Part shown: positions 1 to 64,000 of the stretch, in pieces
How positions within the stretch are numbered: the stretch's first letter is position 1
How the letters are laid out: every line of letters begins with the position of its first letter
Source of the DNA: an uncultured Pseudomonadota bacterium
Lineage (GTDB): Bacteria; Pseudomonadota; Alphaproteobacteria; Rs-D84
NCBI GenBank assembly: GCA_900321105.1
Contig: OOHL01000001.1
Span: forward strand, 121,617 to 185,616
Length of the DNA: 64,000 nucleotides
Direction: 5' to 3'
The notes under the pieces: model-generated
Seen by the model: only the letters and a program-made list of their open reading frames with translations
The model's database searches: none
Told to the model about the DNA's origin: nothing
Position numbers and translations under genes: made by a program

Positions 1-1413
1 ATAAAATTAGGCCATTATGATAATGAAATAGAAAAATTCAAATTAGATCCAACACTTGATAATGATGCGTGGCACCAACAAGTGGAAGCAGTGCATCCGT
101 ATGTAATTGCGCATATCTTTTCCAGCGAAGGTGTTATTTTGGATGTTTATGATGATAATGGGGGAAGGGGTACGCCAACTGTCGGTGCAGGATTTATATT
201 AAGTGATGATATTCATATAAAATTTGCAGAACGCATTCTTCAAAGACCAGTATCTGCATCAAATTTTCATTTAACAAAAAGTGAGGCACGTCTTGTATCT
301 GATGCATGGCTGCGCGAAAAAATTTATCCAGGAATAAAAAAACAATTTAAAACATCTATTGATTCCAAGTTGTTTGTAAGTTTAGCTGTTGCTGCATATA
401 ACAAAGGTCACAATATATACAACGATGGCAACAGTGGTCAAATTGTTCGTGATGCAGTTAATAAAAAACTAACAAATGAAGAAATTTTGCATGCATATAT
501 AAAGGCCTTTGGTGCAACAAAAAAAACACAATGGAGTGGTCTGGCAAATAAATATGCAGTATGTGCAATGTATTATAGTGGCAATGTTCAAGATTCTGTA
601 ATATTAAAAGCAATTGCAGAGGCGCCGTATGCTTTAGATGCTTATGTGAAAGAATATCAAAAAGATACAATTATACCGGGATCTGTACCGGGAAGACTTT
701 TGACATATGGTAACGATGGTCGTGCAAACGGACTTATCGTACCAGAAAATATAGATGAAATGTTATTAAAAACAAAATACAGAAAAACACAAGGGACAAT
801 ACAAGAACCTGTGATGAATTATTTATCTGAAGACGAAGTATACAGAATTATGCACGGACATCTTTTTGATGTGCAATCTGATTTAATAATTCATCTTAAA
901 TCTGATGATGCTGTAAAAGATATCAAAGTTGATAAAAACAAAGTTTTTGAATTAATGTATAATAAAGCACTGGATTTATATAAACAAAATAAATATGAAC
1001 AAGCGGCTGTTGCATATGAACAATTAATAGCTTTATATCCAGATAATGCTTTGCTGCACAACGATTTGTCTGCAACATATAATAAATTAGGAAGGTATGA
1101 CGATGCGATATTACAAGCACAAGAAGTTGTTAGACGAATTGGTGATAAATCTCAATATGGTGCAGCACAATATAATGCTGGTTATGCATATGAACAAAAA
1201 GGCGATTTGAAAAAGGCATTACAGAATTATAAATTAGCATTATCAAATGGTAACAATGCAGCAAAGACAGCATATAAACGTGTAAAAGGAAATATTGCTA
1301 AACAAAAATCAAAAACAACAGCTTTTAATGATGGTATCTTGAAAATCAAAGAAAAACAAAATTATCAAATAGATACAATAGATTTTATAAAAGATAACGA
1401 ATATACAGCATAA
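1..1413 (+). CDS. GH24 (phage-type) lysozyme-like domain fused to C-terminal TPR repeats; 5' end lies outside the window because frame 1 is open from nt 1
   Basis: EG..LDVYDD..G..T.G.G lysozyme catalytic-region pattern; C-terminal YPDNALLHNDLSATYNKLGRYDDA TPR-like repeats; no in-frame stop upstream of the annotated Met. Confidence 0.5.
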   Translation: MKLGHYDNEIEKFKLDPTLDNDAWHQQVEAVHPYVIAHIFSSEGVILDVYDDNGGRGTPTVGAGFILSDDIHIKFAERILQRPVSASNFHLTKSEARLVSDAWLREKIYPGIKKQFKTSIDSKLFVSLAVAAYNKGHNIYNDGNSGQIVRDAVNKKLTNEEILHAYIKAFGATKKTQWSGLANKYAVCAMYYSGNVQDSVILKAIAEAPYALDAYVKEYQKDTIIPGSVPGRLLTYGNDGRANGLIVPENIDEMLLKTKYRKTQGTIQEPVMNYLSEDEVYRIMHGHLFDVQSDLIIHLKSDDAVKDIKVDKNKVFELMYNKALDLYKQNKYEQAAVAYEQLIALYPDNALLHNDLSATYNKLGRYDDAILQAQEVVRRIGDKSQYGAAQYNAGYAYEQKGDLKKALQNYKLALSNGNNAAKTAYKRVKGNIAKQKSKTTAFNDGILKIKEKQNYQIDTIDFIKDNEYTA

Positions 1414-1423
1414 GGAAAATAAA

Positions 1424-3412
1424 ATGCAAGTTTATGTGAATATCGAAAATAAAAGTTGGAAAAAATATAAAATTGATTTCGAAAAAATCGCAAATGCGGC
1501 GGTTTTGCCCGTGCACAAGAATTCAGAAGTTTCGATAACTTTGATCGATGATAAACAAATACATAAACTTAATAAACAATATCGTGGTATAGATAAGCCG
1601 ACAAATGTTTTATCTTTTGAACTGGGTGATGATGTTTTGTTGGGGGATATTTTTATATCGTTGGATACAGTTAAACGCGAAGCAAAGGCCGCGCATATTT
1701 CGGTCGAAGAACATACTGCGCATATGATTGTTCACGGCATGTTGCATTTGCAAGGATATGATCATATAAAAGACAAAGATGCAAAAATAATGGAATCTAA
1801 AGAAATAAAAATATTAGAGAAACTAGGATATAAAAACCCATATAAAGATGAAGAATGTGACATATCTTGTTGTCGTCATAATATCTTTTATAAATTACAG
1901 AATATAAAAATTCGCGAAAACAGTTTTGGGTGGTATTTTACCGCTGGCTTGTTGGGTATTATAACTTCATTTGGTTTTGCACCATTTAATTTATGGATGC
2001 TTTCGGTGTTTGGCATTGGATTTATGTATTATTTAGTAACACGGCAAAACAATCATATAAGTTTTTTGAAATCTTATTTGTTGGCATTTCCGTTTGGCGC
2101 TTTTTACGGAATCGCAATGTTTTGGTGGGTACTGAATTCGATATATGTGATGCCTGAACTAGCGGCTCAATTTGCAATATGGACAATTCCTGCATTGATA
2201 GGCATTGGTTTGTTGTGTGGTTTTATCTTGCCATTGCCGTTTGCGATTATTCGATATGTTCACAGAAATTCTGCACAAAGGGTAATTTTGTTTGCTGTGC
2301 TCTGGGTGCTTGTTTTATGGGGACGTGAATGGTTTTTAACAGGTTTTCCATGGAACCCAATTTCCAATATCACAATGAATATTCCAATGGTGGTTAATTC
2401 TATGTCATTGTGGGGTGCAATCGGATTAAGTTTTGTTATAATCGGTGTCATCGCATCATTTGTTGAATTATGCAGAAAAAACAGAATATCAAATTGGTTT
2501 GTTTTTGTTATGTACATTGTTTTGTTTTTAATTGGTTGTGCATTTGGTTATCACAATATGAGATTATCTGATAATATAATAAATAAATCCCCACTAATAA
2601 GAATTGTGCAGCCGGCACAATCTGCCGTATACAAGATTCCGTCTAGTAGGGAAGAAGCGCAAAATATTGCAAAGCAAAAGATACGCGATTTATTTGTTTG
2701 GGCTACAAATGATAAAGATGAAAATCCATCCATAATAGTGTTCCCAGAAACAGCATATCCATATACTGTTGTTGATAATGTATTTCCGTTGTCACGTATT
2801 TTAAACACAGATGTTATAATGGGTGCCAATTCATATAGTGATGGTAATACATATAATTCAATGGTTGTTGCAGATAAAAATGGAATAATTCAAAAATTAT
2901 ACAGTAAATCACATTTAGTGCCATTTGGTGAATATCGTCCGTTTGGTGATATTATCCCAACACCAGGCGAATTAACTGCTGGAAATGGCAAGGAATTGAT
3001 AAGTATCGGCGAATTTTCTTTTGCACCTGCAATTTGTTATGAAATTATATTTTCAGATTCTTTGGTGCCATATGGTACACATCCTGATGCGATTATCAAT
3101 ATAACAAACGACACATGGTTTGGGATGACGCCTGGTGTGTTCCAGCATCTTGATATGGTTCGCAGATATGCAATAGAATCTGGTTTGCCAATTATTCGTG
3201 CAAATTATTCGGGTATAAGCGCGTTTGTTGGGGCTGATGGGAATGTTATATCTATGATGCCAGTTGGCGAAACAGGAAGTTTAGACGGTTTTGTCTGGGG
3301 GGCACATAATACACCATACAGAATAATAGGACGAGATATGTGGATGGCGTTTATTTTGATGTTTTCAATATTTGCTTCAATATCCATATCCTTGTTTCAG
3401 AAGAAAGATTAG
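1424..3412 (+). CDS. ybeY/lnt: YbeY endoribonuclease domain (N-terminal ~150 aa) fused in one ORF to apolipoprotein N-acyltransferase Lnt
   Basis: HGMLHLQGYDH metal-binding motif of YbeY; then multi-TM region and carbon-nitrogen hydrolase domain (VFPETAYPY, ICYEIIF) typical of Lnt; a single uninterrupted 662-aa ORF. Confidence 0.7.
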   Translation: MQVYVNIENKSWKKYKIDFEKIANAAVLPVHKNSEVSITLIDDKQIHKLNKQYRGIDKPTNVLSFELGDDVLLGDIFISLDTVKREAKAAHISVEEHTAHMIVHGMLHLQGYDHIKDKDAKIMESKEIKILEKLGYKNPYKDEECDISCCRHNIFYKLQNIKIRENSFGWYFTAGLLGIITSFGFAPFNLWMLSVFGIGFMYYLVTRQNNHISFLKSYLLAFPFGAFYGIAMFWWVLNSIYVMPELAAQFAIWTIPALIGIGLLCGFILPLPFAIIRYVHRNSAQRVILFAVLWVLVLWGREWFLTGFPWNPISNITMNIPMVVNSMSLWGAIGLSFVIIGVIASFVELCRKNRISNWFVFVMYIVLFLIGCAFGYHNMRLSDNIINKSPLIRIVQPAQSAVYKIPSSREEAQNIAKQKIRDLFVWATNDKDENPSIIVFPETAYPYTVVDNVFPLSRILNTDVIMGANSYSDGNTYNSMVVADKNGIIQKLYSKSHLVPFGEYRPFGDIIPTPGELTAGNGKELISIGEFSFAPAICYEIIFSDSLVPYGTHPDAIINITNDTWFGMTPGVFQHLDMVRRYAIESGLPIIRANYSGISAFVGADGNVISMMPVGETGSLDGFVWGAHNTPYRIIGRDMWMAFILMFSIFASISISLFQKKD

Positions 3413-3563
3413 ATTCTGGATTGCGTGATTCATCAATACTTTTAATAATTGATGCAATTGATACATCGCGTGATAGGGCTATTTGTTGTAATACTTCAAA
3501 AAATTCTTGTTCAATAGATATACTGGTTTGATGTCCAGACAAAGATACAGATATTTTATGCAT
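3351..3563 (-). CDS. ribbon-helix-helix DNA-binding protein (COG4321-like)
   Basis: KISVSLSGHQTSISIEQEFFEVLQQIA resembles the conserved alphaproteobacterial RHH family; last gene of a tightly packed minus-strand cluster. Confidence 0.45.
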   Translation of the reverse strand: MHKISVSLSGHQTSISIEQEFFEVLQQIALSRDVSIASIIKSIDESRNPESNLSSETRIWILKQILKTSK

Positions 3564-3564
3564 T

Positions 3565-3999
3565 TTATATTTTCCCAACAATTAAACAATCCAACATTGC
3601 CCGATATGGATCATCGTATTTACGTAAAACGGATAATGTTAAATTATCCAACATAAAACAAGTTCCAGACGCATCAAAAGCGAACCAAAACAAATCGTTT
3701 CGTCCAAAAACAGTTTTTCCGAAAAGATTTTTATTGCCGACCATATCTTTGTTAATTTTTATTATAGATGGTAATGGATATTTTATGCCACGTTCAATTT
3801 CCAACGGCCCAAACACACATGCAGAGCCAATTGTTACACCAAAACATGTTGTATAAAAATCTTGTAAAAATGACGGAAACATTGCAGCGCGCATATCTTG
3901 CAAGTTGGTGTTTGCAATCTTTATCGCGGTTAATTCGCGGGCAGGGTAAATTTTTGCACCACGTGATTTTATCAAAGATAAAAATTCTGTTTTATTCAT
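3565..3999 (-). CDS. hypothetical protein; its start codon overlaps the stop of the upstream gene (ATGAATAA)
   Basis: ORF in track; start taken at MNKTEF; translational coupling with 3992..4498. Confidence 0.4.
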   Translation of the reverse strand: MNKTEFLSLIKSRGAKIYPARELTAIKIANTNLQDMRAAMFPSFLQDFYTTCFGVTIGSACVFGPLEIERGIKYPLPSIIKINKDMVGNKNLFGKTVFGRNDLFWFAFDASGTCFMLDNLTLSVLRKYDDPYRAMLDCLIVGKI

Positions 4000-4498
4000 T
4001 TCCGCGCCCCGCCATAAAATTAGATGCAATTTGACTTAATCTGTCGGATGTTGCGTTTCCGCCATCGCCGCCGCCGCCAGTATGGGATGTCACATATATC
4101 TTTTTTTCTGGGTTAGGCAAGAAAACAGTTGTGGCATCGCTTTGTTCAATTATAAATCTGTCCAGATTGTGCGCGTGTGGAAATGTCAAACACAGAAATA
4201 TATTTGATATATCTAAATCACCGCCCCAAATCAAAGGTATTCTGAATCTGATTGATAAATTATCAGGCAATGATTTCCCCATTACCAGATTTATAAAATC
4301 TTCCTGGGGTAAATTCATAAATGCAATTTCTTCAAAAGAATCAGTTAACGATTCTAAAAATTTGCGACGCAAAATAGAATACTTTTTAAACCAGTCAGGA
4401 TCCAATGAACATTTTTTTGGTTCGTATGCCATCACCGGCATATCGTCCATGCCTAACATTGAAAGCCTTTCCATTGCTGAATGTTCATTTAATTGCAT
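3992..4498 (-). CDS. hypothetical protein with a Gly-rich segment (HTGGGGDGGNATSD)
   Basis: 168-aa ORF, codon usage consistent with neighbours. Confidence 0.4.
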   Translation of the reverse strand: MQLNEHSAMERLSMLGMDDMPVMAYEPKKCSLDPDWFKKYSILRRKFLESLTDSFEEIAFMNLPQEDFINLVMGKSLPDNLSIRFRIPLIWGGDLDISNIFLCLTFPHAHNLDRFIIEQSDATTVFLPNPEKKIYVTSHTGGGGDGGNATSDRLSQIASNFMAGRGNE

Positions 4499-4513
4499 TT
4501 TATTTTTTGTCCT

Positions 4514-5398
4514 TTATAGGTTCTTTATATATTGAATAATTGTGTCGATATATTCAGAATATGAAGAGAAACTTTCTTTATCTGATTCATCAATTGCATC
4601 GGCAGGATGTTTGTTTATAAATTCTTTTAATTCATCAATTGATTTAAATATCAATAAAGATTCGTTCGTGCCGTATTTGTTCATTGTGTCCAGTATAAAT
4701 CCATTGATATGTATTGGTATATCATCCAATGTTTCTTTGAATACAGAATCCAGTTTTTGCAGTGCAGATATCATTTTATCTGGTTCGCAATCTACACCCC
4801 CAACCCAAACGATTTCATTATTACCAATTGCAAAAAGATTTGGGGTAAATCCAGATATTTTTGGATTTGGTTTTACAACATATCCTGCTGCGCTAAATGA
4901 ATCTGCAATTATCGAATTATAAGGATTTGTTTCGGGCGATTCTTTTTTTGTTATCTCAGTATGTGATGTATGTTGTTTTTCTGCGATTTGTGCCATGTTT
5001 TTTGGCAGATTTAAACGTGGTGGTCGCGCAACAGAAATAGCAGGTTCTGTTATTTTTATTTCCTCGTTTTCTTCAAGTGTTTTCGATGGAATTGATGTTG
5101 TCTGTTGCACAGTAACAGATTCTTTTTCTGGTTTCATTTTTTGGATTTTTATACGCCGGATTTCTTGTCGATATATCAGGTAAAGCCCAATCATAAAAAC
5201 AAATATCGCAATCGCAAAAGAAATATAAAAACCAGTGCTTATTGGGGTATGTGATGCCTGTAATTTAGATAATTCATTCCAATGTTCGTTGCAAAAAATA
5301 TTGAAATTAAAAATAGTATTTAACCAAAAGGATAACCCCAACAGCACAGTTAATCCCAAAAGGACGGATAATAAAATATCTTCAAGTTTATTTCTCAT
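4514..5398 (-). CDS. hypothetical membrane protein (2 N-terminal TM helices and a C-terminal soluble domain)
   Basis: hydrophobic N-terminus, 294 aa. Confidence 0.45.
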   Translation of the reverse strand: MRNKLEDILLSVLLGLTVLLGLSFWLNTIFNFNIFCNEHWNELSKLQASHTPISTGFYISFAIAIFVFMIGLYLIYRQEIRRIKIQKMKPEKESVTVQQTTSIPSKTLEENEEIKITEPAISVARPPRLNLPKNMAQIAEKQHTSHTEITKKESPETNPYNSIIADSFSAAGYVVKPNPKISGFTPNLFAIGNNEIVWVGGVDCEPDKMISALQKLDSVFKETLDDIPIHINGFILDTMNKYGTNESLLIFKSIDELKEFINKHPADAIDESDKESFSSYSEYIDTIIQYIKNL

Positions 5399-5422
5399 TT
5401 CGTTTTTATTATATCATATTTT

Positions 5423-6112
5423 GTGGTAAACTGGAATCAAATGATTGATATAAACGAAATTTTTTCTGATTCGGATAAAAGGATTGCCATTTGGTGCGAA
5501 CCTGTTGCGGACACCAATGATTTGGCGATAATGTGTGAAAATATAGTTAATAATAATGTGCATTTGATATCAGTTGCACCAGAAATGGTTTCAAATGTTT
5601 GGATGTATCTTGAAAAGAAAAAGATTAAAATATTAACACGATATAATTTTAACCCAGCACCAAAGAATCTGGATAAAGATATGTATGAATTGGCAGAAAA
5701 TATAACAAGTGTGTGTAAATCTGGGGCAGATGGTGTTCAAATATTCTTGCATATGCACGATTTTGAAAATTTTATAGATATGCTGAAAATCGTTAGGGAC
5801 GATTTATTCTTTGGTCATGATTTAGCCATAGCTTTGGATATCCAAGATATAGATATTTGTAATCTTGATTTCCTTTTTCAAAGATTAAGGGATATTCGTG
5901 CTAATATTTTAACTTTGACTTTAAATGAAGATATGGGGAATCGGTCTGACTTTGTTGGACGTGTTTATGGTTTGTTTCAAAATTGGGATTTTGATGGTGA
6001 ATTACATTTTGTGTTGGGAAATAATTTTGACAGAATAGACCAGGTTATTCGCTTGGCTGAAATTTTACGTCCAGAAATATCGGATAAAATAAAATTCTTT
6101 TTGGATTATTGA
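5423..6112 (+). CDS. hypothetical protein
   Basis: 229-aa ORF, no recognisable motifs. Confidence 0.4.
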   Translation: MVNWNQMIDINEIFSDSDKRIAIWCEPVADTNDLAIMCENIVNNNVHLISVAPEMVSNVWMYLEKKKIKILTRYNFNPAPKNLDKDMYELAENITSVCKSGADGVQIFLHMHDFENFIDMLKIVRDDLFFGHDLAIALDIQDIDICNLDFLFQRLRDIRANILTLTLNEDMGNRSDFVGRVYGLFQNWDFDGELHFVLGNNFDRIDQVIRLAEILRPEISDKIKFFLDY

Positions 6113-6777
6113 TTAAGTGACAACACCAGATATTTTGGATTTGTTGTGTTTGCTTTGTTTTTCAATTGATATCTTGTTTGTATGATTTTTAAGTCAGTCG
6201 ATATAACTTTCAGATTTGTTTGTTTTAATTGTTCTACAATCCAATCATAATATTCCCAATGGTCTGTACCGATTATAATTTTGCCACCATTTTGAATATG
6301 TGTTGATAAAATATTCAAAAAATCATGGCTTAAAAGTCTGCGCTTTTCATGTCTGGCTTTTGGCCAAGGATCTGGATGTAGAACCCAAATTTCATCGAAA
6401 TAAGTATTTTTTAAATCTTTCAGCAATAAACGAACATCGTCAGGCCAAACGCGAATATTTTTATATTCGTCCATTAAAATATTATCCGATTCGGTAGTAA
6501 TTGCTGAAAGCAGGGCGGCCACACCGTTTGCAAAAGGTTCTGCACCGATAATCATTTTATTTGGGTTGTTTATCGCCAAATCACGTAAATGTTCCCCGTT
6601 TCCGAATCCTATTTCTAAAATAAGCGGTTTTTCGCCAAAATCAGCGGTATTTGGTGCGATTTTGGGCAATAAGTTATCCATAAGCCACTGTTTTCGGTTT
6701 GATAATTTTTTACCGTGTCTGCGACCAAATGTTCGCAGATTTTGGTTTTCAAAATGTTTTAATTCTTGTTTTTCCAT
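6106..6777 (-). CDS. trmB: tRNA (guanine-N7)-methyltransferase
   Basis: LEIGFGNGEHL SAM-binding motif and HPDPWPKARH motif. Confidence 0.8.
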   Translation of the reverse strand: MEKQELKHFENQNLRTFGRRHGKKLSNRKQWLMDNLLPKIAPNTADFGEKPLILEIGFGNGEHLRDLAINNPNKMIIGAEPFANGVAALLSAITTESDNILMDEYKNIRVWPDDVRLLLKDLKNTYFDEIWVLHPDPWPKARHEKRRLLSHDFLNILSTHIQNGGKIIIGTDHWEYYDWIVEQLKQTNLKVISTDLKIIQTRYQLKNKANTTNPKYLVLSLNQ

Positions 6778-6823
6778 ATAATTAGTATAAAATCAGTTTG
6801 TTATAAAGACAAGGATAAATAAA

Positions 6824-8398
6824 ATGCGTAACGGATTATCAAAAGATTTAATAGCACGCGTATTGGGTGGTGCACCAAAATATACACTTGATGAACTGGA
6901 AACTAAATTCCCAGCAAGAAACTTGCCAGAAGGCGCAATGGTGACACGTTTTGCACCAAGTCCTACGGGTTATATGCATTTGGGTAATTTGTACAGTTTT
7001 TTAATTGATTACAAATTGGCACAACAATCTAATGGTATTTTCTTGTTGCGTATAGAAGATACAGATACAAAACGTGAAATTAAAGAAGCTGTTAATGTTG
7101 TTATAAAAGCATTATCGGATTTTGGCATTAAATATAATAATGATGAACAATATGGTCCATATTATCAATCACAACGTAAGGATATTTATCATTCTGTTGC
7201 TGCTTATTTACTTGAAAAAGGTTTGGCGTATCCTTGCTTTTTAACCCAAGAAGAAATGGATGATATTCGTGAAAAACAGGGTCTTGCGGGTATAGCAACT
7301 GGTATTTATGGTGAATTTGCACGTGATCGTGATATGAGTGAAGAAGACATAATCAAACATCTTGATAATGGCGAAACACCAACGATTCGTTTGTATTCAA
7401 TGGGTGATCCAAATAAAAGAATTTATTTTAAAGATTTTGTGCGCGGTTCTATATCTTTGCCAGAAAATAATGAAGATATTGTTTTAATAAAATCTACGGA
7501 CAGATTGCCAACATATCATTTTGCGCATTTGTGCGATGATCATTTTATGCGTATAACACATGTTGTGCGTGGTGAAGAATATTTTGGAACAGTTGCTTTG
7601 CATATTCAAATGTTTCGTATGATGGGTTGGCAATTACCAAATTATATCCATACGGCAACATTGGATAAAATCGATGAAGAAACTGGTAAACAAAGAAAAA
7701 TGTCTAAACGTAAAGATCCAGAAAATAATATTGCGTTTTTCTTACAAGAAGGTTGGCCAACAGAATCAGTTGTAGAATATTTGGGTAATATTTTGGCGCC
7801 TGGTTATGAAGAAGCAAAATTAAAAGGTCAGGTAAGATGTTTCTGGGATTATGAATTAAAACCAAAGAAAATACCTGGGTCTGGTTCTTTGTTTGATATG
7901 AAGAAACTGGAATGGTGGGCCAAGGAATATATTGCAACATTGCCTGTTTCTGAATTGGTAAAAAATGTTGTTGATTGGGCAAATGAATATGGAAACGAAG
8001 ACAATAAAAAACAAGTTGCAGATGTGCCATATTTAACATCTGTGTTGTCTATTGAACGTGACAATCCAAAACGTATTCGCAAAGATTTTATTACATGGCA
8101 ACAAACATTAAGCGAGGTTTCTTATTTCTGGGATTTCTTGTTCAATGCTAACAAAGAATATGAATATAACAAAGATGTTTTGCGCGAATTTTTGGCGACA
8201 TATAACGCAAATGACGATAAAGATTCTTGGTGGAATAAGATTGTCGCAGTCGCTGAAAAATGCGGTGTTAAACCAGGCGAAGTTGCAATGAATTTGCGTG
8301 TTGCGATGACAGGTCGTACAAACACACCTGATTTGTATTCGGTGATGCAAGTACTTGGCGGTGAACGTGTCAAAGAGAGAGTAAATATGATTTTATAA
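6824..8398 (+). CDS. gltX: glutamate--tRNA ligase (probably non-discriminating, since gatCAB is present)
   Basis: FAPSPTGYMHLGN HIGH motif; KMSKR KMSKS motif. Confidence 0.9.
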   Translation: MRNGLSKDLIARVLGGAPKYTLDELETKFPARNLPEGAMVTRFAPSPTGYMHLGNLYSFLIDYKLAQQSNGIFLLRIEDTDTKREIKEAVNVVIKALSDFGIKYNNDEQYGPYYQSQRKDIYHSVAAYLLEKGLAYPCFLTQEEMDDIREKQGLAGIATGIYGEFARDRDMSEEDIIKHLDNGETPTIRLYSMGDPNKRIYFKDFVRGSISLPENNEDIVLIKSTDRLPTYHFAHLCDDHFMRITHVVRGEEYFGTVALHIQMFRMMGWQLPNYIHTATLDKIDEETGKQRKMSKRKDPENNIAFFLQEGWPTESVVEYLGNILAPGYEEAKLKGQVRCFWDYELKPKKIPGSGSLFDMKKLEWWAKEYIATLPVSELVKNVVDWANEYGNEDNKKQVADVPYLTSVLSIERDNPKRIRKDFITWQQTLSEVSYFWDFLFNANKEYEYNKDVLREFLATYNANDDKDSWWNKIVAVAEKCGVKPGEVAMNLRVAMTGRTNTPDLYSVMQVLGGERVKERVNMIL

Positions 8399-8422
8399 TC
8401 TGTGTATGAAAGGAAGGGAAAA

Positions 8423-9199
8423 ATGACAAAAACTAAAAAAGTTATAAAGCAAAAATTGCGTGCGGTTAAAAAAGACAAGCATGCATATGGTCTTTTAAGG
8501 GTTTTGCAAGCAACAGGACTTTTCCGTTGGGAACGCCCGTCCACGCGTGCAGAAGAAGCAATTAATATTTTAACACATGGTATTGGAATTGGTTTGGCAA
8601 TGGCTGCACTTTGTTTGTTGGTTGCTTTTGCAGTCGTTCATCATAATGTGTGGGCAACAGTTGCATGTTCTATATTTGGTGTCACAATGTTCACTTTGTA
8701 TTTTGGTTCAACAATGTGTCATGCAACAATAGGCGATAAAAGCGAATGCTTTTTCGAAGTATGGGACACTATCGCAATATATGCTTTGATAGCTGGAACA
8801 TATACACCATTTTTGTTGGTTAATTTGAATCGTTGTGGACATACTGCGTTGGGGTGGACTATATTTGGAATTTTGTGGGCGATTGTTATATTTGGTGCAG
8901 TTATGAAAATAGTTAACCCGCATAAGCAACCCAAATGGATGGTTGCTTTGTATCTTGTTATGGGTTGGGCGTTGATATGGATTTTGCCGGCGATGATACA
9001 CACAATTTCAGCACGCGGTATGTGGTTCATATTAGCGGGCGGATTGTCTTATTCTGTTGGTGTTATTTTCTATTTGTGGCGCAAATTAAAATTTGCACAT
9101 GCGTTTTGGCATCTGTTTGTTATCGGTGGCAGTGTGTGTTTCTTTTTCGCGGTGCTTTATGGTTCAATAATAGATTTTGCGGCAAAATGTATTGCATAA
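8423..9199 (+). CDS. hemolysin III / PAQR family membrane protein
   Basis: 7-TM profile with conserved His-rich motifs (HLFVIGG, HATIGD) typical of HlyIII family; start taken at MTKTKK. Confidence 0.65.
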   Translation: MTKTKKVIKQKLRAVKKDKHAYGLLRVLQATGLFRWERPSTRAEEAINILTHGIGIGLAMAALCLLVAFAVVHHNVWATVACSIFGVTMFTLYFGSTMCHATIGDKSECFFEVWDTIAIYALIAGTYTPFLLVNLNRCGHTALGWTIFGILWAIVIFGAVMKIVNPHKQPKWMVALYLVMGWALIWILPAMIHTISARGMWFILAGGLSYSVGVIFYLWRKLKFAHAFWHLFVIGGSVCFFFAVLYGSIIDFAAKCIA

Positions 9200-9200
9200 A

Positions 9201-9228
9201 AAAACACCGGCAAATGCCGGTGTTTTTA
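9201..9228. terminator. bidirectional rho-independent terminator
   Basis: caccggc-aaat-gccggtg hairpin flanked by A-run and T-run between convergent genes. Confidence 0.55.
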
Positions 9229-10557
9229 ATCATTATCAAAAGGATTTTCTGATTTTTGATATTCTATAATTATTGGCAAATGTTCCATCTTTAATGCCGT
9301 TGCGATACCGCGACGCAGATATCGTGTATAAGATTCAGGAATATCAGATGCGCCACCAACATTGATAGTAATTTTAATTGGATGGTGTCCGGTTTGACGT
9401 GCAAACTTAATTTTCATTGGACGTTTCAAACGCGACATAGGTGGTTGACGATCCGCTACTAATTTTTCAACGATACGATTTATTAAACTGGTCGGGGCAT
9501 CGGTATTTGATACGTCCCATTGTTCATAGATACGTTTAAAAAGATTTTGAACACCGGTTCCTTTTTCAGCGGATATTGCAAGTATAAGTGGTTTAATAAT
9601 TTGATGAAAAGAATTAGTAAATTGATGTTTTAATTTTAATAATTTTTCATCCCTTTCAACTTCTTCGACCAAATCCCATTTGTTAAGTGCGACACATAAA
9701 ATCTTGCCGGCATTATAAACACGTGCCGCGATGGACAGTGCCTGATTTTCAATGTTCTTGGTTGCATCGACTATCAAAATTACAATGTCAGATTTTTCAA
9801 TCGCATCCAAAGATTTTAATGCAGATAATGTTTCAACATCATCTGTGACCCCAGCCTTGCGACGAAGACCTGCGGTATCCATAATTACAATATCACGACC
9901 ATAAAAACGTGTTGGGATTTTTACAGTATCGCGTGTGATTCCCGGTGCATCCATAACGATTTGGCGATTTTCACCCAGGACGCGATTTACAAATGTGGAT
10001 TTCCCAACATTAGGTTGACCCAGAACTGCAACCTTTATTGTTTTGTCTTCGGTTTCGTTTTCTGTATTTTCGATTCCACCAATTTTATCAATGAATTCGT
10101 ATATTTCATCAAATCCGCGTTTGTGTTCTGCAGATATTAAAACAGGTTCGCCAAATCCCAGTTTATAGAAATCATGAATATCAGATAATCTTTTTGCAGA
10201 TTCAGATTTGTTTACCAAAAGCAGGGCAGGCGCTTTGCTTTTTTTATGAACCAGTTTTGCCCATTCTAAATCCATAGGGTTTAATCCAATGCGACCATCG
10301 ACAACAAATAAAATAGCATCAGCGTTTTCAATAGTTTTAATTGCCATATCTGTTGAATTTTGTGCAATACCAGATTTGGCATTTTCCAGACCCGCAGTAT
10401 CAAATACAGTCCATGGACGATTTGGAATTTTTCCAGAAATTGTATCGCGTGTGACACCTGGGCGATCGTGGACCAGTGCATCGCGTGAATTTGTTAATCC
10501 ATTAAAAAGCGTTGATTTGCCAGTGTTTGGTCGACCAACGATAACTATGTTTTTCAT
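9226..10557 (-). CDS. der: GTPase Der (EngA), two tandem GTP-binding domains
   Basis: GRPNTGKSTLFN and GQPNVGKSTFVN P-loops; start taken at MKNIVIVG (an alternative upstream Met is at 10569). Confidence 0.85.
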   Translation of the reverse strand: MKNIVIVGRPNTGKSTLFNGLTNSRDALVHDRPGVTRDTISGKIPNRPWTVFDTAGLENAKSGIAQNSTDMAIKTIENADAILFVVDGRIGLNPMDLEWAKLVHKKSKAPALLLVNKSESAKRLSDIHDFYKLGFGEPVLISAEHKRGFDEIYEFIDKIGGIENTENETEDKTIKVAVLGQPNVGKSTFVNRVLGENRQIVMDAPGITRDTVKIPTRFYGRDIVIMDTAGLRRKAGVTDDVETLSALKSLDAIEKSDIVILIVDATKNIENQALSIAARVYNAGKILCVALNKWDLVEEVERDEKLLKLKHQFTNSFHQIIKPLILAISAEKGTGVQNLFKRIYEQWDVSNTDAPTSLINRIVEKLVADRQPPMSRLKRPMKIKFARQTGHHPIKITINVGGASDIPESYTRYLRRGIATALKMEHLPIIIEYQKSENPFDND

Positions 10558-10625
10558 ATCTTTTTCCATTGATTTTTTATAATTATAAAGCAAAAATATA
10601 AATAATCAAACATTGGGGGTAAAAA

Positions 10626-11228
10626 ATGAAAGCAAAGAAAAAGAATTGGTTTTCGAAATTGTCTGATATATTCTTTCGTCCTAAATACTTTTTTTCACGC
10701 ATTGTCGCCGATGGTAAAATGGAAGACGCGATGTTAAAGGCTTTCCTTTGGGGGTTTGTTGGTGGAATATTGATTTTGATTATCAATTTATTTCGTGACG
10801 GACTGGCTGCATTTACAGTGTTTTCATTTTTCAAATCAATAATTATCTATCCGGTGTTGGCGGTTATGTTGCTGTTTATTACGGCGGGTTTGATGATGTT
10901 AGTGTCTGAAATCACAGGTGGTGAACGCGATTGGGAAATTGCAGTCAAAGGTATCGCATCAATTTTCTTTGTATATCCATTGGCGTTGTTGTTGAATGTG
11001 TTGGCATTTGATTGTCAATCGATTTGGGCGGTCAGTTTGCTGACAGATATATATATGGCATTTTTACTTTATAACATTGCGGTATATTGCATGCATGGCA
11101 AACGCATAAGTGTTTTATTTGTTGTAATGGTATGCTTCGTTTTGTTGGCGTGTTTGTATGTGTCAGATTACAAAACAGTTTGGTTTATGGTTAAAAACAT
11201 AGATGCAAATTCAATTTGTGTATTCTAG
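10626..11228 (+). CDS. Yip1-like multi-TM membrane protein
   Basis: 200 aa, 5 predicted TM segments. Confidence 0.4.
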   Translation: MKAKKKNWFSKLSDIFFRPKYFFSRIVADGKMEDAMLKAFLWGFVGGILILIINLFRDGLAAFTVFSFFKSIIIYPVLAVMLLFITAGLMMLVSEITGGERDWEIAVKGIASIFFVYPLALLLNVLAFDCQSIWAVSLLTDIYMAFLLYNIAVYCMHGKRISVLFVVMVCFVLLACLYVSDYKTVWFMVKNIDANSICVF

Positions 11229-11339
11229 GGAATATGAATACATACATATAGTTTTTATTATCTGTATTATATAAAATTAAGCACAGAATTTTTTTGTTTA
11301 CAATACAGCACAAGATGTTTTACACTGATTTTGAACCTG

Positions 11340-11530
11340 ATAATTGGGTTCGGGGCTGTCGAAAGCCTTGGTACATTCGGTGCGAAAGCATCGTTAAATG
11401 ATGTTGTGCGGTGTTTTTGCACCGATTCATATCCCCTGCGATTATGGTTGGGGGGCCGCGTACGTATATATAAATGTCGCGGAATCACCAATGTACTGAT
11501 TTTCGAACCCCCCGACCGCCCAATTGGTAG
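11340..11530. ncRNA. GC-rich structured noncoding element, candidate small RNA of unknown class
   Basis: about 50% GC in a roughly 33% GC genome; nested long-range pairings GGGTTCG/CGAACCC and GGTACATT(C)GGTG/CACCAATGTAC enclose three local hairpins; no plausible ORF. Confidence 0.25.
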
Positions 11531-11552
11531 CGTTTTTTATATTGGGGATAAA

Positions 11553-12500
11553 TTGTTTAAAATATTAAAGTATTTTTATTTAATTTATTTTGTATTTGTT
11601 ATCGCAAATACAGCGTATGCTGCGTCTTGCGCAACAGATTACGGTGTTGCGGTTCATCCTGTTGATCTGGATTTTAATATTAACAATCCTGAATATCCTG
11701 ATGAAATTACATTGACGGACAAAGGATTAAATACAGGTACATTTGTATTATCGGATGATGGAAATTGTTATTCGGGATATGAACCATACACGCGCGGTGG
11801 CGGTGATGTTTATCCATTAATAGAAGATTCAGATTTATGTGCGGATGGTTATTATCGTTCTGCTGGGAATTGTGTTGCGTTTACGGATGGTGGTTGTCCA
11901 ACAGGTCGTTATAATTCGGCGGTAAATATTGCGACATTTGTTGCATCAGAAGATGGTAATTGTTATTCCGGATTTGATGTTTATACGCGCAGCGGTGACG
12001 ATATATATCCATTGGTAGATTCGTCAAATTCGATATTGTGCCCGGCAGGTCAATATATGGCGAACGGAACATGTACGGCATATCCAATTGGCACATGTCC
12101 AGAAAATATGAAAAACACAACAACGAATTCTGCGACATGGTCGGCGATGACAAACGGTGTATGCCCATCTAATTATACAGAATATACAATATCAACCATT
12201 GAATACGCGTGTGACACGTATGTCAGTCACATAACATCCGAAACGCCGGCATGTTTGCTGATGTGTACAAATGGGCAAACTTTCTCGGAAGTAAATTCAT
12301 GTTCCGCGTTATGTGCCGATCATCATCAATTGATGACAGATACAGGTTTGGAATTCCCGATGTACACAACAAAACAAATCACGCCATCGTTGAATATACA
12401 GGTTGGGAATAATGTATGTTATGTGAATTTGGTCAGCGGTGCATCAGATGATGCGATAAATATAAAGTATAACAACACAACCTATCATACGGTGAAATAA
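11553..12500 (+). CDS. secreted Cys-rich protein with internal tandem repeats (TTG start)
   Basis: in-frame TTG preceded by GGGGA; signal peptide LFKILKYFYLIYFVFVIANTAYA; repeated DGNCYSGxxxYTRxGxDxYPL units; the annotated upstream extension covers the structured RNA-like region and is rejected. Confidence 0.5.
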   Translation: MFKILKYFYLIYFVFVIANTAYAASCATDYGVAVHPVDLDFNINNPEYPDEITLTDKGLNTGTFVLSDDGNCYSGYEPYTRGGGDVYPLIEDSDLCADGYYRSAGNCVAFTDGGCPTGRYNSAVNIATFVASEDGNCYSGFDVYTRSGDDIYPLVDSSNSILCPAGQYMANGTCTAYPIGTCPENMKNTTTNSATWSAMTNGVCPSNYTEYTISTIEYACDTYVSHITSETPACLLMCTNGQTFSEVNSCSALCADHHQLMTDTGLEFPMYTTKQITPSLNIQVGNNVCYVNLVSGASDDAINIKYNNTTYHTVK

Positions 12501-12557
12501 AGGATGAAAAAGGAAGAAGTAATTTTATAAAAAATTGCCCTGGTGGAAGAACCTTAT

Positions 12558-12735
12558 AAGTTCCGCCCCCGTGGGGGGGAGAATTAAAAGTTCTCCTCCT
12601 TTGGAGGAGTCCCCGCAGGGGGAGGTGGTAAGAGAGTGCAAATACTTGGAAAGACCACCCCGTCACTTCGTGCCACCCCTCCATAGAGGGGAACTAAGAA
12701 ATTCCGCCCCCGTGGGGGGGGAGAATATAAAAACT
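12558..12735. repeat. composite intergenic hairpin repeat, copy 1 (units A, B, C)
   Basis: ctcctcc-ttt-ggaggag, ccccc-gtg-ggggg and cccctc-cata-gagggg hairpins; unit C is repeated nearly verbatim at 13869..13947. Confidence 0.7.
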
Positions 12736-12742
12736 TTTATGC

Positions 12743-12783
12743 GGTGATGTTTTTTCCTCTTCCGTAAAAAAAATAACATCACC
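12743..12783 (+). terminator. long-loop hairpin (ggtgatgtt ... aacatcacc), possible terminator or processing site
   Basis: 9-bp perfect inverted repeat with a 23-nt loop. Confidence 0.35.
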
Positions 12784-12817
12784 GCGCCCGAGATAAAAAA
12801 CAAAGGAAGGAACAACA

Positions 12818-13226
12818 ATGAAACGCATAATGATATTTTTGATAATGATAATGGGAATATATTCAAACAAATACCGCGGTTGCGGTGTTAAATAAATTGG
12901 TTGGGGGCAGTGTTGATAATTCAACAACTGGACATCGATGGCAGGTTAACATGACGGATACCACCGCCGTCAAAGGCAAATCGTTATGTACAGGTATGCC
13001 TGGGGATTTTGCGGTTGTGAATACCGGTGTCGCCGATACAACCGATACCGGTTATCATTGCTATTGCAAAATGATGGCACCGGCAACATCGTATTGGGTA
13101 AATGCCAGTGGTTCATCGCCGTATGCGACTGAATCTGAATGTGAAAGCGGGTGTAACAGTGCATGTGCGAATTATATGGCAACAAATACAACATTTCGCA
13201 GCGCCGTATACGAAGCAGTGTGGTAA
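12818..13226 (+). pseudogene. frameshifted paralog of the DGR target gene
   Basis: a signal-peptide ORF MKRIMIFLIMIMG stops after 26 codons; the +1 frame (open from 12852) continues into a 113-aa ORF whose C-terminus (HCYCKMMAP..SYW...C.S.C..C.NY) parallels the active target (RYCWCKMTHP..SLW...C.S.C..C.NY). Confidence 0.5.
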
Positions 13227-13228
13227 GG

Positions 13229-13270
13229 GTTCTCCTCCTTCGGAGGAGTCCCCACAGGGTGAGAATAAAA
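13229..13270. repeat. composite hairpin repeat, short copy (unit B plus the tail of unit C)
   Basis: ctcctcc-ttc-ggaggag hairpin followed by gagaataaaa, as in the other copies. Confidence 0.6.
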
Positions 13271-13285
13271 CAAAAGGAAGAAAAA

Positions 13286-13756
13286 ATGAAAAAGATATGG
13301 ATATGTGTGTTAATGATAATGGTGTTTGTAATACCAGCGTTGGCTGTGTCGGTCTGTGCCAAAGACAGTGTTGTTACGGTTGTATTGGATCCATCAATCG
13401 GTGGTAATTCATATACATATAATAACAGCACAGGCGTGTGGAAAACGGTGTTTTCGTACGGCAATGTGTCGGGGGTCAGCACATGTTCAACCGTCGCCCC
13501 AACGGGTGGCAGGGGTTCAACCAATACCAGTGCAGGCACCCCATTGGATGCCGTTGCAGGCGATACATCGGGACGATATTGTTGGTGTAAAATGACACAC
13601 CCAATGTCTTCGCTTTGGGCGTTCCTCTACGACTACGGGTTTGCTTCGAATTGCGCTTCGAACTGTGCGACCATCTGCGGTAACTACGTCCGGAACGGCG
13701 GCGATTTGCGCGGCGGGCTGTTCGGTTCGGTCGCCGCTGCGAATGCAGCGTATTGA
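13286..13756 (+). CDS. DGR target (variable) protein: small secreted Cys-rich protein with the VR at its C-terminus
   Basis: AAGGAAG RBS; signal peptide MKKIWICVLMIMVFVIPALA; the last ~45 codons align with the TR except at TR adenines. Confidence 0.8.
   Translation: MKKIWICVLMIMVFVIPALAVSVCAKDSVVTVVLDPSIGGNSYTYNNSTGVWKTVFSYGNVSGVSTCSTVAPTGGRGSTNTSAGTPLDAVAGDTSGRYCWCKMTHPMSSLWAFLYDYGFASNCASNCATICGNYVRNGGDLRGGLFGSVAAANAAY
13605..13734 (+). repeat. DGR variable repeat (VR)
   Basis: 130 bp; 116/130 identical to the TR at 14065..14194; 13 of 14 mismatches lie at TR adenines, 1 is C to G. Confidence 0.85.
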
Positions 13757-13802
13757 TGTAACGCAAGGGCCGTGGCACGAACACGCGTGACACGATAATG
13801 CG

Positions 13803-13829
13803 CCCGACACCACGGCAAGTGGTGTCGGG
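13803..13829 (+). promoter_or_regulatory. GC-rich 10-bp stem-loop about 45 nt downstream of the VR (candidate DGR homing-enhancing hairpin or terminator)
   Basis: cccgacacca-cggcaag-tggtgtcggg perfect inverted repeat. Confidence 0.5.
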
Positions 13830-13837
13830 AATTAAAA

Positions 13838-13947
13838 TTTCTCCTCCTTTGGAGGAGTCCTTGGAAATACACCCCGTCACTTCGTGCCACCCCTTCATAG
13901 AGGGGAACTAAGAAGTTCCGCACCCGCGGGGGGGAGAACATAAAAAA
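13838..13947. repeat. composite intergenic hairpin repeat, copy 2 (units B and C)
   Basis: near-identical to 12591..12735. Confidence 0.7.
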
Positions 13948-14064
13948 CAGGAATAAAAACGAATCTTTGACAACAGGGTGTGATAAGTTGTATTGTTATG
14001 TTCAAGGGTATATCGCCGTATCGGTTGTGCGGTAGCTGATTCGTGGGGCGTGGCTGGGTTGTCG

Positions 14065-14194
14065 TGTCTTCGCTTTGGGCGTTCAACAACGACAACGGGA
14101 ATGCTTCGAATTGCGCTTCGAACTGTACGAACAACTGCGGTAACAACGTCCAGAACAACGCCGATTTGCGCGGCGGGCTGTTCGGTTCGGTCGC
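14065..14194 (+). repeat. DGR template repeat (TR), noncoding
   Basis: adenine-rich (about 28 A, many AAC/AAT triplets in the VR reading frame); matches the VR except at adenines. Confidence 0.85.
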
Positions 14195-14596
14195 TCCTTT
14201 GCAAGGTTATAACTTTGAATGCAAAGACAAAGTTTGGCTAACCTGTGGGACAAAGTGGTAAAACACTTTTCAGATGCGGATGTATCTGTTTATATATGCC
14301 TTGTCACATCAAAGGCGGGGCGGTATATCCTGTCCGAATACAAAGGACCAAACACAATACACAGGGGACATCTGGACTGGTAGGGTTTTTAACCTGAACG
14401 CCCTGGATGTCCAATACAAGTAGATTCGGGAACGAAGTGTATCGGAATCGTCACGGTATGCGCGCAGACACATAGTGTCGAGCGAATACGAGAATACATA
14501 ATTAGAAAAATCATAAAAACGGAGCTGTTTGATATGAGTTTTTATAGATTTTTATTATTGTGTATCGAGGAAAAAAATAAAACGAAGAGATAATAA

Positions 14597-14923
14597 ATGA
14601 CTTTAGATGAAATTAAAAAATTAGATGCAACATCTTGTCCAAGATTTTCGGCGTTCGCTAAAAATCAATTACCAATGCCGGGAAATAAAAAACGCCTTGA
14701 TGATATTTTAAACCGCGAAATTACTGTTATTGATTATCGAATTCGTAAATCTACGAAACGTGATGGCACCGAATGTTTACAAATGCAATTTTTACTGGGT
14801 GATGAAGTCTGTGTTGTTTTTACCGGCAGCAGCGTTTTAATCAACCAAATCAAAGAATCCAAAGATAATATTCCTTTTACTGCAACTTTGGTCAAAATGG
14901 ACAGATATTATTCTTTTTCTTGA
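14597..14923 (+). CDS. DGR accessory protein (not obviously Avd-like), 108 aa, ends 4 nt before the RT start
   Basis: position between TR and RT; beta-rich composition rather than a basic helical bundle. Confidence 0.45.
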   Translation: MTLDEIKKLDATSCPRFSAFAKNQLPMPGNKKRLDDILNREITVIDYRIRKSTKRDGTECLQMQFLLGDEVCVVFTGSSVLINQIKESKDNIPFTATLVKMDRYYSFS

Positions 14924-14927
14924 AACG

Positions 14928-15956
14928 ATGAAACGTTATAAAAATCTTTGGGATAAATTTATTTCTATGGAAAATCTGGAATTAGCAGCAAAAAAAGCAG
15001 TTAAATCCAAAAAAAATAAACCAGAAACAAAACTGTTTTTAGAACATAAAACAGAATTCTTGCTGAAATTACAACAAATGTTAATTGATGGGAATTTTAA
15101 TACATCCCAATATAAAGTTCGCAGAATTTTTGAACCAAAAGAAAGACTGATTTATATTTTACCCCTTTATCCAGATCATATTGTGCATCATGCGTTGATA
15201 AATATTCTGGGACCAATTTGGCAAAGTGGTTTTATTCGTGATTCTTATGCCTGTATCCCAGGCAGGGGATTGCATGCCGCATCAACCGCGATAATGAAAT
15301 TTATTCGTCGAAATAAATATGTTCTGCAATGCGATATTCGCAAATTTTATCCGTCCATAAATCATGATGTAATGTTTAATATAATAAAAAAGAAAATTGG
15401 CGATAAACGATTGTTGAATTTGTTACATAATATTATATGGTCATGTGGTGACGAAACAAATCTGCCAATTGGTAATTTAACATCACAATGGATGGGAAAT
15501 GTTTATATGAACGAATTGGATCATTTTGTAAAAGAACAATTACGATGCACGGACTATATTCGTTATTGTGATGATTTTTGTTTGTTCGCAAATGATAAAA
15601 AAACTTTGCATGAATATGAAAATAAATTGCATCAATTTGTGCGTGATAAATTAAAATTGGTATTTTCTAAATCTGTAATTCGAGTTGTTGCAAATGGGGT
15701 TGCGTTTATTGGTTATCGGCATTTCAAAAAATTTATATTGTTGCGAAGATATGGTGCTAAAAAAATGCGAAAACGTATTCTGCATATTGCAAAATACAGG
15801 GATAAATCTGATTTGGCAATTGGACAATTAGCGGCATATCATGGTTGGGCTAAATGGTGTTGCAGTCATAATTTTCTGACAGACGTTTGCAATCGTGCAA
15901 AAGAAATATCTGAAAAAACAGGTCAATTTATTTTTTGCAATTTGTTCAAGAATTAA
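14928..15956 (+). CDS. DGR-type reverse transcriptase
   Basis: RT motifs QCDIRKFYPSI, LPIGNLTSQ (the DGR-specific SQ motif) and YIRYCDDF (YxDD); 342 aa, typical DGR RT size. Confidence 0.85.
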   Translation: MKRYKNLWDKFISMENLELAAKKAVKSKKNKPETKLFLEHKTEFLLKLQQMLIDGNFNTSQYKVRRIFEPKERLIYILPLYPDHIVHHALINILGPIWQSGFIRDSYACIPGRGLHAASTAIMKFIRRNKYVLQCDIRKFYPSINHDVMFNIIKKKIGDKRLLNLLHNIIWSCGDETNLPIGNLTSQWMGNVYMNELDHFVKEQLRCTDYIRYCDDFCLFANDKKTLHEYENKLHQFVRDKLKLVFSKSVIRVVANGVAFIGYRHFKKFILLRRYGAKKMRKRILHIAKYRDKSDLAIGQLAAYHGWAKWCCSHNFLTDVCNRAKEISEKTGQFIFCNLFKN

Positions 15957-15962
15957 CTGATT

Positions 15963-16997
15963 TTAAAATCCAGTTTTTATACCAACTGCAAAAAATGGTG
16001 TTGTGTCGGTTATGCCGCCTGACATAAATATCGCCGTATGTTCGGTGTATTTATAACGAAACGATGCGATAAGTGTATGCAAATAATCGCCTTCCATTTC
16101 TGCGCCTGTTATTTCGTCATGATGTGTGAATAAATTTGTGTCTGAATATATATAGTTTAATGAAACACTGCTTTGCAGGAAATCATAACTGACCCCCGTG
16201 CCAAGAACCAATCCATCTGCTGTTTTCATAATTGGTTTTTCATCATAAATCAAACGCGATGATAATCCAAAAACCCAACTGTTATATTGCAGGTTTGCAC
16301 CCAATGCAACCTGACCGCGCCAATCGGCAGTGACCGGTGGTGTAAATGAATTTTCTTCATATCCATCTGGTTTGTCCATATATGAAAGTGCGATGGAATA
16401 GGCGGCCTTTAATTTTCCAAATGGCTGTTTGAATTTTGCCGCTGTATCAATCGCAAAATCAAAATCACCACCAGGACCCGCAACAGAAATTCCATATTGA
16501 CCGTATTCTGTTGATATCGTCGCCAGGTTTAATCGCAATGCATCGTGGCCTGTTGTTGCGGTTGTATCAGATATCAAAACCTTGTCCAAATCTAACTTGT
16601 CCTGCAATATTGATTTATTGTTTATACGCAAATAACCAACGTCTGGTAAACCCAATCCCATTTTACGTGCGATGGAATATGTTAAACCAAATTCAGCACG
16701 TCCAACGGTTCTGTCTTCGAATAATACAAATGCATCGTGGACATATTCGTCATCGTCAACGCATGCGGCATCAATTGAATAAACCGCACCAATTCTTTGT
16801 GATTGATTTAAACGATAAAGTGCCGTTGCCTTGATGTCCCAATCGTCAATAAACATTGGTTTGTCATCACGCGTTTCCAAGAACCCGACCATACCATCGG
16901 CATCTAATTTGAATTTCCAATTATCAACCGTATAATCCAACGCGTATGCGTTCGTTGCGAATAAAGATGCCAATGCAATCAAAGATATTTTTTTCAT
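15963..16997 (-). CDS. outer-membrane beta-barrel (porin-like) protein
   Basis: signal peptide MKKISLIALASLFATNAYA; alternating amphipathic strands; C-terminal ...GIKTGF. Confidence 0.55.
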   Translation of the reverse strand: MKKISLIALASLFATNAYALDYTVDNWKFKLDADGMVGFLETRDDKPMFIDDWDIKATALYRLNQSQRIGAVYSIDAACVDDDEYVHDAFVLFEDRTVGRAEFGLTYSIARKMGLGLPDVGYLRINNKSILQDKLDLDKVLISDTTATTGHDALRLNLATISTEYGQYGISVAGPGGDFDFAIDTAAKFKQPFGKLKAAYSIALSYMDKPDGYEENSFTPPVTADWRGQVALGANLQYNSWVFGLSSRLIYDEKPIMKTADGLVLGTGVSYDFLQSSVSLNYIYSDTNLFTHHDEITGAEMEGDYLHTLIASFRYKYTEHTAIFMSGGITDTTPFFAVGIKTGF

Positions 16998-17002
16998 ATA
17001 TA

Positions 17003-17929
17003 CTAATCCTTGGTTATTTTTCGTGGTTCGCTTTCGCTTAATATCGCATCGCGTAATTTTTTAAATGCGCGTTCTTCGATTTGACGAACGCGTTCGCGTG
17101 AGATTCCGTATTTCTGTGATAATGTTTCCAATGTCATTGCAGGCTCTGAAAGTCTTCTTGCCTTTAATATTTCGCGGTCGCGTTCTGGTAATTCATTAAG
17201 ATGCTTTTTTAATAATTCATATCCTTTGCGCTTGAATTCCAGTTGTTCCAGGCCATCTGCGATATTGATTCGTGTGTCCGCCATGTTTGATAAAATATCC
17301 TTGGCATCAGAATCTGTATTAAGCGGTGAATTCAACGAAACATCGCGTGCCGACATGCGATTTGCAATGCGTTCAACATCGTTTTCTGGAACCGATAAAT
17401 ATTCTGCGATTTGTTTGGTCTGTTCATCAGACAGCGAATTATCCATAATTCCCAATGCGCGTTTTGCACGTGTTAAATTAAAGAATACGCGTTTCTGATT
17501 TGCGCTGTTTCCCAATTTCACAATTGACCAATTGTTAAGAATTGTTTCATAAATTTCCGCCTTGATCCAAAACATCGCGTATGTTGAAAAACGAAAGCCT
17601 TTTTCAGGATCAAATTTTTGTAATGCCTGCATCAATCCCATATTGCCGCTGGCAATCAAATCAGACACGGGCAGGCCATAATTCTTGAAATCGTATGCCA
17701 CCGACACAACCAGGCGCAAATGTGACGCAACTAATTTTTCAGCCGCGATATTATCATGTTCGTTTGCCCATTTTGTGGCATATTCATATTCTTGTTCGGC
17801 AGAAAGTATCGGGAATTTTTGAATTTCATTTATGTATTTAGCAAGGCTGGCATCATCGCCCGCGCCGATATAGGCACCAACGGCAGAAGATTTTGTTGCT
17901 GGTAAAGTTGTCTTGATTTCCTTGCTCAT
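17003..17929 (-). CDS. rpoH: RNA polymerase sigma-32 factor
   Basis: sigma-70 regions 2-4 and an RpoH-box-like QKRVFFNLTRAKR. Confidence 0.85.
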   Translation of the reverse strand: MSKEIKTTLPATKSSAVGAYIGAGDDASLAKYINEIQKFPILSAEQEYEYATKWANEHDNIAAEKLVASHLRLVVSVAYDFKNYGLPVSDLIASGNMGLMQALQKFDPEKGFRFSTYAMFWIKAEIYETILNNWSIVKLGNSANQKRVFFNLTRAKRALGIMDNSLSDEQTKQIAEYLSVPENDVERIANRMSARDVSLNSPLNTDSDAKDILSNMADTRINIADGLEQLEFKRKGYELLKKHLNELPERDREILKARRLSEPAMTLETLSQKYGISRERVRQIEERAFKKLRDAILSESEPRKITKD

Positions 17930-17980
17930 AACTTTTATAGTATAGCAAGAAAATAGAATTTATCAAGACAGGAGTATATT

Positions 17981-18634
17981 ATGACAACTATCCTTGCAAG
18001 AAAGAAAAATCTTAAACCAGTCGAAAAGAAAACACGTGAAGAATACGCCGAAGATGCGCTTTATCGTGAAGTCTGGGAAGACGTGAACAATGAAAAAACC
18101 CAGGAATTTTTGAAAAAATATTGGCGTTATATTGTTGGGGCTGTTCTGGCAGTGATGATTGTTGTTTGCGGAATTCAAATTGGTGTTCGTATGTATAATT
18201 CATCACGTATGGCGCGTGCAGTTGTTTATGAAACAGCGCTTGCAAATGTGGATGCAAATGCGCTGGCTAATTTTGCAAAAGATACAAGTGGCGCAACATC
18301 AGATTTGGCTTTGTTCCAATCTTATTTAATCAGTAATGATATTACAAAATTGGAAGATTTGGCAAAGTCCGGACATACACGCGATTTCAAAGATTTAGCA
18401 AAATTGCATTTGGCTGCAATCAAGGGCGATGGTATGGAAACAGATGAATTTGTTAAATATATGTCATCTATGGATACAAAAAGTTCTCCTTTCTTTTATA
18501 CGTCACGTTTAATGGTTGCACAAAAATATTTGGCATCTGGTGATAAAGATTCGGCTGATAAAATATTGGATAAAATTATAAACGATAAAAATGCGCCTGC
18601 ATCAATTTCTGCAACCGCACAAACATTGAAATAA
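17981..18634 (+). CDS. YfgM-like membrane-anchored helical protein
   Basis: single TM after a charged N-terminus, then a helical repeat domain; lies directly upstream of the BamB-like gene, mirroring yfgM-bamB synteny. Confidence 0.4.
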   Translation: MTTILARKKNLKPVEKKTREEYAEDALYREVWEDVNNEKTQEFLKKYWRYIVGAVLAVMIVVCGIQIGVRMYNSSRMARAVVYETALANVDANALANFAKDTSGATSDLALFQSYLISNDITKLEDLAKSGHTRDFKDLAKLHLAAIKGDGMETDEFVKYMSSMDTKSSPFFYTSRLMVAQKYLASGDKDSADKILDKIINDKNAPASISATAQTLK

Positions 18635-18637
18635 AAA

Positions 18638-19369
18638 ATGAAAAAAACGATTGCTTTTTTGTTGTGTATGTTTGCAATATCTGCATGTTCAAAACGTGAC
18701 CCGATATTGCCTGGTGTACGCAGCGATATTTTTGACAGCAATGAGGTTATTGTTCAAAATAAAGATGTGCCGGATTTATCAGAATCAGTGACTAATATAT
18801 CTGGGGATACAAATTGCGAATACAGACAAGATGCCATGAATGTTATTTGGTTGGCTGATAAAAAAGTATGGTCTGGTTTTGCAACAAATACCGCGGTAAA
18901 AAGCAACCAATCGCCAATTTGTAATGGAAACTTTATTTATACCGGACTTTCAACTGGCGAAGTAATCAAAATAAACACAAATACAAAAAAGCCAATCTGG
19001 GTAAGCGATGTTTATCGTGCAAACAATTTAACAGGTGGGGCATCTGTTGTTGATATTGTTGCGCATGTCGGATTAGATGGCAGGTATGTTTATGCAGGCG
19101 GACTGGGGGATGCATTTTGTAAATTAAATGCTAATAACGGCAACATTGTTTGGTGTTTGAATATATCGGTGCCTGTTGATTTTATCATGGTTGATGATTT
19201 TATTTTTGTTGTGGGAACTGATAATAACCTGTATGCAATAAATAAAAATGATGGGGATGTTTATTGGAAAACAGAAATTAAAAAACAAGTTAAACCAATT
19301 TATGAAAAAAACATTATAACAGTCGGTAAACAGCAAATAAATTATAAAAACGGTGAAATAATAAAATAA
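18638..19369 (+). CDS. bamB: PQQ beta-propeller lipoprotein, BamB-like (short, 243 aa)
   Basis: lipobox FAISAC; repeated xYAxNxxDGxxxW propeller blades. Confidence 0.5.
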   Translation: MKKTIAFLLCMFAISACSKRDPILPGVRSDIFDSNEVIVQNKDVPDLSESVTNISGDTNCEYRQDAMNVIWLADKKVWSGFATNTAVKSNQSPICNGNFIYTGLSTGEVIKINTNTKKPIWVSDVYRANNLTGGASVVDIVAHVGLDGRYVYAGGLGDAFCKLNANNGNIVWCLNISVPVDFIMVDDFIFVVGTDNNLYAINKNDGDVYWKTEIKKQVKPIYEKNIITVGKQQINYKNGEIIK

Positions 19370-19370
19370 T

Positions 19371-19402
19371 AAAAAACACCGGTATGAACCGGTGTTTTTT
19401 TG
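19371..19402. terminator. bidirectional rho-independent terminator
   Basis: caccggt-atgaa-ccggtg hairpin followed by a T-run. Confidence 0.55.
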
Positions 19403-19413
19403 TTTGTATTTTT

Positions 19414-20019
19414 TTACCAAGTTGGTGCATCTTTGCCTTCCTTGATAATTGGTTGTTCATCTTCCCAAAGGGATAATCCTGTTTTCAAATCAGTCAATGT
19501 TAATTGCAAATAATATTCAACGCGTGTATCAACAGACGAAAACCATCCGGATTCCAATTTCAAATTTCTTTGCAACATTTTTCCAGACAGTGACATATTC
19601 GGTGCAACCAATGTTCCAGATTTTACGATTGTGTTTTGATCGTATTCATTATTGCTGCGCAGATTGCGAACAGTGTTTGATGTTGCATCTTCGCCTGAAA
19701 AGTTGGTTGCAATTTGAGCTGTTCCTGATTTCAACAATGTTGTCCGAATCTTTTTTGTTAATACATCGGTATCAAATCTTTGTGTTGTGTCGTTGACAAT
19801 ATTGCCAATTGCAATGACCGGTTTCTTTTCAGATTTTAATGCGCCACTGGCCAGCATGGATTCTGTCATTTTTTCGGCAGTGTTTGTCCAATCGCGATAT
19901 TCCAATTCCATAACATGTTGCATGGCGGCAACTTCGGCTTTGTCGGTTGTGTCAACAACACGCGTTCCACCACATGCGCATAATGCCAAACAAAGTGCCA
20001 CAGGTATCATTCTTTTCAT
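19414..20019 (-). CDS. lpoB: penicillin-binding protein activator LpoB-like lipoprotein
   Basis: lipobox LALCAC; size and conserved IAIGNIVNDT region. Confidence 0.5.
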   Translation of the reverse strand: MKRMIPVALCLALCACGGTRVVDTTDKAEVAAMQHVMELEYRDWTNTAEKMTESMLASGALKSEKKPVIAIGNIVNDTTQRFDTDVLTKKIRTTLLKSGTAQIATNFSGEDATSNTVRNLRSNNEYDQNTIVKSGTLVAPNMSLSGKMLQRNLKLESGWFSSVDTRVEYYLQLTLTDLKTGLSLWEDEQPIIKEGKDAPTW

Positions 20020-21212
20020 TTGTGTTCTCCTTTTTGTAATTTTATATTCTTGTTATCTATTATTTTTCCATTTATTTCACGATTGTAAATCAAATTATTT
20101 ACATTGTCGTTATTTTTATATCTTTCCACATAAATATATTTAGGCAATGTTGCCCATGTCCGAACGTCTGCATTTGAAGATGCAGCGGTATAAACAGATG
20201 ACATGATACCAAGCAGCGGGGCATAATCAGAACGAGAATTATAAAGCGTTGCCTGGGCAACCGTCTTTGAAACCGCAGATGCATATGAACGCAAAATTTC
20301 ATTTATTCTGTATTCGTTATATTCAGTCATAAACAGTGCATCAACATTTGCCAGCATTTCTGAATTTTGTGGGATTGTATAATTTGGCATTTGATATGCG
20401 TCTGCAAAAGTAAATTGAACAAGTCCGATATTAAATAAATAAATAGATGCATTTTCTTCGCGCAGACGTGGTGCAAAACCAGTTTCTATAAATTTCCAGG
20501 TCATGTTTGTTGGGCGAATTCTTTTTTGTGCCAATTCCAAATCTTGTTTAATGTATTTATTATCCGGCATCATACCATTGGCGCGCTTAAGGTATAAAAT
20601 TGCATTATCAAAATCGCCATCGTTTAAAAAGTATATTCCGGACAAGTACATCAAAGCAGGGTTCATAATATCGCGAAATGCCAACCAATCATTTGAATTT
20701 TTATCAATAAATTCTGCGATTTGTGAATCTTTGATAATTTCTTTTTTATTATTTTCAATTAACTTTTTATATTCAGACGACATATTTTTTTGTCGTTCAT
20801 ACGATTGATTTATAACAACACGCGCATTTGCAAAATCTTGCATTGCCAATAAATCCAATATCTGATAATAAGATACAAAAAGCGAATCCATCATATATGG
20901 TTTATATGAATTAACGCTTTGTCCAAATAATAACCCGGTTGCTTCGCGGGAAACAGATGACGATGTTTCAGATAAATTTCTTTTATTAAATTCTTCAAAT
21001 ATTTTATCGCTTTGTTCAAAATCGTTCGCATGGAAAAGGGCGGTTCCATTTATCAATAAATCCAGATTATTTTGTTCATCGATATTTTTATCTGTTGTTG
21101 TTTCAAAATTAGAATTTGCAAAATTGTTTTGAACATCATTCAAATGTGATTGCATTGTTGTTGCGCAACCACACAAGAAAAGATATGTCATAAAATAAAG
21201 AATCTTTCGCAT
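20016..21212 (-). CDS. hypothetical lipoprotein (398 aa)
   Basis: lipobox FLCGCA; its stop overlaps the lpoB start (ATGA). Confidence 0.45.
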   Translation of the reverse strand: MRKILYFMTYLFLCGCATTMQSHLNDVQNNFANSNFETTTDKNIDEQNNLDLLINGTALFHANDFEQSDKIFEEFNKRNLSETSSSVSREATGLLFGQSVNSYKPYMMDSLFVSYYQILDLLAMQDFANARVVINQSYERQKNMSSEYKKLIENNKKEIIKDSQIAEFIDKNSNDWLAFRDIMNPALMYLSGIYFLNDGDFDNAILYLKRANGMMPDNKYIKQDLELAQKRIRPTNMTWKFIETGFAPRLREENASIYLFNIGLVQFTFADAYQMPNYTIPQNSEMLANVDALFMTEYNEYRINEILRSYASAVSKTVAQATLYNSRSDYAPLLGIMSSVYTAASSNADVRTWATLPKYIYVERYKNNDNVNNLIYNREINGKIIDNKNIKLQKGEHK

Positions 21213-21227
21213 AAGTGTTATTATAAA

Positions 21228-23501
21228 TTAATTATGCAATGGTTCCAATACTTTTATTTCATTGGTGTTTGGATTCAAAACGCGTGGCACACCATCGTAT
21301 CCCATAATTGCATGATGCGATGGGATTAAAAATTCAGGTAATGGGGATGCTTCGCCCATCAAGACTTTTTCATGCAATTTCTTTTGAACAGGGGTTTTAT
21401 TAAGGAAATGGAATTCTTGGTCTGCTTCGATTGGACGATGATACCATCCTTGATAAATAACCAATTGTTTGCCTGGTTTTAATCTCATAATATCGTATTC
21501 GCTGTAAAGAGGTTCTTCTTTTGGTGTTTCGACTTCTTTGCCGTCTTTATCGGTTTCGACTTTCTTAGTCTTTTTCTGACCAATCATATCTGAAAATCTG
21601 CGTGCAGTATCCGGGTCGTTTTGACGCATAACAACTTTTGCCGCAGTTGTTGAAATAATTGTTGATGCGGCATCATTTCCATATTTTTCACTTATCTGGT
21701 GAATATCTTGACCGATGATTAAATAAGATACTTTTTGTCCGCGTCCCAAATCTGGTCCCTGAATAACAGCATCCAATTTTTGCATTTTTGGCATTTCATC
21801 CAAAACAAACAACACTGGACAAGGTCCCATTTTTACACCGTCAACAACCTGGTCCACATTGTGTGCCAATAAATAATTAGACATCAATTCAATGAATATC
21901 GCGGTTATTGGATTCAAAGCCTGGGCATCAACCATATTAATAGAAAGATATACCGTCACAGGTTTAATTTTTCCATCCCTTGGATCCATCATGCCACGCA
22001 TATCCTTGAAATGAAAATCAGAATGTGATGTTCTGTTTCTAACTGCAGCATTACGGAATATTGCCAGGCCTTCCATCATGGTGGAAAGAATTGATCCGCG
22101 TTCTTTATCAGGTGTATTTGCCAATTGCGTTAATTCAGAAACAGCACGATTTGCATACGCGTAACGGCGTGCTTCTTCAACCGCATCCAAAAGCAAATTT
22201 TTCATAGGATCTGCCATCATAACCATTTGATCGCCTTGCTTGCGACGTTCTTCCATTTCTTCGGCGATGGCAACCTGGGAAGATGTTAACCAATCAAGAA
22301 TCATGGAAAATGAAGCCTCGCGGCCACGCCATGAATCTGGGATGTGTGCCCATGTTCCAACATGGACATAATTGTTAATATTTAATTCGCCCTTATTCAA
22401 AATAGAATAGGCGGCATACGCGTTCGGATCGTTCATCATTGATAAATAATAGTCGCCCAACACAGCTGCATCGTCGCTGTTAAATGTCCCGTTGTTTATA
22501 CGTGCATAGAAATAGTCATCGGCGCGTGCGCGTTCAACCTTGGATACAATAAAGTTAATAAGTCCAGATAATCCGGCGCGACCAGTATTTGCCCAGTGCG
22601 GATCCGCAGTTGAAGATTTGCTGTCTGGGACCAAAACCTTGGCCATGGAATCGATATACAAATCACGTTGTTCTGGATTGTATGGAATATGGTCTGGCGA
22701 TAATGGATTCCAAGATGGATAATATATACCACGTGCTGGATCGTCCTGACCTGCCCAATTCATAATGAACACTGGTCCAATCGTTGAACGATAACCAGAT
22801 GTGTCTTGTTTTAATTCTGGTTTCGGGTCGTTAATAATCATTGAAACATTATCACAATCTAAAATTGTCGGTAAAACAACACCTTGGGTTTTACCGGTTC
22901 CTGGGGGTGCAACGCACAATGTTGATAACGCTTCATCCATCATAAGTGGTGTTTGTTTTCCTTTGTATTTGAAATAACCCAATACCATCATAAAACCATG
23001 GAAAAGACCTTCCTTGTTTTTGGGGTCTTGACCCATTTTTACGATATCTTCGGCGGTTGCCTTGCGCGCAGATTTTTCATCGTATTTATCTTTGCTGTGT
23101 GGATTGAATTCAGATTTAAATGTGGAATCGGCCAAGAAGTAATATCCCAAAATCGGTAATAATGGTGTAATTGATGCAAAATCTGGATGGTTTAATGTGC
23201 GAATTATCCAATAAGGAACTTCTGCAATTGCGGAAAGCCCAAACGTCATAAACAAATTTTTTATATAAATCAGTGTCCAATGTTCACTGGCCGGACCCCA
23301 TCCATATCGCCATATATGTTCAACCGCAAAAGACATACCAAACATTAATGCGCATATCAACCAAATACCAACATCCCAACGCAATTCCCAGAATTTGCGC
23401 GCCATTGGTGTTTGTTCGTGTTCCTTGTATGCGCTGGATTCAAAAATTTTTAATCCTTTGCCGGAACCACTGGATGATAAAATGTTGAACTTTATTGCCA
23501 T
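21228..23501 (-). CDS. virD4: type IV secretion coupling protein (VirD4/TraG family) with an N-terminal membrane extension
   Basis: Walker A VAPPGTGKTQGVVLPTIL; Walker B VLFVLDEMPKMQKL; N-terminal TM helices. Confidence 0.75.
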   Translation of the reverse strand: MAIKFNILSSSGSGKGLKIFESSAYKEHEQTPMARKFWELRWDVGIWLICALMFGMSFAVEHIWRYGWGPASEHWTLIYIKNLFMTFGLSAIAEVPYWIIRTLNHPDFASITPLLPILGYYFLADSTFKSEFNPHSKDKYDEKSARKATAEDIVKMGQDPKNKEGLFHGFMMVLGYFKYKGKQTPLMMDEALSTLCVAPPGTGKTQGVVLPTILDCDNVSMIINDPKPELKQDTSGYRSTIGPVFIMNWAGQDDPARGIYYPSWNPLSPDHIPYNPEQRDLYIDSMAKVLVPDSKSSTADPHWANTGRAGLSGLINFIVSKVERARADDYFYARINNGTFNSDDAAVLGDYYLSMMNDPNAYAAYSILNKGELNINNYVHVGTWAHIPDSWRGREASFSMILDWLTSSQVAIAEEMEERRKQGDQMVMMADPMKNLLLDAVEEARRYAYANRAVSELTQLANTPDKERGSILSTMMEGLAIFRNAAVRNRTSHSDFHFKDMRGMMDPRDGKIKPVTVYLSINMVDAQALNPITAIFIELMSNYLLAHNVDQVVDGVKMGPCPVLFVLDEMPKMQKLDAVIQGPDLGRGQKVSYLIIGQDIHQISEKYGNDAASTIISTTAAKVVMRQNDPDTARRFSDMIGQKKTKKVETDKDGKEVETPKEEPLYSEYDIMRLKPGKQLVIYQGWYHRPIEADQEFHFLNKTPVQKKLHEKVLMGEASPLPEFLIPSHHAIMGYDGVPRVLNPNTNEIKVLEPLHN

Positions 23502-23536
23502 GATTGTTATTATATCACAAAAAGAAGATTAAAAAA

Positions 23537-24196
23537 ATGCAAAATATACCAAGATTATATATAGATGAAATTTTAAATACCGGTAAAACAATCACGGCTG
23601 ATAAAGATATTGTTCATTATTTGCGCCGCGTTATGCGTACTGCCGCTTGTTTGGTCTTTAATGGTGGCGATGAATATGCCGCTGAATTATCCACGGACAA
23701 TAAAAATATTATTGTTGGTGAAAAAACATCACATATTGACCCAAGTAATAATTTAACACTTTACTTTGCGCCAATTAAAAAGATTGATGAACTGGTGAAT
23801 ATGGCAACACAAATGGGGGTTGGGACTTTTGTTCCGGTGATAACAAAACGCACGGTTGCAAATCATATAAATTGGACGCGTGTAAAAAAGATAATGATAG
23901 AGGCATCCGAACAATCAAATCGCAACAGTATTCCAAAATTGATGGAACCAATTAAATTTGATGAATTGGATTTGAATAATATGATTGTTGCAGATGAAAG
24001 ATTCGCACATAACAAACCAGATACGAAATCAAAAATTTCTGGGACACGTTTGTTGATTGGTCCAGAAGGTGGCTTTGCACCAGAAGAATTTGAAAAAATG
24101 GATAAATCAAATGTTTGCAGTGTTGCACTGGGTAAAACAATTTTGCGTGCAGAAACCGCGGCGATTGTTGCAATAGCAAAGGTATTAAATCAATGA
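23537..24196 (+). CDS. rsmE: 16S rRNA (uracil1498-N3)-methyltransferase
   Basis: LLIGPEGGFAPEEF motif. Confidence 0.75.
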   Translation: MQNIPRLYIDEILNTGKTITADKDIVHYLRRVMRTAACLVFNGGDEYAAELSTDNKNIIVGEKTSHIDPSNNLTLYFAPIKKIDELVNMATQMGVGTFVPVITKRTVANHINWTRVKKIMIEASEQSNRNSIPKLMEPIKFDELDLNNMIVADERFAHNKPDTKSKISGTRLLIGPEGGFAPEEFEKMDKSNVCSVALGKTILRAETAAIVAIAKVLNQ

Positions 24197-24891
24197 CGGT
24201 AAGGCTGGCTAAATTTATTGCTGACTGTGGGGTTGCATCACGTCGCGGTGCCGAAGATTTAATTGCGAAAGGCGCGGTATCTGTAAACGGTAATGTAATT
24301 GAAAGTCCTGTATTTTTCGTTGGTGATAATGACATCGTTTGTGTAAATGGTAAAAAGATAGATTTAAATAATGATATAAAATTATATGCGTTCCATAAAC
24401 CGATTAACACAATGACAACAAGTCGCGATCCAATGGGACGAAAGACTATATATGATGTATTGGATAAAAAATATAAAAATTTAAAATACATTGGTCGTCT
24501 TGATTATAAAACAACAGGATTGTTGTTATTAACAAACAATGGTGATTTTGCACGCAAAATGTCTTTGCCACAAAATCATATTGAACGAACATATATCGCA
24601 ACTGTTAATAAATATTCTGATAATGCATTAAATATAGCGCGCAAAGGTGTTTGTATTGATGGAATAAATTATCGCCCGATGAAGATAGAAAAAATTGATG
24701 AACATAATCTAAAGGTGACAGTTGTCGAAGGTAAAAAAAATGAAATCAGGATTGTTTTAAAACATATTGGTTCGCCGGTATGTTCTTTACATCGTATTTC
24801 GTATGGACCAATAAAGTTGGAAAAATTAGGTGTCGGAAAAATTTTAGAAATAGACAAGAAAACAGTTGACCTGATTTTGAAAAATTTCTAG
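24193..24891 (+). CDS. RsuA-family pseudouridine synthase (S4 domain plus catalytic domain)
   Basis: S4 motif ASRRGAEDLI; catalytic YIGRLDYKTTGLLLLTNNG. Confidence 0.75.
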   Translation: MTVRLAKFIADCGVASRRGAEDLIAKGAVSVNGNVIESPVFFVGDNDIVCVNGKKIDLNNDIKLYAFHKPINTMTTSRDPMGRKTIYDVLDKKYKNLKYIGRLDYKTTGLLLLTNNGDFARKMSLPQNHIERTYIATVNKYSDNALNIARKGVCIDGINYRPMKIEKIDEHNLKVTVVEGKKNEIRIVLKHIGSPVCSLHRISYGPIKLEKLGVGKILEIDKKTVDLILKNF

Positions 24892-24920
24892 AATCAAACT
24901 ATCAGGGAAGGGAGATTTTT

Positions 24921-25880
24921 ATGAAAAAAGTAAAAACCACAAAAAAAGTTAAAACAACAGCATCCGCAAAAAAGGCTGAAAGTGTTGCTACTTGCGCCAA
25001 TGTTTGGTCTTGGTCAATCTATGCATATTGGTTCATAATTTTGTTCTTTATTGCATCTACATTTTATATCTTGGGACGCAGTCACGAATTTATGCACCCA
25101 CAATCTAATGTAGTTGTCACCGAAGAAGCATTGGTTCAATCAGAAGATTATATTGCCGATGCAAAAGAACAATTGCTTGCCGGCGATATGGAAAGCGCAA
25201 TTGCAAGTTTAAATGCTGCAATTGATGCAAATGCGGCATCTAATACTTATACTTTGCGTGGCGAAGCATATATGCAAATGGGTGATTATCAAAATGCATT
25301 AAATGATTTTGATTCTGCATTACAAGTTGACGGAATGAATGCGGTTGCATTTTATGACAGATCTTTGTTGAATACGCGCCTTGAAAATTATGATGCGGCA
25401 TTGGCGGATATCAACAATGCGTTGGCTGCACAATCTATGAAACCAACAGATGTTTTGAATTTGCGTAATTTATACGCGAAACGCGGTCAATTGAATTTGT
25501 GGTTAAAGAATTGGCAGGGCGCAGTTGCCGATTATACAAATTCTTTGGCACGTGCCGAAGGCAGCGTTTCTGCAAATGTATATGCCGAACGTGCAGAAGC
25601 ATACACTGCATTGGGTGAATATGAAAATGCAATTAACGATTATACATCCGCAGTTCGCGTAATCAGTGAACAAATTCAGGCGGCGCCAAGTCAAGACGAA
25701 CGCGAAGCTCAATCCAGCAATGCGATGTCTTACTTTGAAAAATCTGCGGCTTTGAATTTGAATATCGGAAATACAGATGCGGCAAAAAGCGATTTGGAAT
25801 CTGCATTTGCCATCGCAGTCGCACTTAATGACGAAGAAAGTATGTCACGAATTCAAAACCTGTTAAGTGGTTTGAATTAA
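24921..25880 (+). CDS. TPR-repeat protein with an N-terminal TM anchor
   Basis: repeated AxxxYxxRGxAYxxxGxYxxAxxD TPR units. Confidence 0.5.
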   Translation: MKKVKTTKKVKTTASAKKAESVATCANVWSWSIYAYWFIILFFIASTFYILGRSHEFMHPQSNVVVTEEALVQSEDYIADAKEQLLAGDMESAIASLNAAIDANAASNTYTLRGEAYMQMGDYQNALNDFDSALQVDGMNAVAFYDRSLLNTRLENYDAALADINNALAAQSMKPTDVLNLRNLYAKRGQLNLWLKNWQGAVADYTNSLARAEGSVSANVYAERAEAYTALGEYENAINDYTSAVRVISEQIQAAPSQDEREAQSSNAMSYFEKSAALNLNIGNTDAAKSDLESAFAIAVALNDEESMSRIQNLLSGLN

Positions 25881-25892
25881 AGATAAAAATTA

Positions 25893-25923
25893 AAAAATCC
25901 GCCGAAACGGCGGATTTTTTTTG
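25893..25923 (+). terminator. rho-independent terminator
   Basis: atccgccg-aaa-cggcggat hairpin followed by a T-run. Confidence 0.55.
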
Positions 25924-25949
25924 ACTTTTATATTTAAAGGTATTACAAT
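25921..25949 (+). promoter_or_regulatory. candidate sigma-70 promoter for thrS (TTGACT, 17 nt, TACAAT)
   Basis: near-consensus -35 and -10 hexamers with 17-nt spacing, about 145 nt upstream of the thrS start. Confidence 0.35.
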
Positions 25950-26095
25950 AACAAGCATGATTTATAAATTATTCATTTTGACATTGACTACTACAACCCC
26001 TTTGGGGGTCTAGATTTCTATTTGCGCAAAAATATCGCGCGTATTATAATAAGCAAGCAATTAAAAATAAGAATATATAAAAAAGAAGGTAAATT

Positions 26096-27829
26096 ATGTC
26101 TTATCCAATAGAAACGGTTCGTCATTCACTGGCACACGTAATGGCGGCAGCAGTTCAAAAATTATACCCAGATGTTAAATTCGCAGGCGGTCCTGCAATT
26201 GAAAATGGTTTTTACTATGATTTCGATACAGAACATCGTTTCAGCGAAGAAGATTTCGCGGCAATTGAAAAAGAAATGAAGTCTTTGATTAAAAGTGATG
26301 GGCGTTTTGAAAGACGTGAAATATCACTGGATGAAGCCAAAGAAATATTTAAAGACCAACCATATAAAATGGAATGGTTAAATGAATACGATGCAAATGG
26401 CGAAGTGTTATCCATTTATACTTTCCGTGATTTTACAGACCTTTGCAAGGGACCTCATGTTGCATCCAGCAAAGATTTGCCACGTGATGGTTTTAAAATC
26501 CGTAATGTTGCCGGCGCTTATTGGAAGGGTGATTCAAAAAATAAAATGTTGCAACGTATTTATGTTGACGCATTTGAAAGTGCGGAAGCTCTTGAATCTT
26601 TCTTGAAAATGCAAGAAGAAGCCGCTGCACGTGATAATCGTAAATTGGGTAAAGATATGGATTTGTTCCATTTTGAACCTGAATTTGCACCTGGGGCGGT
26701 GTTCTGGCATGACAAGGGTTATCGTATTTATCGTAAATTAATTGAATACATTCGTGCGCGCCAAGAAAGGGCAGGTTATCAAGAAATTTCCACGCCTTCC
26801 GTTATGGATAGATGTTTGTGGGAAAAATCTGGACACTGGGCAAAATATGGTGCACACAACTATTCCGGTACAACCCAAGATGGTAAAGTTTTCTGTGTGA
26901 AACCTATGTCTTGTCCGGGTGGTATGTTGGTGTTCGGTAACGGTATGAAATCTTATAAAGATTTGCCGTTATATTTGGCTGAATTTGGTAAAGTTAATCG
27001 TTATGAAGCCGCTGGTGCTTTGGCGGGGCTGATGCGTGTTCGTGAATTTACCCAAGATGATGCGCATATTTTCTGCACAGAAGAACAATTGGAAAGCGAA
27101 GTGGTTAAAATCTTGCGCTTTATCAAAGATATTTATGGAAAATTCGGTTTTGAAAAAATCACAATGAAATTGGCAACGCGTCCATTATCTGAATTTCGTA
27201 TTGGTTCTGACGAAGTTTGGGATAAAGCCGAAGGTGCTTTGCAACATGCTTTGGATGTGAACGATATTGAATATGAAATTGCAGAACATGATGCTGCGTT
27301 CTATGGTCCAAAGATAGATATTTATCTGAAGGATTCTATGGGGCGTGTATGGCAGTGTGGTACAGTGCAACTCGATATGAATTTGCCAGAAAGATTTGAT
27401 TTGTCTTATGTCGGCGAAGATGGCGAAAAACATCGTCCAATTATGTTGCATCGTGCATTATTAGGTTCTATTGAAAGATTTATGGGGGTATTATTGGAAT
27501 CAACTGGTGGTAATTTGCCATTATGGTTGTCCCCAGAACCAGTTGTTGTTGTTCCTGTGTCCGAAAAATACAAAGACTATGCAAACGAAGTTGTCGAATC
27601 TTTGCACAACAACGGTGTAATTGCGCGTGCAGACTTGCGTGATGAAAAGGTTAATTACAAAGTTCGCGAATTGTCGTTATCTAAAACACCAATCATCGCG
27701 GTTGTTGGTGAAAAAGAAATGGCGGATAAATCTGTGACATTGCGTTATTTGGGTAAAGAAGGACAAGAAGTAAAACCATTGTCTGAATTTGTCGAATATA
27801 TGGAAAGCGCAGTTAAAATGCCATTATAA
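26096..27829 (+). CDS. thrS: threonine--tRNA ligase (577 aa; appears to lack the N-terminal TGS domain)
   Basis: HxxxH editing-domain motif RHSLAHVMAAAV; class II catalytic core; C-terminal anticodon-binding domain. Confidence 0.85.
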   Translation: MSYPIETVRHSLAHVMAAAVQKLYPDVKFAGGPAIENGFYYDFDTEHRFSEEDFAAIEKEMKSLIKSDGRFERREISLDEAKEIFKDQPYKMEWLNEYDANGEVLSIYTFRDFTDLCKGPHVASSKDLPRDGFKIRNVAGAYWKGDSKNKMLQRIYVDAFESAEALESFLKMQEEAAARDNRKLGKDMDLFHFEPEFAPGAVFWHDKGYRIYRKLIEYIRARQERAGYQEISTPSVMDRCLWEKSGHWAKYGAHNYSGTTQDGKVFCVKPMSCPGGMLVFGNGMKSYKDLPLYLAEFGKVNRYEAAGALAGLMRVREFTQDDAHIFCTEEQLESEVVKILRFIKDIYGKFGFEKITMKLATRPLSEFRIGSDEVWDKAEGALQHALDVNDIEYEIAEHDAAFYGPKIDIYLKDSMGRVWQCGTVQLDMNLPERFDLSYVGEDGEKHRPIMLHRALLGSIERFMGVLLESTGGNLPLWLSPEPVVVVPVSEKYKDYANEVVESLHNNGVIARADLRDEKVNYKVRELSLSKTPIIAVVGEKEMADKSVTLRYLGKEGQEVKPLSEFVEYMESAVKMPL

Positions 27830-27831
27830 AA

Positions 27832-27862
27832 ATATCGGGGCGAATTTTTTTGCCCCTTATAT
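27832..27862 (+). terminator. weak terminator-like hairpin (ggggc ... gcccc)
   Basis: 5-bp GC stem with a 10-nt loop followed by T/A-rich sequence. Confidence 0.3.
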
Positions 27863-27878
27863 ATAAAGGAAAGGAATA

Positions 27879-28019
27879 ATGAAGAAAATAGCAATTTTAT
27901 TGGCACTTTGTTCACTGGTTGTTTGTGTTGCAGGCTGTTGCAAATGCGAAAATGAACCAATTATTGAATCTAATCATAAACTGATTGTTCCGCCTAATTT
28001 TGGAGATATGCCAAAATAA
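27879..28019 (+). CDS. small lipoprotein (46 aa)
   Basis: AAGGAAAGGAA RBS; signal peptide plus lipobox VAGCCKC. Confidence 0.3.
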   Translation: MKKIAILLALCSLVVCVAGCCKCENEPIIESNHKLIVPPNFGDMPK

Positions 28020-28081
28020 TTTGGTTATGTGCTTTTTTTGTGATATAATATTCATATCATGAAAAAAAATAGGGGGATATT

Positions 28082-28825
28082 ATGGACCAAGATCAAGAAT
28101 TGGATTTATTAGACCTGGAAGATGATGCGGCATCGGTTGATGCATTGCCAGAGGCAACGCCTTTTTCCAGCCCACGTCCAAAAAAGCCATGGCTTTTGAT
28201 GGGATTGGGTGTCGCGATTATTATATTGGCGACATGGATAATAATTGCACGTGTAAGCAGTGATTCGGGGACATCTGTTAATATTGATTTAGATGCACCG
28301 GTTCAAAAAGCCGATGTCGAACCACAGCCGATGGCGGATTTAAATGTTCCAGCCAAACCGGTCGATGTTGCACCAAAGGTGGAACCAAAACCGGCACCGG
28401 AAGTAAAACCAGCGCCAGAGGTAAAACCTGTTGAAACAAATGGTGCACCTGTTCGTGTTGTTAGTGACAGAAAAAATGTGACATTTAATCCTGATAAAGA
28501 ATCCAAACCTGTGGCAAAGCCAGTTGCGAAACCGGCGGCTAAACCTGCACCAAAGGCGGCACCAAAACCAGTTGCCACATCAAATGGCAGTATTTATGTC
28601 CAATTTGGTTCATATGGCACACGTGCAGCAGCCCAGGCAGCAGAACAAAAATTGCGTGCATCACATTCTGGATTATTCAGTGGTAAACAATTTGTTATAT
28701 TGGCTGCAAATGTCAAAGGTCAAACAACATATCGTTTACGTGTCGCGTTCCAGAATGCAAATGATGCGAACGGATTTTGCAGAAATGCTAAATCTGACGG
28801 ATTGGATTGTTATGTGACAAAATAA
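28082..28825 (+). CDS. SPOR-domain cell-division protein (TM anchor, Pro/Lys/Ala/Val-rich linker, C-terminal SPOR)
   Basis: KPAPEVKPAPEVKP linker; C-terminal YVQFGSY...YRLRV...GFC...GLDCYV SPOR pattern. Confidence 0.7.
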   Translation: MDQDQELDLLDLEDDAASVDALPEATPFSSPRPKKPWLLMGLGVAIIILATWIIIARVSSDSGTSVNIDLDAPVQKADVEPQPMADLNVPAKPVDVAPKVEPKPAPEVKPAPEVKPVETNGAPVRVVSDRKNVTFNPDKESKPVAKPVAKPAAKPAPKAAPKPVATSNGSIYVQFGSYGTRAAAQAAEQKLRASHSGLFSGKQFVILAANVKGQTTYRLRVAFQNANDANGFCRNAKSDGLDCYVTK

Positions 28826-28841
28826 ATCAAAGGGGTAAATC

Positions 28842-29030
28842 ATGCGTGGTGGTATTTGGGAAATAATTTTAATTGTTCTTTTGATTTTGATATTGTTTGG
28901 TTCGGCAAAGATTCCAGCAATGGCAAAAAATATTGCAAATGGAATAAAGACCTTTAAAAGCGAGGTCAAAGAAGAACCAAAGAAAGCGCCGGTAAAGAAA
29001 AAAGCAGCGCCTAGAAAGAAATCGAAATAA
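28842..29030 (+). CDS. tatA: Sec-independent translocase subunit TatA/E
   Basis: MRGGIWEIILIVLLILILFGSAKIP, followed by a Lys-rich tail. Confidence 0.8.
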   Translation: MRGGIWEIILIVLLILILFGSAKIPAMAKNIANGIKTFKSEVKEEPKKAPVKKKAAPRKKSK

Positions 29031-29042
29031 GATTAGTTGAAA

Positions 29043-29076
29043 TAAAAAAAACCGCCGTTTCGGCGGTGTTTTTTTG
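29043..29076. terminator. bidirectional rho-independent terminator
   Basis: accgccg-ttt-cggcggt hairpin flanked by A-run and T-run between tatA and dksA. Confidence 0.6.
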
Positions 29077-29084
29077 TATACAGT

Positions 29085-29516
29085 TTAATGTTTGCGTTGT
29101 TCGTATTCTTCTTGTTCTTCGACTGTCATTGTTGCCAATGGACGTGCCAACATACGTTGCAATCCGATTTCATCACCGGATATTACACTGTATCCAAACG
29201 TCCCGTTTTCAATGCGTTGCAAAGCGGCATTTACTTTTTCCAATAAATTCGCATTACGTTCAGACATACGCAAATTCATAGTGATTTCTTGTTCGGCAGA
29301 TGCCTGGTCTTGTTCGTCACCAACCCCAGCAGTTTCATTTTTTTCAGCCATACGAACATCATTCAAAACGTCTTCGCGGTCGTGCATGATTTCTTCGCGT
29401 TGTGCGTTTAACAACTGATAAAAATATGCCAATTGTTCATCGCACATATATGGTTCTGATTTTTTTGGGGTGTATTTTGCATCCAAAACAATATTTTTAT
29501 AATTCTTTTTTGCCAT
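29085..29516 (-). CDS. dksA: DksA-family RNAP-binding transcription factor (no Cys4 zinc finger)
   Basis: coiled-coil with acidic tip; C-terminal domain lacks the CxxC pairs. Confidence 0.65.
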   Translation of the reverse strand: MAKKNYKNIVLDAKYTPKKSEPYMCDEQLAYFYQLLNAQREEIMHDREDVLNDVRMAEKNETAGVGDEQDQASAEQEITMNLRMSERNANLLEKVNAALQRIENGTFGYSVISGDEIGLQRMLARPLATMTVEEQEEYEQRKH

Positions 29517-29520
29517 TGAA

Positions 29521-29838
29521 CTAGCCTTTTAATTCTTCTATCCATTGGATAAGTGTTTCTTCATCCATTAATCCAGTACGTGCTTCTTTTAATTCGCCGT
29601 TTACGAACGCCAGGACACTTGGAATACTGCGTATACCGAATTTTGCAGGTGTTCGTCGGTTAACATCATCAATTTCGAATTTTACAAAATTAACATCGCT
29701 GCGCTGGTCAGATACGCTTTCAAAAATTGGACCAAACATTTGGCAAGGACCACACCAAGAAGCCCAAAAATCTACCAAAGTTAAACCGTTTGAAATCATT
29801 GAATCAAATGTTTCATCATTAGCGTGTTTAAGTGCCAT
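29521..29838 (-). CDS. trxA: thioredoxin
   Basis: WCGPC active site; AAGGAG RBS upstream of MALKHAN. Confidence 0.85.
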   Translation of the reverse strand: MALKHANDETFDSMISNGLTLVDFWASWCGPCQMFGPIFESVSDQRSDVNFVKFEIDDVNRRTPAKFGIRSIPSVLAFVNGELKEARTGLMDEETLIQWIEELKG

Positions 29839-29913
29839 CTTTTTTCTCCTTATGTTATTGATATTTCGATTTAGTTTATTATAATCATAGCAAAAAGCAA
29901 GAGAAAAACACAC

Positions 29914-31098
29914 ATGAAAAAATTCGTCTATATGGATGCGGCGGCCAGTTGGTTGAAACCTGATTCCGTGATTGAAACAGAGGCTGATTTTTTAACAAAT
30001 TCGTATGCGAATTCTGGTCGCGGTATATGCGCCCGTGCGGGTCATGTCGACGAATTAATTGATGATGCGCGTGTAACGGTTGCTGATTTTATAAATGCGG
30101 ACAAAGATTGTGTTGTTTTTACATCGGGGGCAACGGACGGGTTGAATCGTATTGTTAATATTTTAACAAGACAACCTTGGTACAGTGGAATTGCAACATT
30201 TGCGGTGTCTGATCTGGATCATCACAGTGCGCGTTTGCCATGGGAATTTTTATTGCATGATGGTAAAATCAGAAAAGAATTTGTTATTGATTTAGATGAA
30301 AATTTGAATATAAAAATTGATTCAATTCCAAAGACTGATTTTTTAATCATAACGGCAATGTCTAATGTTATCGGAATGCCACAAGATGTTGAATCGATTA
30401 TTCGCGCGGCGCGTTCAAAAAATCCAGATGTAATAACCATTGTTGATGCATCACAATATGTCGTTCATAAAAAAATAGATGTAAAAAAATGGGATTGTGA
30501 TTTTTGTGTTTTTTCTGGTCATAAGATTGGTTCTGATACAGGTGTTGGCGTAATGTATATCAAAAATCCGGATAAATATTTTCCTGATAAATTCGGTGGT
30601 GGTATGATAAATAAAATTATTGATGGTGATGTTAAATACAAACCTGATAATTTTGGCGGTAAAATGGCATATACAGACCAAACTGGAAAAACATCAACAT
30701 GGTTGTTAAATAAATCACCTGAAAAATTCGAAGCCGGCACATTACCAATTACACAAATCATTGGATTAAAAAGCGCAATTGATGAATTAAAAAAATGGAA
30801 TGGTTCGCGCGATATTCATGAATTCATTTACGATGAATTATCACAAATTAAAAATATAAAAATATTTACGCCACGTGATTCGTCGTTGATATCTTTTACA
30901 ATTCAAAATATGCATGCGCTGGATTTTGGTGCATTGCTTGGTGCGCATGATATCTGTGTTCGTGTTGGTAATATGTGCGCGACATGGATACATAAATATT
31001 TAAACATTGATGCATCAATTCGTATATCAATTGGACCGTGGAACACAATGGCGGATGCACAATATGTTGTTGATGTAATAAAGGGCTTGGTTAAATAA
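29914..31098 (+). CDS. sufS: cysteine desulfurase, class V aminotransferase (SufS-like)
   Basis: PLP-lysine motif SGHKIG; suf neighbours downstream. Confidence 0.75.
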   Translation: MKKFVYMDAAASWLKPDSVIETEADFLTNSYANSGRGICARAGHVDELIDDARVTVADFINADKDCVVFTSGATDGLNRIVNILTRQPWYSGIATFAVSDLDHHSARLPWEFLLHDGKIRKEFVIDLDENLNIKIDSIPKTDFLIITAMSNVIGMPQDVESIIRAARSKNPDVITIVDASQYVVHKKIDVKKWDCDFCVFSGHKIGSDTGVGVMYIKNPDKYFPDKFGGGMINKIIDGDVKYKPDNFGGKMAYTDQTGKTSTWLLNKSPEKFEAGTLPITQIIGLKSAIDELKKWNGSRDIHEFIYDELSQIKNIKIFTPRDSSLISFTIQNMHALDFGALLGAHDICVRVGNMCATWIHKYLNIDASIRISIGPWNTMADAQYVVDVIKGLVK

Positions 31099-31413
31099 AT
31101 GTCAGATATTCGTGAAAACATTATTAACGAAATCAAAAAGGTTTTTGACCCAGAAATCCCTGTGAATATATGGGATTTGGGATTGATTTATAATATTGAA
31201 ATAAAGGATACAGAAATAGAAATAGAAATGACATTTACATCGCCAACATGTCCAATGATGGAAGATATTTTAAGTCAGGTTAAATCAAATGTTGAATCCG
31301 TTGCAGATGGAAAAAATGTTAATGTAAAATTGGTTTGGGATCCAGCATGGGATTTGTCCAGAATGAGTGACGCGGCGCGCGTCGAATTGGATTTAACAGA
31401 GCAGGGATGGTAA
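31099..31413 (+). CDS. sufT: DUF59/SufT-like Fe-S assembly protein
   Basis: DPEIPVNIWDLGLIY and TSPTCPM motifs of the MIP18/DUF59 family. Confidence 0.6.
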   Translation: MSDIRENIINEIKKVFDPEIPVNIWDLGLIYNIEIKDTEIEIEMTFTSPTCPMMEDILSQVKSNVESVADGKNVNVKLVWDPAWDLSRMSDAARVELDLTEQGW

Positions 31414-31419
31414 ATCAAA

Positions 31420-31782
31420 ATGAAATATGATGATATAAAAAAATCTTTGTTATTGATTGAAAATCCAGTTGATAAACTGGAATTTGTTATGGATTTGGGA
31501 AAATCTTTGCAACAGATTCCAGATGGTGCAAAATGCACAGAAATATTTGGATGTACTTCGTTTGTAGAAATATGTGAAAAGGATGGACATTTTTATGGAC
31601 GTGCAGATTCAATGATGGTGCGTGGGATTGTCGCAATAATTCTGTCTTTGGTTGATGGAAAAAACGTTGATGAAATTAAGGAAATGGATTTAGTTGGCGA
31701 ATTTAATTCACTGAATTTGAATTTTGGTGCAGGGCGTTTAAACGGTATTCAATCTATGATTAGTTTTTTTAAGAATTTATGA
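31420..31782 (+). CDS. sufE: SufE-like sulfur acceptor
   Basis: size and conserved Cys in FGCTSFV. Confidence 0.6.
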   Translation: MKYDDIKKSLLLIENPVDKLEFVMDLGKSLQQIPDGAKCTEIFGCTSFVEICEKDGHFYGRADSMMVRGIVAIILSLVDGKNVDEIKEMDLVGEFNSLNLNFGAGRLNGIQSMISFFKNL

Positions 31783-31814
31783 TACAATGTATCATAACAA
31801 GGAAAGGAATATTT

Positions 31815-32105
31815 ATGCGCGACGATGAAAAAATGTTTAATATTGGCTTTGTTATGCTGATGGGTGTGGTGTTGCTTATAGTGTTTTTACAAGTTTGTTA
31901 TCGTGTGCAAAATTCTAATCTGGAATCTGTGCGTCGTAATATGGATGAAACAAGACATGAATACAGTATTGCTGATACAAGATTTTCGGCACTAAAATCC
32001 GCGGATTCATTGCGTGGATCTGTGGTTGGTGTAAATCCAAAAGCAGAAACGGTATCATTCAGCAAGACTGTGCATATTGATGATATACCAATGGTGGCTG
32101 AATAA
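31815..32105 (+). CDS. ftsL: FtsL-like small bitopic division protein
   Basis: single TM followed by a short periplasmic tail; lies immediately upstream of ftsI; RBS AAGGAAAGGAA. Confidence 0.4.
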   Translation: MRDDEKMFNIGFVMLMGVVLLIVFLQVCYRVQNSNLESVRRNMDETRHEYSIADTRFSALKSADSLRGSVVGVNPKAETVSFSKTVHIDDIPMVAE

Positions 32106-33769
32106 TGCGGTTTACAATCGGCAAAGATATTTTACCACACGAATACAAAGGTGCTGTCTTTAATACAGAAAGCGCCGATCGTTTGCATTGGGTTCGTGTC
32201 GCATTTTCAGTATTGTTTGCTGTATTTATTGTGCGTACTTTGCAACTGGGACTACAAAGCAACGATTACAGAAAATATAATATGAACGACAGACAAATAG
32301 AAAGTCGTGCAGATGTCGTTGACAGAAATGGTGTGGTTTTGGCAAAAAGTGTAAAGTCTGGAAATATTAAATTGTTCCCGCCACGTGTTAAAGAAAAAGA
32401 TGTTAATAACGTCGCAAATGTTATTCATGAAATTGCGCCAATGGATTACAGTGTTGCGGATGCATTAAATATAATTCGTTCAAATCGTCGTGGGCTTTAT
32501 ATTAAGAAGAATGCCACAGAAGAACAGATGAAGTTGATTAAATTAGCACATAAAAAATACGATTGTTTTGAAATAGAACAATTTACACAAAGACGTTACC
32601 CACAAAGAAATGTATTTGCACATGTTGTCGGCTTTGCTGGCAAAGACGAAGGGTTAGAGGGTGTCGAATTTACGTATGATAAATATTTACGCGAAAACAA
32701 AGACCCACTTAAACTATCAATTGATTCACGCGTACAAAATATTTTCCATGAACAATTAACCGTGGCTATGAATAAATATAATGCCAAGGGTGCAATGGGT
32801 ATGTTGATGAATTCATCAACCGGTGAAATGATTGCGATGGTGCAATTGCCTGATTATGATCCAAATAATATAAATGCGATTCCTGTTAATACACGCCGTT
32901 TCAAATTGATGCGCGATAACTTTGAAATGGGGTCTATTTTTAAAATATTTAATACGGCATTGGCGTATGAAAATGGTTTGCAAAATAAAGATTACAAAAT
33001 TGATGAACCGTTGATGATATATGATAAATTTGGTCGTCCTGCGATGCGTAAACCAATTGATGATGTTTCTTCTTTTAAACGTGATGTTGTTAAAAAAGGC
33101 GGACATAAAACATTGAAAGCTCCGGAAATAATGTTGTATTCTTGCAATGTTGGCAGTGCGCGTATCGCGCTGGATTTGCCAGATGGTGCACAAAAAGAAT
33201 TTTTCGAACGTATTAATTTTAACAAACCTTTGCAATTAGAATTTGGAAAAACAGAACGGGCAATAACATATAAAACATGGGGACCAACAGAACGTGCCAC
33301 AGCTGCATTTGGACATGGTATTTCTGTCACGCCGATGCATCTATTGTTGGCTGTCAATGCAATGACAAATGGCGGCATATATATTTATCCTACATTATTA
33401 AAGAGAAACATAGGCGCAGTTCGTGGCGAAAGGGTTTTAAGTTCCGAAATATCTGCAAAATTGCGTGATATAATGTTTCATATTGCCGAAGAAACAACCG
33501 CCAAAAAAGCGCGTGTTAAAGGAATTGAGGTTGGTGGTAAAACAGGAACAGCCGAAAAGAGAAACAGGGATGGAACAACTGATAAAAACAGAAATTCAAC
33601 CGTGTTTACTGGGATATTCCCGGTTTCTGCACCACAATATATAATAATTGTTATGCTGGATGAACCCCAGGGTACAAAAGAATCGGGTGGGTGGAAAACA
33701 GCGGCCTGGAATGCCGTGCCGACAGCTGGTGCAATACTGGACGGAATCATGCCATTGCTATTTGAATAA
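32105..33769 (+). CDS. ftsI: peptidoglycan D,D-transpeptidase FtsI (PBP3)
   Basis: SIFK (SxxK), SCN (SxN) and KTGT motifs. Confidence 0.8.
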   Translation: MRFTIGKDILPHEYKGAVFNTESADRLHWVRVAFSVLFAVFIVRTLQLGLQSNDYRKYNMNDRQIESRADVVDRNGVVLAKSVKSGNIKLFPPRVKEKDVNNVANVIHEIAPMDYSVADALNIIRSNRRGLYIKKNATEEQMKLIKLAHKKYDCFEIEQFTQRRYPQRNVFAHVVGFAGKDEGLEGVEFTYDKYLRENKDPLKLSIDSRVQNIFHEQLTVAMNKYNAKGAMGMLMNSSTGEMIAMVQLPDYDPNNINAIPVNTRRFKLMRDNFEMGSIFKIFNTALAYENGLQNKDYKIDEPLMIYDKFGRPAMRKPIDDVSSFKRDVVKKGGHKTLKAPEIMLYSCNVGSARIALDLPDGAQKEFFERINFNKPLQLEFGKTERAITYKTWGPTERATAAFGHGISVTPMHLLLAVNAMTNGGIYIYPTLLKRNIGAVRGERVLSSEISAKLRDIMFHIAEETTAKKARVKGIEVGGKTGTAEKRNRDGTTDKNRNSTVFTGIFPVSAPQYIIIVMLDEPQGTKESGGWKTAAWNAVPTAGAILDGIMPLLFE

Positions 33770-33811
33770 ATTTATATTATAATAGCACTGATAATAAAAA
33801 AAGAGTGAACA

Positions 33812-35566
33812 GTGCGTAAGATAGTGGAAAAGTCCATGCTGGGTAAAGTGTGGGCTGTGTCGGATGATTATAATCTGAATTCAGATTTAAACGATACAAA
33901 AAATTTGGTTAAAAATATTTTGGCATCTCGCGGGATTGTTGGCGATGATGCGGTGGAAAGATTTTTAAATCCATCAATAAAAGAATATATGCCAGACCCA
34001 TCTGTGCTGAAAGACATGGATCGGGCTACATCTGTTATTGCGGATTCAATATGCAATGGTGAAAAAATTGCCATATATGGTGATTACGATGTTGATGGCA
34101 TAACGTCAACGGCAATTTTTGTGAAATATTTACAGAGCATTGGCGTAGATGTGTCCTGGCATTTGCCGACCAGGGAAGGCGAAGGTTATGGCTTGAATAT
34201 AGCAGCCGTCGAACAAATTGCACAAAATGGCATTTCTCTGATGATAACTGTTGATTGCGGAATAAGTGGTAACGCAGAAGTTGACCGGGCAAAAGAATTA
34301 GGTCTTAAAGTTGTTGTGACAGATCACCATTCGCCAGATAATGTTTTACCAAATGCAGATGCAGTTGTTAATCCAAAACGCAATGACGATGATTCAGGAT
34401 TATCTTATTTAGCGGGTGTTGGTGTCGCGTTTTTAACATTGGTTTCTTTGAATCGTGAATTAAAAAATAGAAAATTTTTTGATGAATCAAAACAATCAGT
34501 TAATTTATTAAATTATATGGATTTTGTCGCCTTGGGAACAATATGTGACACGATGCCATTGATTGGTTTAAATCGTGCATTTGTTTCAACCGGGCTGAAA
34601 GTTTTGGGACTTCGTCAAAATCTGGGACTTAGAACTTTGATGGATTTAGCCGGTATAAAAACACCGTCGGTATATGCCGCAGGTTTTGCAATTGGACCGC
34701 GCCTTAATGCCGCGGGTCGTCTTGATTCTGCGGCGCCAGCATTAGAATTATTGTTAACTGATAATCCGTTAATTGCCAATGACTTGGCTAATAAATTACA
34801 TCATATGAATCAGGAAAGAATTGATATTCAAAATGCAATTATGTTGGATGCAACCGATATTGCGGACAAATGTTGCAAGGATGGTAAATGCAGTTTATTT
34901 GTTTGTGGTGATAATTGGCATGGTGGCGTTATGGGGATTATTGCCGGACGATTAAAAGATAAATATAATTTGCCAACATGTGTTGCAACACGTGGTGATG
35001 GAATTATAAACGGTTCCGGACGTTCAATACCTGAAATAGATTTGGGAAAAATTATTCATGATGCTTTGTCCATTGGTATTTTGTCTGAAGGAGGTGGACA
35101 TGCTGCTGCTGCTGGATTCACATTAAGTGCAGATCGCGAAAAAGACTTTTGTGAATTCTTGGAAAAATCTGTTAACGAACAATTGGGTGGTCAAAAGCCA
35201 AATCCAGAAATATTTGTTGATGCACAAATTGATGCAGGCAGTGCCGATATGAAATTGGTTGAAAAATTATCTAATCTTGCACCTTTTGGTCAATGCAATC
35301 CAGAACCGACATTGGTGTTAAGGGATGCAACATTAAAATTTGCAACTGTTATGGGTAACGGTGCGCATTTGCGTGGTGTGGTTCGTTGCAGTAATGGTTC
35401 ACAATTATCGTTTGTTGGGTTTAATTTGGTTGGTACACCAGTAGGTGATTTTTTACTAGACGACGTGAATACAAATACTACAATAATGATGTTAGGTAAG
35501 TTGAAAGAAAACGAATACAATGGTCGTGTAAGCGCACAGTTTACAGTGGAGGATATTGCATTATGA
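33812..35566 (+). CDS. recJ: single-stranded-DNA-specific exonuclease RecJ
   Basis: DHH motifs (YGDYDVDG, VVVTDHH) and GGGH DHHA1 motif. Confidence 0.85.
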   Translation: MRKIVEKSMLGKVWAVSDDYNLNSDLNDTKNLVKNILASRGIVGDDAVERFLNPSIKEYMPDPSVLKDMDRATSVIADSICNGEKIAIYGDYDVDGITSTAIFVKYLQSIGVDVSWHLPTREGEGYGLNIAAVEQIAQNGISLMITVDCGISGNAEVDRAKELGLKVVVTDHHSPDNVLPNADAVVNPKRNDDDSGLSYLAGVGVAFLTLVSLNRELKNRKFFDESKQSVNLLNYMDFVALGTICDTMPLIGLNRAFVSTGLKVLGLRQNLGLRTLMDLAGIKTPSVYAAGFAIGPRLNAAGRLDSAAPALELLLTDNPLIANDLANKLHHMNQERIDIQNAIMLDATDIADKCCKDGKCSLFVCGDNWHGGVMGIIAGRLKDKYNLPTCVATRGDGIINGSGRSIPEIDLGKIIHDALSIGILSEGGGHAAAAGFTLSADREKDFCEFLEKSVNEQLGGQKPNPEIFVDAQIDAGSADMKLVEKLSNLAPFGQCNPEPTLVLRDATLKFATVMGNGAHLRGVVRCSNGSQLSFVGFNLVGTPVGDFLLDDVNTNTTIMMLGKLKENEYNGRVSAQFTVEDIAL

Positions 35567-36513
35567 TGGAAAAAATACAAGTTTTTATAGAAAAAGTTAG
35601 AAACGCAAAATCAATTGCTATATCCGGTCATAAGAATCTGGATGGTGATGCGCTTTGTTCTGCGCTGGCTTTGATGAAATTGATTGAATTAAATTTTGGT
35701 AAAAAAGCAACGGTTATATTTGATGGTAATGTTCCGCGCGATTTGGACAATGTGCCATTGCGTAAAGAGGCTGTATTTCATAAGAGTTTACCAGAAAATT
35801 CAAAATATGATTTATATATTTTGGTTGATTATGGGACCAGAAAGAATTTGGGCGAAATTGAAAAATATGTTGATGCTGCAGATTTTGTAATTGAATTTGA
35901 TCATCACTTTAATGATGATTTGGTCGGGAATTTATGTTTTGATGACGATGAAAAAGTTGCAACAGCGCAAATAATTTTAGATATGATAAAGGTTGTTAAC
36001 TTTAATATTGATAAAGATATTGTTGATTTGTTGACACTTGCGATCATCACAGACAGTGGAAATTTCAAATTTGTTCGTTACAGTGATGTTTTCAAAGATG
36101 CTGCACTTTTGGTTGAAAAAGGTGCAGATATACCACATCTTGTTAATTCGCTGAATAACAAAGATAAAAAAACAGTTTTGGTTGAATCCAAAGTTGTATC
36201 AGAAGCTGAATTCTTTATGAAAGGACGTTTAGTAATCGCCACAATAAATCATGCAGATTATAAAAAACTGGATGGTCGTGGTGATATTGTTTTATCATTG
36301 TTGGCTCAAATACGTGGGGTGCAATTTGTCGTGTTATTAAAGGAACACAAAGAAGACCAAATTGGAATATCTATTCGTTCGCGTGAAATACCAATAAATG
36401 AAATCGCAGAATCTTTGGGCGGGGGTGGCCATTTGTGTGCCGCTGGCGCTGTTGTTGGGGACACTTTAAAAAATGTTCGCAGTTTAATAATAAACCTTTT
36501 CAAGGGAATGTAG
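35563..36513 (+). CDS. nrnA: DHH/DHHA1 phosphoesterase, NrnA-like (oligoribonuclease/pAp phosphatase)
   Basis: ISGHKNLDGDALCS, FDHHFND and GGGGH motifs. Confidence 0.65.
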   Translation: MMEKIQVFIEKVRNAKSIAISGHKNLDGDALCSALALMKLIELNFGKKATVIFDGNVPRDLDNVPLRKEAVFHKSLPENSKYDLYILVDYGTRKNLGEIEKYVDAADFVIEFDHHFNDDLVGNLCFDDDEKVATAQIILDMIKVVNFNIDKDIVDLLTLAIITDSGNFKFVRYSDVFKDAALLVEKGADIPHLVNSLNNKDKKTVLVESKVVSEAEFFMKGRLVIATINHADYKKLDGRGDIVLSLLAQIRGVQFVVLLKEHKEDQIGISIRSREIPINEIAESLGGGGHLCAAGAVVGDTLKNVRSLIINLFKGM

Positions 36514-36515
36514 AT

Positions 36516-37130
36516 ATGAAAAAAATATTATTTGTATTTTTATTGTGTTTATCAGTTTTTAATGCAAATGCAAAGGTTGATAATAGTTTAGTGGTCAGCG
36601 CAGAAAAGTATCTTAATTCTGTAACCGGATTACATGGTGCATTTACACAGATTTCAAATGGGAAAACAGAAAAAGGTATTTTTTCTATGTTGCGTCCTGG
36701 TCGTGTCAGATTGGATTATAAAAATGCGCCAATTCAATTAATTTCAGATGGTAAAGATTTGTATTTTTATGATAAATCATTGGATCAAATTACAACTGTT
36801 CCGTTAACCAGTACACCGGCCGGCATTTTGGTTCGCAATAAAATAGATTTACAGAACGCAGATATAAATGTTTATGAAACATCTTCTGATAAAAACACTT
36901 TTACGTTAAAAATGAATTTGAAAGGCCAGGAAGGGTTGGGACATATGGATGTGGTCTTTGATAAGTCCCCTGTAAAATTAAAATCATGGTCTGTGGTTGA
37001 TGCGACATCAACCAAGACGGATGTTGTGTTTAACGATTTAAAAACGAAAACAGATTTTGGTAAAAATTATTTTCAATTATCGCGTCATAAAACAACATCT
37101 ACAAATGACGGTGATGATTTTTACGATTAA
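36516..37130 (+). CDS. lolA: outer-membrane lipoprotein carrier protein LolA
   Basis: signal peptide; F.Q...G...SG.L...RPG..R..Y..P....L.SDG..L..YD pattern. Confidence 0.65.
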   Translation: MKKILFVFLLCLSVFNANAKVDNSLVVSAEKYLNSVTGLHGAFTQISNGKTEKGIFSMLRPGRVRLDYKNAPIQLISDGKDLYFYDKSLDQITTVPLTSTPAGILVRNKIDLQNADINVYETSSDKNTFTLKMNLKGQEGLGHMDVVFDKSPVKLKSWSVVDATSTKTDVVFNDLKTKTDFGKNYFQLSRHKTTSTNDGDDFYD

Positions 37131-37138
37131 GGTTTGAT

Positions 37139-37408
37139 ATGTTCGGAATAAGTTGGACCGAATTTTTAGTAATCTTGTTAATCGCAATTTGTGTTGTGCC
37201 TGCAAAATATTGGCCTGATGTTGCAAAATTTTTTGCACGTGTTTTTAAATATGTCCGTAATATAGTGTGGAAAATAACTGATTTTTCGGAAAGTTTGCAA
37301 CAAAGAATAGACCTGGAAAAACCAATTGATGATTTGTTGGAAAATGCGACAAATGATATTTTTGCAACGCCAATAAAAAAGCAAATAAAAAGAAAGCACA
37401 AGAAATGA
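37139..37408 (+). CDS. tatB: Sec-independent translocase subunit TatB
   Basis: MFGISWTEFLVILLIAICVVPAKYWP N-terminal TM plus amphipathic helix. Confidence 0.75.
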   Translation: MFGISWTEFLVILLIAICVVPAKYWPDVAKFFARVFKYVRNIVWKITDFSESLQQRIDLEKPIDDLLENATNDIFATPIKKQIKRKHKK

Positions 37409-38106
37409 AAATGACATTGATGCAACATTTTACCGAATTGCGTAAACGTATATTGTGGTGTGCGTTTGTGTTCTTGTTATCTTTTGCATTTGGTTGGGTT
37501 GTTTCTGATTATGTTGAATTGTTTTTAAGTGCGCCACTGATGAATGTTTGGGATGATGCGGCATTGCTTTATACAGAAATAAGCGATGGTTTGATGATAC
37601 AGTTTTCATTGGCGACATTGGTAGCATTGATTGTGACGGTACCTGTTTTTATGTGGAATGTTTGGGCATATATTGCGCCAGGATTACATAAAAACGAAAA
37701 ACAATTTTTAATACCTATATTTTTATTTTCACCATTGTTGTTTGTAATGGGGGCGGCATTTGCGTTTTATATTTTGTTTCCGTTTGTTTTTAAGTTCTTT
37801 ATTGAATTGAATGAATCTGCGTCGATACCGACAGTATTATTACCATCGGTCAAGGGATATCTGGCTTTTGCAATTGGAATGTTAAAAGTATTTGGAATTG
37901 CGTTTCAATTGCCTTTGGTTTTGGTTGGATTAAACAGGGTGGGGTTGCTTTCTAAACGATCGGCAATCAAAAGCCGCAGATATGTAATTATTGGTGTTTT
38001 TGTTTTGGCGGCAATGTTAACGCCCCCCGACATTTTATCGCAAATTTTATTGGCGGTTCCGATGTTGCTGCTTTTTGAAATAAGTTTGCTTTTTATGCGC
38101 GATTAG
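37405..38106 (+). CDS. tatC: Sec-independent translocase subunit TatC
   Basis: 6-TM profile; conserved HFTELRKRIL N-terminus. Confidence 0.85.
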   Translation: MKMTLMQHFTELRKRILWCAFVFLLSFAFGWVVSDYVELFLSAPLMNVWDDAALLYTEISDGLMIQFSLATLVALIVTVPVFMWNVWAYIAPGLHKNEKQFLIPIFLFSPLLFVMGAAFAFYILFPFVFKFFIELNESASIPTVLLPSVKGYLAFAIGMLKVFGIAFQLPLVLVGLNRVGLLSKRSAIKSRRYVIIGVFVLAAMLTPPDILSQILLAVPMLLLFEISLLFMRD

Positions 38107-38125
38107 TCTGCATAAGTGTTTTATT

Positions 38126-39562
38126 TTGCACCTGTTTTATGATATAATTCAAAGGATGGGAATATATAAATCTTTCTTGAAAAGTGCAATATTGTGTGCG
38201 CTGGGGCTTGGCGCATGTGATTTGCAACCAAAAATATCATCAATTCCAGACAGTATCGGTATGTTTATCGAAGACAGATATCCTGCATTATTAGCGGACC
38301 CATACGCACAGCCTGAAATTTATAATTCTGCGGTGACGGATTATGGTGTGTACGCATCACCTGAATTATACGGGTCTGCAAACATTAATGATTATGTTTT
38401 GTATGCCAGTGTTGATGATTATGTTTTGGTGCCTGAAAATAATGAAAATGAAATCGCAAAATCAGAACAACAAATTGAACAAGAAATCGCAGATGATTAT
38501 TTGATTGTCCCACTTTATGGAACACCAGAAATTGCAGAAAACACAAAGTCAAATGATGCGCCAACCACAAAATCATCAAATGAAATAATTGTTGTGCGCG
38601 GTGATACCGTCTATTCATTGGCACGCAAAAATAATATGAGTGTTTCTGAATTTGCAGCAATAAATAATTTGCATGAACCGTATACTTTGTCTGTGGGACA
38701 AAAATTAACAACGGCGCGCGTTGTATCAAAAAAAGATGTTCCAAATTTAATATCAAAAGAAAAAGTGGCAGAAATAAAATCTGAAAAAATTATTGTCAAA
38801 GAAGAGGTTAAACCAAACACAACAACGCGTGTCGATTTGCAAGAAATAACAGTTGCCCCGGGTGATACTTTGTATTCACTTTCGCGTAAATATGAAATTC
38901 CGGTTAATGATTTGGCGGTTATGAATAAAATATCAAGTCCGTTTAATTTATCAGTTGGTCAAAAATTAAAAGTTCCAAAATTAGATAAAGTTCAAACACG
39001 GTCTTCGTCTGAAATAAAGACAGCCGCAAAGACACCGGCTAAGATTACGCCGGCAAAAACAAGTGTCAGTGCCAAAACAACAAGTACGCAAAATGCGCCA
39101 GTACAAAATGCAAAGCAAACGCAACCAAAACAAAAGATTTCTTCGAATCCAAAACAACAATTGCCAAAGATTACTGCGCGTTCTGCATCCAAGTTTTCGT
39201 GGCCATTGCGTGGAAAGATTTTGTCTGCATATGGCGCAAAAAACAATGGTTTATTTAATGATGGTATTAACATCGCGGCGGCGTTGGGCACAACGGTTAA
39301 GGCGGCTGAAAACGGTGTTGTTGCGTATGCTGGGAACGAAGTCAAGGGTATGGGAAATTTAGTTATTATTCAACACAGTGATGGTTGGATGACAATTTAT
39401 GCACACCTGGATTCGATGTCTGTTAAACGCGGGAATAAAGTTATTGTCGGACAACAAATTGGCCGTGCCGGTAAAACAGGCAAGGTTGATAAACCGCAAC
39501 TTCACTTTGAAATTCGCAAGGGAACCAAGGCGTATAATCCGACACAATATTTGAAAAAATAA
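38126..39562 (+). CDS. nlpD: LysM-domain M23 peptidase lipoprotein (NlpD-like)
   Basis: lipobox LGLGAC; two LysM repeats (VRGDTVYSLAR, APGDTLYSLSR); C-terminal M23 motif HLHFEIR. Confidence 0.75.
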   Translation: MHLFYDIIQRMGIYKSFLKSAILCALGLGACDLQPKISSIPDSIGMFIEDRYPALLADPYAQPEIYNSAVTDYGVYASPELYGSANINDYVLYASVDDYVLVPENNENEIAKSEQQIEQEIADDYLIVPLYGTPEIAENTKSNDAPTTKSSNEIIVVRGDTVYSLARKNNMSVSEFAAINNLHEPYTLSVGQKLTTARVVSKKDVPNLISKEKVAEIKSEKIIVKEEVKPNTTTRVDLQEITVAPGDTLYSLSRKYEIPVNDLAVMNKISSPFNLSVGQKLKVPKLDKVQTRSSSEIKTAAKTPAKITPAKTSVSAKTTSTQNAPVQNAKQTQPKQKISSNPKQQLPKITARSASKFSWPLRGKILSAYGAKNNGLFNDGINIAAALGTTVKAAENGVVAYAGNEVKGMGNLVIIQHSDGWMTIYAHLDSMSVKRGNKVIVGQQIGRAGKTGKVDKPQLHFEIRKGTKAYNPTQYLKK

Positions 39563-39564
39563 AA

Positions 39565-39592
39565 ATAGGGCGCACATGCGCCCAGTTTTTTA
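39565..39592. terminator. bidirectional rho-independent terminator
   Basis: gggcgca-cat-gcgccc hairpin flanked by A-run and T-run. Confidence 0.55.
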
Positions 39593-39605
39593 TATGTGTT
39601 TTTTA

Positions 39606-40181
39606 TTACTGATTTAATGTTCCCCATGCGGCTTTATGTCCGCCGTCACGTGTCAGAATTATTTTAGCATTGTTTAATTGTGCCGCTGTTAAACCACGAA
39701 CAATATAAGATTGTTGCAGGCGACCAACGCGATCTATTTTTAATTTAGGTAATTCAATTGCCATTGCTTCTGTATCACAGCAAATACTGTTTTCGTTGCA
39801 TGTTTGGCATTGATAAACCTGGGCTGTATAAACTTTTCCTGGTCGAAGATGTTCCAAATCTACCTTCATTTTTAATCCGTTATCTGTTTCTTTGAATTTG
39901 ATTGTGCCCATCGCAGATTCACCGCCTTTGGCATTGTTTGTGTACATGTTTGCACTTACATTATTTATGTCAGATGCATCGTATGTTTGATAAAAGACTA
40001 CAGTTTCACTTGCTTGTACAAATTCGTCTTGTGATTGTGGTTTATGCGGACCATCTTTGTGTTGTCTTTTATATTGGTGTTCGTGATGGTCGTATTTATG
40101 TGTTGGGCACATTGTGCAGCCTGCGGTTAATATAGATATTGCACAAAGCGATGTTAATAAAATAGCGGTTTTTGATTTCAT
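39606..40181 (-). CDS. Cu/Zn-superoxide-dismutase-like lipoprotein, apparently lacking the metal-ligand histidines
   Basis: lipobox LTAGC; MGTIKFKETDNGLKMKVDLEHLRPGK resembles the SodC Greek-key N-terminus; no HxH or HFNP motifs. Confidence 0.4.
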   Translation of the reverse strand: MKSKTAILLTSLCAISILTAGCTMCPTHKYDHHEHQYKRQHKDGPHKPQSQDEFVQASETVVFYQTYDASDINNVSANMYTNNAKGGESAMGTIKFKETDNGLKMKVDLEHLRPGKVYTAQVYQCQTCNENSICCDTEAMAIELPKLKIDRVGRLQQSYIVRGLTAAQLNNAKIILTRDGGHKAAWGTLNQ

Positions 40182-40343
40182 AGATATCTCCTTTTAGGTT
40201 TGGGTTACGAAATAAATTTTATATTAAAAATCACACGATATCCCCAAGTTTGAATCCCTAGGAACCAAAGGAAAAATGGGACAATAACAATCTTTGATAA
40301 AAACTTGCATTTATATAAAAAAGCATATACAATGCAAGTCACT

Positions 40344-40419
40344 GGATGCATAGCTCAGTTGGTAGAGCAACTGACTCTTAATCAGTGGGTCCAGGGTTCG
40401 AGTCCCTGTGCGTCCACCA
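40344..40419 (+). tRNA. tRNA-Lys (anticodon CUU), with encoded CCA
   Basis: cloverleaf with 7-bp acceptor stem (one G-U pair); anticodon loop CUCUUAA; T-loop GGTTCGAGTCC. Confidence 0.9.
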
Positions 40420-40428
40420 AAATAAACA

Positions 40429-40452
40429 AACCACCAACGGTGGTTTTTTTAT
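40429..40452 (+). terminator. rho-independent terminator after tRNA-Lys
   Basis: aaccacc-aac-ggtggtt hairpin followed by a T-run. Confidence 0.5.
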
Positions 40453-40562
40453 TTTGTCGCACAAGCGGACGAGAATCCCTTTGTTCGACTATGAGTAAGC
40501 GAAAACGAGCGCAGAGAAGTTTGAGCGCTAACGAATGCGGCGCAGGCATTTTATGCCGAGCC

Positions 40563-40578
40563 AGTCCCTGTGTGTCCA
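40563..40578 (+). repeat. direct repeat of the tRNA-Lys 3' end (15/16 nt), att-like
   Basis: agtccctgtgtgtcca versus tRNA agtccctgtgcgtcca at 40401..40416. Confidence 0.55.
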
Positions 40579-40697
40579 GATTTTTTATTGTTGTAGAAAA
40601 TTTTTGTAACTTATTGATATTAACATTTTTTTTTGCGCTTGTATGGTCCCATCGTATATGACATAATATAAAAGAAAGTAATACCAAGGAGAATGAT

Positions 40698-41849
40698 ATG
40701 AAAAAACTTACAATATTAACATCAGTTTTAGCATTAGCTGCGTGCGGTGGTGGTTCTGGTGGTGGCGCTGGCGTTGCACCAATGGCAAATGTAACACCTA
40801 TGAATTTAGGATCACAGTATTCAAGGATTGCATGTAATTCAGATAGAAGCGAATGCAGAGGTGTGACAGTAGATTCAAATGGTAACACAACATTGTCTGA
40901 AGCAAGATTCGCCTCTAAAAGACTATCCAGAGCAGCATCAACACATGGTAATATTGCGGTTGGAAACGAACAATGGGATTTATTCTATGCAGATGATATT
41001 GATATGAATGTTATTTATTCTCCAGGGGAAGATAAAGTCGCGACACAAACATTTATTCTTGATTCCAAAGGAAATATAACAGGATTAAAATGGTCTGGGG
41101 ATGAAGAAGTTGCAGAGTTTGTACCAGGAGTTGTGTTATCTGGTATGAAATATATCGGTGATAATAAATTTAGTTTAAAATCTTCTGAATCAGACGGTAC
41201 ACTTGATTTTGAAAACTATGGTGATTTAAATTTTGCTAATTTTGGTGTTGTAAAAATACAAAATATGAAATGGACTGGTCACGATGTTGGCGAGGGTAAT
41301 ATGGATATACCTTTTGCTGGTGGATATAATGTTTTAAAACAAAACCCAACTGAAAATTTGGCGGATCAAACCATTACATATACAGGAACAGCGCGAGGTA
41401 TGGTTGAATATGCTGGTACAAAGACAAGTGATGCAGCACAAGATTATTTGAACATAACCGCAAATAATGCAACATTAACTTTGGATACAACTGGTGCAAA
41501 TGTAGTAGAAACTTTTGCTGGTAATTTTGTAAAAACAGAAAATCCATCTAAACACTGGTACACGATAACAGCAATAAACGATAATGGTGCTATAAATTAC
41601 GTATTTACTGGTAATAATGAAACAGAAAGCGATAGATTTGATATTGCGGGTACAAATCATACTGTTCAAATGTTTAAGACAGGGTATTACAGTGATAAAA
41701 AAGATACTGCGTCAGAAGCATCCGGTTTGTTCCAATATCAGGAAATTATAGACCCTGCATTAAAAGAACATCCAGGGGATGAATCACCTATGATACAAGA
41801 AAACAATAAAACCATATATTTTGGATTTGGTGGAAAGGTGACAGAATAA
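40698..41849 (+). CDS. surface-lipoprotein (SLP)-like lipoprotein 1
   Basis: signal peptide MKKLTILTSVLALAACGGGSGGG, a Neisseria/Pasteurellaceae-style SLP lipobox with a Gly/Ser linker; paralog of 41956..43125. Confidence 0.45.
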   Translation: MKKLTILTSVLALAACGGGSGGGAGVAPMANVTPMNLGSQYSRIACNSDRSECRGVTVDSNGNTTLSEARFASKRLSRAASTHGNIAVGNEQWDLFYADDIDMNVIYSPGEDKVATQTFILDSKGNITGLKWSGDEEVAEFVPGVVLSGMKYIGDNKFSLKSSESDGTLDFENYGDLNFANFGVVKIQNMKWTGHDVGEGNMDIPFAGGYNVLKQNPTENLADQTITYTGTARGMVEYAGTKTSDAAQDYLNITANNATLTLDTTGANVVETFAGNFVKTENPSKHWYTITAINDNGAINYVFTGNNETESDRFDIAGTNHTVQMFKTGYYSDKKDTASEASGLFQYQEIIDPALKEHPGDESPMIQENNKTIYFGFGGKVTE

Positions 41850-41867
41850 TCGTAAAACTTACAACAC

Positions 41868-41899
41868 GGATCCCCTGTCACAACAGGGGATTTTTTTTA
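41868..41899 (+). terminator. rho-independent terminator between the two SLP-like genes
   Basis: gatcccctg-tcacaa-caggggat hairpin followed by a T-run. Confidence 0.5.
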
Positions 41900-41955
41900 T
41901 GGTAATGTTCCTAGTATTGTACTAGGATATATTTATCGAAAGAAAAGGGGGCGTT

Positions 41956-43125
41956 ATGAAAAAACTTATAATATTAACATCTGTATTGGCATTGGCTGCA
42001 TGTGGCGGCGGTTCCGGTGGTCCAGACGAAAGATTTGTAGTAAGATCATCTTCCCCATACGCATATGTAACACAAAGCGCAGCAGAATCGAACAAAGATA
42101 TCACGTCAATTGCATCTGAAGTTCGCAAATGTGTTGATGATAATTGCGCAAAGAATACACACAATGGCAATGGTACGAATTTGCCAACGGTGACACCACG
42201 TATAAGCTCATACAGTGATAATACAGGTAATTGGAATGTGTACAATTTGTCAGATGTTAAATTTAACATGGCAGACGAGGGGTTGGAACCAGGCGACGAA
42301 AGTTTTAATTTTGTTGTCGATGACAAAGAAGGCAGTGCAACACGTGGCAAAATCATTGGTATTGATATGGGATTGCGAGATTCAGAAACACATCCACAAC
42401 ATGGTAATACAAATGTCAAGGCGGATTTTGTGCGTAACGATGATAACAGTTTTTCTGGGTATGTAAAACACAATGGTGAACATGCTGATGCAAATGGATG
42501 GACATATGTGGAAAAGGCGAATTTTGAATCATTGGGCAAAGGTTTGACTAATAAACTTACATATTCTGATTTTGGGCAATTGGATTTAAGTGAAGCGAAA
42601 GAATACTGGAAACCTGTATTTATTGGCGGTTATGATGTGAAGAAAATATCCCCAGCGGATGTTAATGTTAAAAAAACATCAAAAGATGACGTGTTTTCTG
42701 GAAAGGTAGTTGGTTATGTTGCGTCAAATGATGGACATGGTAATGTTGAAACTTTCGCATTAGAATCTAACAACGCAACATTGACTTTTGATAAAGACAA
42801 TAACAAAACAACAACATTGAATGCAAGTTTTACAGACTGGTACAATATGGTGTACACAGAAAATGACACAACAAAATCTGTTGTATTGTCTGGGTATAAT
42901 GGTGACCATCAGATGTTAACAACACCAGAAGATGGTAAAGTGACGATTGAAAATACCGGGATATTATCAGATATACGATATTTTGGTGATAATAATGTTC
43001 CAATTGAATCTGTCGGTTTAATTCAAATTCGTGATTGTGGAGGAACCGAATGTCCAGAACACTTTGACAGCGAGGAAGTTCGTGTTGATGTTGGTTTTGG
43101 TGTCAGCAGAAAGATTACTGATTGA
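41956..43125 (+). CDS. surface-lipoprotein (SLP)-like lipoprotein 2
   Basis: signal peptide MKKLIILTSVLALAACGGGSGG; its stop overlaps the downstream Slam-like gene start. Confidence 0.45.
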   Translation: MKKLIILTSVLALAACGGGSGGPDERFVVRSSSPYAYVTQSAAESNKDITSIASEVRKCVDDNCAKNTHNGNGTNLPTVTPRISSYSDNTGNWNVYNLSDVKFNMADEGLEPGDESFNFVVDDKEGSATRGKIIGIDMGLRDSETHPQHGNTNVKADFVRNDDNSFSGYVKHNGEHADANGWTYVEKANFESLGKGLTNKLTYSDFGQLDLSEAKEYWKPVFIGGYDVKKISPADVNVKKTSKDDVFSGKVVGYVASNDGHGNVETFALESNNATLTFDKDNNKTTTLNASFTDWYNMVYTENDTTKSVVLSGYNGDHQMLTTPEDGKVTIENTGILSDIRYFGDNNVPIESVGLIQIRDCGGTECPEHFDSEEVRVDVGFGVSRKITD

Positions 43126-44477
43126 AAAAAATATTACTGATTTTATGCGTTGTGATTTCGCCTATGTTTTCATTGGCTGAACCTGATGTGAAACAAAATG
43201 GCAAAACAACAGAAATCACAATGTCTGCGCTGGATGCTGTAAAGCTGGCTGGCAATTTAATAGACAAGGGTGATTACGAGCATGCAAGTCAAATTCTTAC
43301 CATGATGCCAAAGACAGACAGTTTGCCTGTGGAAATAGAAAGATGGTTTCTTTTGGCACAAATGGAACAAAGAAAAGGTAATTACGAAGAAGCCATTAAA
43401 ATTTATCGTAAAATTCTTGATGATCAACCAGATTTGGCACGTATTCGTTTTGAATTGGCATTATGTTATATGAAAATGGGTCGTTGGTATCGTGCCGATT
43501 ATCATTTGCGTCTTGCCATGGCTGGAAAAGATTTACCAGATAATGTCAAACAAATGATGGCGTATTATCGTTATATTGTTCGTCAAAATAAACGTTGGAA
43601 TGTTTGGTTTAATTTTGGTGCGGCACCTGATTCTAATATAAACAATGGTAATGGTGGTGAAGAGTGTGTCGTAAATGGTTGGGGACGTTTTTGTCGTAAT
43701 CTTAAAGAACCAGAATCTGTGGTTGGTGCAAATTTAACATTGGGTGGAAATTACGAATTTGTATTATCTGATCATTGGCGTTGGAAAAGTGATGCAAACA
43801 TTTATTCCAATACTTATAACAACCACGATTATGATGATTTGTATTTGTCTTCATCAACCGGACCTCGATATATTTGGTCACGGGGGGACGTTTGGTTGGC
43901 GGCGATAGGCGCACGTCGTTGGTATGGTTGGGAAAAGTATAATTATTCATATGGTGCAAAACTGGACACGAATTATGACTTTACACGTAAATTGTCAGGT
44001 GGACTGACTTTGCGTTATATGGAAAATAAATATGATGAATATGGACCATTTTTAAATGGGCAAACATATTCAACAAGTTTCAGTTTGTATTATTCATTTA
44101 ACGCACGTTTGTATACGGTATTAAGAACTGGTTTGATACGTGAAGATACTGTTGTTCCAACTTATTCATATTGGCAGCCAAATTTTGCCATAGGATTGGG
44201 GATAGAATTGCCTGCTGGATTTCATGTATATGCAGAACCTTCGTTCTATATGTCTAAATATGATGATGCACAATGGGTTGTAAAAGATTTTGATTACACC
44301 CAAATCACAGAACGCGATTTTGTTCAAAGATATGCATTGTCTGTTTCTAATAATAAATTTGATGTGTGGGGTTTTGTGCCAACGTTTACAATCTCTTATA
44401 TGCGCCGCGATTCAAATATCTGGCAAAGGGAATTTGATAAAACAACACTTGAATTTACAATGCGGCAAAGATTTTAA
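43122..44477 (+). CDS. Slam-like (DUF560) outer-membrane protein: N-terminal TPR domain plus C-terminal beta-barrel
   Basis: signal peptide; TPR-like GNYEEAIKIYRKILDDQPDLARIRFELALCYMKMGRW; Trp/Tyr-rich barrel ending EFTMRQRF; lies immediately downstream of the two SLP-like genes. Confidence 0.45.
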   Translation: MKKILLILCVVISPMFSLAEPDVKQNGKTTEITMSALDAVKLAGNLIDKGDYEHASQILTMMPKTDSLPVEIERWFLLAQMEQRKGNYEEAIKIYRKILDDQPDLARIRFELALCYMKMGRWYRADYHLRLAMAGKDLPDNVKQMMAYYRYIVRQNKRWNVWFNFGAAPDSNINNGNGGEECVVNGWGRFCRNLKEPESVVGANLTLGGNYEFVLSDHWRWKSDANIYSNTYNNHDYDDLYLSSSTGPRYIWSRGDVWLAAIGARRWYGWEKYNYSYGAKLDTNYDFTRKLSGGLTLRYMENKYDEYGPFLNGQTYSTSFSLYYSFNARLYTVLRTGLIREDTVVPTYSYWQPNFAIGLGIELPAGFHVYAEPSFYMSKYDDAQWVVKDFDYTQITERDFVQRYALSVSNNKFDVWGFVPTFTISYMRRDSNIWQREFDKTTLEFTMRQRF

Positions 44478-44518
44478 TGCATGTTGCAAAACGCTTTTTT
44501 TATGCTTAAATATAATTT

Positions 44519-45184
44519 ATGAAAATTATAGATGCACATTCTCATATTGATTATATAACACACAATTATCAATCTGATGTTGTGAGGACGATTTGTTGCG
44601 CAACGAATGAATCTGAATGGGATAAATTGACCGACATGATTACGCGTGATAAAAATATTTATGGCGCATTTGGCGTTCATCCTTGGTTTGTTGATGAAGC
44701 ACAATTCGGATTTGAAAAACGATTATATGATTTATTACAATCAAATGATGATTTTATGGTTGGTGAAATTGGCCTCGATAAATTCAAACCAAATATGGAT
44801 AATCAAATAGATGTTTTTTGCAGGCAAATGAATATCGCTGTTGAATTGAACAGAACTGTCTTTTTACATTGTGTTGGCGCATGGGATAAGATTTTGCATA
44901 TATTAAAATCTTACAAAAAATTACCAGCAATTGTTGCACATGATTTTAACGGCAGTATTGATATCTTGAATACATTGATTAAAAACTATGATATTATGTT
45001 TTCATTGCACAGAATAAATGCAGACCTAATCGGTGCAACACCAATCGATAAAATTATGGTTGAAACGGATGGAAAAAATAATATTATCTTGCAAGATATA
45101 ATTGATAAAATATCAATAATAAAAAATGAACCAGATGCAAATGATATAATATATAAAAACACGCAAAGGATTTTAAATAAATGA
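44519..45184 (+). CDS. tatD: TatD-family metal-dependent hydrolase
   Basis: MKIIDAHSHIDY N-terminal His pair; HCVGAW motif. Confidence 0.7.
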   Translation: MKIIDAHSHIDYITHNYQSDVVRTICCATNESEWDKLTDMITRDKNIYGAFGVHPWFVDEAQFGFEKRLYDLLQSNDDFMVGEIGLDKFKPNMDNQIDVFCRQMNIAVELNRTVFLHCVGAWDKILHILKSYKKLPAIVAHDFNGSIDILNTLIKNYDIMFSLHRINADLIGATPIDKIMVETDGKNNIILQDIIDKISIIKNEPDANDIIYKNTQRILNK

Positions 45185-45858
45185 ATAAACGATTAAACAG
45201 AATTACTTTGTTATTGGGTGATGATGCGGTTTCAAAATTAAAAAAATCAACAGTTATGGTTGTCGGTTGTGGTGCGGTTGGTTCGTTCGCAATTGAATCT
45301 TTGGCGCGTTGCGGGCTGGGGCATTTAATTCTGATTGATTTTGATAATGCGGAAGAATCAAATATAAATCGTCAATTATTTGCATTGGATTCAACATTGG
45401 GTAAACCAAAGGTGGAAATTGCAAAATCGCGAATTCATGATATCAATCCAGAAATAACTGTGGATGTGTTTAATATGTTTTTTGATGATAAAACACAACT
45501 GGATGTAAAACCAGATTATGTGATTGATGCGATAGATTCTGTTCAATCTAAGATAGCGCTTTATAAATGGTGCTTTGAAAATAATATTCCTTTTATTTCC
45601 AGTATGGGCGCGGCGCGTAAAACAGACCCATCAAAAATTAAAGTAAGTAAAATTTCTAAAACAACAGTATGTCCATTGGCTGCAAAAATTCGTCATATTG
45701 TGCGTGACGAAAAATTAAAAGATTTCCCAGTTGTTTATTCTGTTGAAGAATCTGTCCCACAACCAAATGGTGGACGCGAATTTGGTTCGATTATAACCGT
45801 GACCGGGACATTTGGTTTGTTGCTGGCTGATTTTGTTATCAGAAAATTGGTTTCATAA
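45181..45858 (+). CDS. tcdA: tRNA threonylcarbamoyladenosine dehydratase (ThiF/MoeB fold)
   Basis: VMVVGCGAVGS Rossmann motif; about 225 aa. Confidence 0.6.
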   Translation: MNKRLNRITLLLGDDAVSKLKKSTVMVVGCGAVGSFAIESLARCGLGHLILIDFDNAEESNINRQLFALDSTLGKPKVEIAKSRIHDINPEITVDVFNMFFDDKTQLDVKPDYVIDAIDSVQSKIALYKWCFENNIPFISSMGAARKTDPSKIKVSKISKTTVCPLAAKIRHIVRDEKLKDFPVVYSVEESVPQPNGGREFGSIITVTGTFGLLLADFVIRKLVS

Positions 45859-45986
45859 ATATTCTGTATATGGCGGATTTGTTGGTTTGTGACGTGTGTC
45901 CTATGGATACATGCCTATATAAATATGGTATGTTGTCTGATAGAATACAAAGTGTTGAGATTAATCAGCAACAAAAGGAGAAACTT

Positions 45987-46589
45987 ATGAAAAAACTTAT
46001 TGCCACATCAATGGCAGTATTAATAGCAGCCCCAGCATTTGCAGGTGGTCGTGCCTATGAACAACAAACATCCAGCTTTTTAGGTTGGGATATTTTGCCA
46101 TATGTTGCATTACGTGGTGGTGCCACATACGGTAATTTAAATTATAAATACAATGATGTCAAAGAAAGCATAACGCAAAATTTATATCAAGCGCGTGCTG
46201 CACTTGGTTTGTCTTTGTATGAAAAAACACGTGTTGAAATCGAAGGTTCTTTCTTCACAAAAGGCAATAAAACTAAATCATTTGGCGACATTGAAAATGT
46301 TGGTGTTTCATCAAAGAATATTGAATTGATGGCAAACGCATATTTGGATTTGTGGCATTTCCATTATATTCAACCATTCGCCGGTATCGGTGCAGGTATG
46401 GCATTTATTGACACCAAAGCAGCAGATGCCAGCAGTGACGGAACAAAGTTTTCTATGATGGGAACTTTGGGATTGGCGATGCCATTTGGTTGTTTTGATG
46501 TTGAAGTTGCCGCACGTTATAACTATATCGATGTTCAATCTGGAATGCATAATTTCAGTGGTGATGTTGGTATCCGTTATAAGTTCTAA
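45987..46589 (+). CDS. small outer-membrane beta-barrel (Omp25/OmpA-like porin family)
   Basis: AAGGAG RBS; signal peptide MKKLIATSMAVLIAAPAFA; C-terminal GIRYKF. Confidence 0.6.
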   Translation: MKKLIATSMAVLIAAPAFAGGRAYEQQTSSFLGWDILPYVALRGGATYGNLNYKYNDVKESITQNLYQARAALGLSLYEKTRVEIEGSFFTKGNKTKSFGDIENVGVSSKNIELMANAYLDLWHFHYIQPFAGIGAGMAFIDTKAADASSDGTKFSMMGTLGLAMPFGCFDVEVAARYNYIDVQSGMHNFSGDVGIRYKF

Positions 46590-46610
46590 ACTTTCCTCGT
46601 TTCGCTTTGT

Positions 46611-46639
46611 AATCCCGTTTTTTAACGGGATTTTTTTAT
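46611..46639 (+). terminator. rho-independent terminator
   Basis: aatcccgtt-tttt-aacgggatt hairpin followed by a T-run. Confidence 0.55.
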
Positions 46640-46691
46640 AAATATTTATTGATTGTTTTATGAAATATCATTGTGCTAGCATAACAATGTT

Positions 46692-47969
46692 ATGAATAAA
46701 TACCTATTATTTTTGTTGTCTTTATTTGTATGGTTTCCAGTGTATGCCGGTATACTTGTTGATGAATTTGGAATTGCAACAATAAAAGATTGCGATAATA
46801 TAAGTATCAATGACATAACGTCACTGACAGCCAATACGTTTCAAATATCCAATTCAACAATTGTCATAGATAATTTTTCTGATTGGCAAAATTGGACTGC
46901 CACAGATGTTGAATTATCTAATGTGACTTTGCAGCTTGGCGATATAGAAAATGTCCCACAGAATATAAAGTTGGAACATGTCTCTGATGCAAGTTCTGTT
47001 GTTGTCACCGCAAAAAATCAAAGCAGTTTATATAAAACAGATTTAAAGGCATTATATGACGATGTGTTTCTGTCTTGGGTGCGCGAAACAAATTATGTGC
47101 AGGTTTTTGATGATACGGATACACGTGGCGATTTTGTTGAGAATATTCGTGCAAATCATCCAGATGATAAAATGATTGTTGCCCTAGATGGTGCAAACAC
47201 TGAATCTGAGATAAATTCGCTTATGAATTCTTCGTATCATTTTAATCCGATGATTTTGATGAATCCGATAAAAACAATAAATCGTGCAACATTGATGGAT
47301 ACCGAATTCAATACAGATAATGTTGGCGCAAATGTAGATTATATTATATCAAATAAAATGACGGATTTTTCAGGACATGTTTATTTGGGTGGAAAATACA
47401 ATAATTCTTATTTGAATATAGGTATTAATGTAAATAAATTTTCTTATAAAGATTCTTTAAATGAATTTGATGGTTTTGCATATGGTCTTGATTTACGGGC
47501 CAGACAATATTTATATGATTTTTGGATTGATGGTTTGATTGGTTTTAATCGTGCACTGTTTGATGCAGATGACGTATATCAAAACGAAACAACATCCCAT
47601 AATCCAAAAGGAATATCAGAATATGCGCGCATTAATATTGGATATGATTTTACAAAATTTGCAGATTTTGTAATTTCTCCATTTGTCGGTGTTATATTTC
47701 AAAGATCTGAAATTATGAATATGTCTGATACAGATACAAATTTATTGATAGGTACAAATGCTAAATATAATTTTGTGTTGGACGGAATAAAATACGAATA
47801 TGTTGTATCAATTGCCAGTGATGAAAATATAAATTGGTATATTAGTGGAAAAGTTGGTTTCACAAGTATCGTTGACAGTGTCGGTGCATCAATAGCTGTT
47901 AACGCTTTAAAGGACGAATTTGATAATATCAATTACAAATTATCTTTAAACGCAAAATTGCAATTTTAA
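46692..47969 (+). CDS. secreted / outer-membrane protein with a C-terminal beta-barrel-like domain (autotransporter-like)
   Basis: signal peptide; C-terminal ...LSLNAKLQF. Confidence 0.4.
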   Translation: MNKYLLFLLSLFVWFPVYAGILVDEFGIATIKDCDNISINDITSLTANTFQISNSTIVIDNFSDWQNWTATDVELSNVTLQLGDIENVPQNIKLEHVSDASSVVVTAKNQSSLYKTDLKALYDDVFLSWVRETNYVQVFDDTDTRGDFVENIRANHPDDKMIVALDGANTESEINSLMNSSYHFNPMILMNPIKTINRATLMDTEFNTDNVGANVDYIISNKMTDFSGHVYLGGKYNNSYLNIGINVNKFSYKDSLNEFDGFAYGLDLRARQYLYDFWIDGLIGFNRALFDADDVYQNETTSHNPKGISEYARINIGYDFTKFADFVISPFVGVIFQRSEIMNMSDTDTNLLIGTNAKYNFVLDGIKYEYVVSIASDENINWYISGKVGFTSIVDSVGASIAVNALKDEFDNINYKLSLNAKLQF

Positions 47970-47971
47970 TA

Positions 47972-49282
47972 TTATTTTATTATTTCACCACGCAGGCATG
48001 ATTTATTTGCATCGGTGATTTTTATTTTCTGTAATGGTGTAATTTCAACAGATGGCTTTTCAACGATACATTGTTGCATGTACGGCGTTCGAAATACTAT
48101 ATTATGTCCAGTTTTATCTGTGCCTTCCATTAAACAAACCATTTCTTTCCCAATGCAAGCCATATTAAATTCGCGTTGGTTTTCGTTTAACTGTAAATCA
48201 AGTCTTTGCAAACGAACAGATTTTATTTGTTCACTGATTTGATTGGGCATCAATGCCGCAGCTGTATGCGGGCGGGGTGAATATTTAAAAGAATATGAAT
48301 TGATATATTTTATTTCGCGTGCGATATTCAAAGTTTGTTCAAAATCTTCATCGCTTTCACCAGGGAACCCAACAATAAAATCAGAAGATATTTGAATGTC
48401 TGGACGAACTTGCTTTAACTTTTGAACTATTGTTTTATATGCATCCAAATCATCAGGGCGATTCATTTTCTTTAATATATTTGGTGAACCGCTTTGTATG
48501 GGCATATTTAAAAATGGTAATAATTTTGGTTCAACACCAAACATTTCAATCAAATCATCACTCATTTCTGTTGGATAACTGGATGTGAAACGTATGCGTT
48601 GAATTTCGGATAATTTAGCGGCTTCTTTTATTAAATCAGATAATTTATATAATTTGCCGTTTTCATCTGTATATTTATAACCATTTACATTTTGTCCCAA
48701 AAAACAGATTTCAATTGCACCAGTTTTTGCAGCGTTTATTGTGTCCTTTATAACATCGTCAAATGGACGCGATAATTCGCGACCGCGGGTGTATGGAACG
48801 ATGCAGTAAGTGCAACAATGATTACAACCTTCTTGAATTGGAATATATGCAACCAGTGGGGACTTTTCCATTTTTGGTAATTCATCAAATTTTTCAAGAC
48901 CGCCTAAATCAATATTTAATAATTTTGTATCTGGGGTTTTGATAATTTCTGGTAATTTATGATAACTTTGTGGACCCAAAACAAAATTTAATTCTGGGAT
49001 TCTGCGAAAAGCGTCCGCCCCAGATTCACGTGCAACACACCCAACAATCCCAAGCAGGGCAGATTCTTTCTTTGCGCGTCGTATTCTGCCCAATGCAGAA
49101 TAAACTTTATCAGTTGCCTTGGCACGAACAGAGCAGGTGTTTAAAATAATTAAATCTGCATCTGCTATATCATCAGTTTGTGAAAATCCGTGTTTTTCAA
49201 GCATGGCGGCAATCCTTTGTCCGTCATACACATTCATTTGGCAACCAAAAGTTTGTATAAAAAATTTCTGCATTTTTGACAT
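47972..49282 (-). CDS. miaB: tRNA-2-methylthio-N6-dimethylallyladenosine synthase
   Basis: radical-SAM CxxxCxxC (CNHCCTYC); TRAM domain; N-terminal MTTase Cys triad. Confidence 0.85.
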   Translation of the reverse strand: MSKMQKFFIQTFGCQMNVYDGQRIAAMLEKHGFSQTDDIADADLIILNTCSVRAKATDKVYSALGRIRRAKKESALLGIVGCVARESGADAFRRIPELNFVLGPQSYHKLPEIIKTPDTKLLNIDLGGLEKFDELPKMEKSPLVAYIPIQEGCNHCCTYCIVPYTRGRELSRPFDDVIKDTINAAKTGAIEICFLGQNVNGYKYTDENGKLYKLSDLIKEAAKLSEIQRIRFTSSYPTEMSDDLIEMFGVEPKLLPFLNMPIQSGSPNILKKMNRPDDLDAYKTIVQKLKQVRPDIQISSDFIVGFPGESDEDFEQTLNIAREIKYINSYSFKYSPRPHTAAALMPNQISEQIKSVRLQRLDLQLNENQREFNMACIGKEMVCLMEGTDKTGHNIVFRTPYMQQCIVEKPSVEITPLQKIKITDANKSCLRGEIIK

Positions 49283-49286
49283 TTTT

Positions 49287-49592
49287 TTATCTTCGTCTTG
49301 TTGTACTAAACATCATTTTATGATTTTGTTTTATTTTATTAACATAGTGTTTAATTTTTTGTTTCGGTATAATTGGCATTTCTATTGGATATGCGACGAG
49401 TTCATAGGGTTTTGAATTTAATTTTTCAAAAATTTTCTGAATGCTTTCTTCAATATCTTCTTGTTGTATTATAAGATTTGCACAATTTATATCGGGTGTT
49501 ATTTCAATATGATTCAGGGATAAAACATGTGCTATTTTATCCCGCATCATATAATCTATGTCTGGTGAAATAAAGACAATGACATCTCGCAT
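49287..49592 (-). CDS. small hypothetical ORF between gatB and miaB
   Basis: 101-aa ORF; overlaps the gatB stop region by 37 nt; weak support. Confidence 0.2.
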   Translation of the reverse strand: MRDVIVFISPDIDYMMRDKIAHVLSLNHIEITPDINCANLIIQQEDIEESIQKIFEKLNSKPYELVAYPIEMPIIPKQKIKHYVNKIKQNHKMMFSTTRRR

Positions 49593-51088
49593 ATTTTTTT
49601 TGGGTTTGCCTGGCCATGTGTTGCCTTCATAACATTACCAACAAAGAAGCCGAGTAATCCAACCTTGCCAGATTTATATTGTTCAACCTGGGACGGATTG
49701 TTTTTGATAACTTCGTCAACAGCACTTTCAATTGCACCGGTATCGGTGATTTGTTTCATACCATATTTATCGGCAATTTCATGGATTGTTCCGCGTTCAC
49801 CATCAAGCATCTTGATAAATATTTCTTTGGCCTGTTTACCATTGATTTCGTTCGCGGCAATCATATCAACCAATTCCGCAATGTTTTCAGGTGTGATAAT
49901 ACGTGGTGCATCTGGGTCAGAATTTTCTTTGATTTGATTTTCAATATCAAAGTTTTCTGGGTGAGCAAACAATTCAGAAATCATCCAGTTAGCAACTGGT
50001 TTTGCACGTTCTTTTTTACCGTCTACTGCTGCATCATACCAATGTGAAATATCAACTGTCTCTGTTAAACGATTCGCATCATATTCTGATAAACCATATT
50101 CATTAATATATCTTGCACGTGTTGCAGATGGTAATTCAGGCATTGTTTTACGAATGCGTTCAATATCGTCATCGGTGATTTCCAATTCCAACAAATCTGG
50201 ATCTGGGAAGTAACGATAATCAAGTGCATCTTCTTTACTGCGCAATACAGATGTTGTTCCATCATCTTGGTGATAACGCATAGTATCTTGTGAGACAGTG
50301 CCACCGTTTTCCAGGATTTCTACCTGACGTTTTGCTTCATATTCAATGGCAGCTTTGATAAATTTGAAAGACACCATGTTTTTGGTTTCTGTACGTGTAC
50401 CAAATGTTTTTGAACCCACAGGACGAACAGATACATTAACGTCTGCACGCATTGAACCTTCTTCCATATTTGCTTTTGAAACGCCAAGTGCACGTGCAAT
50501 TTCGCGAATTTCACGCAGGTATCTTTCGGCTTCGTCAGGCGATGTTATATACGAATTATTTTCAGGATTTTTAGTGTCCAAAAATGTTACGATTTCCAAT
50601 AACATAACTCCACAACGATTATAATCAACGAAAGATTTCATTGGGTGCATATCGTGTTTGTTTTTAGCGGCATCTTGTTCCATATGTGCGCGTTCGATTA
50701 AAATCTTTTTTGGATTTCCGTCATCACCCATAATTTCAACCCAACCACGTCCAACCACTGGTGGTTCTTCTGCCGGTTGTGAAATCTGATAACCTTGGGG
50801 CAGGTCAGGGTAAAAATATTGTTTACGTGCAAATTTAGAATGATGTGAAATTTCAGCGTTGATACCTAAACCAAATTTAATAGCCTGTTCGACACAGTAT
50901 TTGTTCAATACTGGCAACATCCCTGGCATTGCGACATCAATCATGCAAGCCTGGGTATTAGGGGCAACCGTTGGATTATAATCAGCGGATGCACCACTGA
51001 ATAATTTACTGTTGGATAAAACTTCGATGTGAGTTTCCAATCCAATAACTACTTCCCAATCTGTTGTTTTGCCTTTTATAGTAAACAT
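49556..51088 (-). CDS. gatB: aspartyl/glutamyl-tRNA amidotransferase subunit B
   Basis: conserved GatB N-terminus MFTIKGKTTDWEVVIGLETHIE; C-terminal YqeY-like domain. Confidence 0.85.
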   Translation of the reverse strand: MFTIKGKTTDWEVVIGLETHIEVLSNSKLFSGASADYNPTVAPNTQACMIDVAMPGMLPVLNKYCVEQAIKFGLGINAEISHHSKFARKQYFYPDLPQGYQISQPAEEPPVVGRGWVEIMGDDGNPKKILIERAHMEQDAAKNKHDMHPMKSFVDYNRCGVMLLEIVTFLDTKNPENNSYITSPDEAERYLREIREIARALGVSKANMEEGSMRADVNVSVRPVGSKTFGTRTETKNMVSFKFIKAAIEYEAKRQVEILENGGTVSQDTMRYHQDDGTTSVLRSKEDALDYRYFPDPDLLELEITDDDIERIRKTMPELPSATRARYINEYGLSEYDANRLTETVDISHWYDAAVDGKKERAKPVANWMISELFAHPENFDIENQIKENSDPDAPRIITPENIAELVDMIAANEINGKQAKEIFIKMLDGERGTIHEIADKYGMKQITDTGAIESAVDEVIKNNPSQVEQYKSGKVGLLGFFVGNVMKATHGQANPKKICEMSLSLFHQT

Positions 51089-51139
51089 TTTTCTTTTTCC
51101 TTGCTTTTTTGTTTTTTGTATCTTATTATATCGTCCGTT

Positions 51140-51215
51140 GGCTAGATAGCTCAGTTGGTAGAGCAAGGGACTGAAAATCCCTGTGTCAGTAGTTCGATTC
51201 TACTTCTAGCCACCA
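51140..51215 (+). tRNA. tRNA-Phe (anticodon GAA), with encoded CCA
   Basis: cloverleaf; acceptor GGCTAGA/TCTAGCC; anticodon loop CUGAAAA; T-loop AGTTCGATTCT. Confidence 0.9.
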
Positions 51216-51219
51216 TTTT

Positions 51220-52698
51220 TTATTTCCCCATTATTTTTGTTGGACGATTATCAATTGCAGCGCAATCTTCAATATGCTTTGCGAGTTGTAATACACGCAT
51301 ATCGTCGAAGCGATGACCAACAACTTGCATGCCCAAAGGTAAACCGTTTTGTGCCAAACCACATGGAACACTGCATGCAGGGATTCCAGCCAAGTTCATG
51401 GCCACAGTGAACAAATCCAAAGCATAATATTCCAGTGGTGTTAAATCTGAATCAAGCGGTAATGCGGTTCCGGCGGAAGATGGGCAAACAATCAAATCGC
51501 ATTGTTCAAATGCCTTGGTAAAACTGTCCGCTATCATACGACGAACACGTGCGGCCTGCATGAAATATACTTCATAAGATTCAGATGATAACACGGCGGT
51601 TCCTATAATCATACGACGTTGAACTTCTTCGCCAAATCCGGCGGCACGTGTTTTTTTGTATGTATCATAAGGACCATCACCTTCAACACGCATACCATAT
51701 CTCATACCATCATAACGTGCTAAGTTTGAAGAAGCCTCGGCAGGTGCGATGATATAGTATGCCGCCAAAGCGTCCAAGATATTTGGAATTGATACTTCGA
51801 CTATTTCAGCACCCAAAGATTTCAAATCTGCGATACGTTTTTCAAACAATGTTTTCATATCATCAGAAATTTTTACATTGTTGAATTCTTTGATTACACC
51901 GATGCGTAATTTTTTACCGTCGCCCAATACAGGTTGCAAATTGCCATCGCTTTCAAAGTTTGCCTTTGGTGAAGATGTTGAATCTTTTGTATCGTGTCCC
52001 GCCATAGCCGATAACATCAATGCGACATCTTCAACTGTTCTTGCAATTGGTCCAGGTGTGTCTAAACTTGAAGCAAATGCAACACAACCCCAACGTGAGC
52101 ATAAACCGTATGTTGGTTTCATACCAACCAAACCAGTCATTGCGGACGGGAAACGAATTGAACCACCGGTATCTGTTCCGGTTGCCGCAATTGCAAGTCC
52201 AGCGGCAACGGCACTGGTTGAACCACCCGATGAACCACCGGCTGTTAATCTTTTTTCTATTTGCCATGGATTTACAGGCGCACCAAAGAAAGATGTCTTG
52301 GAAAATGTTCCCATTGCAAATTCATCCAAATTAGCCTTGCCAAGCAATACTGTTCCGGCATCAATGAATTTTTGTGAAACGGTTGATTCATATTCTGGAA
52401 CAAAATTTTCAAGCATACGTGATGCAGCGGTTGTACGAATACCACGCGTAGCAAACAAATCTTTCATTGCGATTGGCATACCGTCCAAAGGAAGCACATT
52501 GCCATTTGCATAACGTTCATCAGATGCCGCGGCGTCCGATAGTGCGCGTTCAGGTGTGATGGTGATATAGCAATTCAAATCGGTTCCAAACTGTTCAATA
52601 CGATTTAAATAGGCGCGTGTTAATTCAGTCGCACTTATTTCACGTGCTTTTAATTTTTCAAGTGCTTGTTTTATTGTTAAATTTATCATCTTCATCAC
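51220..52698 (-). CDS. gatA: glutamyl-tRNA(Gln) amidotransferase subunit A
   Basis: amidase signature GGSSGGS... Confidence 0.85.
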   Translation of the reverse strand: MMKMINLTIKQALEKLKAREISATELTRAYLNRIEQFGTDLNCYITITPERALSDAAASDERYANGNVLPLDGMPIAMKDLFATRGIRTTAASRMLENFVPEYESTVSQKFIDAGTVLLGKANLDEFAMGTFSKTSFFGAPVNPWQIEKRLTAGGSSGGSTSAVAAGLAIAATGTDTGGSIRFPSAMTGLVGMKPTYGLCSRWGCVAFASSLDTPGPIARTVEDVALMLSAMAGHDTKDSTSSPKANFESDGNLQPVLGDGKKLRIGVIKEFNNVKISDDMKTLFEKRIADLKSLGAEIVEVSIPNILDALAAYYIIAPAEASSNLARYDGMRYGMRVEGDGPYDTYKKTRAAGFGEEVQRRMIIGTAVLSSESYEVYFMQAARVRRMIADSFTKAFEQCDLIVCPSSAGTALPLDSDLTPLEYYALDLFTVAMNLAGIPACSVPCGLAQNGLPLGMQVVGHRFDDMRVLQLAKHIEDCAAIDNRPTKIMGK

Positions 52699-52701
52699 CC
52701 T

Positions 52702-52998
52702 TTAATCTTCATCCATGATTTTTGGAACCGCAAAATAGCCACGTGATACGCCGGCGGTATCTGGTGTGTTTGTCATGATTTTATCGCGCATGTTTGGTTC
52801 GGTTACAACATCTTCACGCAGTGGTAATTTATGTTCGGATGGATTTAACATAGGTTTGACACCGGTGGTATCAATTTGCTGTAATTTATCCAACCATTCA
52901 ATAACACCATCAATATTCATTTTTTCCAATTTCTCATCAGATATTTCAATTTTTATTAAATCTGCGAATTTTTGTAATTGTTTCTTGCTAAATGCCAT
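52702..52998 (-). CDS. gatC: glutamyl-tRNA(Gln) amidotransferase subunit C
   Basis: size and position upstream of gatA; conserved LAKLEISDEE-like N-terminus. Confidence 0.75.
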   Translation of the reverse strand: MAFSKKQLQKFADLIKIEISDEKLEKMNIDGVIEWLDKLQQIDTTGVKPMLNPSEHKLPLREDVVTEPNMRDKIMTNTPDTAGVSRGYFAVPKIMDED

Positions 52999-53035
52999 TT
53001 TGAATCCTATTATTTAAAACATAAAGGATTATACT

Positions 53036-53482
53036 ATGATTTTATCTGATTACAAGGATTTTCCGCGCAATGGACGCATATTATCTCTGGATTGGGGACT
53101 TCGTAGATGTGGGGTTGCCGTATCGGATGAAAATCGTAATTTTGTCTTTGTTCGACCACAGTTATATATCAAAACCCAAGATGAGTTAATTCAAAATGTA
53201 TTGGGTATTATAGCGGAAGATAAAATATCTGGAATAGTAATTGGTTTGCCGCTTTATTCAGATGGAACAGATTCTGATACAACCAAAATGGTTCGTGAAT
53301 TTGCTAAAATCTTGTCGAACAACACAGATTTACCGATAATTTTCATTGAAGAAAACCTTACCAGTGCGACGGCCCAGGAAGAAATAGGGCGCAAAAGCAT
53401 CACAAAAATCAAGCAAGAGCTTGATTCTGTGTCTGCAAAAATAATCCTTGAAAATGCAATCAGTATGCTACGACGAATTTAG
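53036..53482 (+). CDS. ruvX: Holliday-junction-resolvase-like nuclease YqgF/RuvX
   Basis: LSLDWGLRRCGVAVSD N-terminal motif. Confidence 0.75.
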   Translation: MILSDYKDFPRNGRILSLDWGLRRCGVAVSDENRNFVFVRPQLYIKTQDELIQNVLGIIAEDKISGIVIGLPLYSDGTDSDTTKMVREFAKILSNNTDLPIIFIEENLTSATAQEEIGRKSITKIKQELDSVSAKIILENAISMLRRI

Positions 53483-54522
53483 TCGTTTTGTGTTTCGTCT
53501 GGGATTTTGCCATCTGTTGACAACAATGTCGCAATCCAACGTGTTGATGAAAATTGTGCCGTTGTGATATATATTGCCACCAAAATTGGAACGCTGAAAA
53601 ACATTCCGGCGGGTCCCCAAATCATTCCCCAAAAAACTAAATTTATCAATATAGCCAGTGTTGAAATATTTAATGTTTTTCCAGTCAATTTTGGATCCAA
53701 AATATTTCCAAAAATAATTTCTAGACCGATTAATGAAATTGCGGTAAATACTGGTAAATGCCAGGTGTCGCCACTTATCAATGCATAAACAATAGGTAAT
53801 CCACAGGCCAGTATAGAACCAATTGTTGGAATATAATTTAAGATGAAGATTATAAATGCCCAAACCGATGCATATTCCAATCCTATGAAATGTAAAACTA
53901 TGTATGCACAAAGTCCAGTTGCAGCAGAAATAAATGTTTTTGTGAACAGATATTTTTTCATGTTTTCATCAATGCTGTTTAAAATAAAACGCAATTTTTT
54001 TGATTTAATACGACTTAATGGCATGGCATCGATTTTTTTATTGAACGAACTTTGTTCAACAAACATAAATATCAGATAGATTAAAACCATACCTGTTGAT
54101 GTGGCAATTCCAGCCAAAGATGAACCAATGTATCCGGCGATTTGTGGCAGATTTGGTATTAAATTTATATCAATATCAAAACCTATTTTTCTTGAAATAT
54201 ATTCAGAAAATATCAACAGTTTCTGTTGTAATACAGGTGTTGCATTATAAAGTTCAACCAACATAGGTTTAATTTGTGTAGCGAACAAAAATATAATAAA
54301 ACCGACACTAGCAAAAGATAACAGCACCGATAATACGGTATAAGATTTTGATAAATAAACATTGCATTTTTCTGATTTATAACATGGCATAATACGTCTG
54401 TAATATACGGCAATTGCATTTAATAAATACCATAAAAATGTTGCAAAAAGCAGTGGGATAAATATTGAACGTCCAATCCATAATATAAATATCAGCCCAA
54501 TGAAAAATACAATGTTATGCAT
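53479..54522 (-). CDS. AI-2E family transporter (PerM-like)
   Basis: 8-TM profile; conserved GLEYASVWAFIIFILNYIPTIG region. Confidence 0.6.
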   Translation of the reverse strand: MHNIVFFIGLIFILWIGRSIFIPLLFATFLWYLLNAIAVYYRRIMPCYKSEKCNVYLSKSYTVLSVLLSFASVGFIIFLFATQIKPMLVELYNATPVLQQKLLIFSEYISRKIGFDIDINLIPNLPQIAGYIGSSLAGIATSTGMVLIYLIFMFVEQSSFNKKIDAMPLSRIKSKKLRFILNSIDENMKKYLFTKTFISAATGLCAYIVLHFIGLEYASVWAFIIFILNYIPTIGSILACGLPIVYALISGDTWHLPVFTAISLIGLEIIFGNILDPKLTGKTLNISTLAILINLVFWGMIWGPAGMFFSVPILVAIYITTAQFSSTRWIATLLSTDGKIPDETQND

Positions 54523-54526
54523 ATCT

Positions 54527-55360
54527 TTATCCTATTGTTAAAAGCATTGCTAATAATATTGCAATGTTGATTCCGACTGCTGTTAATGCGTACCCATGAT
54601 TGATATCTTTTATAAAATCTTTTTTGTGTTTAACATACCAGATTGTATAAATAACCATTAATGCACATGTTAAAACTGTTGTTGAAAGTCCTGATATTAT
54701 GCATTTATACAATATCAAAAACATAAATACAAAAAGTATATTCGAAAAACTGGACATAACCCAATTATTAAAGCGATTATACCAATCTGATTTAATCAAT
54801 AAATTTGATTTCTTGCTTTTTTCTTCAATCAAATATCCAGGCATCCACATTAATAAAAACCCAAACGGCATTGATAATATTGTTTTCCATGGCGAAATAC
54901 CCATTGTTGTTGCGCGTTTGTATTTTGCATAAACCCCGGAAATCGCAAGTCCCAATAAATAAATACTAATCAGTGATATTATTGCAAATACAATCATGAA
55001 TATTGTTGTTTGTGATGAATACAGCATCAAAATTTTTTGTTGCGGATTGTCTCCTAGTAATTCAATACCAAATATTCCAATCAAAGAAGACATTATTGAA
55101 ATAATGTAGTTGCCGTTTGTAATCGCAATGAAATCATTTCGTGGCATTTTATCGTGCGGCAATTTCTTTATCATATAATATGCAGAAAATCCAAATGCAA
55201 AACCAATTATAAAATATGCAGGAAAATTTGATTCAAAATGAACAAACGTTTGAATTAATGAATAAAACAATCCCAGAATAATTATCATCCCAAAAAATAT
55301 TGCTGTAAATATAACTGGTTTATTAAAAAGCCATTGTTTTAATTGTGTAATATTTTTCAT
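54527..55360 (-). CDS. hypothetical multi-TM membrane protein
   Basis: 277 aa, highly hydrophobic; sits where sufD would be expected, downstream of sufC. Confidence 0.4.
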   Translation of the reverse strand: MKNITQLKQWLFNKPVIFTAIFFGMIIILGLFYSLIQTFVHFESNFPAYFIIGFAFGFSAYYMIKKLPHDKMPRNDFIAITNGNYIISIMSSLIGIFGIELLGDNPQQKILMLYSSQTTIFMIVFAIISLISIYLLGLAISGVYAKYKRATTMGISPWKTILSMPFGFLLMWMPGYLIEEKSKKSNLLIKSDWYNRFNNWVMSSFSNILFVFMFLILYKCIISGLSTTVLTCALMVIYTIWYVKHKKDFIKDINHGYALTAVGINIAILLAMLLTIG

Positions 55361-55386
55361 GTTATTTTCCTTTCCTTTGTCTTTAT

Positions 55387-56064
55387 TTATTCTATCACAA
55401 TTTCACCATTATCCAAAGTGGTTGTTTGTGTTATGTTGATTGATGATGAAAAAGTATCCTGGTGCGATATAAATAAAAATGTAGTGTCTTTCATTTCGTT
55501 TATTATTGATGCAATTTGTTTTTGTACGTCCGCATCAGCACCAGAATCTGGTTCATCAAGAATAGCAAATTTTGGATTTGTTAAAACAAGACGCAACAGC
55601 ATAACGCGTTTGCGTTCACCACCAGAAAAACCAACGTTTACGTAACGATTTAACCATTCTTTTGGAATGTCCAATTGTTCGCGCGCTGATTCTAATTTTT
55701 CTAAAAATTCGCCCATGGACAAATCTTTTCCTGTGTTAAAATGGGTGTGGGCAATCATTGAATGTTTAAGAAAAGATAACAATGTTAATCCTGGAATTTC
55801 CGGGACATTTTGTGCGCCAATAAATATTCCCATCAATGCGCGGGTTGTTGCGTTTTCATTTGTTATATCAACACCATTGAAAATTATCTTACCGCTATCA
55901 ATATGGTAAATTGCATCGCCAGCGATTGTATTTACTAATGTAGATTTTCCAGAACCATTATGTCCAGCAAGTCTGTGTCGTGCACCATCTTGCACAACCA
56001 TATTAATGTTTTTTAATAACGGTTTTTTATCCATTGATACACAAAGATTTTTTATTTCTAACAT
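55387..56064 (-). CDS. sufC: Fe-S cluster assembly ATPase SufC
   Basis: Walker A GHNGSGKST; ABC signature FSGGERKR. Confidence 0.85.
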   Translation of the reverse strand: MLEIKNLCVSMDKKPLLKNINMVVQDGARHRLAGHNGSGKSTLVNTIAGDAIYHIDSGKIIFNGVDITNENATTRALMGIFIGAQNVPEIPGLTLLSFLKHSMIAHTHFNTGKDLSMGEFLEKLESAREQLDIPKEWLNRYVNVGFSGGERKRVMLLRLVLTNPKFAILDEPDSGADADVQKQIASIINEMKDTTFLFISHQDTFSSSINITQTTTLDNGEIVIE

Positions 56065-56067
56065 TTT

Positions 56068-57408
56068 TTATTCTTTCTTTAAAGCCATTTGTATTAATTG
56101 TTTTGATTCTACCAAGAATTCCATCGGCAATCTAGAAATAATTGGTGATGCACTTGCACCTATAATCAATGCGATTGCTTCGTCTTCGCCCATGCCACTT
56201 TGCATCAGGAAAAGCAGCGCATCTTTATCGATAGCACCCGTGGTTGCTTCGTGTGATTGCTGATTTTTAGCATTTGTATGAACAACTGTTGGTATCGTAT
56301 TTGCTGTTGCGTTGTTCCCAATTATACGGCTGTCGCATTTGCAGGCATTTTTACCGTTTTGTCCAGAAAATGAAACCAGACTGCGAAATGTTTGTCGCGA
56401 ATAATCTGTTGCAACACCATAGGATACAATGTTTGATTTTGTATTATTTCCAATATGAATCATTTTTGTTCCGGTATCAGCCTGTTGTGCGCCGCGTGTG
56501 ATGGAAAGTGAATAAAAATCACTTGTTGAATTATCACCATGTAAAATAGTTGATGGATATTTCCATGTCATTGCAGAGCCAATTTCAACCTGGGTCCAAT
56601 CAAGTGATGCATTTTCAAAACATTTTCCGCGTTTTGTGACAAAATTTAAAATACCGTTTTTATTATTGTTTAATCCGTTATGTTTCGCGAAATCCCCCGC
56701 ATACCAATTTTGGACGGTTGAATATTTAACCGATGCATTATCGTGGACAATTATTTCTACGACCCCGCTGTGTAATTGATGATTTGGGCGACGTGGGGCG
56801 CTGCATCCTTCCATGTACGAAAGAGAAGAACCAGATTCAGCAATGATTAATGTGCGTTCAAATTGACCAATTTTTGCCGTTTCAATTCGAAAATAACTGG
56901 CCAAATCAATTGGGCATTTTACGTTCTTTGGAATATATACGAATGTTCCATCTGAAAACACAGACGCGTTTAATGCGGCAAAGAAATTATCATCATTTGG
57001 AACAACACTGCCCAGGTATTGTTTTACTAATTCTGGATGTTCAACAACCGCTTCGGATAACGGTAAAAATATTATGCCCAATTTCTTTAATTCATCACTG
57101 TATGATGTGTGAACGGATTTGCTGTCTATAACAGTATCTGTTGCCATACCGAGCAGGGCGCGCTGTTCGCTTTCTGGCAGGCCCATTTTATCATATGTTT
57201 TTTTTAGTTCGGAATTATCTATCTTTTCTGCGTTGTTATAATAATTAAGCGCATCATAATCAATTGGGGCATAATCAATTTCAGCCCAATGTGGTTCTTT
57301 CATTTTTTGCCATTTTTGGAAAGCATCAATCCGCCAATTAAGAAGCCAATCTGGCTCGTTACGCAACGATGATATTTCTTTGATAAGTTTTTCGTTTAAT
57401 GTCTTCAT
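56068..57408 (-). CDS. sufB: Fe-S cluster assembly scaffold SufB (less likely SufD)
   Basis: EGCSAPRR, DTGTKMIHIGNNTKSNIVS and RLPMEFLVE SufB-type motifs. Confidence 0.7.
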   Translation of the reverse strand: MKTLNEKLIKEISSLRNEPDWLLNWRIDAFQKWQKMKEPHWAEIDYAPIDYDALNYYNNAEKIDNSELKKTYDKMGLPESEQRALLGMATDTVIDSKSVHTSYSDELKKLGIIFLPLSEAVVEHPELVKQYLGSVVPNDDNFFAALNASVFSDGTFVYIPKNVKCPIDLASYFRIETAKIGQFERTLIIAESGSSLSYMEGCSAPRRPNHQLHSGVVEIIVHDNASVKYSTVQNWYAGDFAKHNGLNNNKNGILNFVTKRGKCFENASLDWTQVEIGSAMTWKYPSTILHGDNSTSDFYSLSITRGAQQADTGTKMIHIGNNTKSNIVSYGVATDYSRQTFRSLVSFSGQNGKNACKCDSRIIGNNATANTIPTVVHTNAKNQQSHEATTGAIDKDALLFLMQSGMGEDEAIALIIGASASPIISRLPMEFLVESKQLIQMALKKE

Positions 57409-57956
57409 TTATCTGTTGTTGCTAATGTTTGAGCCTGGGCAAAAAATGTTAACGATTGTCCCAAAAGACCGTCAGTAAATGTTGTTGATAAAATTCCATC
57501 TGTATCTGTTGACGCCATATGTTGTAAGAACATATTTGCACGATTAAGGTAATGCGACACGTTGTGCGCAATATTTGAATCAAGTTTTATTGCGCGACGC
57601 AATTTTTCCAATACAAATGGATTTTTTGCGTATTCGTCCATTATCCCGCCCAGTGCGCGCCAAAGCGGATGTTCAGAAGTATTGCGCGGCATTACATCCA
57701 TTGTCGCCATAATAGGAATCAAATCTTGCAGCAAGTCTTGATATATAATTTCAGCCTTGTCAGTTGTTTCATTAACGGAAAATTTGTTTTTCAAAACGTT
57801 TTTAATTTTTGCCAATAAATCGTATTGGTGTGTCAAAGTTTTCATGATATCGCGTATGTTTTTATTTGCATTAAAAGTAAAGAAAACCGATACTAAAGTT
57901 CCCAAGATACAAATACTAAGTAAAATCAATATAATTGTATTTTCCATGTTTTTCAC
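57405..57956 (-). CDS. hypothetical membrane-anchored protein; its stop overlaps the sufB start
   Basis: N-terminal TM; 183 aa. Confidence 0.35.
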   Translation of the reverse strand: MKNMENTIILILLSICILGTLVSVFFTFNANKNIRDIMKTLTHQYDLLAKIKNVLKNKFSVNETTDKAEIIYQDLLQDLIPIMATMDVMPRNTSEHPLWRALGGIMDEYAKNPFVLEKLRRAIKLDSNIAHNVSHYLNRANMFLQHMASTDTDGILSTTFTDGLLGQSLTFFAQAQTLATTDK

Positions 57957-58118
57957 CCTGATTTAGAAATTTCATGATTACCAGTATAACATGTTTTAGC
58001 GATTCGTGCGATTTTTTATGTGTTTTATTTTTTTGTGATTTTTATGTTTTTAAGTCTTGCACAGATTCGGTCAAATTGTTATAATCATATATAATAATTA
58101 AAAGGAAAGGAAAAAAAT

Positions 58119-59066
58119 ATGTTCCACAAATTTTGCGTATTTATGATGGCTGCTGGTCTGGTCGGCGTTGCTGGGGCTGCAACTGGTATTCCACAGGTTA
58201 TTACATCAGAGGTTTTTTATGATTCTGGTGAAAAAACAGAACAGTATGTTGCCGAAGAACAGGCCTTTGAACAAGAACAACCTGTTTATGAAGTCAGTGA
58301 ATATGACACTGTTGAAACTTTTGATGAAGTGCCTGTAACGCAAGATCAAGGTGTGCCAGTGTGGCCATTGGCTGGGTCAGAAGCAGATGTTGAAATAGCC
58401 TGTGGTGAATTGGGATGTGCAAATAATGAAGCCAAGGTTGTGTCCAAGGTTGGATCTGGTTTGGTTATCGAAAACAATATTGTCACAGACGGTGCGGGGT
58501 GGACTGGTGGCCCAAATATTATGAACGGAAATCAGATTCCTGCGGGTTTTGATTATGAATGTGCAAATGGTGCCGAAATGCCATTGATGCGTCGTGAAAT
58601 GATGGAAGATGATGGCGGCAGTGTTTTGGCAATGTCACGCAGTGGTCATAAGAATTGTAAAAAATCATCAGATTCTTATGCTGTGTTTGCACAACGTGCC
58701 GGATTTGCTGCAGAACCAACTTGCAACAAGACTGCCAATGCACAATCTTCTAACAAAGAAGTCAGTGTAAATGAATATGTTGATGAAGAAGCACCGAGTG
58801 CCGTTCAAGATCAAGTTCGTTCGTGGGTTGTCACAAATGGTCAAACTTTGCGCCAGGTTTTGCAATCTTGGTGTGATAAAGAAGGTTGGGATTTGGTTTG
58901 GACAACTTCGCGTGAATATCCAATTGAAGCAAGTGCTGTATTCAAGGGACGCTTTGTAGATGTGGCATCTGCATTGATACGTAATTTTGGACGTGCAACG
59001 CCAATTCCTTATGCTAAATTTTACAAAGGAAATCGTGTTGTAGTTGTTTCAACAACAGAAGAATAA
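58119..59066 (+). CDS. secreted protein with an acidic linker and a C-terminal TcpQ-like domain
   Basis: signal peptide; C-terminal W..GW.LVW......I......F.G.F.....L....P.....Y.GN.V pattern. Confidence 0.35.
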   Translation: MFHKFCVFMMAAGLVGVAGAATGIPQVITSEVFYDSGEKTEQYVAEEQAFEQEQPVYEVSEYDTVETFDEVPVTQDQGVPVWPLAGSEADVEIACGELGCANNEAKVVSKVGSGLVIENNIVTDGAGWTGGPNIMNGNQIPAGFDYECANGAEMPLMRREMMEDDGGSVLAMSRSGHKNCKKSSDSYAVFAQRAGFAAEPTCNKTANAQSSNKEVSVNEYVDEEAPSAVQDQVRSWVVTNGQTLRQVLQSWCDKEGWDLVWTTSREYPIEASAVFKGRFVDVASALIRNFGRATPIPYAKFYKGNRVVVVSTTEE

Positions 59067-59102
59067 TAAAAACCTTGGGACAAAATGGGACGGGGGACAA
59101 AT

Positions 59103-60701
59103 ATGAAAATTCGTTTTAATATCTGTTTAATAGGTTTGATGGTGGCATTGACAGGTTGCACACTGAAAGAATCTGCCAAGGTTTCTGAAAGTGTTGATAA
59201 TAATTTTGTTAATGCATACGAAGCCTTTGAAATGGCAAAAAATCCACGCGCCAAGGTTGCCAGTGGTGATACTGTTTCCATGTCCGAAGGTGTGTGGCTT
59301 GGAAATAAATCAACATTGTTAGAACACAAAAATAATTTGCCTTCTAAATTTGAAACAGATACAGGAATCACGATTTTATTAAATGAACCTGTCACATTAC
59401 AAGTATTGGCAAATGACATCAATTCAATCACGGGTATCCCTGTGAAAATTGACAGCCAGGTTGATGCCGAAAAATTAAGAAAGACAGTTGATGTTGCATA
59501 TACCGGAAAATTATCTGGATTGTTATCTCAAATCGCAACAGATTTAGATTTGCTTTGGTATTATGACAAAGATTCAATAGTTTTCTATGAAACGGAAACA
59601 CGCACATATACATTGTATGCATTGGGAACAGATGTGTCGTATCAATCATCTGTTCAAACAGATTCTGGAAACCAAGTATCTTTGGAATCTACATTGAAAG
59701 AATGGGATGAAGTAGAAGCAACCATAAATTCCATTATAAATAATTCCAAGAATGCACAATTTACCGTATCTCGCAGTTTGGGAACAATTACTGTGACGGC
59801 GACACCATCGATTTTGAATCGTGTTGGTGAATATATCGCAAAACAAAACAAACGTCTTTCACAATTGGTGACAATTGATGTAAAGGTTTTGCAAGTATCT
59901 TTATCTAATGAATCGGCGTTTGGTTTGAATTTGGCGGCGGCGATAAATTCTGCATCTGGATTGAACATCGTTGCGAATCCAAAGAATAATTTGGCATCAA
60001 CCGAAGCATCATCTATGAATGTTGCTGTGTTGTCAAATACTGTTGCGGATTCGGTGACTGGTTTAACAGGAACATATACCGAAGATCAAATTCGTAATGG
60101 TTCGTTATCGCGTATGGCGGGATCCAGTGCCTTGATAGAAGCCTTGGCAAAGCAGGGCAAGGTATCATTGGTCACAAACGTTGGTGTGACAACACGTAAT
60201 AACCGCGTTGCGCCTGTGACAAATACAAAATCAACCGGATATATTAAACGTTTTGAATCAAGAACATTTACAACCGTTGAATCCAGTACCGTTGACCAAG
60301 ACGATTTGGAAACAGGATTTTCAATGCAATTATTACCAAATGTTTTGGAAAATGGAAAAATATTGCTGTTGTTCAAAATGTCAGTTCGCGAATTGTTAAA
60401 GATGTCAACCCAAACAATTGGTGCGGTCACACTGCAATTACCAGAAGTTGAAGAACGTTCGTTTATGCAAGAAGTTATCATGGAATCTGGTCAAATGTTG
60501 GTTGTATCTGGATTTGAAAAACAAAAGAACGATGATACACGTTATGGTTTGGGTGATGCGGACTTTATGGCGTTGTCTGGTTCGCGTGAAACGGCGGCAT
60601 CGCGTGAAGTTTTGGTTGTTATCTTGACACCTCAGGTTTTGGTCAGCCCGATGGATGCAGAACGCAGCATTCAACAACATTGGGGTGCACCAATGAATTA
60701 A
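59103..60701 (+). CDS. lipoprotein secretin (TcpC/BfpB/PilN-like)
   Basis: lipobox ALTGC; C-terminal secretin signature VTNVGVTT...GLGDADFMALSGSRETAASREVLVVILTPQV. Confidence 0.6.
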   Translation: MKIRFNICLIGLMVALTGCTLKESAKVSESVDNNFVNAYEAFEMAKNPRAKVASGDTVSMSEGVWLGNKSTLLEHKNNLPSKFETDTGITILLNEPVTLQVLANDINSITGIPVKIDSQVDAEKLRKTVDVAYTGKLSGLLSQIATDLDLLWYYDKDSIVFYETETRTYTLYALGTDVSYQSSVQTDSGNQVSLESTLKEWDEVEATINSIINNSKNAQFTVSRSLGTITVTATPSILNRVGEYIAKQNKRLSQLVTIDVKVLQVSLSNESAFGLNLAAAINSASGLNIVANPKNNLASTEASSMNVAVLSNTVADSVTGLTGTYTEDQIRNGSLSRMAGSSALIEALAKQGKVSLVTNVGVTTRNNRVAPVTNTKSTGYIKRFESRTFTTVESSTVDQDDLETGFSMQLLPNVLENGKILLLFKMSVRELLKMSTQTIGAVTLQLPEVEERSFMQEVIMESGQMLVVSGFEKQKNDDTRYGLGDADFMALSGSRETAASREVLVVILTPQVLVSPMDAERSIQQHWGAPMN

Positions 60702-60717
60702 TATATATATAAGAATA

Positions 60718-60750
60718 AAAAAAACATCCGCATATGCGGATGTTTTTTTG
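60718..60750 (+). terminator. rho-independent terminator
   Basis: catccgcatatgcggatg palindromic hairpin followed by a T-run. Confidence 0.55.
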
Positions 60751-60804
60751 ATTATATACACAAAATATGATATAATATACGCATATTAAAGAGGGTGTAG
60801 TAAT

Positions 60805-61857
60805 ATGAAAAAACTGCCTTTGATGGTGTTTTGTTTGTTGCCTGGTATGGTTTGGGCAGATGCAGGCGCAGAAGTTGCATTAAATGATGCAATTGAAATT
60901 GTGCGAACACAATGCCGTGGCATATCCGCAAAAATGGAAGGTATCAAAAAAATGGCAGGCATAGGAACTGCTGTGAATGCTGTTGGTACTGTGGCTGGCG
61001 CTGGTGGTGTTGCGGCAGGGGTTGTTAAATATAACACTGATGTATCAATGGCAAAAACCATGGGCGAAAAAGCAGCAACTGATGAATTGTTACGCAAATT
61101 AAAAGAAAAAGAATTATCACCTGAAAATCAACTTGCATTGAAAAAAGACATTGTTTTATCACCCGATTTTGAAAAGAATCTGCAGGCGCTTGTTGATGAA
61201 CTAAATGCCGAAGAATCTGTGCAAGATAAACAAAAAACATTAACAGAACACAGTGCTGAATTACAAAACAAAATAAACGAACAACAGAAAAAATCTATAA
61301 CTGCAGGTAATGTAAGAACTGGTTTGTTTGCGGTTGATACGGTAAGTAATGTTACCGGGGCTGTTGTTTCTTCGAAAACAGTTGCTGATAAAGATTTCAT
61401 TGAACAAATTAAACTTTGTACCGAATCAATGGATGTGTTGCGTAATGCGCGCACACGTTTAAAGGTTGAAAATGGTGCAGATTCTGCACCGGCATCAATG
61501 GAACGCAGTCAAAAGATTTTGGATAAATGTAGCGAATATGAATATGTCAATGTTCAACAATTAAACAATTTGGGCAAGGGCGCAATGATTTCGAACTCAG
61601 TTGGTGCTGCAACCGGAACTGTTGCAACGATAACGAGCGCATTGGGTAACGACAAAAAATTATCCGAAATGGATTTCAAAACAGAAGATGGTATTAAACA
61701 AATAAATAAATATGAAAAAGTGAACGTGGCAAGTAATATTATTGGCGGTGTGACTGCGGCGGCATCTTTGTCTGGAACAGTATTAAATGCATCACAAATC
61801 AAAACCGCAAAACAAATATTAAATATCGCCCAAGAATGCGAGGAGGCCTTGCAATGA
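60805..61857 (+). CDS. secreted hypothetical protein (Gly/Ala/Val-rich N-terminal region)
   Basis: signal peptide MKKLPLMVFCLLPGMVWA. Confidence 0.4.
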   Translation: MKKLPLMVFCLLPGMVWADAGAEVALNDAIEIVRTQCRGISAKMEGIKKMAGIGTAVNAVGTVAGAGGVAAGVVKYNTDVSMAKTMGEKAATDELLRKLKEKELSPENQLALKKDIVLSPDFEKNLQALVDELNAEESVQDKQKTLTEHSAELQNKINEQQKKSITAGNVRTGLFAVDTVSNVTGAVVSSKTVADKDFIEQIKLCTESMDVLRNARTRLKVENGADSAPASMERSQKILDKCSEYEYVNVQQLNNLGKGAMISNSVGAATGTVATITSALGNDKKLSEMDFKTEDGIKQINKYEKVNVASNIIGGVTAAASLSGTVLNASQIKTAKQILNIAQECEEALQ

Positions 61858-62543
61858 TAAAACGTATATTAATTATATCTTTGTCATTGTTTATGCCAAT
61901 ATTCGTAAACGGTGAAACATTGGTTATCGGATCTGAAAATTCTTTAACGGAAAAAAATTTACCTTTTGTTTATGAAATAATGGAAGAAGTATATACAGAG
62001 AATCTTTATAATCGTGAGTGTTATACAAAAGGTAACCACAGTTTATATGAACCTTTTCTTGAAGGTGATGTAAGTATACCCTTTTCAGGGAAAGATTTAT
62101 TAAAGATTTGTCGTAAGTCAATCATAAGTTATTATAAAGACAGAAGCATAGATTATGTTACTGGTTTTGTTGATCTTACTGGTACGCAGATTTGTAAAGA
62201 AAAACTATGTGTGCATTTTGTTTTGAACTATGTTAAAGAAATATCACAAGTTGATTATATGGTTGATGCAAGCAAAAGGGATATTGCTTATAACTTCGAT
62301 AGCTTGAAATTAGCTGAACACAAATTTGTAGATGATTTTGATAATTGCGCAAAGAAGAATGGTGGGGTTGCAGCGTATATTAGTGAGCGTGTAATAGAAC
62401 AAGGTATAGAAAGTGTATCTTCAAAAGAATTATTAAAATATTGTAAAGATTTTTATTCGCAGTGGTCTTGGACTTGGTCTTGTAAAGATCATTGTTCGGA
62501 ATTTGTTGAAATGTATAAATCTGCTTTAAAACAAAAACAATAA
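61854..62543 (+). CDS. secreted hypothetical protein
   Basis: signal peptide MIKRILIISLSLFMPIFVNG; start overlaps the upstream gene stop. Confidence 0.4.
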   Translation: MIKRILIISLSLFMPIFVNGETLVIGSENSLTEKNLPFVYEIMEEVYTENLYNRECYTKGNHSLYEPFLEGDVSIPFSGKDLLKICRKSIISYYKDRSIDYVTGFVDLTGTQICKEKLCVHFVLNYVKEISQVDYMVDASKRDIAYNFDSLKLAEHKFVDDFDNCAKKNGGVAAYISERVIEQGIESVSSKELLKYCKDFYSQWSWTWSCKDHCSEFVEMYKSALKQKQ

Positions 62544-62545
62544 AA

Positions 62546-62575
62546 ACACCGCCCGATTGGGCGGTTGTTTTTTTG
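62546..62575. terminator. bidirectional rho-independent terminator
   Basis: accgccc-gatt-gggcggt hairpin followed by a T-run. Confidence 0.55.
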
Positions 62576-62585
62576 AGAAATTTTA

Positions 62586-62846
62586 TCAAGCAATCTTAGC
62601 AACTTTCTTTGTTAAACGAGAAACCTTGCGCGATGCTGCTTTCTTTGGCATTGTTTTACCAGCTGCTTTCATGATTTTGCTTTCTGCATTGCGAACTGCG
62701 GCAACTGCAGCGGCTTTATCGCCAGATTCAATTGCTTTCAATGCTTTCTTGGTTTCTGTTTTAACAGCGCTGCGACGTGCAGTGTTAATTGCATTCTTTT
62801 TTGCTGTCACTAAAATTCTTTTTTTACATGATTTATGATTAGCCAC
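62586..62846 (-). CDS. rpsT: 30S ribosomal protein S20
   Basis: MANHKSCKKRILVTAKKNAIN.. basic helical protein. Confidence 0.85.
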   Translation of the reverse strand: MANHKSCKKRILVTAKKNAINTARRSAVKTETKKALKAIESGDKAAAVAAVRNAESKIMKAAGKTMPKKAASRKVSRLTKKVAKIA

Positions 62847-62920
62847 TTTATTTTCCTTTTATTTTATATGGTTTTCTGTTATTTTATAGAAAAGAAACAC
62901 AAAATCAAGGGAAAATAACA

Positions 62921-63508
62921 ATGTCATACATTTTTTCTTTAATAATTTCTTATTTCTTGGGATCAATCCCATTCGGTTTAATTGTTGCGCGCATCTTTAA
63001 CAAGGGTGATTTACGCAAGGTGGGTTCTGGCAATATCGGCGCAACCAATGTTATGCGTGTCGGTGGATTAAGGTTGGCGGGACTAACATGGATTCTTGAC
63101 ATGGCCAAGGCGATAATTGCCGTTCTGATAGGTCGTTATGTCGGCGGTGAAAGTTTTGCGGCATGGTGTGGGTTTGTTGCGATAGTTGGACATTGTTTCC
63201 CTGTTTGGTTGAAATTCCATGGCGGCAAGGGTATATCTTCACTTTTTGGAATATTGTTGGCTGTAAATCCATTGTTGTTTGTAATCGAAGGTATTGAATG
63301 GTTAATCGTTGCATTGGGATTTGGTTATTCATCAGCCGGTGCATTGGTTGTGTTCACTTTGATGCCAATTTTTGGTTTCGTTATTGAGCCCGGTGTTGGA
63401 CTTGCGTTTTTAGCCATCGCGATACTTTGTTTTGTTCGTCATCGTGAAAATATATTACGTCTTTTTGCTGGCAAAGAATCTAAAATAGAATGGAAGTGGA
63501 AAAAATAA
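62921..63508 (+). CDS. plsY: glycerol-3-phosphate acyltransferase PlsY
   Basis: GSIPFGLI and SGNIGATNVMR motifs. Confidence 0.85.
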   Translation: MSYIFSLIISYFLGSIPFGLIVARIFNKGDLRKVGSGNIGATNVMRVGGLRLAGLTWILDMAKAIIAVLIGRYVGGESFAAWCGFVAIVGHCFPVWLKFHGGKGISSLFGILLAVNPLLFVIEGIEWLIVALGFGYSSAGALVVFTLMPIFGFVIEPGVGLAFLAIAILCFVRHRENILRLFAGKESKIEWKWKK

Positions 63509-63583
63509 CCGCTAGGTATTCTATTTGTATTTGTTTTTTTGTCGTTTTTATGATATAATAGTTGGCATAGAAAGGAAGATTTT

Positions 63584-64000
63584 ATGAAACGTTTCGTATC
63601 GATTTTTGTTTTGTCGTTGGTTTCTTTTGGTGCTTTTGCTGCAAATAATAGTCGCCCGGCTATGTCAAATAAAATTATGTCTGCACCACGTTATACAGCA
63701 TCTATAAACCAGTTAAATGGTACAGGGGCCGTAGTAAAAACAACCACTACAACAACTGTTGAAGAAGAACCAAAGGTTGATATGCGTGAAGAAGAACGTA
63801 ATGCGTGTATAAATAATAATATAGGTATAGGAAATACTTTTGTTTGGGCATCTCGTTACAGTGATACTTCTAATTATGCAACTATGATTGAAGATACGGA
63901 AAAACCTGAAAACAACGTTTGTTTCGTTCGTGTTGAATTAAAATCTGATGATACATCAAGAGTTTCTGTTTCTGATATTCCTGCAAAATACTTTATGTGG
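63584..64000 (+). CDS. secreted hypothetical protein, 3'-truncated by the window end
   Basis: AAGGAAG RBS; signal peptide MKRFVSIFVLSLVSFGAFA; Thr-rich linker. Confidence 0.35.
   Translation, partial: MKRFVSIFVLSLVSFGAFAANNSRPAMSNKIMSAPRYTASINQLNGTGAVVKTTTTTTVEEEPKVDMREEERNACINNNIGIGNTFVWASRYSDTSNYATMIEDTEKPENNVCFVRVELKSDDTSRVSVSDIPAKYFMW

What the first reader, a model, noticed from the sequence alone, without database searches (positions are those of the whole stretch)
58119..62543. TcpQ-like protein, lipoprotein secretin and two secreted proteins: fragment of a type IVb pilus or secretion module
The 59103..60701 ORF encodes a lipoprotein with a clear C-terminal secretin domain. The preceding gene ends with a TcpQ-like W..GW.LVW...F.G.F motif; TcpQ/TcpC and BfpG/BfpB are the paired components of type IVb pilus secretins. 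Two further signal-peptide proteins follow. No pilin, ATPase or platform genes are in the window, so this may be a remnant or a split locus.
Basis: partly seen in the sequence, partly recalled or inferred. Interest (0 to 1): 0.55.

Follow-up and report, generated by a model that had tools for sequence, protein, structure and literature searches.

The report
Split type IVb pilus secretin pair
Two adjacent genes encode the outer-membrane pore (a lipoprotein secretin) and its small binding partner of a type IVb pilus in an uncultured, tiny-genome gut alphaproteobacterium (Candidatus Enterousia); the pilus motor genes lie about 134 kb away on the same contig, so this is an intact but split pilus system, and the two "secreted protein" genes next door are an unrelated movable cassette.

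Summary
ORF 58119-59066 carries a C-terminal TcpQ domain (Pfam PF10671, 66.6 bits, cutoff 27) and matches BfpG in PDB 9u5s (E=3.7e-15). ORF 59103-60701 is a lipoprotein secretin that matches BfpB over its full length (E=2e-41); its best NCBIfam model is PilN (type IVB).

The source is a Candidatus Enterousia chromosome (order Rs-D84, gut, genome under 1 Mb). The pair is not a remnant. Across 63 Enterousia-clade species the secretin has a median identity of 81%, above SufB (76%). TcpQ sits directly upstream in 79 of 80 loci.

The same 251-kb contig carries PilO, a PilP-like protein, a BfpD-like ATPase (E=1e-75) and a platform protein about 134 kb upstream. In more distant relatives all six genes form one operon.

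The two downstream signal-peptide genes are not part of the module. A terminator and a promoter-like site separate them from the secretin. The slot they occupy varies from 276 to 4784 bp between species. The same two-gene cassette sits elsewhere in other genomes.

No pilin or prepilin peptidase was found near either locus.

Verdict: a new member of a known kind, of moderate interest.

The parts
58058..58085 (+). Promoter-like site (TGCACA, 16 nt, TATAAT, with TG before the -10) 34 nt upstream of the tcpQ-like start. It is followed by an AAAGGAAAGGA ribosome-binding site.
   Evidence: Consensus scan and sequence. This is a consensus match only; the number of such matches in the region is not above the shuffle expectation.
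58119..59066 (+). TcpQ/BfpG-like secretin partner, 315 aa. Parts in order: Sec signal peptide; a variable acidic stretch; clade-conserved motifs (W-P-x-x-G-S-D/E-A-D, G-W-T/S-G-G, M-P-L...D-D-G); a C-terminal TcpQ domain (aa 234-311).
   Evidence: Pfam PF10671 at 66.6 bits against a cutoff of 27. BfpG chain 9u5s_R at E=3.7e-15. Alignment A4 of 14 orthologues. Directly upstream of the secretin in 79 of 80 related loci.
59103..60701 (+). Lipoprotein secretin of the BfpB/PilN (type IVb) type, 532 aa (538 aa if started at 59085). It has lipobox LTGC, an LG-domain-like N-terminus, N0/N3 regions and a secretin domain, and no C-terminal S domain.
   Evidence: BfpB 9u5s_A at E=2e-41, covering query residues 37-121 and 127-519. 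Pfam Secretin at 49.1 bits. TIGR02520 PilN at 246.5 bits, the best model but below its 287.65 cutoff. Invariant Cys and D-x-I-W-L-G and L-P-x-x-F-E motifs in A2. 27-28% identity over 95% of its length to plasmid PilN genes.
60715..60750 (.). Perfect palindrome AAAAAAACATCCGCATATGCGGATGTTTTTTT, 14 nt after the secretin stop codon. It reads as an intrinsic terminator on both strands and closes the two-gene tcpQ-secretin unit.
60748..60776 (+). Promoter-like site (TTGATT, 17 nt, TATAAT, with TG before the -10) for the downstream cassette. It is followed by an AGAGGGTG ribosome-binding site.
   Evidence: Consensus match only.
60805..61857 (+). Neighbour, not part of the pilus module. A secreted all-helical protein of 350 aa with 4 invariant Cys and four Gly/Ala/Thr-rich helices. 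It belongs to a fast-evolving, multi-copy family confined to these Alphaproteobacteria.
   Evidence: 63 homologues at 29-65% identity, with paralogues within one MAG. Alignment A1. AlphaFold2 model at pLDDT 70, all helical. No fold match in the PDB. At this position in only 1 of about 60 other Enterousia loci. Found elsewhere in other genomes.
61854..62543 (+). Neighbour, not part of the pilus module. A Cys-rich secreted protein of 229 aa. Its start overlaps the previous stop by 4 nt, so it is the second gene of the movable cassette.
   Evidence: No family hit. 28% identical (E=2e-13) to the ORF that follows a 350-aa family member at a different genome position (L090).
62548..62565 (.). GC-rich hairpin ACCGCCCGATTGGGCGGT with T-runs on both strands. 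It is a bidirectional terminator shared by the cassette and the convergent rpsT gene (62586-62846, - strand).
   Evidence: ORF list.
21228..23501 (-). VirD4-like type IV coupling protein, 757 aa. A link to the pilus system is possible but unproven.
   Evidence: Pfam T4SS-DNA_transf at 172.9 bits, plus TrwB_AAD_bind and TraG-D_C. Orthologues at 43-48% identity sit directly upstream of tcpQ-secretin-pilOPQR on the same strand in L007 and L008. In Enterousia it is an isolated conserved gene.

Best explanation

Proposed mechanism, inferred from the solved BfpB-BfpG complex:
1. The secretin is exported, lipidated at Cys19 and carried to the outer membrane.
2. Its extended N-terminal LG domain reaches back from the membrane to the N0 ring.
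3. The periplasmic TcpQ-domain protein clamps the C-terminal part of that LG domain at the N3 ring. This stabilises a large multimeric gated pore.
4. Through the pore passes a filament built by the inner-membrane PilO/PilP-like/BfpD-like ATPase/platform set, which is encoded about 134 kb upstream on the same strand.

The ancestral arrangement was one operon (tcpQ-pilN-pilO-pilP-ATPase-platform). In the Enterousia lineage the tcpQ-secretin pair was moved to a site between sufB and rpsT/plsY, where it forms its own promoter-to-terminator unit.

What is shown: homology, gene order, the split, conservation, and the independence of the downstream cassette.

What is inferred: that a pilus is actually made, and that it serves attachment to (and perhaps uptake from) the partner or host cells this metabolically dependent bacterium needs.
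For: Identity of the two proteins:
- TcpQ domain above the Pfam cutoff.
- Both proteins match the two chains of PDB 9u5s, BfpB at E=2e-41 and BfpG at E=3.7e-15. The family's defining features come from PMC12531336.
- Best NCBIfam model is the PilN type IVB secretin.
- Lipobox Cys and LG-domain motifs are invariant in diverse homologues.

Organism: named homologues are Candidatus Enterousia or Alphaproteobacteria MAGs.

The rest of the machine:
- The same contig (ena:ERZ27279860:k141_982431) carries PAP_PilO, a PilP-like protein (TIGR03021, 30.9 bits), a T2SSE ATPase whose best PDB match is BfpD (E=1.2e-75, against 1.6e-45 for GspE), and a T2SSF platform.
- In relatives L007, L008, L011-L018, L027, L053 and L055 the six genes are contiguous.

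Selection:
- Secretin median identity is 81% across 63 Enterousia-clade species, against SufB 76%, SufC 71% and PlsY 70%.
- TcpQ is adjacent to the secretin in 79 of 80 loci.

Transcription unit: terminator and promoter-like sites bracket the pair.
Against: - No prepilin gene and no prepilin peptidase was found in the window, in the PilOPQR locus or in about 170 related loci. Filament production is therefore unproven, and the whole genome could not be scanned.
- The PilN equivalog model scores below its curated cutoff (246.5 against 287.65). Identity to characterised secretins is only 27-30%.
- The TcpQ-like protein is 2-3 times longer than BfpG or TcpQ. Its conserved N-terminal half matches no known family.
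- The match to the BfpB LG domain alone is weak (17.6 bits).
- There are no expression or imaging data.
Confidence: 0.8

Rival explanations
1. Decaying remnant: an orphan secretin pair left after loss of the pilus genes, with no present function.
For: No pilus assembly genes lie in the 64-kb window. The genome is strongly reduced (PMC12306168).
Against: - The ORFs are intact in 79 of 80 loci, and the secretin is more conserved than SufB.
- The PilO, PilP-like, ATPase and platform genes are intact on the same contig.
- The ATPase is also highly conserved: more than 120 clusters at 71-76% identity to a relative from another genus-level clade.
Confidence: 0.03
2. The machine works mainly as a secretion device rather than an adhesive pilus. 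It would export soluble proteins through the secretin, as TcpF and CofJ are exported by the TCP and CFA/III type IVb systems (from my own knowledge of those systems). The variable genes downstream of the secretin, including 60805-62543, would be its substrates.
For: - The slot between the secretin and rpsT holds different signal-peptide or Cys-rich proteins in different species: the 350-aa family, an 'ADIASVQYVQSI' family, and giant Cys-rich proteins of 812-964 aa.
- The 350-aa family evolves fast, as exposed proteins do.
Against: - About 20 of 48 species have nothing but rpsT in the slot.
- The 350/229 cassette has its own promoter-like site after a terminator.
- The cassette sits far from any pilus gene in other genomes.
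- A gap between convergent genes is a permissive insertion site in any case.
- There is no similarity to TcpF or CofJ, and no fold match at all.
Confidence: 0.1
3. The pilus-type machine is coupled to the VirD4-like coupling protein (21228-23501) and moves DNA in or out. That would make it a conjugation- or competence-like device rather than an adhesin.
For: - T4CP orthologues sit directly upstream of tcpQ on the same strand in two relatives, L007 and L008.
- In Enterousia the T4CP is a conserved isolated gene with no T4SS genes within 8 kb in 80 loci.
- dprA lies 5 kb downstream of the secretin.
- The organism lacks nucleotide biosynthesis (PMC12306168), so DNA uptake would be useful.
Against: - The adjacency is seen in only 2 of about 16 non-Enterousia loci.
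- A dispersed VirB-type T4SS elsewhere in the genome (as in Rickettsiales, from my own knowledge) would explain the T4CP, and this was not excluded.
- dprA is near-universal.
- No known T4bP system uses a T4CP directly.
Confidence: 0.07
4. One reading: a four-gene module in which the two downstream secreted proteins are components of the pilus or secretion apparatus.
For: Same strand and close spacing, and both have signal peptides.
Against: - A terminator and a promoter-like site lie between the secretin and the 350-aa gene.
- Only 1 of about 60 other Enterousia loci has a 350-aa family member there.
- Relatives with the intact operon have PilO directly after the secretin.
- The cassette is found at other genome sites.
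Confidence: 0.03

Closest known systems
BfpB-BfpG secretin complex of the EPEC bundle-forming pilus (PDB 9u5s; PMC12531336)
   Same: - Lipoprotein secretin with an N-terminal LG-type extension, N0, N3 and secretin domains, and no S domain.
- Partner with a TcpQ/N0-like domain encoded immediately upstream.
- Both proteins are detectable by plain sequence search (E=2e-41 and 3.7e-15).
- The cognate ATPase is BfpD-like.
   Different: - About 30% identity or less.
- The partner is 315 aa with a conserved extra N-terminal half, against 114-133 aa for BfpG.
- The genes are chromosomal in a reduced alphaproteobacterial genome rather than on a virulence plasmid.
- The operon is split.
- Stoichiometry is unknown.
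PilN (with PilL/O/P/Q/R) of the IncI1 R64 thin pilus and PAPI-1/ICE-type type IVb pili (NCBIfam TIGR02520, Pfam PAP_PilO, TIGR03021 PilP)
   Same: - PilN is the best-scoring curated model for the secretin.
- The gene order secretin, PilO, PilP, ATPase, platform in relatives is the R64 order.
- 27-28% identity over 95% of the length to plasmid PilN genes, some annotated next to TcpQ-domain proteins.
   Different: - The score is below the equivalog cutoff.
- No match to any PilL model.
- No pilS/pilU/pilV-type pilin or peptidase genes nearby.
- Not on a conjugative element, as far as can be seen.
TcpC-TcpQ of the Vibrio cholerae toxin-coregulated pilus (Pfam PF10671)
   Same: TcpQ domain above the gathering score. 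It pairs with a lipoprotein secretin.
   Different: No tcp-type neighbours. The protein is much longer. TcpC itself was not recovered as a hit in the searches run here.
GspD/PilQ secretins of T2SS and type IVa pili
   Same: A shared C-terminal secretin domain (PF00263).
   Different: - Those are not lipoproteins.
- They rely on an S domain plus pilotin, or on AMIN domains.
- Secretin_N scores below cutoff here (17 against 28.2).
- The partner ATPase is closer to BfpD than to GspE or PilB by 30 orders of magnitude in E-value.

Membership tests
Type IVb lipoprotein secretin (BfpB/TcpC/PilN) | N-terminal lipoprotein signal peptide with a lipobox Cys | tested here: met
   ...LMVALTG-C19 (numbered from the 59103 start). 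The Cys is invariant in 16 homologues of 30-42% identity.
Type IVb lipoprotein secretin (BfpB/TcpC/PilN) | LG domain between the lipid anchor and N0, carrying the partner-binding region (PMC12531336) | tested here: inconclusive
   Query residues 37-121 align to BfpB 14-97 at only 17.6 bits. However, the D-x-(I/V)-W-L-G-x-x-S and L-P-x-x-(F/L)-E-x-x-x-G-I-T motifs are invariant across the clade. No structure was modelled.
Type IVb lipoprotein secretin (BfpB/TcpC/PilN) | C-terminal secretin domain and absence of an S domain | tested here: met
   PF00263 at 49.1 bits against a 27.5 cutoff, ending at residue 513 of 532. The alignment to BfpB runs to the end of both proteins.
Type IVb lipoprotein secretin (BfpB/TcpC/PilN) | Score above the curated cutoff of TIGR02520 (PilN equivalog) | tested here: not met
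   246.5 bits against a cutoff of 287.65. It is still the top model by a wide margin. This is a divergent member, not an equivalog by NCBI's rule.
Type IVb lipoprotein secretin (BfpB/TcpC/PilN) | High-order multimer (17-mer in BfpB) with a third, N3 barrel | not testable with these tools
   Needs multimer modelling or cryo-EM.
TcpQ/BfpG secretin partner (PF10671) | TcpQ domain above the Pfam gathering score | tested here: met
   66.6 bits against 27, profile positions 1-78 of 80. BfpG at E=3.7e-15.
TcpQ/BfpG secretin partner (PF10671) | Encoded next to, and co-oriented with, a lipoprotein secretin | tested here: met
   79 of 80 related loci, with a median gap of 30 nt.
TcpQ/BfpG secretin partner (PF10671) | Small single-domain periplasmic protein (about 110-150 aa) | tested here: not met
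   315 aa here and 223-343 aa in relatives. The extra N-terminal half carries clade-conserved motifs and hits no family.
Complete type IVb pilus system | Assembly ATPase, platform protein and PilO/PilP-type alignment proteins in the same genome | tested here: met
   The same contig, about 134 kb away, has PAP_PilO, a PilP-like protein (30.9 bits against a 34.65 cutoff), T2SSE (BfpD at E=1e-75) and T2SSF.
Complete type IVb pilus system | Type IVb prepilin(s) and an A24 prepilin peptidase | tested here: inconclusive
   None found in the window, in the PilOPQR locus or in the flanks of about 170 related loci, using a leader-motif scan and Pfam labels. The rest of the genome could not be searched.
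T2SS / type IVa pilus secretin (GspD/PilQ) | Non-lipoprotein with several Secretin_N or AMIN domains, an S domain or pilotin, and neighbouring gsp or pilMNOP genes | tested here: not met
   A lipoprotein. Secretin_N is below cutoff. MshL and SctC models score far lower. The neighbours and the distant partners are of the type IVb kind.

The most novel reading that the evidence does not exclude
In this clade of reduced-genome Alphaproteobacteria, the type IVb pilus machine works together with the stand-alone VirD4-like coupling protein. That protein is adjacent to tcpQ in two relatives and is a conserved orphan gene in Enterousia. Together they would form a hybrid pilus/coupling-protein device that moves DNA or proteins between the bacterium and the cells it depends on. 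The variable secreted-protein genes next to the secretin would be part of the same host-interaction toolkit.
Probability: 0.08. Interest if true: 0.75.

Novelty: new member of a known kind. Interest (0 to 1): 0.33.

Why it matters
Enterousia and the order Rs-D84 are widespread, uncultured gut bacteria with genomes under 1 Mb. They lack most biosynthesis and are thought to live off other cells. The published genome analyses report no pili or secretion systems for them (PMC12306168).

A complete-looking and very strongly conserved type IVb pilus core gives a concrete candidate for how they attach to, or take material from, a partner. The secretin is more conserved than SufB.

The case is also a clear natural example that the secretin and its TcpQ/BfpG partner form the indivisible unit of a T4bP operon. 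The pair stays together through at least three operon break-ups that look independent (Enterousia, L009, L010).

Finally, it shows an extended TcpQ variant whose extra conserved half has no known function.

Tried and rejected
- **Dot/Icm idea rejected.** I suspected that the genes next to the VirD4-like protein were DotM/DotC-like parts of a Dot/Icm system. The 201-aa neighbour is a genuine LpoB (126.9 bits against a 110.55 cutoff) and the 398-aa one shows only TPR-like traces.
- **Pilus-gene idea for window ORF 15963-16997 rejected.** Its homologue precedes tcpQ in L011-L018, so I took it for a possible pilus gene. That homologue is a porin (Porin_4), so the adjacency says nothing about pili.
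- **The 350-aa protein stays unexplained.** The AlphaFold2 model from a 33-sequence alignment has pLDDT 70 and is all helical. Foldseek against the PDB gave nothing below E=0.06. No function can be assigned.
- **First genome scan failed.** A 16-sequence secretin alignment was too diverse to derive search patterns. A 5-sequence alignment worked.
- **Metagenome scan did not reach far enough.** Scanning with the T4CP alignment, to see how often the T4CP neighbours the pilus operon, returned only Enterousia-clade loci (61-88% identity). All have the T4CP isolated.
- **No prepilins found.** Regular-expression scans for prepilin leaders in the window and in all fetched loci found nothing.
- **No horizontal-transfer signal.** GC content of the module (0.38-0.39) does not stand out from the window.
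- **One failed look-up.** The look-up of window ORF 9226-10593 failed because the gene caller used a different start.

Full report
**1. The observation**

The four ORFs are present on the + strand as described.
- **TcpQ-like protein.** ORF 58119-59066 (315 aa) ends with SWCDKEGWDLVW...AVFKGRF. It hits Pfam TcpQ (PF10671) at E=2e-18 and 66.6 bits, against a gathering score of 27, over residues 234-311.
- **Secretin.** The next ORF hits Pfam Secretin at 49.1 bits (cutoff 27.5). Its best NCBIfam model is TIGR02520, 'PilN family type IVB pilus formation outer membrane protein', at 246.5 bits. That is far ahead of MshL (96.8) and SctC (32.4), but below the curated cutoff of 287.65.
- **Start codon.** Gene callers start the secretin at 59085. 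The ATG at 59103 follows a GGGGGA ribosome-binding site and fits the homologues' N-termini. Either way the mature protein begins at the Cys of an L-T-G-C lipobox.
- **Downstream ORFs.** 60805-61857 and 61854-62543 have signal-peptide-like N-termini and hit no family.

**2. What the pair is**

Plain sequence search of the PDB returns one entry for each protein, and it is the same entry: 9u5s, the cryo-EM structure of the EPEC BfpB-BfpG type IVb secretin complex.
- The secretin matches BfpB at E=2.1e-41. The match covers the N0/N3/secretin body (query 127-519) and, more weakly, the N-terminal LG region (query 37-121, 17.6 bits).
- The C-terminal 86 residues of the upstream protein match BfpG at E=3.7e-15.

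The paper describing that structure (PMC12531336) defines the family:
- a lipoprotein secretin without an S domain;
- an LG domain that bridges the lipid anchor to N0 and carries the BfpG-binding strands;
- an N0-like partner that clamps the LG domain at the N3 ring in 17:17 stoichiometry and is needed for pilus biogenesis.

In an alignment of 16 homologues at 30-42% identity, the lipobox Cys and the LG-region motifs (D-x-I-W-L-G-x-x-S and L-P-x-x-F-E-x-x-x-G-I-T) are invariant. Plasmid PilN genes, some annotated beside TcpQ-domain proteins, are 27-28% identical over 95% of the length.

**3. Whose genome**

The exact proteins lie on a 251,555-bp metagenome contig (ena:ERZ27279860:k141_982431) among housekeeping genes. 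gatCAB, ruvX and sufBC lie upstream. rpsT, plsY, dprA, dnaA, dnaJ and gyrB lie downstream.

Named homologues are Candidatus Enterousia or 'Alphaproteobacteria bacterium' MAGs from animal guts. Enterousia (order Rs-D84) has genomes of 0.75-1.0 Mb, lacks most biosynthesis and respiration, and is thought to depend on other cells. The published analysis mentions type IV pili only for another lineage, not for Rs-D84 (PMC12306168).

**4. Remnant or split locus?**

I scanned one genome per species, called ORFs in the 80 recovered loci and compared them with the window.

*Enterousia-type loci (63 loci, secretin at least 68% identical).* The order is sufC-sufB-u183 (- strand), tcpQ-secretin (+), a variable stretch, then rpsT (-) and plsY.

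*More distant relatives (secretin 38-64% identical: L007, L008, L011-L018, L024, L027, L053, L055, L083).* The pair is followed directly by four genes, although a few of these loci are cut short by contig ends:
- PilO (Pfam PAP_PilO);
- a PilP-like protein (TIGR03021, just under cutoff);
- a T2SSE ATPase of about 545 aa;
- a T2SSF platform protein of about 362 aa.

This is the R64 thin-pilus gene order.

*The decisive test.* I searched with the ATPase of the closest such relative (L053). The search returned more than 120 clusters at 71-76% identity. One of them, P0418, lies on the same contig as the window. At contig positions about 181.7-186.3 kb sit PilO (416 aa), a PilP-like protein (225 aa), the ATPase (540 aa) and the platform (356 aa), followed by a GyrB/ParE-family topoisomerase B-subunit gene.
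- The secretin is at contig 44.9-46.5 kb.
- In window orientation the four genes are on the same strand, and they end about 134 kb upstream of tcpQ.
- The ATPase's best solved relative is BfpD (E=1.2e-75), against 1.6e-45 for GspE and about 1e-39 for PilB/PilF.

In L053 the intact six-gene operon is also followed by a GyrB/ParE-family topoisomerase B-subunit gene. So pilOPQR stayed in place and the tcpQ-secretin pair moved. L009 and L010 show other break-ups that look independent, in which the pair again stays together.

*Conservation argues strongly against decay.*

| Gene | Median identity to the window, 63 Enterousia-clade species |
|---|---|
| Secretin | 81% (range 70-90) |
| SufB | 76% |
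| SufC | 71% |
| PlsY | 70% |
| TcpQ-like protein | 53% |

The lower value for the TcpQ-like protein comes from its variable acidic N-terminal stretch. TcpQ is immediately upstream of the secretin in 79 of 80 loci, and the exception is cut by a contig end. A representative-level search shows a gap between the Enterousia clade (82%) and the next relatives (42%), all of them full-length lipoprotein secretins.

**5. The TcpQ-like protein is an extended variant**

BfpG and TcpQ are single-domain proteins of about 110-150 aa. Here the protein is 315 aa, and 223-343 aa in relatives. Between the signal peptide and the TcpQ domain there are motifs conserved across the whole clade: W-P-x-x-G-S-D/E-A-D, G-W-T/S-G-G-P/A, and M-P-L...D-D-G-x-x-V-L-x-x-S. 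These match no Pfam or NCBIfam model, including the PilL models. What this half does is unknown.

**6. The two downstream genes are not part of the module**

- A perfect palindrome with flanking A and T runs (60715-60750) follows the secretin stop. A TTGATT, 17 nt, TATAAT site with an upstream TG, plus a ribosome-binding site, precedes 60805.
- Among 48 Enterousia-clade loci holding both the secretin and plsY, the interval between them ranges from 276 to 4784 bp. About 20 hold only rpsT. The others hold unrelated sets of genes, mostly for signal-peptide or Cys-rich proteins.
- A profile of the 350-aa family finds a member at this position in only one other locus (L023).
- The 350-aa family is confined to these Alphaproteobacteria, is multi-copy within single MAGs, and diverges fast (29-65% identity where the secretin is 81-94%). 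It has four invariant Cys and four Gly/Ala/Thr-rich helices.
- Its model is all helical (pLDDT 70) and matches nothing solved.
- In other genomes a family member sits between an acyl-ACP thioesterase gene and rpmH, or next to recO, or beside lpoB. At the first two of these sites a small overlapping ORF follows it. One of those ORFs is a homologue of the window's 229-aa protein (28% identity, E=2e-13).

The two genes are therefore a translationally coupled cassette that happens to sit in a permissive gap between convergent genes.

**7. Mechanism and its limits**

*Shown:* homology to both chains of a solved T4bP secretin complex; a T4bP-type partner set in the same genome; strong purifying selection; and the unit structure of the pair.

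*Inferred:* that the TcpQ domain binds the LG region and stabilises a multimeric pore; that a filament is made; and that it serves attachment to or uptake from partner cells.

*The main gap:* no prepilin or prepilin peptidase was found in the window, in the pilOPQR locus or in the flanks of about 170 related loci. The rest of the genome could not be searched with the tools at hand.

**8. A loose end**

The window holds a 757-aa VirD4-like coupling protein (21228-23501).
- In two relatives (L007, L008) its orthologue (43-48% identity) lies directly upstream of tcpQ on the same strand.
- In 80 Enterousia-clade metagenome loci it is 61-88% identical, nearly always next to rsmE, and without any T4SS or pilus gene within 8 kb.
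- Whether a dispersed VirB system exists elsewhere is not known. A functional link to the pilus machine is possible but weakly supported.

**9. Verdict**

It is wrong about 'remnant' and about the two secreted proteins belonging to the module.

This is a new, divergent member of a known kind. It is of moderate interest as the first concrete cell-surface machine proposed for Enterousia, and as a natural demonstration that the secretin and its TcpQ partner are inherited as a unit.

Noticed in passing
window 13163-15956 (VR 13605-13734, TR 14065-14194, RT 14928-15956): This looks like a diversity-generating retroelement. A 342-aa reverse transcriptase (Pfam RVT_1) lies downstream of a 130-nt template repeat. 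The repeat's copy at the 3' end of ORF 13163-13756 differs at 14 positions, 13 of them at template adenines (28 A in the template). The region is GC-rich (0.458) and holds further hairpin-like repeats at 12571, 13210 and 13819, and at 12656 and 13870.
   Followed up: partly
window 21228-23501 (- strand); L007 7083-9215; L008 5477-7597: A stand-alone VirD4-like type IV coupling protein. In the Enterousia clade it is 61-88% identical in 80 loci and has no T4SS genes nearby. In two distant relatives it sits directly upstream of the tcpQ-secretin-pilOPQR operon.
   Followed up: partly
interval between the secretin stop and rpsT/plsY in L019-L086 (window 60702-62585): A hypervariable 'cargo slot' of 276-4784 bp. 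Different species hold different secreted-looking proteins here. These include a family starting MKPVRIIL...ADIASVQYVQSI, giant Cys-rich proteins of 812-964 aa with 42-91 Cys, and homologues of window ORF 11331-12500, which lies beside the retroelement.
   Followed up: partly
window 43122-44477 (+): A Slam-type surface-lipoprotein assembly modulator (Pfam TPR_Slam plus SlipAM) in a genome under 1 Mb. Two unannotated ORFs of 383 and 389 aa just upstream could be its substrates. A similar gene lies near another 350-aa family member in L090.
   Followed up: no
window 46692-47969 (+): A 425-aa protein with a sub-threshold autotransporter beta-domain hit (23.6 bits against 26), next to a small OMP beta-barrel gene.
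   Followed up: no
window 1424-3412 (+): A single 662-aa ORF that joins a YbeY endoribonuclease domain to an apolipoprotein N-acyltransferase (LNT_N plus CN_hydrolase). It is either a gene fusion or a missed stop or frameshift.
   Followed up: no
window 58119-58800 (N-terminal half of the TcpQ-like protein): Clade-wide conserved motifs (WPxxGSDAD, GWTGGP, MPL...DDG..VL..S) lie in front of the TcpQ domain. They match no known family and are absent from BfpG and TcpQ.
   Followed up: partly
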